Source: Octopus sinensis
Taxonomy: Eukaryota
Length of the DNA stretch: 64,000 nucleotides
Direction of reading: 5' to 3'
NCBI RefSeq assembly: GCF_006345805.1
Contig: NC_043001.1
Span: 90,582,001 to 90,646,000, forward strand
Part shown: piece after piece, positions 1 through 64,000 of the stretch
Numbering within the stretch: the first letter of the stretch is position 1
Layout: every line of letters begins with the position of its first letter
The notes under the pieces: generated by a model
The model's database searches: none
What the model was told of the DNA's origin: nothing
What the model saw: only the letters and a program-made list of their open reading frames with translations
Program-made: the position numbers and the translations under genes

Positions 1-115
1 TTTTTGTGACGTCATTGGTTTTGAGCGAACAAAACTTTATTAACGCGACATCAAAGTCTGCCGTTTTAAGCGCAACTAAAAAACAAACCCGAGCAACGCT
101 GAGCTATACTGCTAA
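1..115 (+). mobile_element. Possible 3' end of non-autonomous Helitron-like element
   Basis: ACCCGAGCAACGCTGAGCTATACTGCTAAT resembles the GC hairpin plus CTAG-like terminus; degenerate. Confidence 0.35.
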
Positions 116-843
116 TCATTTATAAACCGGTAACTAAATATGGAAATATCTTCGTGTAATTTCAAGTATTAAAACAATACGTTCATAAATTGATCACTCA
201 TCAACAACGAATAACTTTAAGTATGCTTTGTTTTAGCTGAGCTGGAAGTTAACTTAGATGAAAGTCGCCAGGTTGGTTGGGTCTAAACTAAGATTATGTA
301 TACGTTAATCTGTTGGATATGCTGGAATCAATTTTCATTAATATTCTGTTACATATTTGATTTCCATATAAATCGATGGTATTCTGATAAGATCGATATG
401 ATATTCATGTTTCTGTAATTCAATTGATTTTTCTTTATACCTGTTAATTTAATTCTATCAATAAATTGTGAAGTATATAATACAAGTGTAGCTCACTCGT
501 ACAACTGGATGAAGTGATTTTCAAGTATGATCTATATCTAATTCATTTCATTTAAAACCCCTCTGCTTCAGCGCATGGTGAGTATGGCCAGTAATTTTAA
601 TCGACCATAGAGGATAGAGACTTTGATGTCAGTATATATTACATGCCAACGTGAGAAAAACTATGAAATTTCGAAATAAAATTATTTTTTGTTTTCTCTA
701 ATGTCTGTGCTTTGTCCCTTTTTCCATTCCACACAAATCTTTAACCTTCCTGAAGTTTCGCATAAACTATATGTCAATTTGAAGATCAGTATTCTTTAAT
801 AAACGACACATTGTTTTAAACTGTTGTTTACAATTTTAATAAT

Positions 844-1053
844 CCTTTTTACTATAGGCACACAGCCTTAAATTTTGGAGGAGGGGACTAGTCGATTTTA
901 TCGACCCCAGTGTTTCACTTAATTTATCAACCCCGAAAGGATGAGAGGCAAAGTCGACTTCGGTGGAATTTCAACCCCAGAACATAAAGACAGACGGAAT
1001 ACCGCTAAATATTTCGTCCGGCATGCTAACGGTTCTGCCTGCCCGCCGCCTTA
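844..1053 (-). mobile_element. tRNA-derived SINE, family 1 (GGCGGCGAGCTGGCAGAA head), tail type B
   Basis: Matches many copies in window; 17-bp TSD TTTACAATTTTAATAAT at 827-843 and 1054-1070. Confidence 0.9.
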
Positions 1054-1748
1054 TTTACAATTTTAATAATAATAACTGTACACATTTTGATATATTTTAA
1101 ATCTATTTCTTTTTATCTCTTCGAACTGAAATAAATGCCGATTTTCAATCAATTATAATGGAAACTTAAAGAAAATAGACTGACATTGTTGGGGTTTCTT
1201 TGAAAAAGTGTTGACTTTTTATATATAATTTTCTCATGTTTTGCTAATAAAATGAAACAATACGACGGCCGGTTTCAGTTTCTGATTTCAACTTGACTTA
1301 TCGAACAGAAGAACCTTTAAAGCTTTGTCTTATAGAACGTAGCTGTGATGCACAATTTTCTAATCTATTTCTTTCAAAGGCTAAGCATAAAAAAAGTATT
1401 TCCTATATGGAGAATTATCAGCAGTTTGGAAATGAAACCAAACTACAAAATGCTGACTCCCTTCTCTAGCACAACAAGCAGAATAATATATCTTCAGTTT
1501 TTAGTTGAAACCACTCTTCCTACGATGATTGTTCCATTGCTTATTAATTTTAATCACCAACAGTCAAATCTCTTATTACATTCTGATATTGCATTTAAGT
1601 TAGTCTAATATAGAAAAAAGTAGGTAAATAATCTATCATTTAAATTGATAAGAGAATAAAAGCTATTAGCTCAATTTACTGAAATACATTTCCGAAAAGT
1701 CTTCATTTACTAAGGTTTTAAGAACATTAGCGTTTAATTGAATAAATA

Positions 1749-1889
1749 TAAGGTTGTCCCAAAAGTTCGTAGAAAGTCTTGGAAAATAATGGTCTGTATT
1801 TTGAGGAATAATTTTTGTTGTTTTTGTTAGTACTTGGCGAGTAAAAATTCAATTTTCGCAAGTGTTTACGAACTTTTGGGACAACCTAA
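1749..1889. mobile_element. Tc1/mariner-type MITE
   Basis: 21-bp perfect inverted repeat AGGTTGTCCCAAAAGTTCGTA (1751-1771, 1867-1887), TA flanks. Confidence 0.85.
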
Positions 1890-2525
1890 TAGTATAGAAT
1901 AATTTAAAATAACAATATAGCGGGATACAAAACCAGAAAATTAACTTACAGCAAAACTTGGACGCGAAAATTTAGAGTTCATTTTCAAAGTGATTACTAG
2001 AAGAATGCTCTGTGAGGGCCAAAAAAGGCAAATATAGCCGAACATTTTCCTTTTATAATCATTTTAATTATGCTTTGTTGGCTGCTTCAGTAAGCAGTTG
2101 TCATATTTCATTTTTCCTTATCATTCGTTTTAAACTATTTATCATATTTATGACATCAAGACACCAACAAATCAAAGGCAACAGAAACATGTACTGTGGG
2201 TTATATTACTAGATTATTAGATAATCTAATGCACACTACTATGTTTTCATATTTTGTTATCTTAGAATGCAATCGTATTCCATAAATGACATCAATGAAA
2301 TATGATCGTAAACAAGTTTTATATTGTGAGACTGATGGCATATTTGATTATCAGTTCTGTTTCGTGTTTCTTTTTTTAAATTTACAATTTATTATTAATT
2401 ATATTAAAAACCTAAATAGTTTTAAAGGGATTTTTTAAAATTAAGTTAAATTTAACCTAATTATAAACCATGTAAGTGAACTGCAGTAACTTTGTATAAT
2501 CACAAAACTTTAATATATTTGACAG

Positions 2526-2860
2526 ACGCAGGTGTGGCTGTATAGTAACAAGCTTGCTTCCCAGCCCCATGGTTCTGGGTTCAGTCTCATTGCGTGGCAC
2601 CTTAGGCAAGTGTCTTCTACTATAGCTTCGGGTCGACCAAAGCCTTGTGAGTGGATTTGGTAGACGGAAGCTGAAAGATGCCCGTCATATGGGTGTGTGT
2701 ATCTTTATGCCTGTGTTTGTCCCACCACCAACACCACCTGACAACCGGTTTTGGTGTGTTTACGTCCCCCGTAACTTAGCGGTTCCGCAAAAGAGACCGG
2801 CGTTGATTTGTTCGACCATAGTTACAACGGTAGTGCACCAGCATGACCGCAGCTTTAAAG
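2526..2860 (+). mobile_element. tRNA-derived SINE, family 2 (CORE-like ACCTTRGGCAAGT body; probably octopus OR-type)
   Basis: A/B-box-like head, body shared with 14307-14435 and 20291-20760, tail like CR1-like LINE 3' end. Confidence 0.85.
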
Positions 2861-2869
2861 TGTTATATA

Positions 2870-3040
2870 AGGCGGTGAGTTGGCAGAATCGGTAACACAC
2901 CGGGCAAAATGCTCAGTGGCATTTCGTCCGTCTTTATGCTCTGAGTTCAAATTCCACCGTGGTCAACTTGGCCATTCATTCTGTCGGTGAACGATAGAAT
3001 AAGTACCAGCTAAGTACTGGGGTCAATATATTTGACTTAT
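2870..3040 (+). mobile_element. SINE family 1, diverged copy
   Basis: GGCGGTGAGTTGGCAGAATCG...CTGAGTTCAAATTCC...AAGTACCAG. Confidence 0.85.
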
Positions 3041-3256
3041 AATATTTACATTGCAGTAGCAAAGTTACAAAAGCTTTTTGTTTCGCTTTTGTTTTTGTTT
3101 GTTTTGTTTTCTTAATATAGCGCATGTCCTGAAAAATTATTGCAAACAAGTTATAAAACTTTTATTATACAATTTGGTTCTATAATTTCATCGCTGATTA
3201 CAATAATTCTTTCGTTGGTACAAGGCCAGAAAGAGGGATGCAGTCCATTAAATCGA

Positions 3257-4273
3257 CTTCACTTTATAATCAGTAATCATTTGTTGTGGACGATTAAGGC
3301 ATCTTTAACCTCCACTGAACTTGAACTGGAAACTTAAAGGATTGTAAATAAACACTGAAAAATAAAACATTCAGCCTCTTCACCATGCAAAATTGTTATC
3401 GTATAAAAACTGCTTCATATTGAAAGTAACCAATACGATCAAACTTAAAATTCAACTATAAATCAATATCTTTAAGTGAATTACTTGATTACGTCGGATT
3501 GTTGGGCTTTATAATATTTAGTTCTGTTCTATTGAATTTGTTATCTCATTGAGATCTATAAAATGAGCACCTCTTATGAAATGGGATCGATCAAATCAAG
3601 GTTTTGTGCATTTCGTTCCAAGATTACTCATATATGAATTAATACATATCCCTTCACTTCTTTTATCTAACAGATGTAGATTTACAATTTTAAACCACTG
3701 GAGACAATAGTCATGAGAAATAATCTAGACGACTGAAAACTATGTTCCATAGAGTATGCATGATTGAGTTCTCTCAATCTATATGTTTCTCGAATCCATC
3801 ATCCAGTTGCCTGCGAGTTATTACCATATAAGTAATTTGTAAATTTACAATTGAAACGATGTGTCTTAATAATTTTCCAGTTACAAAACATTTAGATTTT
3901 GAGACTAATCTTTCGTTTTTGTGTATCAAAATATGTGTTTCAAAATGAACTGATGTTGCTCTCTGTTTTTACACCATTAGAACTGTTGATTTCCGTCGAT
4001 ATTTTAATATCATTAGCGTTAGTTGTTATAATAACCTATGTTACTCTTAAGGGAGCTTTTATGAACAATAATGGGGCCAAGGAGGTTCCTTCAGACAATA
4101 TGAAACAGTTTTTATACTATAACAATTTAGCATGGTGAAGAGATTGAATGCTATAGCCAAGATTTTATTTTTCAGTGTTTATTTACAATCCTTTAAGTTT
4201 TCAGTTCAAATTCAGTGGAGGTTAAAGATGCCTTAATCGTCCACACCAAATGATAACTACTTATATAGTGAAG
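3257..4273. repeat. Inverted repeat, ~165-bp arms (3257-3422 and 4096-4273)
   Basis: Arms align as reverse complements with few mismatches and one ~9-nt indel. Confidence 0.85.
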
Positions 4274-5280
4274 GACTACTAGTTACTTAAAGTTTACTGT
4301 TGGCGGCAAGAACTTGACTTCTGTCAACTACTCCACGATTAATTTCTCTAGAGATTACGTAACTTGTAGTGTATTATCACACCGTAATATACAATAACTG
4401 TCAAAGTTTCTCGAAAGTTTTCTTAATATGCAAGCAGTCCACTGCATCAGCATTTGATTAATTATCACATTTTTAACATCAAACGTAATGCTACAGTAAT
4501 TACTGTAAGACAGCTTCAACCTGAACAGAAACCCTACAATGTATCCCTTTGTAAGAAACTCTACTCTAAAACAATTTCTATGTAGTTTCTCTTTCATAGG
4601 CCGTTTTATGAGCTTTCTGTTATGTGAAATCAGATAAACAGATTTGTAAATTTTTGTATCTTCTACCGAGAGTAAGTAACAACATAAAGTTGTGACTTTC
4701 TTGTGAATTATGCAGCGACTTCGCTATGATTAAATTAGAGATTTTTATCACATCGGAGAAGGGATGTATGTGGTGGCCATTCGGGTTTGCTTCTTTATGG
4801 TGGTCTTATGTATTAATTGAAGTTAACATTATGTTTGAGAATGTCATGGAAAGGTCAGCTGCTTTATCATTGCCATTATTTTAGTTTACTAGCTTCAGAT
4901 ATAGGATTGAGGCTATACTAGAATACTCACTTCAAGAGTTTAATCAATGATATTGACTCCAGTACTTATTTCAATCTGGCTTTACGCCGGCAAACGTAAA
5001 TACAGACACAAAATACACATACATACAAAACATCAACTACATACAGGTACTAAGCAAAACAACAGGAGACTAATTAAGGGTATATAATTTAAATATTTCT
5101 AAGTGATATAGTAATAATTGAAATTAAATTATAATTAAGATTATCAATGGTGAGGAATCAAAAGTAATTCAACAAAATGCTACATAAACTTAGGTATGAC
5201 CAGTTGAAATTGTAGTAAATATAAAAAAATTAAAATCATTAATAAGGAAAAAATAAAAGAAAGAAAGCTTATATGATACC

Positions 5281-5497
5281 TATTTTTTTACTAGCCACAA
5301 GGGGCTAAACAAGGACAGACAAACGGATTAAGTCGATTACATAGACCCCAGTGCGTAACTGGTACTTAATTTATCGACGCCGAAAGGATGAAAGGCAAAG
5401 ACGACCTCGGCGGAATTTGAACTCAGAACGTAACGGCAGACGAAATACGGCTACGCATTTCGCCCGGCATGCTAACGTTTCTGCCAGCTCGCCGCCT
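5281..5497 (-). mobile_element. SINE family 1, tail type A
   Basis: Family consensus; imperfect TSD AAAGAAA..TATATGATACC on both sides. Confidence 0.9.
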
Positions 5498-5844
5498 TAA
5501 AGAAAACATATATGATACCGAATGACAATCCCGTTAATCACGAGTAGTTATGGCAGTGACGATTAAAAGAGAGTTATTTGTTCAAAGAGTTGTAATTACA
5601 TTCACAAATTTCAAAGTCAACTGTCGAATCTCAGGTTGTGTCTTCGATGTACATCCTTTGAAAATTCACGGTATAGTCATTCAGTTGCTTAATGGTGTAT
5701 AATTAATTTATTTGAATGGTAACACACTCTACAACATGTTGGTGTAATTTCTCTTTTCAAGAAACACAATATTGTTTCACAGGTTTAACTGAGAAAGTTT
5801 CCGGGTATAAGAACTAGTTCCAACGTTTGAAAAAATGTCCAACT

Positions 5845-6015
5845 TGTAAAATTTTAATTGGTTTGACACATAGGTACACCTCGCAGTACTTAATCAATTG
5901 AAATTGAAACATGTAATGGGAGACGTTAGAAAGAATGTACAACCTGTAAAATGTAAATGGGTTTGATACATAGGTACGCCTCGTAGTACTTAATCAATTG
6001 AAACATGTAATGAGA
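5845..6015. repeat. Short tandem duplication (~98-bp period)
   Basis: GGTTTGACACATAGGTACACCTCGCAGTACTTAATCAATTGAAA occurs twice. Confidence 0.75.
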
Positions 6016-6211
6016 TATTTCGTTCAGTCAATTGCATATCACCGACCCAATCAGTTTTTTACTACCAAAGCCTTGAAGAAGGGGCAGTGGGCATGGTCTC
6101 TGCAGTTAGCTCTCCAGACAACGGAGATTTATTCTATTATTGTTTCTGTGGAGCATTCGTAAGTCATAACTAGTGGGTAAGACATGAATAAGGGCGAAAT
6201 ATCAGAGGACA

Positions 6212-6770
6212 ATGTTCTGTGATGAATGGATTAGGTGTAGTGATTTGTGTTGAATCTAATTTGAATTTTCATGTATGAAAGCAAGAAAAAAATCTTCCGT
6301 CCGTCTTATTCAAAACATTGACTATCAGGTTCTATATCTTAAGCTTCTCAACGAAGGTTGCCGTTACTACCACGACTATTATATGCTTGCACCTTTTGAG
6401 GCTTCGCTCTAGCTAATAGAACCGAACAATGCCTTGTGAGTAAATTTAATATTCAGGAAATATATGGAATCTCGTCGAATATGAGTATGTTTGTATGTGT
6501 ATGGCTTTGTGTTTATGTTTACACCTGATACAGTTTGACAACCAGTTTTTGGTCTGTTTATTTACATCCTCGTAAAGAGAGGAGCGATGTTCTGTGACGA
6601 AAGAATTAGTTGTAGTGATTTGCGCTAGCCTTAATTTGAATGCTTTGAAATAAAACAAGAAGAAAATGCTTCTTCCTTCCTATTCGAAACATTGACCGTC
6701 AAGCTCATTATCTTAAGCTTCTCGGCCGCACATACGTTTCAGTTACTATCATGACCATTATATGCTTCCA
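6212..6770. repeat. Direct duplication of ~180 bp (6212-6390 and 6587-6770)
   Basis: TGTTCTGTGA...TGTAGTGATTTG...AAACATTGAC...TCTTAAGCTTCTC...GTTACTA...ATTATATGCTT in both. Confidence 0.7.
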
Positions 6771-7779
6771 ACAGATCAATCCATCATGTGTGAGGGAGAA
6801 CTGGTGAAGGCATCTTTCATGCGACATGTTTTTCTGCAACTCGTCTTCGTGCCCTAGCTACAATCATAGTTCAGGCGGAGAACGAGATTGGACATTTAGC
6901 ATCTAGAATGTTGTCAGGTACTCACCGTAGCACATCTCCCAGACAAGCACATTGGCATGAAAGTAACTCTCAATTTTTGAAGAAGGCTATTTGAGTGTGT
7001 GAACGACGATGGCCAGGATTGACTATGGGCATCGACTAGAACAGCCTATGTATTCTCTACTTGAGGTCTTTCATGTTGGTGACTATGGACGACTTCCAAA
7101 AGTCCTTTGCGTGGCAATACTACTCAGGGAGAATATTAAACCCCTTAGACACCTTACAGGACGATAAACAAAGCCTGTCAAAGAGTGGATGAACTCAGGA
7201 GAGTCAAAAGCCATCCAAATAGTATAACTATAACGCTTTTATTGTTAGTGATGTTGCTATTCTTATTATCACCATTTATCCTGGAACCCTGTCCTAGCGG
7301 CTCATGGTGGTAGCATTAATAATACATATCTAGAGACCATAAAAACCCAATTACATCTTTGTGGTATTATTTTAATGCAGCCAGTAACTCAAGCATTTCC
7401 TAAGACGAGCCTGCATGAGAGCCTTTATGTGGCCTCAGGACCTACTAGAAGTGGCAGGGTACATTATCTTACATAACCCATCAGATAATTTAGTCTTACA
7501 TATTCCTAAAAGAAGACGAGCTAGCTGAAATACCTTTGATTATAGATCTGCTGTATCAGGGTTAAAATAGAGTTAAACAACAACATCTAAGTATACAGCA
7601 TACTAATCAATGCCCGCACATGTTAACATCTTTATACATTGACTATAGATTATTCATTCAACGAAAAACGGAAGGACCATATCATGGAAAATAGCGAGAG
7701 AGAAAAAAAATTTTAAGTCTCTGATACAAACCCTATAAAATCCTACAACTCTCCAATATCTAAAAAAGAAAGCAGGATA

Positions 7780-7920
7780 CAAGCACGGCTGTGTGGTTAA
7801 AAAGTTTGCTTTACAACCACGTGGTTACTGGATCGAACCCTCGCGTGATTTGAGTGTCTTCTCCTATACCAATGCCTTCTACGTGAAATTTGGTCGACAG
7901 AAACTGAGCGGAGGCCCGTT
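7780..7920 (+). mobile_element. SINE family 2, degenerate 5' part
   Basis: GGCTGTGTGGTTAAAAAGTTTGC...TTTGGTCGACAGAAACTG similar to family 2. Confidence 0.65.
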
Positions 7921-8081
7921 GGATGCAGACTAAGAAGATACATAAGAACAATCAGGGAATGAATTGTTACATTCTAGGGCGTCTTTTAGACATCGTTTCG
8001 ATTCTGCCCAAAGTCTTGAAATTGTATTTATTTCAAATACTGTTGATAACTCATATAGATTTTGGCTACAGTGGAGATGTA

Positions 8082-8306
8082 TTGGGTTGTCCGGAAAGTT
8101 CTTTCCGATTTTTAAAGGAAAGAAAAAGGTCAATAAATACTTGCCATTACATTCTTAATCAACAAAATATGTACCATTTTGTTGCACAATGTGTCTCCAT
8201 CTTTCCTTTAACTTGAAAATACCCCCTTCCCAGAATTGAGGTGCCTTGGAGGGTAAGTTGAAGGGTAAGATACTATAAATCGGCACGAACTTTCCGGACA
8301 ACCCAA
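8082..8306. mobile_element. Mariner-derived MITE
   Basis: TIR TTGGGTTGTCCGGAAAGTTC / GAACTTTCCGGACAACCCAA with TA on both sides. Confidence 0.88.
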
Positions 8307-9376
8307 TAATTTTTCATTATTATGAGTAAAATTAGCTACTGGTAAGGAAGAACAGAATCGTGATAATTGATGAGTTGCAATTTCGTAAGACTAGAAAAGA
8401 TTAATTGTTAAGAGACTCTTGTTGTAAATTCGAATTATTTTAGGTGGAATGAAATCACTTAGCCGATATACGAGAGTTTGAACAGCTGCACTTCTTTTCA
8501 AATGAAAACCCAAGTTCCTATCAGGATCACTATTGGTCAAAATAGCTTTACTATTTTACCATTATATTACCCCACGGTAAAAACAAAATAACAGATACAT
8601 GTGCACACATGTACCGCCAAGGTTTTTTCTAAATTACTACAAAACTATGCAATTGTTCTGCTCTTGTTGAAGGGACAGTTTGATTATGCTACAATATTTA
8701 GGTTTGTTACGTTATGCTTTTAAGGGGAAAATGTAGTCACCTTACTAATTTATGAAGCTTTTGATCACCTACAACATTGTGATGGTTTTTAAACGAAAAA
8801 GATGTTGGTGAATCAATTTTTGTAATTACTATTTTTCCAGAAGTTTCCATGAGTGAAAAAAAAATAACAGATATAAGCGGTTAATTTTACCTCCATATAT
8901 CTATAAATCATTACGTGACTTTATAAAATTACTTTGCTCTTGTAGAGACAGTAAGCTACAATATTTAATGTATTTATCGTATATAAGTTGCACCCTTAAT
9001 TTAATGTTTAATCTCGGCAGACGATTTTTTTCAATTTTCTTTATTTGCTTTCATAATTTTAGCTTTGCTCTATGTATTAGTCGCACCCCAGTTTTTTCGG
9101 TTAAAATCAAGTATAAAATTATAAACAAACTACAAAATTATACGCGAATTATACACAATTAAATATGGTAAATCTTGTTATATTGTGCTTCTTTAATCAG
9201 CAGAGACATTGACAAATAGCAACTTGCTAAAAAAAAAGGAAAACATATCACCATTTCCATTTAGTTTTTATTATCAGTGATCTATCGCATATTTCATTCT
9301 CAATAACATTTTCGCAAAATATATGTAACCGTAATGTCAAGATAGCAATCCGGTAAGTTATTTGAAACTGAAAAAA

Positions 9377-9530
9377 ATCACCATGATCACCACTAATATC
9401 ATGGTGATGATGATCATGATCATCATCAAGATCATCATTATGATCATCATCATTATGATCATCATGATCATCATCATCATGATCTTCATCATCATGATCA
9501 TCATCATCGTAATTATTATTACTACCATTA
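9377..9530. repeat. (ATC)n imperfect microsatellite
   Basis: Direct reading. Confidence 0.95.
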
Positions 9531-9532
9531 CC

Positions 9533-9737
9533 GGTGGCGAGCTGAGAGTATCGTTAGCGTGCTAGACAAAATGCTAGGCAGCATTTTCATCCTACATTAC
9601 GTTCTGAGTTCAAATTCTGCCAAGTTCGATTTTGCCTTTCATCCTTTCGGGGTCGATAAAAAGAGTACCTGTTGAGTACTGGGGTCGATGTAGTCCCCTC
9701 CTCCAAAATTTCAGGCCTTTTGTCTTTAGTAGAAAGA

Positions 9738-9740
<3 letters not shown>
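9533..9740 (+). mobile_element. SINE family 1, tail type B ending in (AAT)n
   Basis: GGTGGCGAGCTG...GTTCTGAGTTCAAATTC...CCAAAATTTCAGGCC...AGTAGAAAG. Confidence 0.88.
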
Positions 9741-9791
<51 letters not shown>

Positions 9792-9795
<4 letters not shown>

Positions 9796-10331
9796 CCCTG
9801 ATGCAGTAATGCCCTGATGCAGTACCAGGCAGTGGCTCTCATGGCTTCTGATCTTAACTGATTGAAAGTGTTATCATGTACATTGTTTTGTCTTGGTATA
9901 AAAGTTGGGCTACAGCAAATATTCTGCTGAATACCACAGATTTGCTTGTCAGTTGTTTGACCTTAACCAGTTGAGCATCTCCCTTAGTGGCTGACGATGT
10001 GTGCATCTCTGATCCCGAGCAGCCATGTGTTGAGAGGGATTCTTTGGGGTTTGAATAATTCACCTCTGGAAACATGGGTGTTTCGTTCAACTTCCTTAAG
10101 CAAACCTTATTCAGCGGGATGGGTTAATCGACCAGAATAAAATTCTAACTGGGGCCCTACCTGCAAGGTCATGTGCTGTTTATCTTGATATGAGATCACC
10201 ATGTCGTGCACATATGGTTGTGATGCATGTCCCTAGTGTATCCTTATCGGACGGGTAGTCATGATGGGTATACTGGGCTTCGTATATTTTGCCCCAGTGT
10301 CACTTTGATGGCATGCACTGCTCTCTTACCC
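9792..10331. mobile_element. ~540-bp unclassified interspersed-repeat-like element embedded in (AAT)n
   Basis: Higher-GC non-coding block bounded by (AAT)n runs 9741-9793 and 10332-10387; terminal 16-mer AATGCCCTGATGCAGT duplicated. Confidence 0.55.
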
Positions 10332-10387
<56 letters not shown>

Positions 10388-10389
<2 letters not shown>

Positions 10390-11525
10390 TTTTTTTTCTT
10401 GTTCTTGTTCGTCTATCGACACGTATTCCATATCGCTCCCGTAAGTTTATTGTTATTTGTATTGTAACACAAAAAAGTTATATATTGAACTTTTATTATC
10501 CGTATATAGATAAATAACCAGGATCTTAAGAAGTTGGTTATTCTTTCTCCATTTGTAGCCCTTGGGGGCTCATTTGGGGATTGTTTAGCAAAGACACATC
10601 TCAATTTTTGCTTAAAAAAGGATCGTTCGTCCGATGAAAAGAACAGCTAGGTATCCGCAGAACAGAACAGCCAAATTGAAAAAGTCAGTAACAGTCGTAG
10701 TATCAGCAGCAGCAGTAGAAAGAGCTACAACAACAATATACTACGTGAAATGTGTGAAAGTAACTTTCTGATGCTAAAAATCTCAGAACAACCATTACAG
10801 GAACAACAATAGCGATCAATGACCACAAAAAGCAACAACACTAGCGAGAATATTTCCACCTCCACCACCACCGCCAGTGGCAACAGCAAACCACCAACAA
10901 CAACAACATCATTAACGAAAAAACAAGAACAAGAAAAAAGAATCATGCAAATCCGTTGTGAGGGGTTTTGCCGACGCGAAGCGACAAGTAAGTGAAAACA
11001 TTTTTATAAACGAAAATTAACTTAAAAGTGCAAAATGTATGTTGGAGAAATGTAGGAGAAATGTGGCTCTGAATGTACCTAGATCTATCCACCAAGAAAC
11101 CAATTTGCAGATAGTTCTATATAAAAGAATTGAAATAAAAAGAAAAGTAGAGCAGCAGATTGAAAAATGTTTACGACCAATTTGGAAGAGCGAAACCTAT
11201 ATAGCCATGGGGAAAAATCTGGGACTGTCGAAATGAGGGTCGCCTCAAAGGAGGAAGCCAAAAATAACTCAACAGTCACCCTAACGAATGACGAACTCGT
11301 CCTGATCCCCATTTATCTTATTCGAAGGGTATTCAAAGTAAGAATACTAAACGTACCACCAGAAATCAACATCTGCTGGTTAGCAGCTGCGTTTCCTTTC
11401 GACATAGATGAGAAAACCAATATTCTACAAATAGAGGCATTGTACTTATCTTGTACCTATATCTATAGGTACCTATCTTGTACCTTGTACCTATAGGCTT
11501 TGTACGTATAGTAGAAAGGATTATT
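10388..11525 (+). mobile_element. Degenerate Tx1-like ORF1 fragment
   Basis: GTVEMRVASKEEAK (ORF 11167) resembles GTIEVRFASEEKA at ~17231-17269 in the Tx1-like LINE; frameshifted. Confidence 0.6.
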
Positions 11526-11579
11526 TAAGTATATTATTAAGTCGGTATGTTATGAAAGAGTCTAATCAGTGCGATAAAC

Positions 11580-14020
11580 TTTGTATGGACAGTCCGGCTT
11601 CGTTAGAATTGTCCTCGAAACTTTGGTCAGCTCAATAAACTCGGAATACAGATCTGTCTCTTGTTCAATACACTTCTCCTTGACTTGACCCACGGCAAAC
11701 ACCATGTCTATAGTGCCGCAGCCAGGACTGAAACCACATTGGGCTTCAGGAAAGTTACTCTCTGAGACGCTGATGTTCAGTCTGTTGAAGAGGGTACGGA
11801 CAGGATTTCTCCAGCAATGGAGTACAAGGAAATGCCCTTGTAGTTTATGAAGTCTGATTTGACTCCTTTGCTCTTGTAAAGAGTAATTACAGTAGCGTCG
11901 GGGAAGTCTGCTGGCATACTCTCTTTCCGCTCAAATGGATACAAGGATGTCATGGAATGCATTGAAAGCCGTGGTACCAAGCGCCTTGTACAGTTCTGCA
12001 GGAATTTCATTTGTTCCCGGAACTTTTAGCCCTAGTTGATTTCTTTTATGGTAGTTTTGACCTCATCTACACTAGGCAGCAGGTCAAAGTCCTGAGTAAA
12101 GGCTTCTGAGACATTTGCTCCAATCCTTCTTAGGCGACATTGGGTAGCCGGTTTAGGAGTTTGTTGAAGTGCTTCTCCTGTCTTACTCTGACTTCTCCTT
12201 AATCTTTGAGCCATCAGCAAACGTCAAGGGTACTGTTCTACTTCTGAAAGGGCCGTAGATGGTCTTGATGGCACTGTACAGCATCTTGGATTTGTTAGTG
12301 TCGGCGTAGAGCTTCACTTCTTCAGCTTTCTATTCCCATCATCTGTCATGCATGCTGCGAAGCTCCCTCTGGGCTCTGATTTAACAGTGTCTATATCTGT
12401 CGCGCTGTGAGGAACAGTTTGGGTGGTTCTGCCAATCAGTGTAGGCCTTTCTCTTATCATCCAACAGTGCCCGCACTGCCTTATCGTTGCCATCAAACCA
12501 GTCTCTGTGACGACTTCTCTGAACTGGTTTTATTTTTCTTCTGGTCCACCAGTTGGTAATCCTATCGTCTCGAACTTGTCATCAAGGTTGGACTGGAACT
12601 CCTACTAGTATTTGGCTGAAAGGGGTCTGGCTATGTTGAAGGCCTGTCTAATGAGCTTTAGGCGCTTGTGGTGCTGAGGAATTATGCGGTGGTTAACTTG
12701 GCTTTTATGAGTCTGTGATCCGTCCAGTATTCCACTCCACGCACCGACCTGGTGACGTGGACATCACTCTGCTGTCACATTGGCGGGTGATAATATAACC
12801 AATGAGATGTCACTGTTTTGAACGCGATTGCATCCATGATATCTTATACTTATCAGCCTGTCACAAGATGGTATTAATAACCAGCAGATTGCTGCCCGGC
12901 GCATTTTCTCAGCAAAAGAAGACTATTGCTATTCAACTCCCCAACTCCATGCTTCCCTATAACTCCTCTCCGCCATTCCTGCCAACTCTGGTGTTGAAGT
13001 CGCCTAGTATTATAAGCTTGACGGTAGCAGGCGTGTCACGTAGCAAGTGTTCATGTCGATATAGAACTGCTCTCTGATCTCTTCTGTGCATGTCATTCTA
13101 GGGGCGTACGCGCTCATGATGGTGATGAAGCATTTGTCGTCGACAGGGAGGCAAAGTTTCATAAACCTTTCATTTCCACCAGTGGGGAGGCTGGGACTCT
13201 ATTTTAGGTGACTGGACTTTATGATGAATCTGTGTATTCTACTTTCATGTATGGCCTTGCCTTTCCAGAAGAAAGCGTCGCCGCTGCCTGATTCTATCAG
13301 CGACCCTTCCTCAACCAATTAACTGATTGTTGCTATGTCGATAGTATATCTTGACAATTCTTTGGCAATGAGAGCTATTCTTCTCAGAGGTCTGGAGACG
13401 TTGTCTTGATCCCTGAGGGTACTATGTTCCACGTACCAAAGTTCTTGTTTGTCAGTCTGAATCGACTGCAAAATGGTAAGTCTGTCAGTCGCGGTTTAGG
13501 GCAAGCTTTCTTTAGGCCACGTTTTCTAGACTGCTTCCTTACGAGGGTGAGCAGTGCTGTCCCAAAAAGGCTGCTCAATTACCTGGGATGCTGCTGAAAT
13601 TCTCCAATACAAAGTAAGTCCAATACAAAGAAAAGCGACCGCTGATCTGCAGGCTACGTGCAGACTTGTGACTAGTACTTCTAGTGGTTACTACTACCTG
13701 TCCCTCTCGCCACTCCCCTGTCACTGCAGAACTTGAAGTTAACAGTTCTGGAAGGCTGAGAAGCACAGGCACCCTTGCGTGTAGTCGTTTTAAGTGGGAT
13801 AGCCGTTGTACAAGGACACTCGCACTCTCTCGGCAGAAAGAACCTTGACCTAGTGGAACGAAAAACCGTTACGGCTAGAGACCCTTCTTGCTGCTGTAGA
13901 TGACCAGGACTCCATAGTATCTCGTCGTGCTCTAGGCGTTCCACAACGTCTGATGGTACTGCTTTTCTAACCGCTGGACCACACTGGCGCTCTCTTCATC
14001 CCAGTACGGCAGAACCGGTC
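11580..14020 (-). mobile_element. RTE-clade LINE, decayed, 3' truncated
   Basis: Fragments FGTWNI (APE start), LGDFNTRVG, FPDATVITLYKSKGVKSDFINYKGISL, AQCGFSP (RT); many stops/frameshifts. Confidence 0.85.
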
Positions 14021-14036
14021 TCACTAAAGATTTGAA

Positions 14037-14207
14037 ACATACATACTCGCATACGTACATGCGTACGTACGTACGTACATACATACATACATACATATAT
14101 ACATACATACATACATACATACATACATACATACACATACATACATATATATACATACATACATGCATGCGTGCATGCATACATACATACATACATACAT
14201 ACATACA

Positions 14208-14241
<34 letters not shown>

Positions 14242-14306
14242 CATACATGCATGCATATATACATACATACATACATACATACATACATACATACATACAT
14301 ACATAC
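14037..14306. repeat. (ACAT)n microsatellite
   Basis: Direct reading; source of spurious MYVC/HTYI ORFs. Confidence 0.97.
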
Positions 14307-14435
14307 AACGGGCTTCTTTCAGACTCCATCTACCAAATCCACTCATGAGGCTTTGGTCGGCCCGCAGCTATAGTAGAAGATATTTACCCAAGATACGACG
14401 CTATGAGACTGAACCCGCAACCATGTGGTTGAGAT
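14307..14435 (-). mobile_element. SINE family 2 fragment
   Basis: Reverse complement of TCTTCTACTATAGC...CCGACCAAAGCC...GGATTTGGTAGA. Confidence 0.85.
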
Positions 14436-14688
14436 AACGTCAAAAACAAACAAACGTCCATATATCCTTTATTAAACTGTTTTGAAAAAAAGATTTTTTT
14501 TTGAAATCTCTAAAAAGATAATAATGCTAAAATGGATTTAAACCGGCGTTTCTCAAAGCAGAGTGAAACAATATTTTGGTTGAACGCAGGTTACTTTAGA
14601 ATAAAGATATAATAAGTGAATAAACTTGCAATAAAGTTTTAAATGAAATTTTACTGGCAAATATGTAGGTATGTATGTATATATGTAT

Positions 14689-14726
14689 AGGCGCAGCGTG
14701 ATTCTGTGCTAAGAAGCTTGCTTCCC
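14689..14726 (+). mobile_element. SINE family 2, 5' piece of copy interrupted by two LINE insertions
   Basis: AGGCGCAGCGTG...TAAGAAGCTTGCTTCCC aligns with head of intact copy at 2526-2563. Confidence 0.8.
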
Positions 14727-16711
14727 CACTGCGCATGTCAGTGCTTTTCTTCACAATGAGAGAAGTCGTGACGCTGGTTTGAAGCGTGGTAAATTATTGA
14801 GTCAAGTGAAGCTCAACTACAAGGTAAGACGTTTGTTCTTTGGGGGTTCAGTAGGGGTTTGTTGTTTGTTGTTCATCTTTTTTCAAGCAAGAAACCTCCA
14901 CTGAATTCCGGGCATTTGTCTGCCTGTAGTTGAGTGTAGTGTTTCACTTAACGGTGAAAAGTGAGTTGTTTTGGGGGCGTATCCAGCCTCCAAAAATTGT
15001 GAACTTCGTTATTTTTGTGTTCCTGTTGCTGTGTTCCTACTGTTACTGGTTGGCCTGGAGTATTGGTTGCCGGAAAACTGTGTACGTTATTTTGGGGGCG
15101 TATCCCGCCTCCAAAGGATTGAATTCTGGAATTCTGTTCCTCTAGTCACCAGTTGGCCTGGAGTACCTAGTGGCCAGAAAATTTGTGTCTGCTGTGTGCG
15201 GAACTGTTTCTCTGGAACTGTTTTCTTCCTTCTTCTTTCTTTCTTTTTTTTTTATCTTTGAACTATTTTCTAAAGAACATGGCTAGAGAAAAAAAAGGAC
15301 ACTGTCTTGGAATGGGAGATTGTCCTACACAAGGAGTGGATAAAATACTTGGAGAAGAGGACGGTGGTGTTGAGGACGTATTCAAAGTCGCTCGACACCA
15401 TCACAGTCTTCCCAAAAATTGAGATAGAAAAAGAGTGCCAAGTATGCAACGCTATGGTTGCTATTTGACATCCCTGAGGAGGCTCGAAGATTCGCGAGCC
15501 AGCCCTTGGAGGGAAAAGAAATACTGTTGTGAGAAAAAGTTGACCTGAGCTTGGGTCTGCGGGTTGCCAACCGGAATGGAACCCGAGTGGATAGAAGACA
15601 CTATCCGCGGGGTCTGGGTGGCAGCGGATCCAAGCAGCTAAACGTCAAAATGATGCCGGCAGCTGATTGGGTTGGGTCAAAAGCTATTTTGACACTGTAG
15701 ACCAATCAGCTAAAAATTTGGTTTTTCCGGATTTTTTGACAATGGCTGGGAAGGACTATCCGATGATACTTGTGGAACGCACCCCAAGTGTCACCTGTGC
15801 CTGGAACCACGCCACATTAAAAAGAACTGTCCCCAGGACCAGAGTAAGGTCCTGGAACAGTTGGTTGAGAAAGAATCTACCCCTCCCCATTTGGAGGAAG
15901 AGATGGAGACGGTCGAGAAGGTGGAAACCTCCTCAAAATGGGGACGTAAAAGGAAGAAGGTGGACAACAATGGTTGCCCACCGAGGGATCCTAAGACTAC
16001 GGGAGGGAGGGAAAATCTTCCGGACAAAACGGAAGAACTCCACCCTCCCGTGGAAAATGGGAAATTGCCGGTGGTTATTAATACACTGCCGGCATGTCCC
16101 GAAACCTCGTCGGTGGGAATTGTGCCACCAACGGAGGATGCTATGGCTTCTACCAGTATAGTGGAGGAGGAATTTGTAGCCCTTTTCCACAAACGAGGGG
16201 CACTTGAAAACTTTGTTAAAAAGTTACCTAAAGGCAGGAGGGAAGGTGTTATAGCCTGTGCTGAGAGCCCTGAGTGGCCCCCGCAGATAGCTGCAGAGTC
16301 ATATGGGAGACAGACCTATGCAGGGTGATGAACTCCTTCCCCGAGGACACATTTCGGTTCGCGCTAAAGTGCTATGACTTAGTGCCATCAAGGTGCTTGA
16401 ATTAGGTATTAAGCTTAGTCGGGCGCTGGCGGGGCGGAAATAGAGAAAAAAGCAAGAGGCTCTAGCGCCTTGTGATATGAATATGTATAGAAAAAAAGGA
16501 AGAGGCTTAGTGCCTCATTTGTAAGGAACTTGATTCCAGTTGGAACTGTGTAAAAAAAAACAATGTTTTCGGGAAGCAGCGATCGACGGGCGTCGCCTGC
16601 CTTCCATCATCAATATCGTTTATTTTACTTATCATACATATCATTTGTGTTTTGTCCACCCCGCAACTGCTTCTATCTATGTAAAGCCTTTATGGCTAAT
16701 CTAATGAAATA
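14727..16711 (+). mobile_element. Non-autonomous Tx1-like element (5' UTR, decayed ORF1, 3' tail)
   Basis: CCHC knuckle CHLCLEPRHIKKNC at ~15790-15831; no RT; 3' end CCTTTATGGCTAATCTAATGAAATA shared with neighbouring LINE. Confidence 0.75.
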
Positions 16712-16726
16712 AAGAAGCTTGTTTCC

Positions 16727-19700
16727 GGTCGTTGGCTGAGGTCAGTGTTGTTTTTGCTCCGAAAGGGATTTTATCGTTTGATATTGGATTTGTTACTGTT
16801 GGACTTGTTATTGTATTTTTGGATTGATATTATTGTTGAACCGTGCTGTTGCCCGGTATACCGGGTGATAAAAATTGTTATTTCTTTTTGTAGTCATTGT
16901 GGCAATCTTTAGACAAAATATTGCGAAAACATCGGACTTGTTAAAGTCGTTTTATACTTTTAAACCCCATGAAAAATTTTCGGTGATTACTGCTGTGACA
17001 ACCGAAAATATTGATATTCCTGTAGAGACGCTACAGTAATATTTCAAGAGAATGAGAGAGGGGGATGGGGATATAAAAATATTACCCTCCCCCAAGACGG
17101 TTAAAGCAATAATATTTAAATCGATCTATCCGAAAGACAGATGATTTTACCATTTCAAAAAGCAGAAAATTGAGAAATGTCTTGCCCTGATTTGGAAGGA
17201 CGTAATGTATATTGCGAGGAGCAAAACATATGGCACTATTGAGGTGCGTTTCGCGTCTGAAGAAAAGCCAGGGTACTTGTGGGTGAGACTATTGTATTGA
17301 GAATCTCTGTCGGAGGGAAAAACCCACCTGCTTCGAATGTGGCAAAAAGGGCCACATTCGGGCTGATTGTGAATTAAAATAAAGGAAAAAACGCTGACAC
17401 CAGGCCCTTCAAGCAAAAAGTCCCCCCACTCCTACACATGCACCAACCCCCACAAAGACAAAAACTCCCACACCCCGGTGCAAATACCTAAATAGGACAT
17501 TGGAAATAAAAAATCTCAACCCCTACACACACACATGCCCCTACAGAAATAAAATTACCCACTCCCCTGAAACCTGAGACACTTGAAAACAGAAACGCAA
17601 CTACTCCCCCCCCCGACGATACCATGGAGGTATTAGAGTGGGAGTTTACTGTGGTACGCAAGCGTACGTTGACACCCTCCTCATCCACATCCCCTACATA
17701 GAAAACAGACACGACACCTCAGAAATTTAAAAAAGACCGCGCCCAAATGTCACCGCATACTCATGGAATTTGACACTAGGCACGATTATACTCGTGATAT
17801 CCTAGTGCCATATCACAACACCAAACTATATCCTGTACATAAGGATTTGAAAAAACAATGTGCCTGGATAGGGGAAACCCTATACAGGCAACTGAAGTAT
17901 AGAAATCCAACAGCCATCTGGAGGATTGTGAACCTGCCAGGCTAGCTGAAGAAGGAGGAGAAGGAAGGGGCCACTTCACGTGTGATGAAATCGGCTCCAA
18001 CCTCTCTAGTAACTGGTAAGTAGGACCTATGCTTTTTATATAATGGCCTTACTTAACCTTGGTTGTTTGAATGTGCGTGGTCTGAGTTCGAAGTGGAAGC
18101 AGACTTGTTTCCTCGACGACCTCAGATCATACAATATACATGTGATGGTTGCTACAGATACCAAGTTGGACAGTCTACAAACCTTCTCGCCTCTCTTGAA
18201 TGGCTATGAGAAAATCATGTCTCCTAGCCAGACCGGAGGACGATGGTGTGTAGTGGTACTGATCCGTAAAGACTTGGCTCAGAAAGGACCCGAGCTAGGG
18301 GGACGAGATAAGTAATTTTAGTCACCATAACTCTGCTAAATGCAGAGTTAAAGATTTTGGCCAAGGTGCTAGCGAAAAGGTTGGCGCGGGTGGTGGACAG
18401 ACTTGGGGGGGAGTAAACTTGCGCCATCCCGGGCAGGTCGAACCACGACAATTTCTGGCGTGGTGGAGCACTGGTACATTTAGACCAGTCTAAAGCATTC
18501 GATAGGGTCGACCAGCGGTACTTGGCAGCGGTCCTCCAGAAGGCTGGCTTGGGCCCGACCTTCCACGGTTGGATTGTTGTTTTGTACAGCGACATCGAGT
18601 CTGTCGTAAAAGTGAATGGTTTCTTCTCAAAACCATTCAGGATCGAACGCTCAGTGTGTCAGGGGTGTTCCCTGTCTCCGCTTCTGAATTTGTTGGCTCT
18701 TGAGTCATTGCTGGTGAAGTTGGAGGTACTAGGGGGCGCGCCGAATGATCTGTGGTGTGGAAGTGGAGCAACGGCGTATGCAGATGACATCTCCATCATC
18801 GTGGCGGATGAGGGCCAGCTTCCAGTGGTGGGAGAGGTCATCAAAAGTTACGAGGCGGAGGCAGGAGCAAAGGTTAAGAAGGGCAAGTTAGTCGGTTTGC
18901 AACTCGGCACCTGGAGGGACAAGCCGATGACGTCCAATAACATCGTCGGGCGTTGGACGGAAGGTCCTGTTAAGCTGCTCGGGTCTGGTTTGGTTCAGAC
19001 CACCAGATAGAGAAAAATTGGAGTGAGGTAACCAGCAGAGTAACTACTCTAACCCAGACTTGGTCTGGGCGGGTGTTATCTTTGCTAGAGGAGGCGGAGG
19101 TGGTGCAGATGTTTATAGCATCAGTTATTACCTACCGTCTGACCGTGATGCCATTCCCCGATTTGTGGCTGAACAAGTTGGAGAGAATCTTTTTCCGCTT
19201 TTTGTGGAGGGGAGGAAATCCGCTTGTGAAGCGCTGTCTACTGCCAGAAACTGCTAAAGGGTGGGTTAGGGATTCCTTGGCTGAAGATGCAAAAACTCGC
19301 GTTAAGGTTGAGGCACCTCTAGCTTTACCTGGATGGGGATCAGGTGTGATCACTGCACGTCCAGTTCTACCTTCCGCATATAACGTCCTTAACGGACATT
19401 GGAGCATGGATCAAGCAGAGACCTAGACTGGCACTTCAGCTACTATTTCGGGAGAACAATACCGTCAGAAGGAGTACCACCGTGGATTTTTATAGCGAGT
19501 TAGTGGGTTTTATGTCCGAAGACGCCTTGGTGGAGACCCTGGGCTACGATGAAAATCAGTTGATCAACCTATTCAGCAGAACGTTCGGGCCGGGGTATCT
19601 GGATAATTACCAGAAATCCCTGGCTTGGCAGTGCTTCCGTGCGGCGTTACCTGTTCGATACAAACAGTCAAGGCGCGGAAGTGCTGTCTCGCCGACATGT

Positions 19701-20290
19701 CTTGCACGCATATTAAAGGGACTGATAGTTTTCGCAGAACAACTGTTCTCATCTATGGAAAGAGTACAGCTTTCGGCTGTGCCACCTCCCTCCCTTAACA
19801 GGGAAAGGAAGACTTGTTTTGTTTTTTTCTGAGTAGTAGCCATACTGAAAGAAACAGTATGGAAGACGCGTGTAAGAAAGATAGTGACAGGTACCTTTGT
19901 CTCTGGAAGGAGTTGGTAAACCCTTTTTGTTACCACCTCATAAGTAAGATCAGGCTGGAGTAGTGGTGCTTGTCGCTGAGAGCATTTGTAAAAAGATGGA
20001 AGCTTGTAGCAAGCAAGTTGAGAGTGACCGGCACCAGGTACGTGGGATCAGTGGTAGAAAGCAAAGGTTCTACCCAGATGGCTGGACTCCTTTCCTTCCG
20101 AGGCAAATTGTTGCTTTTTGCAATAATATTTATGCAAATAAATTTTTAAATTACATCTGTAATCACATCATTCATACGAACATTAATTTTTAACTAAAAG
20201 CAGCTTCTTCACCCTTTTGTACTTGTCTGTGCTTGTCTGTCCTTGTTTGTCCCATCTGTGTACTACCTTTATGGCGAATTTCATGAAATA
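16727..20290 (+). mobile_element. Tx1-like (L1 superfamily) LINE, internally deleted and decayed
   Basis: ORF1 knuckle CFECGKKGHIRADC (~17328-17371); ORF2 from 18043 CLNVRGL (APE), ITLLNAELKILAK, LDQSKAFDRVD, QGCSLSPLL, AYADD; 3' CCTTTATGGCGAATTTCATGAAATA. Confidence 0.88.
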
Positions 20291-20431
20291 AAGAAGCTTG
20301 TTTCTTAGCTACCTGGTTCTGGGTTCAATTCCATTGAGTAGCACCTTAGAGAAGTGTCTTCAACCATAGCTCCGGGCCGACCAAAGCCTTGTGAGCGGAT
20401 TTGGTAGACGGAAACTGAAAAGAAGCCCGTC

Positions 20432-20502
<71 letters not shown>

Positions 20503-20760
20503 TATATATATACTTATACGGGTGTGTGTGTAAGTTTATTTATATGTCTCTGTATCTGTGTTTGTCCCCCCACCCACCATCGCTTGACAACCGGTGTTGG
20601 TGTGTTTACGTCCCCGCAACAAGCGGTTCGGCAAAAGAAACCGATAGAATAAGTACCGGGCTTACATAGAATAAGTTTTGTAGTCGATTTCCCCGACTAA
20701 AAGGCAGTGCTCCACCATGGCCGCAGTCAAATGGCTGAAACAAGTAAAACAATAAAAGAA
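20291..20760 (+). mobile_element. SINE family 2, 3' piece resuming after the LINE insertions, with internal (TA)n
   Basis: AAGAAGCTTGTTTC...TGGTTCTGGGTTCAA...CCGACCAAAGCCTTGTGAG...colinear with copy at 2526. Confidence 0.9.
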
Positions 20761-20949
20761 TATTACACACACATATACACACACACACAATGTTTCTTCC
20801 ATTTCTCTTAAAATGTTTCTTCTATTTTTACGTGTTAGAATACCGATGCTTTCTTCTCTTTCGTCTTCGACTAACGATCTAAACCTCCGCTTACTTATTA
20901 TAAAACTGGGTACAAAACCTTATCTCTTTCCTTTAATTTGCTGTGATAC

Positions 20950-21453
20950 TTACTTCAAATTTTTGCACAAGGCCAACAATTTCGGGGAAGAGAGTTTAGT
21001 AGTTTACATCGACCCCAGTGTTTAACTGGTACTTGTTGTTGTTGTTGTCTGTTCCTTCTCGATCCACGCCTGGCTCATAAGGGCCAGTTTCTCGGTTTCC
21101 TTGGCGTATAGGTTCCCCACCTGGACGGGACACCGGTCCGTCGCAGGTGAGTTGCAAGATGCAGGAGGAAAGAGTGGGAGAAAGTTGTGTCCGAAGAGTC
21201 AGCAGAAGTTCGCCATTACCTTCTGCTGGAGCCGCGTGGAGCTTAAATGTTTCGCTCATAAACACACACATCGCCCGGTCTGAGATTCGAACCCGCGATC
21301 CCTCGACCGCGAGTCCGCTACTCTAACAACTAGGCTATGTGCCTCCACTAACTGGTACTTATTTTAGCGAAATTTTAGTTCAGAATGTAAGTGTGGACGA
21401 AATGCCACAAAGCATTTTTCCCGGCGTGCTAACGATTCTGCCAGCTTATCGAC
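20950..21453 (-). mobile_element. SINE family 1 (tail C) interrupted by a family 3 SINE
   Basis: TSD TTAATTTGCTGT on both sides; halves colinear once 21035-21348 is removed. Confidence 0.8.
21035..21348 (-). mobile_element. tRNA-derived SINE, family 3 (GTGGAGGC head), (AAC)n tail
   Basis: A/B boxes (TAGCCTAGTTG, GGTTCGAATC); 12-bp TSD TAACTGGTACTT at 21023-21034 and 21349-21360. Confidence 0.9.
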
Positions 21454-22032
21454 TTAATTTGCTGTAGTATTTGCAATGAAATTGAGATTAAATTTATCAA
21501 AAAGTATCATATAATTACTCATCCGTATAATTTTCTGACTTTGCTCAGGTCGATACACAATTGTGATACCAAAATACTATGAAAGCATTTTTAAAACCAA
21601 ATATACGCACTTGAAATAAATTGTAATACTGGTGTGTATAACACCAGTATTTCAATTTATAGTTTTGAACAAATTTATAGCTTTGAACGAAGCTAGCTAA
21701 AATATTTGTCTCAGAGAAAATATATCACAGAGAACCGTGTGTTAAGGCTTCTGATCAGAATTTCAGTGACTCACTAGATACGATGTGTTGGACTTGATAT
21801 GATCTCCAGAATTACGCATACCCTGATTTCAAGAACGTATATTAATTAATCCTACCTAGCTTTCGCACAAACCAGTAACTGTTTTGTTTACTGATTTTCA
21901 TATTGGAACAAGCATTTTTGGCTTAGCTCAAAACGTTCAGAGTATTCTTCGCTAAGGAAACAAAGTCTTGTCGACGTCCCGCGTCTTGATTTACAAATAC
22001 ATACACTGGTATTTTTTTAAAATCTCAACTTT

Positions 22033-22610
22033 TCTACTCTTGGCACAACGCCCGAAATTTTGGGGGAGGGGACCAGTCGATTACATCGACCCCAGTACGT
22101 AACTGGTACTTAATTTATCGACCCCAAAAGGATGAAAGGCAAAGTCGACCTCGGCGGAATTTGAACTCACAACGTAACGGCATACGAAATACCTATTTCT
22201 TTACTGCCCACAAGGGGCTACACACAGAGTGGACAAACAAGGACAGACAAGCGGATTAAGTCGATTATATCGACCCCAGTGCGTAACTGGTACTTAATTT
22301 ATCGACCCTGAAAGGATGAAAGGCAAAGTCGACCTCGGCGGAATTTGAACTCAGAACGTAGCGACAGACGAAATACCTATTTCTTTACTACCCACAAGTG
22401 GCTAAACACAGAGAGGACAAACAAGGACAGACAAACGGATTAAGTCGATTATATCGACCCCAGTGCGTAACTGGTACTTATTTAATCGACCCTGAAAGGA
22501 TGAAAGGCTAAGTTGACCTCGGCGTAATTTGAACTCAGAACATAACGGCAGACGAAATACGGCTACGCATTTCGCCCGGCATGCTAACGTTTCTGCCAGC
22601 TCGCCGCCTT
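22033..22610 (-). mobile_element. SINE family 1 trimer (one head, three bodies, 184-bp period)
   Basis: Body repeats at ~22075, 22259, 22443; single TSD AAATCTCAACTTT at 22020-22032 and 22614-22626. Confidence 0.9.
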
Positions 22611-23281
22611 TTTAAATCTCAACTTTAACATCTTAAAAGAATCATGAAAACCAAAATGAACAGCAATAATTAAACAACCATAATCTTCCTTTATATTTAT
22701 AAAACAGTTCAGTGATTCAAAGGTTTATTTGATAGGAAAAAGGGAAAAGAAAAATCTAAATCGTTACTTTTTTAACAAAATCACTGATAAAAGGAATAGG
22801 TATTTATTTACTTTATTAAAATAGTAAGGAAAATTCGTTATAGGCTCTAAAATGTTGAAATATAAATGAAAAGTTCTTACACATATTGATCAGAAAGAAG
22901 GTTATGTCTATAAAAACTGAGGTTTAAATAAGTCTTCGTATCATAGGTACAAGGTCTTTAAATTCTCTGACCTAAATCAGCGCTGCACTAAATTAAAAAT
23001 CTGTTTTCAAAAGGGAGATAGGGAAATTGTAAATATTTTGCAATTCCAAAAGTATGCGAAAAATCAATTGAAGAAATCTGTAAATAAATACGAGAAAGAT
23101 GTGTTCGAATTATTTTAAAAAAGCATTTTCATTTTATATTAGAATAATTATTCCAAAAGCATATCTGAGATTCAGAGGTTAAGTCCAAAGTTTAATGACG
23201 AGCGTTCGTAATACTAACAACTCAGTAATAATACTTTTTAATAGTATTACTTTTATTAATAGTATTATTACATTATAAATC

Positions 23282-23455
23282 AGGGTGGTATATTGATGGA
23301 ATCGATTGAGCGTCGAACAAAATGCTTTATGGATTTATCCCGGTTCTTTAAGTTTTGAGCTGAAACGTTGCTGAGGATAACTTTGCCTTTCCTCCATTCA
23401 AGATTGATATAATAAGTACCAGTCAAGTACAGAAACGATGGGATTGACTAAACAC
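23282..23455 (+). mobile_element. Old SINE family 1-like copy
   Basis: GAATCG...AAAATGC...AACTTTGCCTTTC...TAAGTACCAG. Confidence 0.6.
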
Positions 23456-24841
23456 CTGTTCTCAAGAACAGCTAATTTTCAACCGAGTCTCACTGACTCT
23501 ATATGCGTATTCTATATACATAACGTACAACAGAGCCATATCGAAATCCTTAGAACCGTATTCTTTGAAGCACTTTAATTCACTTGAACATTACTGCTCT
23601 GCATGTGTATTCTAGTTAAAGTCCAGCGAAAAACGGTTTATCATATGTTTCAATACCTCAGTGTTTTTATATCAAATGTTAAATGTCTCCTAGCGTAAAC
23701 ATGCAAATATTTCATCTACTACAAACAATATAACCCACTGAAACTAAGTTAAGTTTCATATCTTGCACTTGCTATTCCATCTATACCGAGTTAGATTTCA
23801 CTTTCCCAATGTTACTTAAGCAGTCAAAAGTAATAATGTCTTATAAAGTTAACATTCCACATATCGCATGCCTTATTTGTATAATTTTTTTTCTGTCAAT
23901 GCTCTCAACTACTTAACATAAATAAAGACTATGCTAATATCTCTGCGGGATTCAGAGATTGTTACTCGGTCAGTATTTTTAAACGCTCTATATCATTTTT
24001 AATCCATCAATTAAAACACAGAATAGTTGGAGGATAACTTACTTCTGCTTATTTAATGTATAAATGTATTTTTAAAAACCCACTTGTAATTCTGAGTTTC
24101 TTCCTTAATATTATTATCATCAAATAATTCTTGACATAAAATGCTTATATTTTAAGCGAATTGAAAGTATGACGCTCAAGGTTTCCCAAAGCCATAAGCG
24201 TAGTAAAGGAAGAGTATTAGGGGTAACCAGAAATTAAATGCCGTGGTCTCAACTAATTTCTGAACAGAGTTACCCGTGCGCTAGCTCAGAAGTCCTTAAT
24301 TAGTATTTTGATACTAGTATTCCGCTATAATATGTCACCAACGAAGCATCATAACTCTCAAACGGCCAAACTGCTTCGCTAAAATCAATTTGTTCGAGAG
24401 GTACAATTAAATATGGGGTGTACTAAACACAGAAAATAAGTGCGAAGTTTTGCTAGATTTTAATGCTTCTTTCAAATCTTGTCGACAAAAGTATTTTTTG
24501 CGAAGAGTAATAGCAATTGGTTTCAAGCAGGAATCGAAACCAATATAGTGTGTTCCGCATTTTCAAAACTTATATTTCTCACCACGACAGGAAAATTGAT
24601 TATAAATCACAACCGTAACATTGAATCAAATTTACAAATATATAATTTTAAAAGCAGAACTGAAATTCAGTATTCAATGTGAAATTCTAGAAGATAGCAA
24701 TCTATCCTCTTTGAGAAAGATTTTCTGAAATTTGATTTTCAGATTAGTGTGATATGTCAAAATTATGATTTGTCAGCGTCTGAAAGAGTTAAACGTGTCC
24801 TGCACATATTGTTATTGCCAACAAAGCATTACTGAAATTGC

Positions 24842-24875
24842 TATAAAAGGGGAGCATTTCACAGATTTCATCAGT
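24842..24875 (+). promoter_or_regulatory. Core promoter of Hc gene 1: TATAAAA and TCAGT initiator
   Basis: TATAAAA 24842-24848, TCAGT 24871-24875 at ~30 nt spacing; same arrangement in gene 2. Confidence 0.85.
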
Positions 24876-24916
24876 GTTGCCTTCAGCTGAAGTCTGAACA
24901 CTGACTTCAAGAAGTC

Positions 24917-24955
24917 ATGATGAAGATTCATTGCCTCTTTGCGATCGTCTTCGCC
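24917..24955 (+). CDS. Hc: Hc gene 1 exon 1, signal peptide part 1 (MMKIHCLFAIVFA)
   Basis: ATG 75 nt after TATA box, hydrophobic, followed by GTAAG donor; conserved in paralogue at 53556. Confidence 0.92.
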
Positions 24956-27900
24956 GTAAGTTAAACAGAGTTCTTTAATTTTCTATGCACTTATCGAAAC
25001 TAACATTTCTTTCTTAATATTTTGCACATTGAAGGGCAGCAAGCTGGCAGAATCGTTAGCATGCAGGGCGAAATGTTTAGCGGTATTTCATCTGCCGTTA
25101 CTTTGTGAGTTCAAATTCCGCCGAGGTCGACTTTGATTTTTATCCTTTCGAGGTCGATTAAATAAGTACCACTGGGCAATAAAGAAATGAATATTTTGTA
25201 CATTAAAAGCGGCGAGCTGGCAGAATCGTTTGCACTCTGGGCAAAATGCTTAGCGGCATTTCGTCCTTCTTTATATTCTGAGTTCGAATCACACGGAGGC
25301 TTATTTTGCCTTTCATCCTTTCGGCGTCGATAGAATAAGTACCAGTTCAACAGTGTGGTCGATGTAACCGACTTAACCGTTCTCTCGAAATTGCTGGCCT
25401 TGTGCCAAAATTTGAAACCAGTATTATTCTACTGTTAGGTAGCGAGCTGGCAGAATCACCACCGTACTTGACTAAATACTAAGCAGCTTTCTCAAATTTC
25501 GTCCGTCTTTACGTTCTGAGTTCAATTCTGCTCATGTCGACGTGCCCTTCCATCCTTTCAAGGTCGATAAAATAAGTACCAGCTAACCACTGAGGTCTAT
25601 CCAGTCTACTTGCCACCTGCCTTGAAATTGCTGGCCTTGTGCCAAAATTTAAAACCAATATTTTGCACACTGAAAGCAGCGAGCTGACAGAATCGTAAGC
25701 ACTCCAGGAAAATTGCTTAGCGGCAATTCGTCCGTCTTTACATTCGGAGTTCAATTGCTGGCCTTGTGCCGAAATTTGAAACCATTATTTTGCAGTCTTT
25801 GTTCTGAATTCAAATGCTGACGAGGTCGACATTGCCTTTCATTCTTTCTGGGGTCGATAAAACAAGTACTAGCTGATGTAATCGACTGCTCGCTGACCTC
25901 GAAATTGCTGACATCATGCCATAATTAGAAAGATTGGCAGAATCGTTAGAGCATTGGAAAACAGTGATTTGTGGTCTTAGGTATTTTTTACATTCTGAAT
26001 TCAAACCCCACCGAGGTCAACTTTCTCGTTAATCCTTTCGAGATCGATAAAATAATGTATTAGTCAAGAACTTGGGACTTGCTGTATTAAATAACATCCT
26101 CCATCTCCATTTCTGACCTTTTTCCTATTTTAGAAACCATTATTTTCCATGTTACAAATCTTTTAAATGGTAAACGTTAGAAATATAAATTTATACGTTT
26201 CTATTGCTTTATCTCAATTCATATTTGATACAACTTTTAAAATATCTTATTTGTTGACATAATTAAATTCTAATTTATAAATTTCTAATTTATTTCTAGT
26301 TCTTGCTATGCGGAAGTGCAGAAGGTAACCAATATTTCTATATTGCATATTTTAACATCGCAATAGCCAATTAGAAGATGGTTAAGTTAGTTTGCTTGAA
26401 TATAAATCTATGTACATCTGTTAAAGTAGACTACAGAAAGGGATTCTTTTCTTCAGCTGGTGTCTTGATAGGATCAGCTAATTCTGAATCTTTAACTGCT
26501 ATTTATTATTCGGAATCACATCGCTATTCACTCTCCAAATATGATATATAAAAAAGCACCTTTTGGAATATTCATTGCGTACATTTTGAAGTCATCTTTG
26601 CGGTTAAATCTTCAATGTTTGAACTACTCAGAGTCTTGTCTCACATTACTAGCATCGTTTTTTTCTTATCTGCTGAAAACCATCCAAAGAAATTCGCCAG
26701 CAAATTTGTAAAGCAAACGCTGGAACATTACGGACAATAAGAGTGAGCTGTGAGTACAAGTACAAAATACAAAATAGATCAATGTGAGCGAATCGAAAGG
26801 CACTCACCAATTTTTTTTTTTTTTTGTTCAGAATTATGATTTACAACAAAAGGGATTCGAGATACACTTGACAATGGAGAAAATTCACTATTTTATATAT
26901 ATATATTTAAAGATGTCCTAGCCTCTTATCACTTCCAGTATGGCAAATTTGTATGGAATCTCCCTCTCGATAATGTTGACTGTGATAATAAATATACATT
27001 TTAAACGACTACTCGAGCACCTGATTATTACGGCTATATTCTAGATTCTATTACAATATTTACATATTATACCCATACTAAAAATAAAAATATAAAGAAC
27101 TGCGCTGCATCACAAATGAATTGATGAGCCTGTCATCGTCTTGGTAACAAATTATTGAAGCACTCCTAATATAAATTAAATGTAAAATTCTTTGATCGTC
27201 TAGAGATCTCGTATACAAAACTTTTAATTAACAAAATAAGACATAATGCAATACAAATAATATTATTAATTCAAACTTCTTTCTATTTCAGGTAATTTAA
27301 TCCGTAAGAGTGTGGAAACACTAACAGAAGATGAAGTTCTCAATCTACAGGTAGCTCTTCGTGTCATGCAGGATGATGCATCCCCAACTGGTTTCCAAGC
27401 CATCGCAGCCTACCATGGTGAGCCAGCTGACTGTAAGGCACCAGATGGAAGTACTGTGGTCTGTTGCTTGCATGGTATGCCAACGTTCCCTCTTTGGCAT
27501 AGATTGTATCTTGTACAGTTTGAGCAAGCAATGGCCTCCCATGGTTCCACACTTGGTGTTCCTTACTGGGATTGGACTCAACCAGTGGATCATCTTCCTG
27601 AGCTCGTTAGCCATCCTCTTTTTATGGATCCCTCTTCTCACAAGGCTAAAAAGAACGTCTTCTACTCAGGCGATATCGCATTTGAGCAGAAGGTCACTGC
27701 TAGAGCCGTTGATACAAGATTGTTCCAATCTTCAAAGGGAGGAAAGAACTTCTTATTAGATGGTATTCTCTTAGCTTTAGAGCAAGAAGACTATTGCCAT
27801 TTCGAAGTTCAGTTTGAAGTTGCTCATAATCCAATCCACTATCTCGTTGGTGGTCGCTTTGCACATTCAATGTCTAGTTTGGAGTATACTTCATACGATC

Positions 27901-30900
27901 CACTCTTCTTCTTGCATCATTCGAACGTTGAACGTCTGTTTGTTATTTGGCAAGCTCTGCAGAAGCATAGAGGTCTTGACGGTAGTGCCAACTGTGGCTT
28001 GAACATGTTCCATAAGCCAATGGAACCGTTTGGTCGTGACACCAATCCTATTAGTCTTACTAAAGATCACGCCAAGGCTGTTGATTTGTTTGACTACAAC
28101 GAATTAGGATATGATTATGATGATCTTCACCTCAATGGAATGGACATTCCACAGCTAGATACGCTTATGAAAGAACACCAACAGCACCCGAGAGCATTTG
28201 CTAATTTCAGATTAGGAGGTATCAAGACCTCTGCCAACGTTCGAGTCGCAGTTTGTGTTCCAACCGATGACAAAAGACACAGCGATAACTGCAACAATCA
28301 TGTCGGTTCTTTCTTTATTCTTGGTGGTGTACATGAGATGACCTGGAACTTCGGTTATCCCTTCCTCTTTGAGATTACAGATGTTGTCAAATCTCTCGGT
28401 GTTCCTTTGGATGGCAACTATTACATTCATGCTGATGTTACTGCAATTAATGGCACTCTCTTACCCGATGGCACAATCCCAAGACCGACTGTCACATATA
28501 TTCCAGCTCATGACTTTAAAGATGGTAAGTAAAAATCATTTATATATTTAGAGAATTTTGAGAATTCTGTTTATATTGCCGTATAAACTGAATCTCCAAT
28601 TACGATCTAAACATAAAACTGAGTCACCAAATACCCATTGGGTTCATCGTCACACCTTAAAATATTTCCAAACGGGAGATTCTTTTCGGATAATACAACT
28701 ATATCGCATTTTAAATACAGAATAATTAAATCAGGGTCGTCAGAATAACATCCTTAGGATCTCTTGCTTAAATTTCAGACTTATTTTACAAATAACAGCT
28801 GCATTATGAAGTGTATATCTGTCGGTATAATATGGAACAATATATATCTTTTGTCATGGAGTTATATAGAAGTGTAGATAAAAAAAAACATCAAGTGTAG
28901 TATGCATAAATATAAATGATACTGTTTATGAATTCTTCAACTCATCAAATTTACGATTTCAGTTAAGCACAGTAAAATCATAATAGACATTAAAGTTAGA
29001 TTTATATAATTGTTACATTTACATCATAATATCATTGTAAACCATAAGTAACATAGAAATTTAAATATATTCGATTATAGAGTCTGCAAAGAAAGTAGAC
29101 ATATTGTAATCAGTAATGTTTTTGACATAATTGTGTTTTAATTTTATATCAAGAGAGATAATCTGAGTGTCGACAATATTTCAGGATTCACTCCATCTAT
29201 TGAAAGTTCAAATTCTTATACTCATTACTAATACATTTTTATTCTGGCAGATTTATTTTCTTAGAGCAAACTTTGTATTTTGTATTCTTCAATAGTTATC
29301 ACTTTGACTTTTTTATAGCTGATATGGCACCAGTAGATAAAACTGGTTTAACCGTCCGTAAAGATCTTCGCAGTTTAACGACAGAGGAAGAGCATGAACT
29401 GAGAATTGCCATGGAACGTTTCATGGATGATAAATCCATTGACGGTTACCAAGCCTTAGCTGAATTCCATGGTCTTCCAGCGAAATGTCCAGAACCTGAT
29501 GCTATCAACCGTGTTGCATGCTGTGTTCATGGAATGTCCACTTTCCCACACTGGCACAGACTTGTTGTCATGCAGTTTGAAGATGCTCTTATTGCCCGTG
29601 GATCCCAGATAGGTGTTCCTTATTGGGACTGGACGAAACCTAGCTCAGAATTGCCACCTATGGTTGCTGCTGAAACATATGAAGATCCTTACACAAAAGA
29701 AGTAAAACCAAATCCCTTCTTCCATGCACCAGTCGAGTTTTTGCACAATGATGTCTTTACTAAAAGAAGCGTTGATGCAAGGTTTGTAAATTTTATAATA
29801 TTCTAAATATTGTATCCTGAAATAGCTTCATTCAAACATTTAAGAATAAACCTCATTTTCCATCTTCTTTCGAAACACACTTTAATTAATAATTAGTAAT
29901 ACAGCGTTTCATCAACAATCACACAGAAACCTTTACGATATCTATAGCTACAAAGGTAACAGCTAGGGCCATATGACGTTTTCAAATTTGTAGATCACTT
30001 TGAACAAAACATTCCAATTGTATTATTGATGTTATTATTTAATACTGAATTTAAATGCTCCTATATCTTTGCGTCTCATTTCCTCATATTAAATAAATAC
30101 TATTAAGAAACTCATAAAAGATGACGCTAATTTCATTTTAAATATATGTTAAACTATTTACCGGCAAGATATATAAAGCCCTATATATGTTGTATGAGTT
30201 GTATTTTAGTTATTATTCGTATATGAATCTGTATAGATTTCATTACTTTCATATTTATGATCTGTTTTCATTCTAATTGATTAGATTGTTTGAGAAACCA
30301 ACAAAAGGACATCACGGATATCTCTATGACGGTATGATGTTAGCCTTCGAAGAAGAAGATTTCTGTGATTTCGAAGTACAGTTCGAAGTTACCCATAATG
30401 CAATTCATGCTTGGGTTGGTGGCAATGAACCTTATTCTATGTCGTCTTTGCATTACACGTCATTTGATCCCCTCTTCTGGCTACATCACTCACAAGTTGA
30501 TAGATTGTGGGCAGTATGGCAAGCATTGCAGATCCATCGTGGAAAACCCTACAAACCATACTGCGCTCTTTCAGAGGTCCATCGTCCTTTGAAACCATTT
30601 GCCTTTGAACCACCACTGAATAACAACAAACATACATATCGCCACGCAGTACCAACAGAGGTTTATGATTATCAGTCAGACCTTCATTACACTTATGATA
30701 CGCTCTTCTTCGGAGGAATGTCCGTTAGAGAGCTTCAGAGACATATCGAAGAAGACAAGGCTAAAGATCGTGTGTTCGTTGGCTTCCTTTTGATGGGTAT
30801 CAAAACATCAGCAAATGTTGACATCACTGTCGACAGTGCAGGTAACACATACAATGCTGGATCAATAACAATCCTTGGAGGCAGCAAAGAGATGGAATGG

Positions 30901-33900
30901 AGATTTGATCGACTTTACAAGTATGAAATTACTGGAGCACTAGCTGAACTTGGTGTAGATATGCGCGCTGATTATAGCATAACCTTACAAATTACCGATA
31001 TCAATGGAACAGCTCTTCCATCCACCGCAATTCCAGATCCAATTGTGATATTCACTCCAGGAAAAAGTAAGTGCTCTGAAATGTCTTCTCATTCTTGATT
31101 TATTCATAAAAATATATTCTAAATATCAAACTAGATATAAACTGTATTCACCACACTCACTCGTTTTTATTATAATTTGATTTTGTTAATAACATTCTCA
31201 TTGAAGTTAATTTTAATTTCATAAACATAACAGGTTCAAGAATCTCATGACGATTTTGTTTTGGATTTTTTTCAGAGGAATCAGACGTTGTCTTTGACGA
31301 ATTATATCGTTCCAGACGAGACGTTTCTTCATTGACCCATGCAGATATGAATACACTGAGGAAGGCTTTACAAGCTTACGAAGACGATAAAAGTCCCAAT
31401 GGATATCAGCAAGTAGCTGCTTTCCACGGTTCCACACAATGGTGTCCTAGCCCTGATGCTGCAGTCAAATATGCTTGCTGTCACCACGGAATGGCAACAT
31501 TCCCTCATTGGCATAGATTGCTGACAATCAACTTTGAAAACGGTCTGCGAAGAAATGGTTATCAAAATGGTATTCCTTACTGGGATTGGACTCGCCCGAT
31601 TTCGGAACTGCCTGCTCTGGTAAAAGAAGAAACATATCTTGATGAAAATGGGGAAGCTCACCCGAATCCATTCTTTAGTGGCGTTATTGATGAAGCTGGT
31701 GCTCAAACCACCCGAGCTCTTAATCCAGAGCTATTTGTTCAACCTCCTTTCGGAGAATTCACTCCCTTGGCAAATGAAGTTATGTACGCTTTAGAACAAG
31801 AAGACTTTTGTTCGTTCGAAGTACAATTCGAAATTGCTCATAATCACATCCATGCACTTGTTGGAGGTGGAGAACAGTATTCTATGTCATCACTTGAATA
31901 CACAGCCTACGATCCTCTTTTCATACTTCACCATTCAAATGTTGATAGAGTTTGGGCCATTTGGCAAGCTCTGCAAAAGTTCCGAGGACATCGATACAAC
32001 AGTGCTAACTGTGCTATTGAAACTCTACGTAAACCAATGTCTCCTTTTAGTCTCACCAGTGACATCAATGTTGATTCAATGACTCGAGAACATTCAGTTC
32101 CTTTTGATGTGTTTGATTACAAGAAGAATTTCCATTACGAATATGATGTTCTTGAATTGAATGGATTATCTATTCCAAAGTTACACAGAGAAATTAACAG
32201 ACGTCGTATGAAGGGTCGCGTTTTCGCTACTTTCATGCTCGAAGGTATTAAACAGTCTGCATTAGTTGAATACTATATCAGGGCTCATGGTGCTACTGAT
32301 CAGGTGAAAGCTGGAGAATTTTATGTTCTGGGTAGTGCTAACGAAATGCCTTGGAAATTTGACCGAGTTTACAAAGCTGATATCACGAAGCAGATGAAGG
32401 AAGCACATCTACATTATAACGACCAATATCACATCGAATATCACGTGAAAGACTTGGCTGGAGCTGAAATAGCCGATGTTAATCTTGAACCTGCAATTGT
32501 CTACGAACCAGGTCTTGGTAAGTATCCATTATTAAATGTAGAAGTAAAAAAAATTAATGATATAAGTTATTTTTCTCGAACGCTTATGTTTTATCATTAA
32601 TTCCTTATATTAAGAAAATATTAATATAACATACGAAATACAACAAAAACATTTAACTAATTCAGTTAACCAATTTTCTTATTTTCTACAGGTGATTTCG
32701 GCGAGGTGGGTGTATGGGTTGAACCTGTAACCAGTGCAAACCGAATTAGAAAGAATCTCAACAGTCTTACTACCGGCCATATCGAATCACTGAGAAATGC
32801 TTTCAAAGATATGAAAAATGATGGTAGATACGAAGAAATTGCCGCATTCCACGGATTGCCGGCTCAGTGTCCTAACAAAGATGGTAGTAAAGTATATACA
32901 TGTTGTATACATGGAATGCCAACTTTTCCACACTGGCATAGATTATATGTTGCTCTAGTAGAGAACGAATTATTAGCCAGAGGTTCCGGTGTAGCTGTAC
33001 CTTATTGGGATTGGATACAACCATTTGATCATCTTCCAGCTTTGGTCAATGAAGCCACTTACTACAATTCAAGAACGCTTCACATCGAACCAAATCCATT
33101 CTTTAAAGGAAAGATTTCTTTCTTAAATTCGGAAACCAATCGAGATCCACAACCTAAATTATTTGGTAACAAATACCTTTACGAACACACACTTTTCGTC
33201 TTGGAACAGACTGACTTCTGTGAGTTTGAAGTCCAGTTTGAAGTACTTCACAATACTATCCACTCGTGGCTCGGTGGCCGTGATCCTCACTCTATGTCGT
33301 CGCTGGATTTTACAGCTTATGATCCAATCTTCTTCCTTCATCATAGTAATATTGATAGGATATGGGCAATTTGGCAAGAATTACAACGTTACCGAAAGCT
33401 ACCTTACAATGAAGCTAATTGCGCATTGCCTCTGCTTAATGTACCTATGCGACCATTCAGTAACACTACTGCAAATCATGATCGGATTACACTCACTCAT
33501 AGCACTCCAAATGATGTCTTTGACTATCAAAATGTTTTACACTACAAATATGACACTTTGTCCTTCTTTGATCTCACTATTACCCAGTTGGAACATCTTA
33601 TTGAAGAGAGAAAGGCTCATGACAGGATTTTTGCTGGATTCTTGCTTCATGGTGTCAAAGCTTCGGCTGACGTACACATATACATTTGTGTACCTACTTC
33701 TAAGCATGAAGAAAACTGTGCTCACGAAGCTGGTGTCTTCTCTGTCTTGGGAGGAGAGTCCGAAATGCCATGGCAATTTGACCGTTCCTTCCGATATGAA
33801 ATAACAGATCAGCTGAAGTTGTTAGGTCTCAACCAAAACAGCCATTTCCGTGTTAAAACTGAAGTCATAGCTGTCAATGGATCATCAATCCATGCTAACA

Positions 33901-36900
33901 TTTTCCCAAATCCAACTATTATTTATGTTCCAAAACAAGGTAAGAGATATATTTTTTTTCTATTTTTATTCCATTTCCATTTTTATTCCAATCTCAAGCA
34001 CAGAATGCGACGGCCTATTGTTCTGATGGCATTTGCAGCTGTTTGAGTCAACAGAAAATTCATTATTCATCCAATAACCTAGCATAGTTTTTCTGAAGTG
34101 AAGAGCTTTTTCATGACTAAGATCATTACGAGCTAACGAGACACTTCTCAGTTTTTTCCCCTGTGATCTCTACTTACAGTTATGTATTATATGGCAGTTA
34201 GGCAGTTATTACTTGTTCCATTTGTTTTATGAAAGTTTTCGAGACTAAGTGACAAACAATAGCATACGGTCTCACTTTTCTATTTAAGGAGTAATCTGCA
34301 TATGTTAATCCTAATAATCTAATATGTTAATTCTACATAACAAGTAACAATAACTCTATTCCAATATCTTTTCAGGTCATTTAGCTGACTTCAAACATGA
34401 AGAAAGCAATGGAAATCTTGTACGAAAGAATGTTGAACGACTCTCTTTGTCTGAGATGAATTCATTGGTACATGCTCTCAAAAGAATGCAGAAAGACAAG
34501 TCATCTGACGGTTTTGAAGCAATCGCATCATTCCATGCTCTGCCTCCTCTTTGCCCAAATCCGACTGCCAAACATAGACACGCTTGTTGTCTTCATGGTA
34601 TGGCTACGTTCCCTCACTGGCACAGGCTCTTCGTCGTTCAGTTTGAACAAGCTTTACATAGACATGGAGCTACAGTTGGTGTTCCTTATTGGGATTGGAC
34701 CCGTCCTATTTCAGAGATTCCTGCTTTCATAGCCTCTGAGATGTATTCTGACCCTTTCACTAAGATAGAATCGCATAACCCATTTAATCATGGTCATATT
34801 TCTTTCATCAGTGAAGACACTATGACTAAACGTGAGGTCAGCGAATATTTGTACGAACATCCTGTATTGGGAAAACAGACATGGCTCTTTGATAACATCG
34901 CTTTAGCTTTGGAACAGACTGATTATTGTGATTTCGAAATACAATTAGAGATTGTTCACAATGCCATTCACTCTTGGATCGGTGGAAAAGAAGAACTTTC
35001 CTTGAACCATTTGCATTATGCAGCCTATGATCCATTATTTTTCCTACATCATTCTAATGTCGATAGATTGTGGGTTATTTGGCAAGAACTGCAGAAGCTA
35101 AGAGGTCTCAGTGCCTATGAATCCCATTGTGCTCTTGAGCTTATGAAAGTCCCATTGAAACCGTTCTCCTTCGGAGCCCCTTACAATTTGAATGCACACA
35201 CCACTAAATTGTCCAAACCTGAAGACATGTTTAGATACAAAGACAACTTCCATTATGAATACGACATCCTAGATACTAACAGTATGTCTATTGATCAGAT
35301 AGAGGCATATATCAGACACCAAAGAGAACACGATCGTGTTTTTGCTGGCTTTTTGTTGAGTGGATTTGGTTCATCAGCATATGCAACATTTGAGGTAAGT
35401 ATAGAGACAAATCTTATTATTTATCGAAAGAATTCTAAAACAATATCAGGTTTCTAAAATTATTTGCCAAAACCTTATTTCAAGAAGTGCATTAAAATAA
35501 ATTTTAGAGAATATAAAAGATTAAAGAAATTACTGAATACTGTAACACCTCCCTTTCTCAATTTTATATTTAGATTCCAATTTCGGATATCTAAAGTGTA
35601 ATATACAGGGTTGTCCAAAAGTAGGTGGACAATAAATTATAACATTTATTTTGAGATTACATATACAATTATATTTACTAATACAATTATTACATTGACA
35701 ATCAAATTTTATTGCGTACAATAATACAAAAGCGATTAAATTTTATCAACGCAGGCATTCAAACTTTTGTCTATCACAATTTACACAGCTTTGAAGTCTA
35801 TTTCTTACGTTTCGACAAACATTTTTGCACAAGTCTCTTTGTGTATTAGTTACTTGAGATGCATCTCTTATGTAAGTTTTCAAATAATTACTACTTCTTG
35901 GTTTTCGACTATAGACCTTGTCCTTGAGCACTTTCCCAAAAAAGAAATCAATTGGGGTCAAGTCAGGCGAATATCCCTGCCAATCAATTGGCCAGTCCAT
36001 TTCACAGGAAATGTTTCGTCAAGATACTCACAGACTTCTCTTGAATAGTGTGGAGAGGCCATATGTTGGAAATAAAGGTCATGTGAATTAGACTGTTGTT
36101 TTCACTGTGGAGCAACTTGATTCATTAGAATTTTGAGATACTTATCGCCTGTGACTGTTCCATCCAAAAATATGGATCCTAAAACACAAGAACTTGAAAT
36201 ACTACCCCAAACCGTGACACCAGACTGGTTTATATGTTGCTCTAATGTTAATTGCATATTCCCACAATACCAATAATTATAATTGAGTCTGTTAATTTGA
36301 CCGTATAATTTGAAAGAAGGTTCATCGGTCCGCACAATGTTACCTAAGATTATTGGATTTTCTTCAATACCATTCATCTTTATCTCACTACAATGCTGTC
36401 GCCTGTCTGGGTCATCCTCTAATATGCCATGAAATAACCGTGGACGATAAGCTTTCAGCCTAAAAGATTTCAGGATCCGAATAATAGAGGATCGTGAAAT
36501 GCTCAATTCCAAAGAGGTTCACCTGGTGAACTTTTTTAGACTGCGAACAAATGCTTCAGCGACAAGTTGCTTATGATCCTCTCTTCAGACTGTTTTGGGT
36601 CGACCAGTTTTTAGAGCATTAAGAATTGAGCCAGTAGCATCGAATTTCTCATGAATGCGTTAAATAGTTTGTCTCTGTGAAGCTTAAGTACTAAATGTTT
36701 CAACCCATTTTGTTAACGGTTTCAGCATTTCGAGATTTCCAATACTCTTTTAACACCCATTTTCTTTCATCAGTATTTAAATTATTTGCCATTACGAGTT
36801 CTATGAATTATATTTAAAAAAAAACAGATTAATTTAGTTAAATTTAGTTATAAAATATAAAGAATATATTACAGAAATAACATTGTTATAACCGATACAC

Positions 36901-39900
36901 AAACCTATTCGACCTACTGTCCACCTACTTTCGGACCACCCTGTATAAATGAATATTCAAATAATTATTCCACATTTTTCTTAAATGAATAATGTAATAT
37001 AATTATTAGTACGTCTTAGGTAAATTAATGACCTAAGTACGTAAATATATAAAGAGTGTATTTATTTCGTCTCACTTTTAATATATTTTAGATCTGCGTT
37101 GAAGGAGGAGAATGTCACGAAGGAAGTCACTTTGCTGTGCTTGGAGGCAGTACAGAAATGCCATGGGCCTTTGACCGTCTCTATAAGATAGAAATTACTG
37201 ATGTTCTTGCTAATAATAATTTAGCTTTCGATTCACCTTTCACAATTAAGACGAAAATAGTTGCTCAAAACGGAACCGAATTGCCAGCAGGCATTCTTCC
37301 TGAAGCAACTGTAGTAAGGATCCCACCAGCCAGTAAGTACCTTTGCTTCCTATAATATATAAATACAAATATTTATGCATAAACAGGTCGACATTTCACA
37401 CTAATTTTCTATTCTTTCAATTATCTTTTCAGAGAAAGACATCGATGTTGACATTCCACTAAATCATATCCGACGAAATGTTGATTCTTTGGACGAAAGA
37501 GATATCCAGAATCTTATGGCAGCACTTACACGTGTTAAGGAAGACAAAAGTGACCATGGATTCCAGACTATCGCTGGTTATCATGGTTCAACGATGTGTC
37601 CTAGTCCAGATGACCCAAAATATGCCTGTTGCCTACATGGAATGCCAGTCTTCCCACATTGGCATCGTGTTTATTTGTTACATTTTGAAGATTCTATGCG
37701 CCGACATGGCTCCAGTGTTGCCACTCCTTATTGGGACTGGACAGATAAGCTTACGAAACTGCCCAGACTTTTAGGAGATCCTGACTACTATGATGCTTGG
37801 ACTGATAACGTAATCGAGAATCCTTTCCTTAGAGGCTACATTGAACATGAAGACACCTACACAGTCAGAGACATAAGACCGGAACTATTTGAAATCAGTG
37901 GAGGAGAGGGATCTACACTTTACAGACAAGTACTTCTCATGCTTGAACAAGAAGACTATTGCGACTTCGAAGTGCAATTTGAAGTTGTTCATAACTCTAT
38001 TCACTATCTTGTTGGTGGTCACCAGAAATATGCCATGTCCAGTTTGGTTTATAGTTCCTTTGATCCTCTCTTCTACATTCATCATTCAATGGTAAATAGC
38101 AAATAATTCATATATTTACCTTCATTTCTAATAATATTGTCTTTCTTTCCATAGTTTTCAAAATTATATTATGAAGTAAAATTAAATCTTCTTTCATCAT
38201 GCTACTTCTGCAAAGATCAACATCTTCTAACAGTCGCTCGTATATTTCAGTCAGTTGGAACGAATATATTTTATAAATAGCTTTCTTGATTCACTTTGTT
38301 ATTTCATCACATATTTTGGTGACGTTTTAAGTGATTTTCATCGTGTAAAGATCATTGTATCATTGTTCCGCCATAGAAGGACGTTTTTTCCTATCTTTTC
38401 TTTCTCATTAAATTCAGGTTGATCGTCTCTGGGCTATTTGGCAAGCTCTCCAGGAACACAGAAAATTACCTTATGATAAAGCTTACTGTGCCCTAGAGCA
38501 ACTGTCATTCCCGATGAAGCCGTTTTCTTGGGAAACCAACCCGAATCTACATACACGAGCTGCAGCAACACCACAGCATCTATTTAACTACCATAAACTT
38601 GGTTATAAATATGATAATCTTGACTTCCATGGAATGGATATTGATCAATTGGAGAAGACTATTCATAAACACCAGAACACAGACAGAGTTTTTGCTTCAT
38701 TCTTACTTTTTGGCATCAAAACTTCAGCTGATGTCCATTTGAAACTCTGCAACGACACAACTTGTGAAGACGCTGGTGTGGTCTTTGTACTTGGTGGCGA
38801 CAATGAAATGCCATGGCATTTTGATAGAACATACAAGATGGATATTACTCATGTTATCCATAAAATGCATATTCCTCTGGAAGACCTGTACGTTCACGGA
38901 AGCACTATTCACCTTGAAGTTGTAATTGAAACAGTTGATGGAAAAGTATTAGATTCCAGTTCTTTACCTGCTCCTACAATGATATATGTCCCAGCTAGAG
39001 GTTTGTTGAATATTGTATTCTCTTTCTAACCTTTTTCTCTTCTCTTTAACTTTACGTCAAATATCAAGTTATTTTTGTCAGTTGACTGTTAAAACTGTTA
39101 CCGTCAAGGTTTGTCCATTTGTTCATATATTTCGACGAATCCATTGTTCAAAACAGGTATTCATTTTTTGTTCTTCTACAGATTTCAAGAAAGAGGTACA
39201 CAAGATAGCCGCAGAAGGTGCCATAATCAGGAAGAATGTCAATAGTTTGACTCCAACTGACATCAAAGACCTAAGAGACGCCTTAGCTAAAGTACAAGCT
39301 GACTCTTCTGACAATGGTTACCAGAAAATCGCTTCTTATCACGGAATACCTCTCAGTTGTCATTATCCCAACGGCACAGCTTACGCATGTTGTCAACATG
39401 GAATGGTAACTTTCCCTCACTGGCATAGATTGTTAGTTAAACAAATGGAAGACGCTTTAGTTGCTCATGGTTCTCACATTGGTATTCCCTACTGGGACTG
39501 GACAACTACTTTCGCTAATTTACCTGTACTGGTCACTGAGAAGGAAAACAACCCCTTCCACCATGCTCATATTGATGTTGTCAATAAAGATACAACCAGA
39601 GCACCGAGAGCTCAACTTTTTGATGATCCAGAAAAAGGAGATAAATCATTCTTCTACCGCCAGATAGCACTTGCTCTGGAACAAACAGATTTCTGTGATT
39701 TTGAAATCCAGTTCGAAATCGGCCATAATGCTATCCATTCTTGGGTTGGAGGTAGTAGTCAATATGGTATGTCAACCCTTCACTATACTTCCTATGATCC
39801 TCTCTTCTACCTTCATCACTCCAATACTGACCGTATTTGGGCTGTATGGCAAGCATTGCAGAAGTATCGAGGATTGCCTTACAATTCTGCCAACTGTGAA

Positions 39901-40401
39901 ATCAATAAACTTACTAAGCCACTGAAGCCGTTCAACTTGGATAGCAATCATAACGCTGTTACAAAGGCTCATTCAACTGGCAAAACAGCGTTCAATTACC
40001 ATGATCTTGGTTATGATTATGACAATCTTAATTTCCATGGTATGACCATTCCTGAATTGGAAGAACACCTTAAAGAAATACAACATGAAGACAGAGTATT
40101 TGCTGGTTTCTTACTTCGTACCATTGGTCAATCTGCTGACGTCAATTTCGATATCTGCACCAACGATGGTGATTGTGCGTTTGGAGGTACGTTCTGTATT
40201 CTCGGTGGAGAACATGAGATGTTCTGGGCATTTGACCGTCTTTTTAAATATGATATCACCACAAGTCTGAAACATTTGCGTTTAGATGCTCATGATGATT
40301 TCGATATAAAGGTTACTATTAAAAGTATCGATGGTCATACTTTACCAAATAGCTATCTCACCCCTCCGACGGTTTTCTTCGTTCCGGCCAAAGGACACTA
40401 G
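24917..40401 (+). CDS. Hc: Hemocyanin subunit, gene 1 (complete; join 24917-24955,26300-26324,27292-28524,29319-29781,30285-31066,31276-32517,32692-33939,34376-35394,37092-37332,37433-38091,38418-39000,39182-40401)
   Basis: Seven type-3 copper FUs with H...C-x-HG...FPxWHR (CuA) and HNxIH...DPxFxxHHSxxDR (CuB) motifs; all introns GT-AG with compatible phases; phase-1 linker introns between FUs; exon lengths sum to 8754 nt (divisible by 3); mature N-terminus NLIRK; 7-FU layout is octopod-type. Confidence 0.97.
25033..26140 (+). mobile_element. Head-to-tail stack of ~6 family 1 SINEs in Hc gene 1 intron 1
   Basis: Heads at ~25037, 25209, 25438, 25676, 25935 plus a headless copy at ~25797. Confidence 0.88.
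26300..26324 (+). CDS. Hc: Hc gene 1 exon 2, 25-nt micro-exon of signal peptide (FLLCGSAEG)
   Basis: TTTCTAG acceptor, GTAACC donor; phase 0/1 joins exon 1 to exon 3 giving AEG/NLIRK cleavage site; homologue at 54983. Confidence 0.88.
27292..28524 (+). CDS. Hc: Hc gene 1 exon 3, FU-a
   Basis: ORF 27312-28532 with CCLHGMPTFPLWHR and HNPIH/HHSNVER; TTTCAG acceptor, GTAAGT donor. Confidence 0.97.
29319..29781 (+). CDS. Hc: Hc gene 1 exon 4, FU-b N-terminal part
   Basis: CCVHGMSTFPHWHR; ATAG acceptor, GTTTGT phase-2 donor. Confidence 0.95.
30285..31066 (+). CDS. Hc: Hc gene 1 exon 5, FU-b C-terminal part
   Basis: HNAIH...DPLFWLHHSQVDR; TTAG acceptor, GTAAGT donor. Confidence 0.95.
31276..32517 (+). 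CDS. Hc: Hc gene 1 exon 6, FU-c
   Basis: CCHHGMATFPHWHR, HNHIH, HHSNVDR; TTCAG/GTAAGT. Confidence 0.96.
32692..33939 (+). CDS. Hc: Hc gene 1 exon 7, FU-d
   Basis: CCIHGMPTFPHWHR, HNTIH, HHSNIDR; TACAG/GTAAGA. Confidence 0.96.
34376..35394 (+). CDS. Hc: Hc gene 1 exon 8, FU-e N-terminal part
   Basis: CCLHGMATFPHWHR, HNAIH, HHSNVDR; TTCAG/GTAAGT phase 0. Confidence 0.96.
35606..36943 (-). mobile_element. Tc1/mariner DNA transposon (DD41D/rosa-like), decayed transposase, in Hc gene 1 intron 8
   Basis: 26-bp TIRs CAGGGT(T/G)GTCC(A/G)AAAGTAGGTGGACA, TA TSD; fragments TDEPSF, TVWGSIS, YSPDLTPIDFF; stops and frameshifts. Confidence 0.92.
37092..37332 (+). CDS. Hc: Hc gene 1 exon 9, FU-e C-terminal part
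   Basis: ICVEGGECHEGSHFAVLGGSTEMPWAFDRL; TTTAG/GTAAGT. Confidence 0.94.
37433..38091 (+). CDS. Hc: Hc gene 1 exon 10, FU-f N-terminal part
   Basis: CCLHGMPVFPHWHR, HNSIH, ends HHSM; TTCAG/GTAAAT. Confidence 0.95.
38418..39000 (+). CDS. Hc: Hc gene 1 exon 11, FU-f C-terminal part
   Basis: Resumes VDRLWAIWQ after TTCAG; GTTTGT donor. Confidence 0.94.
39182..40401 (+). CDS. Hc: Hc gene 1 exon 12, FU-g and stop
   Basis: AIIRKNVNSL, YPNGT sequon, CCQHGMVTFPHWHR, HNAIH, HHSNTDR, TAG at 40399-40401. Confidence 0.96.
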
Positions 40402-40495
40402 AATTTATTCTGCTTCTTTATATGATCTTTGAACGAATTAACTGGGAGAGATTTACTACTTGACAATGAAATATTTTTTTGCTGCATTTTCATTC

Positions 40496-40501
40496 AATAA
40501 A
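40496..40501 (+). terminator. Polyadenylation signal of Hc gene 1
   Basis: AATAAA 95 nt after stop, followed by T/GT-rich sequence. Confidence 0.7.
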
Positions 40502-42634
40502 AGTATTGCAAGCAATTAGTAATCTTGTTTTCATTATTTTCTACTCTCTTTTAGTATTTGTGTTTTGAATATATTTTTCTTGTGTTTGGTAGAGATATCG
40601 TCAATATAAACAAGAATTTACACAATCATTATATAATAATTTTGTTTAGCGACGACACAATATTCAGTTTACAAACTAAAGCATCATAATATCAGAGGAA
40701 TATATCTTAAAGTGCCAAACTGATATTTACACACAGTCACTCAAAGGGATGCTTTTGATATGCAGGTACGATTATGCATTTCACTTCTTTTTAAATGCAA
40801 CCAATTTCTTATTATATCTCAAGGTATTTAAGCAATGAGACGCAAATGTAATATAACAGTATCAGTTGTAATTAAATGCATCTCATTATTAACGACGTAG
40901 GTAAATGTTGGATCTGTGATAACATTTGCAGTTGTTTGAATAAAATTAAGCCACTGTGATTGCTAAGTATCAACCACCATTTACTGATCTTTCCTTGACA
41001 CATCTTACTCAAAGCATAGCAAATATTGCATTCCAATGATTAGCCAGGATCAGGAAACATTTCTGGTCAGCTACTGACTCTGCAACACTCAAGTCAAGTC
41101 AACTTTTAGATGAAATGTCCGGAAACTATGCAGTTACAATTATATGCAAAAATGCTAGTCCGTCGGCAAACGTTTTCACGAGAGTGCCCCATGCAAACAA
41201 TAATCTTTTAAAACGTATCCGTAGAAAATTCTGAGTGTTAGATTATCATTTTTAATATATCTATATTTTACAAATTATTCTACGGGAGGATGATGACAAA
41301 ATGCTTTCAAACGTTCTTTAAAAAAGTCTGTTTAGAGAACCGTTAAACTGTAAATTGTCTGAATTGGCTATCATTGGAAATTGCATGCTTGTTTTAAGAT
41401 AGATATTCATAAAAAGTAAAATTACAGTGGTAATAAATCAGAAATAATTTTCACGAAAACCTTTTTGTTTATTTTTTGTTTATAATATATAACAGAGAAA
41501 CAGAAATAAATAGAAACATTTCAAGAAGTATATTGAAGCAGTTTCTAATGAATATATTTTAAAAATCAGTTTAAAAAATAATAAAGTATAAATAGTATTG
41601 TATATCATAAACATTTTCAATAATAATTAAAATCAATGTGTTTAAATATGACTGTTCAAAAATGTATCTGCTGTATATTATACCTTAATAAGACAGAATA
41701 AATATAAATGTTTATAAAATGAAAATTTAAAAAAAATAATTAAAATCTATTTTACTATTAGCGAGACTTACTATTCGTCCAGCTATAACATACTTTATAT
41801 CAGGATTGTATTTAACAAATTTAAAATTTATGCAAGCAACAGTGACTTCATGAGTAACTACTATAAAAATTAGAACATCTATAGATTTGACATAGTTCAT
41901 CGCTGAAACATTGATCCTCAGAAGCATGTTGAGAAAATATTAATATATTGTTACGGTAAGATTTTCAGACAGGCACCAGTTTCAGAAATGAAATTCTAAA
42001 GTTTCAACACACCGATCTCAGCATTTTTCAGCCCTAGTCAATCTTTTTCAATGTTTTTTTTTTCTATTTTAGTTTTCACGTCTACAACTCTTTGCTTATG
42101 AATTTAACTGCTTTGCAAATTAATCAGTTTTGTCCAAAATTATCCAATTCAATGCACTGCATACTTTCTAGATTCTAATAACATAGAGTTACTTAGAAAT
42201 AATTATGAAAGATCATGTACGACAATTATCGGAAAGAGTAAAGAGCGGATATTGATAAATCAGTCACTCTTTTATCCAGAATCAATACGATTTCGGCATT
42301 TGAAAACATTCGGTATCCTTCATTTGGAAAACACCAGGGTTCACATATAAAAAAGAAACAAGTCTTACAACTAAAGACAAATGGGGCGGAGTCGAAAGAC
42401 TGGTGCGAAAAATAGAAACATATTGAATATAAGCAAAGATGTCTTTCGGCTTAAGATAGACACAGGGAAAAATACTAGCGTGCAGAGAAAATATGAAAAA
42501 AACTTACTTCGAAAGAAGTGGTATATATTTTTCAAAAATCATTTGTGACGACATATGAGCAATAAAAACACAAAAACCTCAAAAGAAAATTCATGATGAG
42601 GAAATATTCACAGTTCAGGAAACACGTTAGCAGT

Positions 42635-43470
42635 CGTTTACTGGCTTAATGGAGTTGTGAAGTGTCAATTGGTGAAACCAGGTTTACTGACCTGGATTTT
42701 GCTGAAGATACGGTTATTCTACCTGAGTCTCTGGATGTCGTAAGGAGTTCTCTCTTTTCATTAGGTGAGGAAGTGGAACCACTTGGCTTTAGAGTTTCTT
42801 AGTTCAAGACAAAGATTCAGTCTTTTGTTGGTTTCCTGTGGCACTTCATTTCGTCTATCTCTGTTGCATGTGGAAATGTCGAAGTTGCTTGCCGCTTCAC
42901 TTATCTCAGCAACGTGATCCGTGTCAGCTTTAAGTGCGAATCCAAAGTTTCAAAGCCTCTTGGGCAGTTGGGGACTCAGTGAACAAGGGTTTTTGGTGCT
43001 ACTGATATTTGAGCAGGAGGACAAATGTCTTAAAGTCTTAAAGTCTTTGGTGCTTCATGTCTTTCTCTACAGTTGCGAGACCTGGACGCTTTCCGGGGCC
43101 CTAGGGGCCACCTGAATGCCTTTAATATCAGGACACTTCGCAGGATTATGGGATTCCCAAAGACAATACTCAAAAACTAAGATGTCTTGTTACTTGTATG
43201 ATTCGAGAACATCATCTTAGACTGTTTGGTTATGTTGCTCGATTTCTTGAGATGGATCCAGCATACATGTTATCTTTTCTGAGGATTCGGCTGGGGAAAC
43301 AGCTAGTGTTGGGTTGTCACGTGCCTCATCGTCCTGACAGATGAGGAAGTGCTTCACGGAAACTGACTGGGACACTGCTTAGAGGGTTACCCAGGACAGT
43401 CCGAGCAGATATCGACAACTGGTGGATGCAGCAACGCGCGGCAGTGCTACATGCCCCCGTACCTGACCTG
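42635..43470 (+). mobile_element. RTE/RTEX-like LINE 3' fragment
   Basis: DLDFAED (FADD-like), FTYL, LYSCETWTL, LRLFGYVAR; ACCTGACCTGA tail. Confidence 0.8.
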
Positions 43471-43573
43471 AATAACAACGACACAGTAGTAGTAAAAGTA
43501 TATTATCTTTAACGAATCAGTGAAGAACAAAATACATTTGCAGTAACACACTATTATAAGTAGGTATATATAT

Positions 43574-43787
43574 TGGTTTCAAATTTTGGTACAAGGCCAG
43601 CAAGTTCGAGTGAATGCGTAAGTCGATTACATCGACCCCACAACGCAACTGGTTCTTATTTTATCGACATCAAAAGGATGAAAAGAAAAGTCGACCTCGG
43701 GGGAATTTGAACTCAAAATGTAAAGACGGACAAAATGCCGTTAAGCATTTTGCCTGGCGTGCTAACAGTTCTGTCAGCTCACCGCCA
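43574..43787 (-). mobile_element. SINE family 1, tail type C
   Basis: Family consensus; TSD ATAAGTAG(G/T)TATATAT. Confidence 0.88.
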
Positions 43788-44151
43788 TAAGTAGTTATAT
43801 ATTAATAGCAAACATGAACAATCTCAGTAAAAGATATTAAGAAGAAAAAAACAGTAACAGTTATGAAGAAACACCAGCATTAAAGACACATTCATAACAT
43901 ATAATCATTAATTATAAAGAAGCAAAATTCAATGAAACATTTACAATAACGGAACGCAGAGTCTAGAAATATTCACAGTCGAGATATTCGCAATCAAACA
44001 ACATCCCAATATCGATCAAAATTCGCAGTAGTGATATACTATCAGTGAAGAAAAATTGACAGACAAGAAATATTCACAGTAGATCAACATTCATACCTAA
44101 GAAACGGCCACAGTAGCCAAAAATTTAGAATATCCAAACTTCCAAGACAAA

Positions 44152-44412
44152 TATTTTTCTAATTTTGGTAGAAAGCCAGTAATTACAGGGAGAGGGATAA
44201 GTCGGCGGTGATCAACAGTTACTTATTTTATAGGCCTTGAAAGGATAAAAAGCAAACCCAACTTCAACGGCATATGAAGTCTGAAAAGAATCAGAAGAAA
44301 AGCTGCAAAACATTATGCCCGAGGCGCTAACGATTCAGTCAACTCACGATTTCATTCACAAAAATATTGGTTTCAAATTTCGGTACAAGGCCGGCAATTT
44401 TAGGTGAGGGGT
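44152..44412 (-). mobile_element. Old family 1 SINE plus a second tail fragment
   Basis: GAAAGGATAAAAAGCAAA, GCTAACGATTC, TTGGTTTCAAATTTCGGTACAAGGCC. Confidence 0.65.
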
Positions 44413-44477
44413 AGAAATATTTACAACTGAGAAACATTGACAGTTAATAAACTTTCACAACTAAGATACATTCACAG

Positions 44478-47238
44478 TTTTTTTTCATTTCAAAGCTGTG
44501 GCCATGCTGGGGCACCGCCGTTTTGCTACACTGTTATTATTGAGAGCCTCCTCCGATATGTGGCATTTGGTGAATAAGGGAGTTTGATGTCGCTGCCCTC
44601 ATTTAAGCCTCCTGCCGCGAGATAGATTCATAAGGGACTCTTGACAGGAAGAGATCCAGTTTTGTCTTGAAAGCACCTACATCCACTTTGTGTAGGTCTT
44701 TCAGGCTCTTTGAGAGAATATTAAAAATCTGTGGGCTCTTGAAACCCATGCTGTTGTAGTAACTGGTCCTGAAGCTCGACCGCATTGTTGGAATCTTTGG
44801 CACTGTGCAGTGGCGATCCGTTCTGGCATCTGTGTAGCTTTCAATACCAAAATTTAGCACAATTCCTTCCATGATCTTCCAGATGTATATCACTGCATAT
44901 CTCTACTGCCTTCGCTCCAGGGAGTAGAGTCTTAGCTGTTTCAGCCTTTCCCAGTGGCTGAGCTGCTGCAATGAAACGATATTCTTTGTGAAGTTTTGCT
45001 GGATTGCTTCAAGGCCCGCTGTTAATTTTACACTGTGGAGTGACCATAGTAGGGAGCAGTAGTCAATGCAGCTAAGGACGAAATTCCTCCAAAAGTCCAT
45101 CATGGTTTCCTTCTCTCTGGGTCTGAAGGTTCTCAGGATCCAGCCAGCCGTCTACACTTTGTCGCCATCTTGGTAATGTACACTTGGAAAGAGGTATCAT
45201 CACTCAGGCCGATACCCAGGTTATGCACTGATTTAGGCTTTGGGATTGTAATCGCTCCTGGCCCAGTGTATCCTGTAAGTTTTTCATTTAGTTTTGGGTA
45301 CTAGTAGCGCAGGGCTTGGAATTTTCCAGCATTAAACTGAATATCATTGTCCTCAGCCCATCTGTAAATGGCGGCCAACTCCTAATGCAGACATGCAACA
45401 TCGCTAGAGTTTTGTATTTTCTGTGACACTTTCGTATCGTCTGCGTAGCTAGCAAGGGCGACTATCCAAGCAGCTGAGGGCATATCTGAGAAGACCACTA
45501 TGAAAAGCAGTGGTTCCAAGACAATGCCCTATAGGTGGAACACCACTCACTATTTGTATTTTCTTTGAAGTGGCTCCACTGGCCACCGCTGTCTGACTTT
45601 TATCTTTCAGAAAGTCATGTAACCACTCTCCAAGTTTTCCAGCTATACCAAGATTGCGTGGTTAGTGGCATATCATATCATGATCAACTTTATCAAAAGC
45701 TTTTGCAAAATCAAGATATATTACGACCACATTTGAGTCGTTGAGTGACTTTTTCAGCACCTAATCATAGTGCTGTAGAAACTGGGTCAGGCAGTTTCTA
45801 CCTGGTCGAAAACCATGCTGGGTATCGCTCAGCAAGTCATTTTCTTCAAGGAATGTGACTAGTTTCCCTCTGACTATTCGTTCCATGACTTAGCTGATCT
45901 GTGAAGTCAGAGAGATAGGCATATAATTTTCGGTACCTGTTCTGCTTCCTCCTTTATGGATTGGGCATTTTATTCTCTCCTTCAATTTGCTTGGCAACTT
46001 ACCTTTTGCAAGAAAACTCTGGAAGAGCATTTGTAGTGGTTTTGCCAGGGCACGCTTGCACGATTTGAAGAGGATTGCAGGAAAACAATCAGGGCCAGCA
46101 GTTAAGTTTGCGTCTGGAAGAGGGGTTCTGTTTTGTAGCGTACTGAGACTGTTTCTTTGGCATAATCAAAGAAGGCCTTTGGGTTTGACTAGATGTTTTT
46201 TTTATTACCCAGGTTTTTTATTTGCTCTCTTTTGGCCCATACATAGACAGGTCTATTATGCTGTGATCCGAAGCTGATGTCGGTGTCACTTTCACATTAT
46301 GAACAACGTCCATATTGTTTGTGAAGCAGAGATCCAATATGTTATTTGTCCTGGTTGGTCGAAGCACAATTTGCTCCATGAATAGGGTATTGGTGAGGTT
46401 TTGCAAGGACTCCACCTGTACTTATTTGCAATGAGTCATTCCTGAGAACATGAGGCCCTCGGGCCATTTGATACTGGGGAAGTTGAAATCACCTATCAGA
46501 AACACACTCACGTGATGTTCCGGTTTCATGAGGGTTTCTTTAATTCTTATGAGGCAATCTTCAAACTTGCCTATGTGGTTTGGAGCATCCGGTGGGCGAT
46601 ATGTATTGCATATGACTATATTGTGTTGTCTTATGTATACAACTTGAGCGTCACATGCTGAATTTGAGCATGACAGTATACAGCAACTCCACCATGGCTC
46701 CTTTCCTTTCTGTCCGCTCGCAGTATGGTATATTTCGGTACGTATACTTATGCATCCTCTATATCAGGCCTAAGGGCTTGACTGCATGCAGCAAGGTCTC
46801 TCAGGAAAAATATTTTGTTTTTGTTGTTGTGATGCAACAAGCCTCCAATATTTAATAGAAATATTGGCGTGACGACTTTGCTGGCGTTATGGAAGGCCAT
46901 CCCATCTCTGTTGTTTGTGGTGGTCTTGCGCAGTGGTGGGTAAGGTTCCTTGTTTGCGCTTGATATAGCCAGATCAGCTGCTGCACAGACTTTTGCGCCA
47001 TGCACAAAAAAGACATTTTCTCAGCTGCTACCATTTTCATAACATCTGAATAGTGCGCTGCATGTGCGTACTTACTCTTTGGAGACGACTGGTGCCTCTC
47101 CTCTGAGAAGTATTTCCCCATAAGGTCTCTGCAGTTTTGGTAGGGTCTCAGGTGAGCAAACCGGCAGTTTCTACCGTTTTCCCCATGCCAACATTTACCT
47201 TGCAGGTAAAATTTTCATGTCCTTCTCGTCTTTACTCC
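44478..47238 (-). mobile_element. CR1-like LINE, decayed
   Basis: YRPP, GDFNFP, PTRTNNILDL (APE); QHGFRPGR, DFAKAFDKVDH, YADDTK (RT); YCSLLWS, LYSLERR; A-rich tail at 44478-44490. Confidence 0.9.
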
Positions 47239-47615
47239 ATTAAGAAACATTTGCAACTAAGAAACATTCAGAGTTCAGAAAAATTCACTGTTAACAAATA
47301 TTCACAACTGAGAAACATTCCCAATCGAGAAACATCCACAGTTAAGAAACATTCACAATAAAGAAACATTCAAAGTTAAGAGACATTCACAACTAAGAAA
47401 CAGACAGTGTTAAGAAACATGAACAGTTATGAACCATTCACAATTAAAAGTCATTCTCGCTGAAGACAGATTACCTCGAAAGAGACATTTATTGCATAGC
47501 TATTCACTGAAAATACACATTAACACTTAAGAGATATTGACAGTAAATTAAAATTCTGTATAATGAAGTTTTAACAGTAGATGCAATAACATTATTGAGA
47601 TATTAGCGTAACTGT

Positions 47616-47932
47616 AAGCGACGAGCTGGCAGAATCATTAGCACGCCGGGTTAAACGCTAAGCGCCATTTCGTCCGTCTTTACATTCTGAATCGAAATTC
47701 CGCCGAGGTCGACTTTGCCTGTCATCCTTTCGGGGTCGATAAAATAAGTACCAGCTGGGTACTAGGTTCGATTGCATCGGCTTATGTCCTTTCCCTGAAT
47801 GTGCTGGCCTTATACCAGAATTTGAAACTAATATTAGCGTAACTAAGGCGGCGAGCTGGCAGAATTGTTAGCACGCCTGACAAAATGCTTAGCAGCATTT
47901 CGTCTGTCTTTATTTTCTGAGTTCAAATGCCA
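47616..47932 (+). mobile_element. Two tandem family 1 SINEs (second truncated)
   Basis: Each preceded by ATATTAGCGTAACT (47600-47613, 47831-47844). Confidence 0.88.
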
Positions 47933-48465
47933 CTGGAAGTTGGCTAAAAATTCCAGATCATCTATAAATTCTTCCAAGAGATACAGAGTCTGCATTCCAG
48001 AAAAGAGTATCATTATGAGGAAATTTATAAAAAGCAGATTTGACCTTAATGGTAAAACGATAAATTCTTACTTAGGCACCTGAACACCCTCCTCATTATC
48101 CAGATTTTCCTAATAAACTTTTGGCCTAAGACAAACAGAAGATGACACGGGAGATAACTCCCTGTTGAAAACATGAGTATAGATACATGCTTAGCTAAAG
48201 AGATATAAATTTCAAATTTCAATTTTTCCTCGCATGACTTGAGTGCAGTAACAGATGACTTCCGGTTACTTTGAATAATTTCCAATCTGCCTAGATACTT
48301 TTTTTGCACTGATTAAAGTCCAAAGTATTTTCCATAATATTTTCCGAAAGAATTTTTAGGCATGAGGCAAACAATTCCTTTTCTGACTGGAAATTAATGT
48401 ACATTTAGGGAAGCGAGGATGGGTAATTTCTGATTCCTCATTATTTTCTGCCTACCAATTTGAAA

Positions 48466-49003
48466 GTGGAGGCGCGTGGCTTAGTGGTTAGGTTGTCAGC
48501 ACTATGATCGTAAGATTGTGGTTTCGATTCCTGGACCGCGATGTGTTGTGTTCTTGAGCAAAACACTTCATTTCACGTTGCTCCAGTTCACTCAGCTGGC
48601 AAAAGTGGGTAACGCTGTGATGGACTGGTGTTCCGTGCAGCTGGGGAACACATACGCCATTGAAACCGGGAAACCGGGCCCATGAGCCTGGCTAGGCTTT
48701 AAAAGGGCGCAGTGGAGGCGCAATGACCCAGTGATTAGAGCAGCGGTTTCGATTCCCAGACCGGGCGTTGTGTGGGTTTATTGAACGAAAACACCTAAAA
48801 AGCTCCACGAGTCTCCGGCAGGGGGTGGTGGCGACCCCTGTTGTACTCTTTCGCCACAACTTTCTCTCACTCTCTCTTCCTATTTCTTGAGTAACGCTGC
48901 GATGGACTGGCGTCCCGTCCAGCTGGGGGGAGCACACGCCACAGAAACCGGGAAACCGGGCCCATGAGCCTGGCTAGGCTTGAAAAGGGCGACGTTTATT
49001 GTT
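48466..49003 (+). mobile_element. Family 3 SINE heterodimer
   Basis: GTGGAGGC heads at 48466 and 48712, same CCCATGAGCCTGGCTAGGCTT tail; 13-bp TSD TACCAATTTGAAA at 48453-48465 and 49004-49016. Confidence 0.9.
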
Positions 49004-49576
49004 TACCAATTTGAAACCAATACATTGCAAGTATTGCTTCATCATTTTCTATTGTTGCATCATCTTTGGCGGTAAAAAACAGGTCAGCATTGTTGTCGAA
49101 GTTGAAAGTTTGGGGTGTAGTCAAGTGGTTGGTACTTTGTTTTTCAAGAGATTTTTCCTCGATTTTAATGGAGGCTGCTAATAACATATCTGAATGATTT
49201 TTGCTGTTTAACAATAAATATTCTTTTCTCTGTTGGAGTCAATTCTTTCCCACACTAATGTTTAATTTGATCATTTTTCAATTTCCAAAACATTTTTCAA
49301 TTTCCAAACAAAGTGGGGAATAATGAGTAATTACTAATTTCAATAATGTTTTTCTCTTCAACTGCATGGTGCGTAAATATATCAGGAAAAAGGAACCCAC
49401 TCCAGCAGATCGTGAAGAAGCTATAAAGAATATTCTAAGTTGACTTCGTTAATTTCTTATCATGTGCAATTTTCCTTCGATCTAAGTATTCTAAATTTCT
49501 GTTGCACTTCTTATCTCTCTGATGTCGAAGGGTGGATATTACTATATGTGAGTCTTTTTGTAAAATATCAATATTT

Positions 49577-50253
49577 AGTTTTTCCTTGGGGCTGGCCAGA
49601 TCGGAGCAATCCTAACGTTAATCAGCCGAAATTGCGAAGATGATCCGGTTCATGACTGAAGATTAGAGGCTTCGAATGACCCGTCCGTGTTTTTTGTATC
49701 GTTTATTTGAATGTTTTGCCTTCTTGTCCCATTTTGTATTTATATATATATTATTGCGGCGTACGTACACCTTATTCTCTTATATGTAAGTACACATTCC
49801 ACTAAACTTTGTACGACTTCAACACTCTCTCTCACATTTCTTTGCTTTTCTTACTTTGTACTTCACTGTCCCTGTCTTTCTCTTTTCTCGCCTCCTTGAT
49901 TCTTCGGTCTCCTCTCTCCCCTCTCTCTCACATTTCTTTGCCTTTCTTACTTTGCACTTCACTATCCCTGTCTTTCTTTTTCTCGCCAATCCTTGGCACT
50001 CTCTCTTTCTTCTCCCCCTCCTTAATTCCTTGTTCCTCTTTTTCTCTCTCTTCTCCCCCTCCTTAATACCTTTGTTCCTCTTTTTCTCTCTCTTCTCCCT
50101 CTCTTTAATTCTTTTGCCCCTTTTTTTCTCTCTCTTCTCTTCGGACCAGCGCCACGATAACATCGACTTCTTCGTCTGCCGTAAGGCATTATTTTTCAAA
50201 TACGCCAGCTGAGTTCAATTCGTCTAAGTCGAAAGACGCCTGTTCTTATGTCA

Positions 50254-50296
<43 letters not shown>

Positions 50297-50599
50297 GTTG
50301 TTGTTGTTGTTTTTTGTATTTATATTCGTATTATTTTTTATTTTTTGTATTTATATTCGTGTAACATCGTCCGTTTTTCTGTCCTTATTTCGTATACATT
50401 CGATCCTTTTTCCAAGAAATCTAATGCTCGTAGATCAGTTTTTCCTTGAGGCTGGCCAGATCGGAGCAATCTCAAGATTAATCAGCCGAAATTGCGAGGA
50501 TGATCCAGTTCTTGACTGAAGATTAGAGGCTTCGAAAGACCCGTCCGTGTTTTGTGTATCGTCTATTTGACTGTTTTGCGTTCTTGTCCCATTTTGTAT

Positions 50600-50607
<8 letters not shown>
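49577..50607. repeat. ~170-bp direct repeats 860 bp apart enclosing CT-rich and (TTA)n tracts
   Basis: AGTTTTTCCTTG.GGCTGGCCAGATCGGAGCAATC...TTCTTGTCCCATTTTGTATTTATATA at 49577-49748 and 50437-50607. Confidence 0.85.
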
Positions 50608-51487
<880 letters not shown>

Positions 51488-51514
51488 TTATTCTGACAAC
51501 GATCTCAACTACTT

Positions 51515-51860
51515 TTTTGCGTCCTTTTAAAGCCTAGCCAGGCTCATGGGCCTGGTTTCCCTGTTTCAATGGCGTATGTGTTCCCCAGTTGGATGGTACG
51601 TCAGTCCATCGCAGAATACGCCCTTTTAAAGCCTAGCCAGGCTCATGGGCCCGGTTTCTCGGTTTCAATGGCGTATGTGTTCCCCAGCTGGACGGGACGC
51701 CAGTCCATCGTTGCGCTACTCATTTTTGCCAGCTGAGTGAACTGGAGCAACGTGAAATGAAGCGTTTTGCTCAAGAACACAACGCGTTGCTCGGTCCAGG
51801 AATCGAAGCCACAATCTTACGATCATGATGCTGACACCCCACTAAGCCATGCGCCTCCAC
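51515..51860 (-). mobile_element. Family 3 SINE with duplicated ~100-bp 3' end
   Basis: Same family as 48466; TSD TCTCAACTACTT at 51503-51514 and 51862-51873; empty site in gene 1 upstream region at 23903-23914. Confidence 0.9.
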
Positions 51861-52674
51861 TTCTCAACTACTTAACATGACAAAAAAAACGACTGTGTTA
51901 ATCATATCTCTCCGGGATTCAGAGAATAGCTGGAGGACAACTTATTTCTGCTTATTTGATAAATAAATGTACTTTGAAAGACCTAGTCGTCATTCCAATT
52001 TTCTATCTAAAACTAATAGCTGTATTTTAAGAGAATGAAAATTAAACAACGTTGCGTTCACAACATTCGGTGGTGGAGGTAATCACTTTTACGGCACCCA
52101 GTATGACTTACCTTGCGATATCGTTCATTATATAAATAAGTTAGATGCTAAAAGCTGATTGGATGCACAGATCCGTGATTAATATTTGTATGCTGGTGTT
52201 CCACTATTCTATGTCGGTTGTAAAAGCTCATAACTCTTTTAGATACAAATAATTTGAAGGAGAGGTATTATTCACTATTGAAAGCGGGTAAACTTAATAA
52301 ATGCACTTTCACCAGTTTGCTGTGGCTACCTTCAAAGCCGCCTATGTACAAAAAAAAATATTCATGTTGGAAAATTAGTGGCTTTAAGTAATGGGAATTG
52401 GTTTCAAGCAGGAATCGAAACCGAACTGGGAATCCTGAATTATGAAATTTTGCGTCTTTATATTTGGTTGTCACTACAAGAGGAAAATTGAGTGTATGTA
52501 AATCACAATCTTGGCTTTGAATCAAATTTACAGATATAAATATTTAAAAAAAAAAAGGAAATGAAAAATTTACGCCAAATCATGTAAAACAGCTGGGCTG
52601 TATAATGTTACAGTTACAGAATAATTGCATAATTGTAAAGCCACATCCATATCGAGATTTTGTGTGGTAGAGGT

Positions 52675-52705
52675 AGCGTTGGTGATAGTGGTGGTGATGG
52701 TGATG

Positions 52706-52795
<90 letters not shown>

Positions 52796-53037
52796 GTGGT
52801 GGTGATGATGATGATGATGATGATGATGGTGGTGCTGGTGCTGGTGCTGGTGATGGTGATGGTGCTAGTGGTGGTGCTGGTGGCGCTGGTGGCGGCGGCG
52901 GTGGTGGTGGTGCTGGTGCTGGTGCTGGTGCTGGTGGTGCTGGTGCTGGTGGTGCTGGTGAAGGTTCTGGTGCTGGTGGTGGTGCTGATGATGGTGATGA
53001 TGGTGGTGATGGTGATGATGATGATGATGATGATGAC

Positions 53038-53068
<31 letters not shown>

Positions 53069-53195
53069 GTGGTGATGGTGGTGGTGATGGTGGTGCTGCT
53101 GGTGGTGCTGCTGGGGAAAGAGATGACAGTAGTGATTGTGCTGCAAGTACTGGTAGTACTGGTGCTGGTGATGGAGTTAGTGGTGGTGACGTTGG
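52675..53195. repeat. Compound (GAT/GGT/GCT)n trinucleotide tract upstream of Hc gene 2
   Basis: Direct reading; source of poly-D/G, poly-M/V, poly-H/Q ORFs. Confidence 0.95.
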
Positions 53196-53480
53196 TCATC
53201 TATTACACTGGAAATTAAACGTCATTGCGAGGCGCTGATGATTTTGCTGGAAGGAAAGGGAACAATGGTTTACTACCACTGATTTAAGGTTACAATTAGG
53301 ATATTAGTAAGGGACAGAGTTTAAAGTACTATATGATAGCAATCTATCCTTTTTTTGCGAAAGATACCTTGATATGTCATTTTGGCTCTGTAGATAACAT
53401 GATATGTCATAATTATGATGTATTGTCTAAAAGAGATAAACGTGTCCACTTTTTTGCTAACAAAGTATTACTGAAATTGT

Positions 53481-53514
53481 TATAAAAGGGGAATATCTCA
53501 GAGGTTTCATCAGT
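53481..53514 (+). promoter_or_regulatory. Core promoter of Hc gene 2: TATAAAA and TCAGT initiator
   Basis: TATAAAA 53481-53487, TCAGT 53510-53514; homologous to gene 1. Confidence 0.85.
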
Positions 53515-53555
53515 GTTGCCTTCAACCGAAGACTGAACACTGACTTGAAGAAGTC

Positions 53556-56500
53556 ATGATGAAGATTCCTTGTCTCTTTGCGATCGTCTTCGCCGTAAGT
53601 TGAGCAGATTTCTTTACTTTTTTATGCACGAATCGAAATCAACTTTTCTATTTTATTATTTTGTCCAATGAGGGAAATGGGACGGCTGAATCATTAGAAC
53701 GCAGGAAAATGCCTTGTGGCCTTTTTTGGGCCTTAACGTACTGGATTGAAATCTTTCCCAGGTTAACTTTGTCTTTCATCCTTTCGGGTGTCGAAAGTAC
53801 CAGGCTATTAATGCGGTCGATGGCATTAACTAAGCCCTTACACTCAAACAGCTGACCTGGTGCCTAAATCATAAACTGTTATCTTTGCACATTGCCGGAG
53901 AGTATATTGACAGAGTCATAAGAGCGTCGGATAATACGCTTTGTGATATTTGTCCCCGTTCTACATATTTTGAGTTCAAATCCTGCCGAGATCAACTTTG
54001 TCCACGCTCTTTATATTCTGAGTACAAGTTCCGTCGAGGTCAACTTTGCTTTCATTCTTTCGGTGTCTAAAATAAGTAACAGTTAAACACTGGGGTCGAT
54101 GTAAGTGACTTACCCTCTCTCCTAAAACTTCTGGTCTTATCTAAAAATATGAAACCATTAAATGCAGATAGCTGGTAGAATTGTTAGCGCTTTGGGTAAG
54201 ATTCTAGGCGCTGATTCTTATGGCTCTATAATTTCTGACATCAAATTGCATCGAAGTCCACTTTCATTATTTCAAGGTCGATAACGTACAGTTAAATACT
54301 ATCGTCGATATAATTGACCTGCATTTCCCTCAAAATTGCTGACCTCATCCCAAAATTAAAAAAACATTATTTCATACACTGAGGCCAGCGAGCCGATAGA
54401 ATAGCTAAGAGCGTCGAAATATGCCTTCGGGTATCTACGATATGAATTGAAACGATATGAGTTAACTGAGGTTAACTTTGACTTTCATCCTTACGGGGTC
54501 GATGAACAAAATTACCAGCCAAGTACTAGGATCGATTGTATGAGTTAATGCTTGCCGCTCATAACTGATAGCCTTGTGCTTACATCAGAAATGATTACTT
54601 TTGAACGTCACAGGGTAGCAGGTTGAGGGAACCAATACAGCGTCGCAAAATATATAGTGGGGTACTAATCACCGCTCTATATATTCGGAGTTCAAGTTGC
54701 GCCGAGATAAATGTAGCATTTCATCTCCTGGGGTCGATAACATGAAGTATCAACCAAGAACTGGGAATGATGGTACAAACGAAACCCTTCCCTCAAAATT
54801 CTGGTGTAGTTCCTTCATTAGAAACCATTATTTTCCATGTCAAAAATCTTTTAAATGGTAAATGCAAGAAATAAAGAATTTCTATTGCTTTGTCTTCTCA
54901 ATTCATAATTAATACAGTTTTTAAATGTCTTATATCTAGATATAATCGGAAACATTTCTTTTTTTTTTCCTGCTTCTTTTAGTTCTGGCTTTGCGGATAC
55001 ATCGCAGAAGGTATTAAATATTTCCTTTTTATATATTATAATTGCCATATTGTCATTTGATAGGGAAGCAATCAGAAGAGGGATCAGTTAGTTTGGCTAA
55101 GTATCGACATGTAAATTTCTCAAAATATACTACATAAAGAGGTGTTTTGGTCAGTGTGTGTCTTGTTAGAATCTACTAAATCTGAAACTGTTACTGCTGT
55201 TATAATAAAAAAAAGGAATCACTATTCACTCCGCTAAGCTGATTTTAGCATAGATGTTACACTTTATTGCTCACATTTTGTAATCACAAATATAACATCG
55301 AAGTTCTGTTACAAATCTGTATCGCATTGAAAACAGTAACGAGCTGCATATACAGTTAAATAAGGTCGATGGGACCTGGAAAAAATGCGTCGACCAAAGA
55401 TTATTTGTTCACTGGGTTGTAATTTATACCACAGAATATCATTCGAGACACAATTAGTAATGAAGAGAAATCTCTATTGATATGTACTCTACAGACAGTA
55501 CTAAATATTTGAAGTTGCCCCAAACTTCTTACGGTCTCGATCTAAATAGATGTATACATTACAGTGAATTGTTTTAATGGAGCACAAAGCAGTTATTGCT
55601 CTAATCTTGCTTTGGAAATGATATTAAGATATTTTACAAACAAAAGAAGTACATATATTTTAAACCACGGTGCGAATCTAATGAATTAAGCGTTTAAAAA
55701 AACAAAGTAGTAGGAGATATCTATTGTTGTTCGGGATAATTTTATTTTAGTTCGAATGTGTCTTTGTAGCACAAAAATATACAAACTTTGACTGACTTTG
55801 AAAATTAAGATAAATTGGCCTCAATGTAAGATTTGTAGATGAAACCGAAAGTAAAATATTTTGTCCGTATATATTTACACACGTAAACTCATTTCTGCAC
55901 TTAACAAATGGCATCATTGAAATCTCATTCGAATTATCTGCCATCAGGATCCTGCAGAGTTTAAGGTTATGCTGATAACGTTCACTAAGTACTTTATAAC
56001 TATGTTTATGGAAGCAGAGACAACGGTTCTAAATATACCCTAAATTGAGTGAATAATAAATTACAGTGATTATAAAATTCCTTTCTTATATTGCTAAAAG
56101 AACAAAAAAAGTGAAAAAACAGGAGGGTTCAGATATGTAACTAGATACTTCATTGTATTAGATGTGGCAGTCTACACCTTCAGCCACTTCAACAATATTT
56201 AAATAAAAGATAATACTAATTATATTTTTTATTTCTAACCATTTCAGGTAATTTAATCCGTAAGAGTGTGGAAACACTAACAGAAGATGAAGTTCTCAAC
56301 CTACAGGTAGCTCTCCGTGCCATGCAGGATGATGCATCTCCAACTGGTTACCAGGCTATCGCAGCCTACCATGGTGAGCCAGCTGACTGTAAGGCACCAG
56401 ATGGAAGTACTGTGGTCTGTTGCTTGCATGGTATGCCAACGTTCCCTCTTTGGCATAGATTGTACCTTGTACAGTTTGAGCAAGCAATGGCAACTCATGG

Positions 56501-59500
56501 TTCCACACTTGGTGTTCCTTACTGGGATTGGACTCAACCAGTGGATCATCTTCCTGAGCTCGTTAGCCATCCTCTTTTTATGGATCCCTCTTCTCACAAG
56601 GCTAAAAAGAACGTCTTCTACTCAGGCGATATCGCATTTGAGCAGAAGGTCACTGCTAGAGCCGTTGATACAAGATTGTTCCAATCTTCAAAGGGAGGAA
56701 AGAACTTCTTATTAGATGGTATTCTCTTAGCTTTAGAGCAAGAAGACTATTGCCATTTCGAAGTTCAGTTTGAAGTTGCTCATAATCCAATCCACTATCT
56801 CGTTGGTGGTCGCTTTGCTCATTCAATGTCTAGTTTGGAGTATACTTCATACGATCCACTCTTCTTCTTGCATCATTCGAACGTTGAACGTCTGTTTGTT
56901 ATTTGGCAAGCTCTGCAGAAGCATAGAGGTCTTGACGGTAGTGCCAACTGTGGCTTGAACATGTTCCATAACCCAATGGAACCGTTTGGTCGTGACACCA
57001 ATCCTATTAGTCTTACTAAAGACCACGCCAAGGCTGTTGATTTGTTTGACTACAACGAACTAGGATATGATTATGATGATCTTCACCTCAATGGAATGGA
57101 CATTCCACAGCTAGATACGCTTTTGAAAGAACACCAACAGCACCCGAGAGCATTTGCTAATTTCAGATTAGGAGGTATCAAGACCTCTGCCAACGTTCGA
57201 GTCGCAGTTTGTGTTCCAACCGATGACAAAAGACACAGCGATAACTGCAACAATCATGTCGGTTCTTTCTTTATTCTTGGTGGTGTACACGAGATGACCT
57301 GGAACTTCGGTTATCCCTTCCTCTTTGAGATTACAGATGTTGTCAAATCTCTCGGTGTTCCTTTGGATGGCAACTATTACATTCATGCTGATGTTACTGC
57401 AATTAATGGCACTCTCTTACCCGATGGCACAATCCCAAGACCGACTGTCACATATATTCCAGCTCATGACTTTAAAGATGGTAAGTAGAAATCATTTATA
57501 TATTTAGAGAATTTTGAGAATTCTGTTTATATTGCCGTATAAACTGAATCTCCAATTACGTTCTAAACATAAAACTGAGTCACCAAATACCCATTGGGTT
57601 CAACGTCACACCTTAAAATATTTCCAAACGGGAGAATCTTTTCGCATAATACGAGATCGCATCATAGATGCAGAATAATTAAAGTAGGATCGTCAGAATA
57701 ACAACATCCTTTAGAATCACTTGCTTAAATTTCATATTTATTTCATTTACTCCTTTTCAACAAATATTCCTTTTTTTAAAAACCTGTCCAGTTTTTTACC
57801 AAATTTTGAAGTTTATCTTCCTCTGTTTTTAACAATAATTCTGTATTATAAAACATGTAAATTTCTCGATTTAATATAAGAAGAATACGTTGTAATGGAC
57901 TTACATGAAGTGAACCTGTGAAACACCAATTATAGTATGAAAGTAATAGATATGATAATTTCTCCAACATATGTTTTTAAATTTTCTTGACAACTTAAAA
58001 CCATTATAAGATGTATGTTTAATATATATAATGTTTTTCCTTAGTGTCTCATTATATTGTCGTATATGTCTTAAATCATTATCAAGAGAGGTCACTTAAA
58101 GTGATGTAATTTCATAAACTAAACGGCCAAAGTATTAAAACCATATCCTATAAAGTTGTACTTTTTCATAATGAACATATTGTTTTTGTATTCTTCAAAA
58201 GTTATCACTTTGACTTTTTATAGCTGATATGGCACCAGTAGATAGAACTGGTTTAACCGTCCGTAAAGATCTTCGTAGTTTGACTATAGAGGAAGAGCAT
58301 GAACTGAGAATTGCCATGGAACGTTTCATGGATGATAAATCCATTGACGGTTACCAAGCCTTAGCTGAATTCCATGGTCTTCCAGCAAAATGTCCAGAAC
58401 CTGATGCTATCAACCGTGTTGCATGCTGTGTTCATGGAATGTCCACTTTCCCACACTGGCACAGACTTGTTGTCATACAGTTTGAAGATGCTCTTATTGC
58501 CCGTGGATCCCAGATAGGTGTTCCTTATTGGGACTGGACGAAACCTAGCTCAGAATTGCCACCTCTGGTTGCTGCTGAAACATATGAAGATCCTTACACA
58601 AAAGAAGTAAAACCAAATCCTTTCTTCCATGCACCAGTCGAGTTTTTGCACAATGATGTCTTTACTAAAAGAAGCGTTGATGCAAGGTTTGTAAATTTCA
58701 TAATATTTTAGATATTGTATCCTGAAATAGCTTCATTCAAACATTTAACAATAAACCTTATTTTTCATCCTCTTCCAAAACCTAGTTTAATTAATAATTG
58801 GTAATACAGCGTTTCTTCATCAATCACACAGAAATCTTTACGATATCTATAACTACAAAGGTAACAGCTAGGGCCACATGACGCTTTCAAGTTAGTAGAT
58901 GTCTTCGGATAAAACATTGGAAATTTGTTATTGTTAAGTGTACAAATGTTAGGTTTGAATTTTTAATTTAATTTCTTCATCAATCACAAAGAAACCTTTA
59001 CAGTATCTATAATTACAAAGAATCACATATTTTCAAGTTTCTAGATGTCTTGCGATAAAACATTACAATTTTTCCAGTAATATAAAACTCAAATATATGT
59101 TACTGAAACTACTTCCCCAAAACTTTTGTGGTATCCTTCAAACACTCTAATATATACTTTTCACCCGGGACAGTATCTTTATTACTACTAAATGTATAAA
59201 TGTTAGATCTGAATTTTAAATTTAATAGAAAACTTTAATGTTCCTATCTGTTTACGTCTCAATTCCTCACATTTAATAAATACCGTTGAGAAACGCGCAA
59301 AAGATGGCGCTAATTCCTTCTAAATACATGTTAAACTACTTACTGGTCAGAAATATAAAGCCCTATATATGTTGTATGAGTTGTATTTTAGTTATTATTC
59401 GTATATGAATCTGTATAGATTTCATTACTTTCATATTTATGATCTGTTTTCATTCTAATTGATTAGATTGTTTGAGAAACCAACAAAAGGACATCACGGA

Positions 59501-62208
59501 TATCTCTATGACGGTATGATGTTAGCCTTCGAAGAAGAAGATTTCTGTGATTTCGAAGTGCAGTTCGAAGTTACCCATAATGCAATTCATGCTTGGGTTG
59601 GTGGCAATGAACCTTATTCTATGTCGTCTTTGCATTACACGTCATTTGATCCCCTCTTCTGGCTACATCACTCACAAGTTGATAGATTGTGGGCAGTATG
59701 GCAAGCATTGCAGATCCATCGTGGAAAACCCTACAAACCATACTGCGCTCTTTCAGAGGTCCATCGTCCTTTGAAACCATTTGCCTTTGAACCACCACTG
59801 AATAACAACAAACATACATATCGTCACGCAGTACCAACAGAGGTTTATGATTATCAGTCAGACCTTCATTACACTTATGATACGCTCTTCTTCGGAGGAA
59901 TGTCCGTTAGAGAGCTTCAGAGACATATCGAAGAAGACAAGGCTAAAGATCGTGTGTTCGTTGGCTTCCTTTTGATGGGTATCAAAACATCAGCAAATGT
60001 TGACATCACTGTCGATAGTGCAGGTAACACATACAATGCTGGATCAATAACAATCCTTGGAGGCAGCAAAGAGATGGAATGGAGATTTGATCGACTTTAC
60101 AAGTATGAAATTACTGGAGCACTAGCTGAACTTGGTGTAGATATGCGCGCTGATTATAGCATAACCTTACAAATTACCGATATCAATGGAACAGCTCTTC
60201 CATCCACCGCAATTCCAGATCCAATTGTGATATTCACTCCAGGAAAAAGTAAGTGCTCTGAAATGTCTTCTCATTCTTGATTTATTCATAAAAATATATT
60301 CTAAATATCAAACTAGATATAAACTGTATTCACCACACTCACTCGTTTTTATTATAATTTGATTTTGTTAATAACATTCTCATTGAAGTTAATTTTAATT
60401 TCATAAACATAACAGGTTCAAGAATCTCATGACGATTTTGTTTTGGATTTTTTTCAGAGGAATCAGACGTTGTCTTTGACGAATTATATCGTTCCAGACG
60501 AGACGTTTCTTCATTGACCCATGCAGATATGAATACACTGAGGAAGGCTTTACAAGCTTACGAAGACGATAAAAGTCCCAATGGATATCAGCAAGTAGCT
60601 GCTTTCCACGGTTCCACACAATGGTGTCCTAGCCCTGATGCTGCAGTCAAATATGCTTGCTGTCACCACGGAATGGCAACATTCCCTCATTGGCATAGAT
60701 TGCTGACAATCAACTTTGAAAACGGTCTGCGAAGAAATGGTTATCAAAATGGTATTCCTTACTGGGATTGGACTCGCCCGATTTCGGAACTGCCTGCTCT
60801 GGTAAAAGAAGAAACATATCTTGATGAAAATGGGGAAGCTCACCCGAATCCATTCTTTAGTGGCGTTATTGATGAAGCTGGTGCTCAAACCACCCGAGCT
60901 CTTAATCCAGAGCTATTTGTTCAACCTCCTTTCGGAGAATTCACTCCCTTGGCAAATGAAGTTATGTACGCTTTAGAACAAGAAGACTTTTGTTCGTTCG
61001 AAGTACAATTCGAAATTGCTCATAATCACATCCATGCACTTGTTGGAGGTGGAGAACAGTATTCTATGTCATCACTTGAATACACAGCCTACGATCCTCT
61101 TTTCATACTTCACCATTCAAATGTTGATAGAGTTTGGGCCATTTGGCAAGCTCTGCAAAAGTTCCGAGGACATCGATACAACAGTGCTAACTGTGCTATT
61201 GAAACTCTACGTAAACCAATGTCTCCTTTTAGTCTCACCAGTGACATCAATGTTGATTCAATGACTCGAGAACATTCAGTTCCTTTTGATGTGTTTGATT
61301 ACAAGAAGAATTTCCATTACGAATATGATGTTCTTGAATTGAATGGATTATCTATTCCAAAGTTACACAGAGAAATTAACAGACGTCGTATGAAGGGTCG
61401 CGTTTTCGCTACTTTCATGCTCGAAGGTATTAAACAGTCTGCATTAGTTGAATACTATATCAGGGCTCATGGTGCTACTGATCAGGTGAAAGCTGGAGAA
61501 TTTTATGTTCTGGGTAGTGCTAACGAAATGCCTTGGAAATTTGACCGAGTTTACAAAGCTGATATCACGAAGCAGATGAAGGAAGCACATCTACATTATA
61601 ACGACCAATATCACATCGAATATCACGTGAAAGACTTGGCTGGAGCTGAAATAGCCGATGTTAATCTTGAACCTGCAATTGTCTACGAACCAGGTCTTGG
61701 TAAGTAACCATTATTACGTAAGTGCGACAAATGCTACAATAGAAACAAGAACCGATATTCTTTGGAGACTGACTTTTTGGCTTCATACTATAAGCTAAAT
61801 TTCAAACGATATTTATTTTAACTTCACAAAATCGTTAAAAATATGTAAAAAAAATGTAACTGTAAAATTTTAAAATGTAATTATATAAGTTTTTATTTTC
61901 TCGAACGTTTATGTTTTATCAATAGCTAGCTGACCCTGCGCCGTCAAAAGTGACGGATAATTGTAGTATTTTATATATAAAATTTGATAGCAAATCAAAT
62001 TAATACACTTGTCAATGTTATTTAGTGGTTCTCTTTTGAGATGTGACATCAATCATTGCTTGTTACTGAAAGAACTCTGGTTCACACATAAAAACATTCA
62101 CATATTTCCCTTGCTCATACACACACATACACACATATACTCACACAGGGTTGAAATGCTGTGAGATTTTTCTTTTCATCGTTGAATGTTCATCCTCCCA
62201 CTTCCATT

Positions 62209-62243
<35 letters not shown>

Positions 62244-63743
62244 CACACACATACACACACAATAATTCACATACCTCCCTTTTGCATACACATGGACATT
62301 CTCACGTTGAAACGCCCCCACTATCTGTCTGCCACCAGTCCGTCCTTCCTTCTTTTCTCATTCATATGTTGTGACGGAGAAAAACGCCAGAGTATTATTA
62401 TAGTAAATTCTTTGTGTTAAGAAAATATTAATGTAAAATATGAAATACAACATTTAACTATTTCAATTAATCAATATTCAAAATTTTTTCTACAGGTGAT
62501 TTCGGCGAGGTGGGTGTATGGGTTGAACCTGTAACCAGTGCAAACCGAATTAGAAAGAATCTCAACAGTCTTACTACCGGCCATATCGAATCACTGAGAA
62601 ATGCTTTCAAAGATATGACAACTGATGGTAGATACGAAGAAATTGCCGCATTCCACGGATTGCCGGCTCAGTGTCCTAACAAAGATGGTAGTAAAGTATA
62701 TACATGTTGTATTCATGGTATGCCAACTTTTCCACACTGGCATAGATTATATGTTGCTCTAGTAGAGAACGAATTATTAGCCAGAGGTTCCGGTGTAGCT
62801 GTACCTTATTGGGATTGGATACAACCATTTGATCAACTTCCAGCTTTGGTCAATGAAGCCACTTACTACAATTCAAGAACGCTTCACATCGAACCAAATC
62901 CATTCTTTAAAGGAAAGATTTCTTTCTTAAATTCAGAAACCAAGCGAGATCCACAGCCTAAATTATTTGGTAACAAATACCTTTACGAACACACACTTTT
63001 CGTCTTGGAACAGACTGACTTCTGTGAGTTTGAAGTCCAGTTTGAAGTACTTCACAATACTATCCACTCGTGGCTCGGTGGCCGTGATCCTCACTCTATG
63101 TCGTCGCTGGATTTTACAGCTTATGATCCAATCTTCTTCCTTCATCATAGTAATATTGATAGGATATGGGCAATTTGGCAAGAATTACAACGTTACCGAA
63201 AGCTACCTTACAATGAAGCTAATTGCGCATTGCCTCTGCTTAATGTACCTATGCGACCATTCAGTAATACTACTGCAAATCATGATCGGATTACACTCAC
63301 TCATAGCACTCCAAATGATGTCTTTGACTATCAAAATGTTTTACACTACAAATATGACACTTTGTCCTTCTTTGATCTCACTATTACCCAGTTGGAACAT
63401 CTTATTGAAGAGAGAAAGGCTCATGACAGGATTTTTGCTGGATTCTTACTTCATGGTGTCAAAGCTTCGGCTGACGTACACATATACATTTGTGTACCTA
63501 CTTCTAAGCATGAAGAAAACTGTGCTCACGAAGCTGGTGTCTTCTCTGTCTTGGGAGGAGAGTCCGAAATGCCATGGCAATTTGACCGTTCCTTCCGATA
63601 TGAAATAACAGATCAGCTGAAGTTGTTAGGTCTCAACCAAAACAGCCATTTCCGTATTAAAACTGAAGTCATAGCTGTCAATGGATCATCAATCCATGCT
63701 AACATTTTCCCAAATCCAACTATTATTTATGTTCCAAAACAAG
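53556..63743 (+). CDS. Hc: Hemocyanin subunit, gene 2 (partial; join 53556-53594,54983-55010,56248-57480,58224-58686,59467-60248,60458-61699,62496-63743; continues beyond window)
   Basis: Signal peptide MMKIPCLFAIVFA/FWLCGYIAEG then FU-a to FU-d; exons 3-7 same lengths as gene 1 (1233, 463, 782, 1242, 1248 nt); intact GT-AG sites, no stops. Confidence 0.96.
53667..54830 (+). mobile_element. Stack of ~5 old family 1 SINEs in Hc gene 2 intron 1
   Basis: Repeated GAAT..TTAG, GAGGTCAACTTTG..TTTCAT, GGGGTCGAT motifs; last copy ends TAGAAACCATTATTTTCCATGT as in gene 1 (26131-26151). Confidence 0.75.
61926..62405 (-). mobile_element. Non-autonomous Helitron/Helentron-like element in Hc gene 2 intron 6
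   Basis: Terminal CTAG preceded by hairpin CCGTCA-AAAG-TGACGG (61941-61956); internal (CA)n; absent at homologous site in gene 1 (~32596); no TSD. Confidence 0.7.
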
Positions 63744-64000
63744 GTAAGAGATATATTGTTTTTTCTATTTTTATTCCATTTCCATTTTTATTCCAATCTC
63801 AAGCACAGAATGCGACGGCCTATTGTTCTGATGGCATTTGCAGCTGTTTGAGTCAACAGAAAATTCATTATTCACCCAGTAACCTAGCATAGTTTTTCAT
63901 GACTAAGATCATTACGAGCTAACGAGGCACTTCTCAGTTTTTCCCCCCTTTGATCTCTCCTTAGAGTTATGTATTATATGGCAGTTAGGCAGTTATTACT

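Follow-up and report, generated by a model that had tools for sequence, protein, structure and literature searches.

Insertion of an L1/Tx1-type LINE and ORF1-only derivatives at a single base of an abundant SINE in Octopus sinensis

RESULTS

Two elements stacked in a split SINE

The window, a 64,000-nucleotide stretch of Octopus sinensis contig NC_043001.1, contains a SINE whose head is separated from its body by two retroelements, each of them flanked by copies of one short motif. The features of this locus, all on the plus strand, are as follows.

2524 to 2850, plus strand: uninterrupted copy of the same SINE, with an empty site at 2547
14690 to 14710, plus strand: target SINE head, 5′ piece (decayed A-box region), colinear with the uninterrupted SINE copy at 2525
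14711 to 14725, plus strand: motif copy 1, 5′ end of element 1 (regenerated target site)
14726 to 16711, plus strand: element 1, a decayed ORF1-only nonautonomous derivative of ca. 2 kb
near 15774 to 15848, plus strand: CCHC knuckle in element 1
16708 to 16713, plus strand: AATAAA created only across the junction of element 1 and target (the sole AATAAA in the last 165 nt)
16712 to 16726, plus strand: motif copy 2, between elements 1 and 2
16727 to 20290, plus strand: element 2, a decayed, internally deleted copy of the autonomous LINE
16974 to 18005, plus strand: ORF1 pieces of element 2 (tblastn/blastn against a natural near-intact relative)
18043 to 18279, plus strand: endonuclease (EN) residues 1 to 79 of element 2 (same comparison)
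18272 to 20038, plus strand: reverse transcriptase (RT) and C terminus of element 2 (RVT_1, E 6e-13)
20287 to 20292, plus strand: AATAAA created only across the junction of element 2 and target
20291 to 20770, plus strand: motif copy 3 and the remaining SINE (B-box region, TA microsatellite, 3′ body)

A motif search of the window bore out the triple motif described in the sequence-only reading: exact copies of AAGAAGCTTGYTTC lie at 14711, 16712 and 20291, and a fourth, with one mismatch, in the intact SINE at 2547. With two mismatches allowed, the chance expectation is a mean of 1.13 copies, and the three at the stacked site are exact. The repeat is 15 nt long at copies 1 and 2 (14711 and 16712), a private T is common to copies 2 and 3, and copy 1 ends in CTTCC, an element-type ending common to other full-length copies of the element 1 type. 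Removal of the insert restores the SINE, as had been claimed: 14689-14710 joined to 20291-20440 is colinear with the uninterrupted copy at 2525-2700, to which the part at 20291 to 20770 is 84% alike over 145 nt and 83% alike over 103 nt. The head seen at 14690 to 14710 also precedes elements elsewhere in the genome.

Both elements end in the tail described for them, with the motif directly after it, and otherwise show no DNA likeness beyond ca. 50 nt. Two different elements do, then, lie between the motifs, but the second is not the whole ORF1-plus-APE/RT LINE that it had been taken for; compared with the natural near-intact relative, it lacks ORF2 residues ca. 80 to 497 (ca. 1.26 kb, near 18271-18280), and both of its ORFs carry stops and frameshifts. 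The proposed TCAGT initiator is not supported as a general feature. Although TCAGT is found at 14738 and 16742, the youngest family starts without it, and the junctions place the RNA start upstream of it. The nearest relatives are 80% identical for element 1 and 84 to 87% for element 2. The junctions are compatible with either order of insertion; the identities lean toward element 1 having arrived first, the two elements being differently sampled.

The LINE, its ORF1-only derivatives and its sister clade

The autonomous form is 5.4 kb long and comprises ORF1 and an ORF2 with APE, RT and C-terminal zinc finger. In a natural near-intact copy, ORF2 matched PF03372, PF00078 and PF13966, and ORF1 matched PF00098 (E 2e-5), a CCHC zinc knuckle, which in ORF1 is typical of Tx1. 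The best solved relative of ORF2 is human L1 ORF2p (E 3e-65, versus 6e-20 for R2), and by homology we class the lineage as L1/Tx1-type, with L1 rather than RLE-type elements as its nearer kin. The nearest named protein is a hypothetical protein of Argonauta hians (64%); no Tx1-named sequence appeared among the homologue-search matches or in Atlas, and the relatives in the tree are only unnamed or hypothetical.

Where they can be matched, the ORF1 of the element 1 type and the autonomous ORF1 are 20 to 37% alike. None of its 29 relatives has an ORF2 downstream; the sole ORF2 match among these loci (L259) belongs to a neighbor on the opposite strand. An ORF1 homologue, no ORF2 and a 3′ tail in common with the LINE make this type HAL1-like, and at least two such ORF1-only derivative families accompany the autonomous LINE. 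The LINE also has a sister clade whose endonuclease differs in the hairpin loop; likeness between the two clades is 75% in RT and 55% in EN, and 19 of 19 sister copies end immediately at (CT)n.

Genome-wide insertion at one SINE base

Exact junctions between element tail and SINE number at least 1,473 in the forward orientation across the genome, versus 4 in the control, and 3 in the reverse; a single base and a single orientation are used. In the youngest 5.4-kb family, the motif directly follows the tail at the same SINE base in 86 of 86 copies (listing read by eye). RT-selected copies behaved alike: 29 were fetched, and all 28 with a visible end adjoin this base. (In the RT tree, row L095 is ignored, since the RT found at that locus belongs to a different element; the flanks of L105, L111 and L096 are unresolved.) The flanks of the LINE tail are thus not unrelated; the first 30 tail matches were followed by the motif in 29 cases and by SINE body in 26 (control, 8 of 251,179 positions), the body being absent in 2 (L024 and L026).

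Truncation and isolation of copies speak to independent insertion. 5′-Truncated inserts of 51 to 1,652 nt sit between SINE head and SINE body, carry target duplications of 13 to 16 bp and in some cases (L013, L001/L031 and L102) have private variants on both sides. Nor do the two element types always occur together, since each is also found alone (L043 and L087; L235, L252 and others). Because of these isolated occurrences and of the truncated copies in split SINEs with duplications, the pattern is one of targeting and not of a composite unit. The proposal of a site-specific L1/Tx1-type lineage with an abundant SINE as its target is supported by the flanks and by the separate occurrence of the two element types. 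The lineage accounts for no fewer than 1,470 insertions at this one base, for which a sequence-specific nick is the likely means.

The target SINE is present in very high copy number (16,486 plus 95,642 exact 19-mers). Its older AAGAAG subfamily accounts for 1 of 86 young-copy targets versus 14.7% of exact sites (p 2e-5), and for 0 of 69 young-copy targets versus 17 of 63 neighboring empty SINEs (p 9e-7). The head resembles tRNA-Ala, -Lys and -Thr of the same genome (z ca. 4 to 5), and the insertion site lies directly 3′ of an A-box-like stretch. ARAGORN calls the head as a tRNA only at a relaxed threshold, and Rfam gave no tRNA match on the window SINE copy; its only match, to isrJ for the intact SINE, was dismissed as a chance match. 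The SINE was also considered as the LINE's own partner and rejected, its 3′ end being unlike the LINE tail.

Target symmetry, 5′ junctions and stacking

The target site is an inverted repeat, GGTAAG-N7-CTTACC, and 3 of 4 matches at the symmetric position (control, 2) are real mirror-image insertions, one of which (L262) has a 13- to 14-bp duplication. In forward truncated copies, duplications vary between ca. 8 and 16 bp, blurred by microhomology, so the evidence for a fixed 13-nt stagger comes from two reverse copies in which both flanks can be seen. Mirror-half positions 11 and 13 vary freely in occupied sites.

Among 23 informative full-length copies within CTTACC-type targets, the 5′ side reads CTAACC in 21, and 2 keep the target-type end. 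Variants at motif positions 1 to 9 (59 copies) were 3′ only in 8 cases, 5′ only in none and shared in 1. The motif is not part of the LINE's 3′ terminus, but in full-length copies its 5′ copy, an element-type version of 16 nt, is mostly borne by the element. The reading of the triple motif as a serial target-site duplication stands as regards serial insertion and fails as regards pure duplication, because full-length elements mostly bring this copy with them. Of 61 copies, 25 carry an additional T at the 5′ junction, and these show no clustering on the tree (14 changes versus 15.9; p 0.19).

Young copies are stacked in excess (10 of 61), and regenerated sites without an A box or without a B box are reused. 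ORF1-only families are partners in all 7 stacks examined.

DISCUSSION

The joint explanation that best accounts for these data, and that we hold to be very probable from the junctions and homologies, is that the LINE endonuclease recognizes and nicks the SINE head and primes reverse transcription there, the ORF1-only forms following. Recognition would be of one SINE-head sequence, likely with a bottom-strand nick at GGT|AAG, as the junctions suggest, and a top-strand nick 13 to 16 nt beyond it, close to the repeat's mirror half. The full-length RNA appears to start in the target copy, so that the cDNA end could anneal to the upstream overhang, usually overwriting target-type sequence. ORF1-only forms may use the ORF2 of the autonomous LINE in trans through the common 3′ tail. 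Each insertion separates the SINE A box from the B box and leaves two motif copies, one of them a fresh landing site in front of the new element on which later copies can stack; the window stack would be a later insertion reusing motif copies left by an earlier one.

Several other explanations deserve consideration. If SINE halves simply traveled with the LINE, or both elements moved as one, no targeting would be needed, and the mostly element-borne 5′ motif would fit, as would the recurrence of the same ORF1-only families upstream of young copies, two of which (L175 and L200) fall in one small clade. Yet a SINE head lies upstream even of 5′-truncated copies of 51 nt, copies 98% identical to one another have SINE bodies from different subfamilies, reverse insertions exist, both element types occur alone, and the recurring stacks differ at their internal junctions (plain versus an extra T). 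This explanation is already contradicted, and we give it practically no credence. Hardly more probable is a reading in which a host tRNA gene is the real target and the SINE a look-alike decoy. tRNA genes belong to the Tx1 target classes and the SINE head is tRNA-like, but all 86 young flanks are SINE-type, and a sample of 29 distinct tRNA genes, drawn from only seven isotypes, contains no GGTAAG; GGTTAAG, without the rest of the motif, is present in two tRNA-Ser genes.

Ty3 and TRE5 are tethered to Pol III factors at tRNA genes, and a similar tether on young, promoter-intact SINEs, with sequence only setting the register, would suit both the position next to the A-box-like stretch and the preference for the young subfamily. 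We regard this as improbable, given the reuse of sites that lack an A or B box and the lack of a tRNA gene in any of the 86 flanks; moreover, sequence recognition is indicated by the close sister clade, whose target is (CT)n. A more plausible, though still doubtful, alternative would add to endonuclease recognition an RNA-assisted choice, in which the SINE flank of a read-through transcript would base-pair with the primer strand at the nick, giving each lineage a preference for the SINE subfamily of its mother copy. The avoidance of AAGAAG targets is in keeping with this, as are the loop itself, in which no A-type versus T-type change was seen among decayed copies, and the AATAAA that only the first AA of the target completes, in both window elements and in the young family. 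For R1, too, it has been suggested that transcripts include adjoining target sequence, which anneals to the bottom strand (PMC2718515). On the other hand, the 3′ motif position-13 variant showed no clustering among 52 young copies on a poorly resolved tree (15 changes versus 16.0; p 0.36), and a read-through flank would only partly match at the reverse insertions.

Its flanks and its truncated copies with target duplications place this LINE among the target-specific non-LTR retrotransposons. Insertion of Tx1 elements into other transposons has already been published (Kojima 2015, PMC4494074), the targets given there being Mariner, piggyBac, Harbinger, LTR elements, U2, U5, 5S, satellites and microsatellites; the SINE head is unlike these, and a SINE-targeting Tx1 was not found in the literature searched (Repbase Reports, subscription papers and the figure labels and supplements of PMC4494074 being outside its scope). 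The octopus LINE far exceeds the share of flanks that defines specificity in that paper (>20%), with 86 of 86, 28 of 28 and 29 of 30 in our three samples. Like Tx1-Mar, other crocodilian Tx1 elements and Tx1L in Tx1D, it is an APE-type LINE inside another interspersed repeat, and as with crocodilian Tx1, for which tandem insertions are noted, its nonautonomous partners use the same target; however, Tx1-Mar uses two regions (PMC4494074), whereas the octopus LINE uses one base in one orientation. Kibi and Koshi are Tx1 families that target (TC)n and (TTC)n, respectively (PMC4494074), and are matched in this by the (CT)n sister clade but not by the SINE-targeting clade.

As in R1 and R2 of the 28S rDNA, the 3′ junctions are precise without poly(A), and truncated R1 copies show a ca. 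14-bp duplication, as do the truncated octopus copies (Stage and Eickbush 2009, PMC2718515). For R1 and R2, annealing of upstream target carried on the full-length RNA has been proposed as the source of precise 5′ junctions (PMC2718515). These elements nevertheless belong to different clades and target a conserved host gene, whereas the octopus target is a mobile, changing repeat whose site is regenerated by the copy that the LINE carries. The ORF1-only families resemble HAL1, HeT-A and Ag-Sponge, nonautonomous LINEs that keep ORF1, lack ORF2 and have a 3′ tail in common with the autonomous form (PMC5786205); unlike these, at least two octopus families have one sequence-specific target and partner the LINE in stacks.

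Beyond the sequence-only reading, the inverted-repeat site, the rare mirror insertions, the subfamily avoidance, the (CT)n sister clade and the excess stacking are new. A tentative view, to which we attach no great confidence, is that a change in the endonuclease loop moved the LINE from (CT)n to the SINE head, where landing-site copies at both RNA ends, with the target completing the poly(A) signal, would make targeting RNA assisted and self-renewing, following SINE subfamily turnover and splitting the Pol III promoter.

Known site-specific LINEs mostly target conserved host repeats. Here the target is a fast-changing mobile element, hit with near-complete base precision in more than 1,400 copies. 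The young sister clades are a natural pair whose endonucleases differ in the hairpin loop, and a change of APE-type specificity is therefore directly testable, while the shift from older to younger SINE subfamilies offers a test of protein versus RNA determinants of target choice. The 5′ junctions provide a large natural data set for second-strand priming, a still open step. If targeting is indeed self-renewing, one parasite would here be tracking and disabling another.

Results

The short target motif has exact matches at 14711, 16712 and 20291 of the window and a single-mismatch match at 2547, within the intact SINE. The SINE pieces flanking the element pair are colinear with an intact copy in the window, and the sequence-only reading of a SINE split and later resumed was thus borne out. 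Between the motif copies lie two elements whose common DNA is confined to the final ~50 nt:

14726-16711: element 1, nothing but a decayed ORF1 bearing a CCHC knuckle
16727-20290: element 2, reverse transcriptase (RT) present (RVT_1)

Element 1 is ORF1-only and element 2 has an RT, as that reading had it, but what it took for an ORF1/APE/RT LINE lacks ~1.26 kb of ORF2, from endonuclease (EN) residue 80 to the RT start.

Elsewhere, the window contains a haemocyanin exon, and haemocyanin functional-unit repeats (~27200-39900 and 56200-63200) lie in two near-identical gene copies, with 92-100% identity over long stretches. A second SINE family (22044-22610, minus strand; also at loci L012, L014, L087, L109, L119 and L186) contains 184-bp tandem units in the window, and its flanks are not target-specific. 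Its ~60-nt 3′ tail resembles that of the SINE-targeting LINE lineage, with one stretch common to that clade and an ending like that of the (CT)n clade described below; a related LINE may have this family as its partner SINE.

Genome-wide, the tail pattern has 190 exact matches (control, 0). The flanks were not unrelated: among the first 30 matches the motif came next in 29 (≤3 mismatches) and SINE body in 26, whereas the control rate was 8 in 251,179 positions. The youngest 5.4-kb family was obtained by an RT-protein search that is blind to flanks; 29 copies were fetched, one of which ends in an assembly gap, and 28/28 with a visible end adjoin the identical SINE base. The motif followed 86/86 exact tails of this family, with a one-base slip in a few (flanks scored by eye; one letter at position 14 disallowed by the search pattern). 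All families together give 1,473 exact forward junctions (control, 4), against ~112,000 exact empty-type sites. The existence of the proposed lineage, a site-specific LINE that targets a SINE, is strongly supported.

The two elements might instead travel as one composite unit, always occurring together. This was ruled out: an element 2 relative (L043) and many element 1 relatives each lie alone in split SINEs, and 5′-truncated inserts of 51 to 1,652 nt sit between SINE head and SINE body, with ~13-16-nt duplications where readable and elsewhere shorter or blurred by microhomology. Moreover, young copies are 98.3% alike, yet the SINE bodies around them differ. Private variants occur on both sides of the insert at L013, L001/L031 and L102.

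Another element abuts 10 of the 61 young copies at a junction, in excess of the 2.6% expected with random site choice (p 4e-6; with occupancy at three times the counted value, p 0.02), and 7/7 partners examined are ORF1-only. Older-looking partners lie on both sides of young copies, so both regenerated sites seem usable. Three elements are stacked in one SINE at L200 and L224, and at L081 a two-element stack lies next to a separate occupied SINE. Ends or junctions face each other over short distances at G000:C3:167417828 and 167419634 and at G000:C1:114496025 and 114496091, possibly through inversion or twin priming.

The 5′ junctions were analyzed in the 61 young copies that have both ends. 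Targets of the CTTACC type account for 23, and 21 of these 23 have CTAACC on the 5′ side, the target version being kept in 2. Variants at motif positions 1-9 among 59 copies are 3′-only in 8, 5′-only in 0 and shared in 1. The 5′ motif copy thus belongs mostly to the element and not to the target, and the triple motif, read earlier as a serial target-site duplication, reflects serial insertion, with target-site duplication as only part of its origin. An extra T at the 5′ junction (25/61) is commoner in mismatched targets (17/23 versus 8/37, p 1e-4). In the young family 5′ UTR, L177 (~950-990) has a second, older-looking partial motif ~18 nt inside the element, possibly left over from a 5′ end captured earlier. 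A GCGCATG-type motif, which resembles the NRF1 site, recurs at the extreme 5′ end of ORF1-only elements (window 14731-14738) and might serve as an internal promoter element.

SINEs of the CTTACC type carry the site as GGTAAG-N7-CTTACC, which forms an inverted repeat immediately 3′ of an A-box-like stretch. The SINE head is tRNA-like; the motif was found in 0/29 sampled tRNA genes of this genome. Three of four mirror-junction matches are real reverse insertions (control, 2), and one very short truncated copy (L262) has a 13-14 nt duplication ending at the forward site. From two copies with both sides visible, this suggests two CTT|ACC nicks 13 nt apart, although occupied sites are variable at positions 11 and 13.

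Target use differs with age. Young copies under-use the older AAGAAG subfamily (1/86 versus 14.7% of sites, p 2e-5; 0/69 sites versus 17/63 neighbouring empty SINEs), and older families, including those in the window, are mostly at AAGAAG sites. The position-13 variant showed no heritability on the tree (p 0.36).

Of the next RT group in this genome, 19/19 copies terminate on (CT)n, and SH-aLRT values of 99, 99 and 98 place the group as sister to the SINE-targeting clade, in a quick tree whose outgroup is not clean. Similarity between the two is 75% for RT and 55% for EN, and the EN hairpin-loop stretch differs between conserved flanks; the role of this loop is known from L1/Tx1L work. A young sister family in (CT)n (L151-L170; ~5.5 kb, mostly 90-97% alike) includes tandem copies at L154/L155 and L159.

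One natural copy, L171, encodes a 467-aa ORF1 (zf-CCHC) and a 1,130-aa ORF2 (APE, RT and zf-RVT); it alone among 61 young copies has an ORF2 frame of >1,100 aa, and among its solved relatives human L1 ORF2p is the best. The nearest named protein is from Argonauta. Because homology searches returned no named Tx1 protein among the homologues, "Tx1" denotes a resemblance. ORF1-only forms comprise at least two families, with similarities of 38-40% and 25-31% to the autonomous ORF1.

Discussion

The simplest reading of the 21/23 CTAACC junctions and the 3′-only variants is that the RNA starts within the target copy and that its cDNA would then anneal to the overhang and overwrite it. In this regard, the proposed mechanism resembles the cDNA annealing to the overhang that is proposed for R1 and R2 (PMC2718515). 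It is the target alone that completes AATAAA at the 3′ end, and this predicts read-through RNA into the SINE.

Among Tx1 families, targeting of other transposons, snRNA genes and microsatellites has been described (PMC4494074; PMC4640811), and our lineage resembles such families in entering another transposon, here a SINE. Nonautonomous LINEs that retain ORF1 are also known (PMC5786205), and tRNA A boxes are insertion sites of Dada DNA transposons (PMC8869645). For coleoids, the accessible text of one study lists L1-Tx1 without giving targets (PMC8967140). We found no SINE-targeting LINE in the literature searched, a scope that excluded Repbase Reports, subscription papers and supplements. Targeting LINEs as such were already known; the SINE is a new target class for site-specific LINEs.
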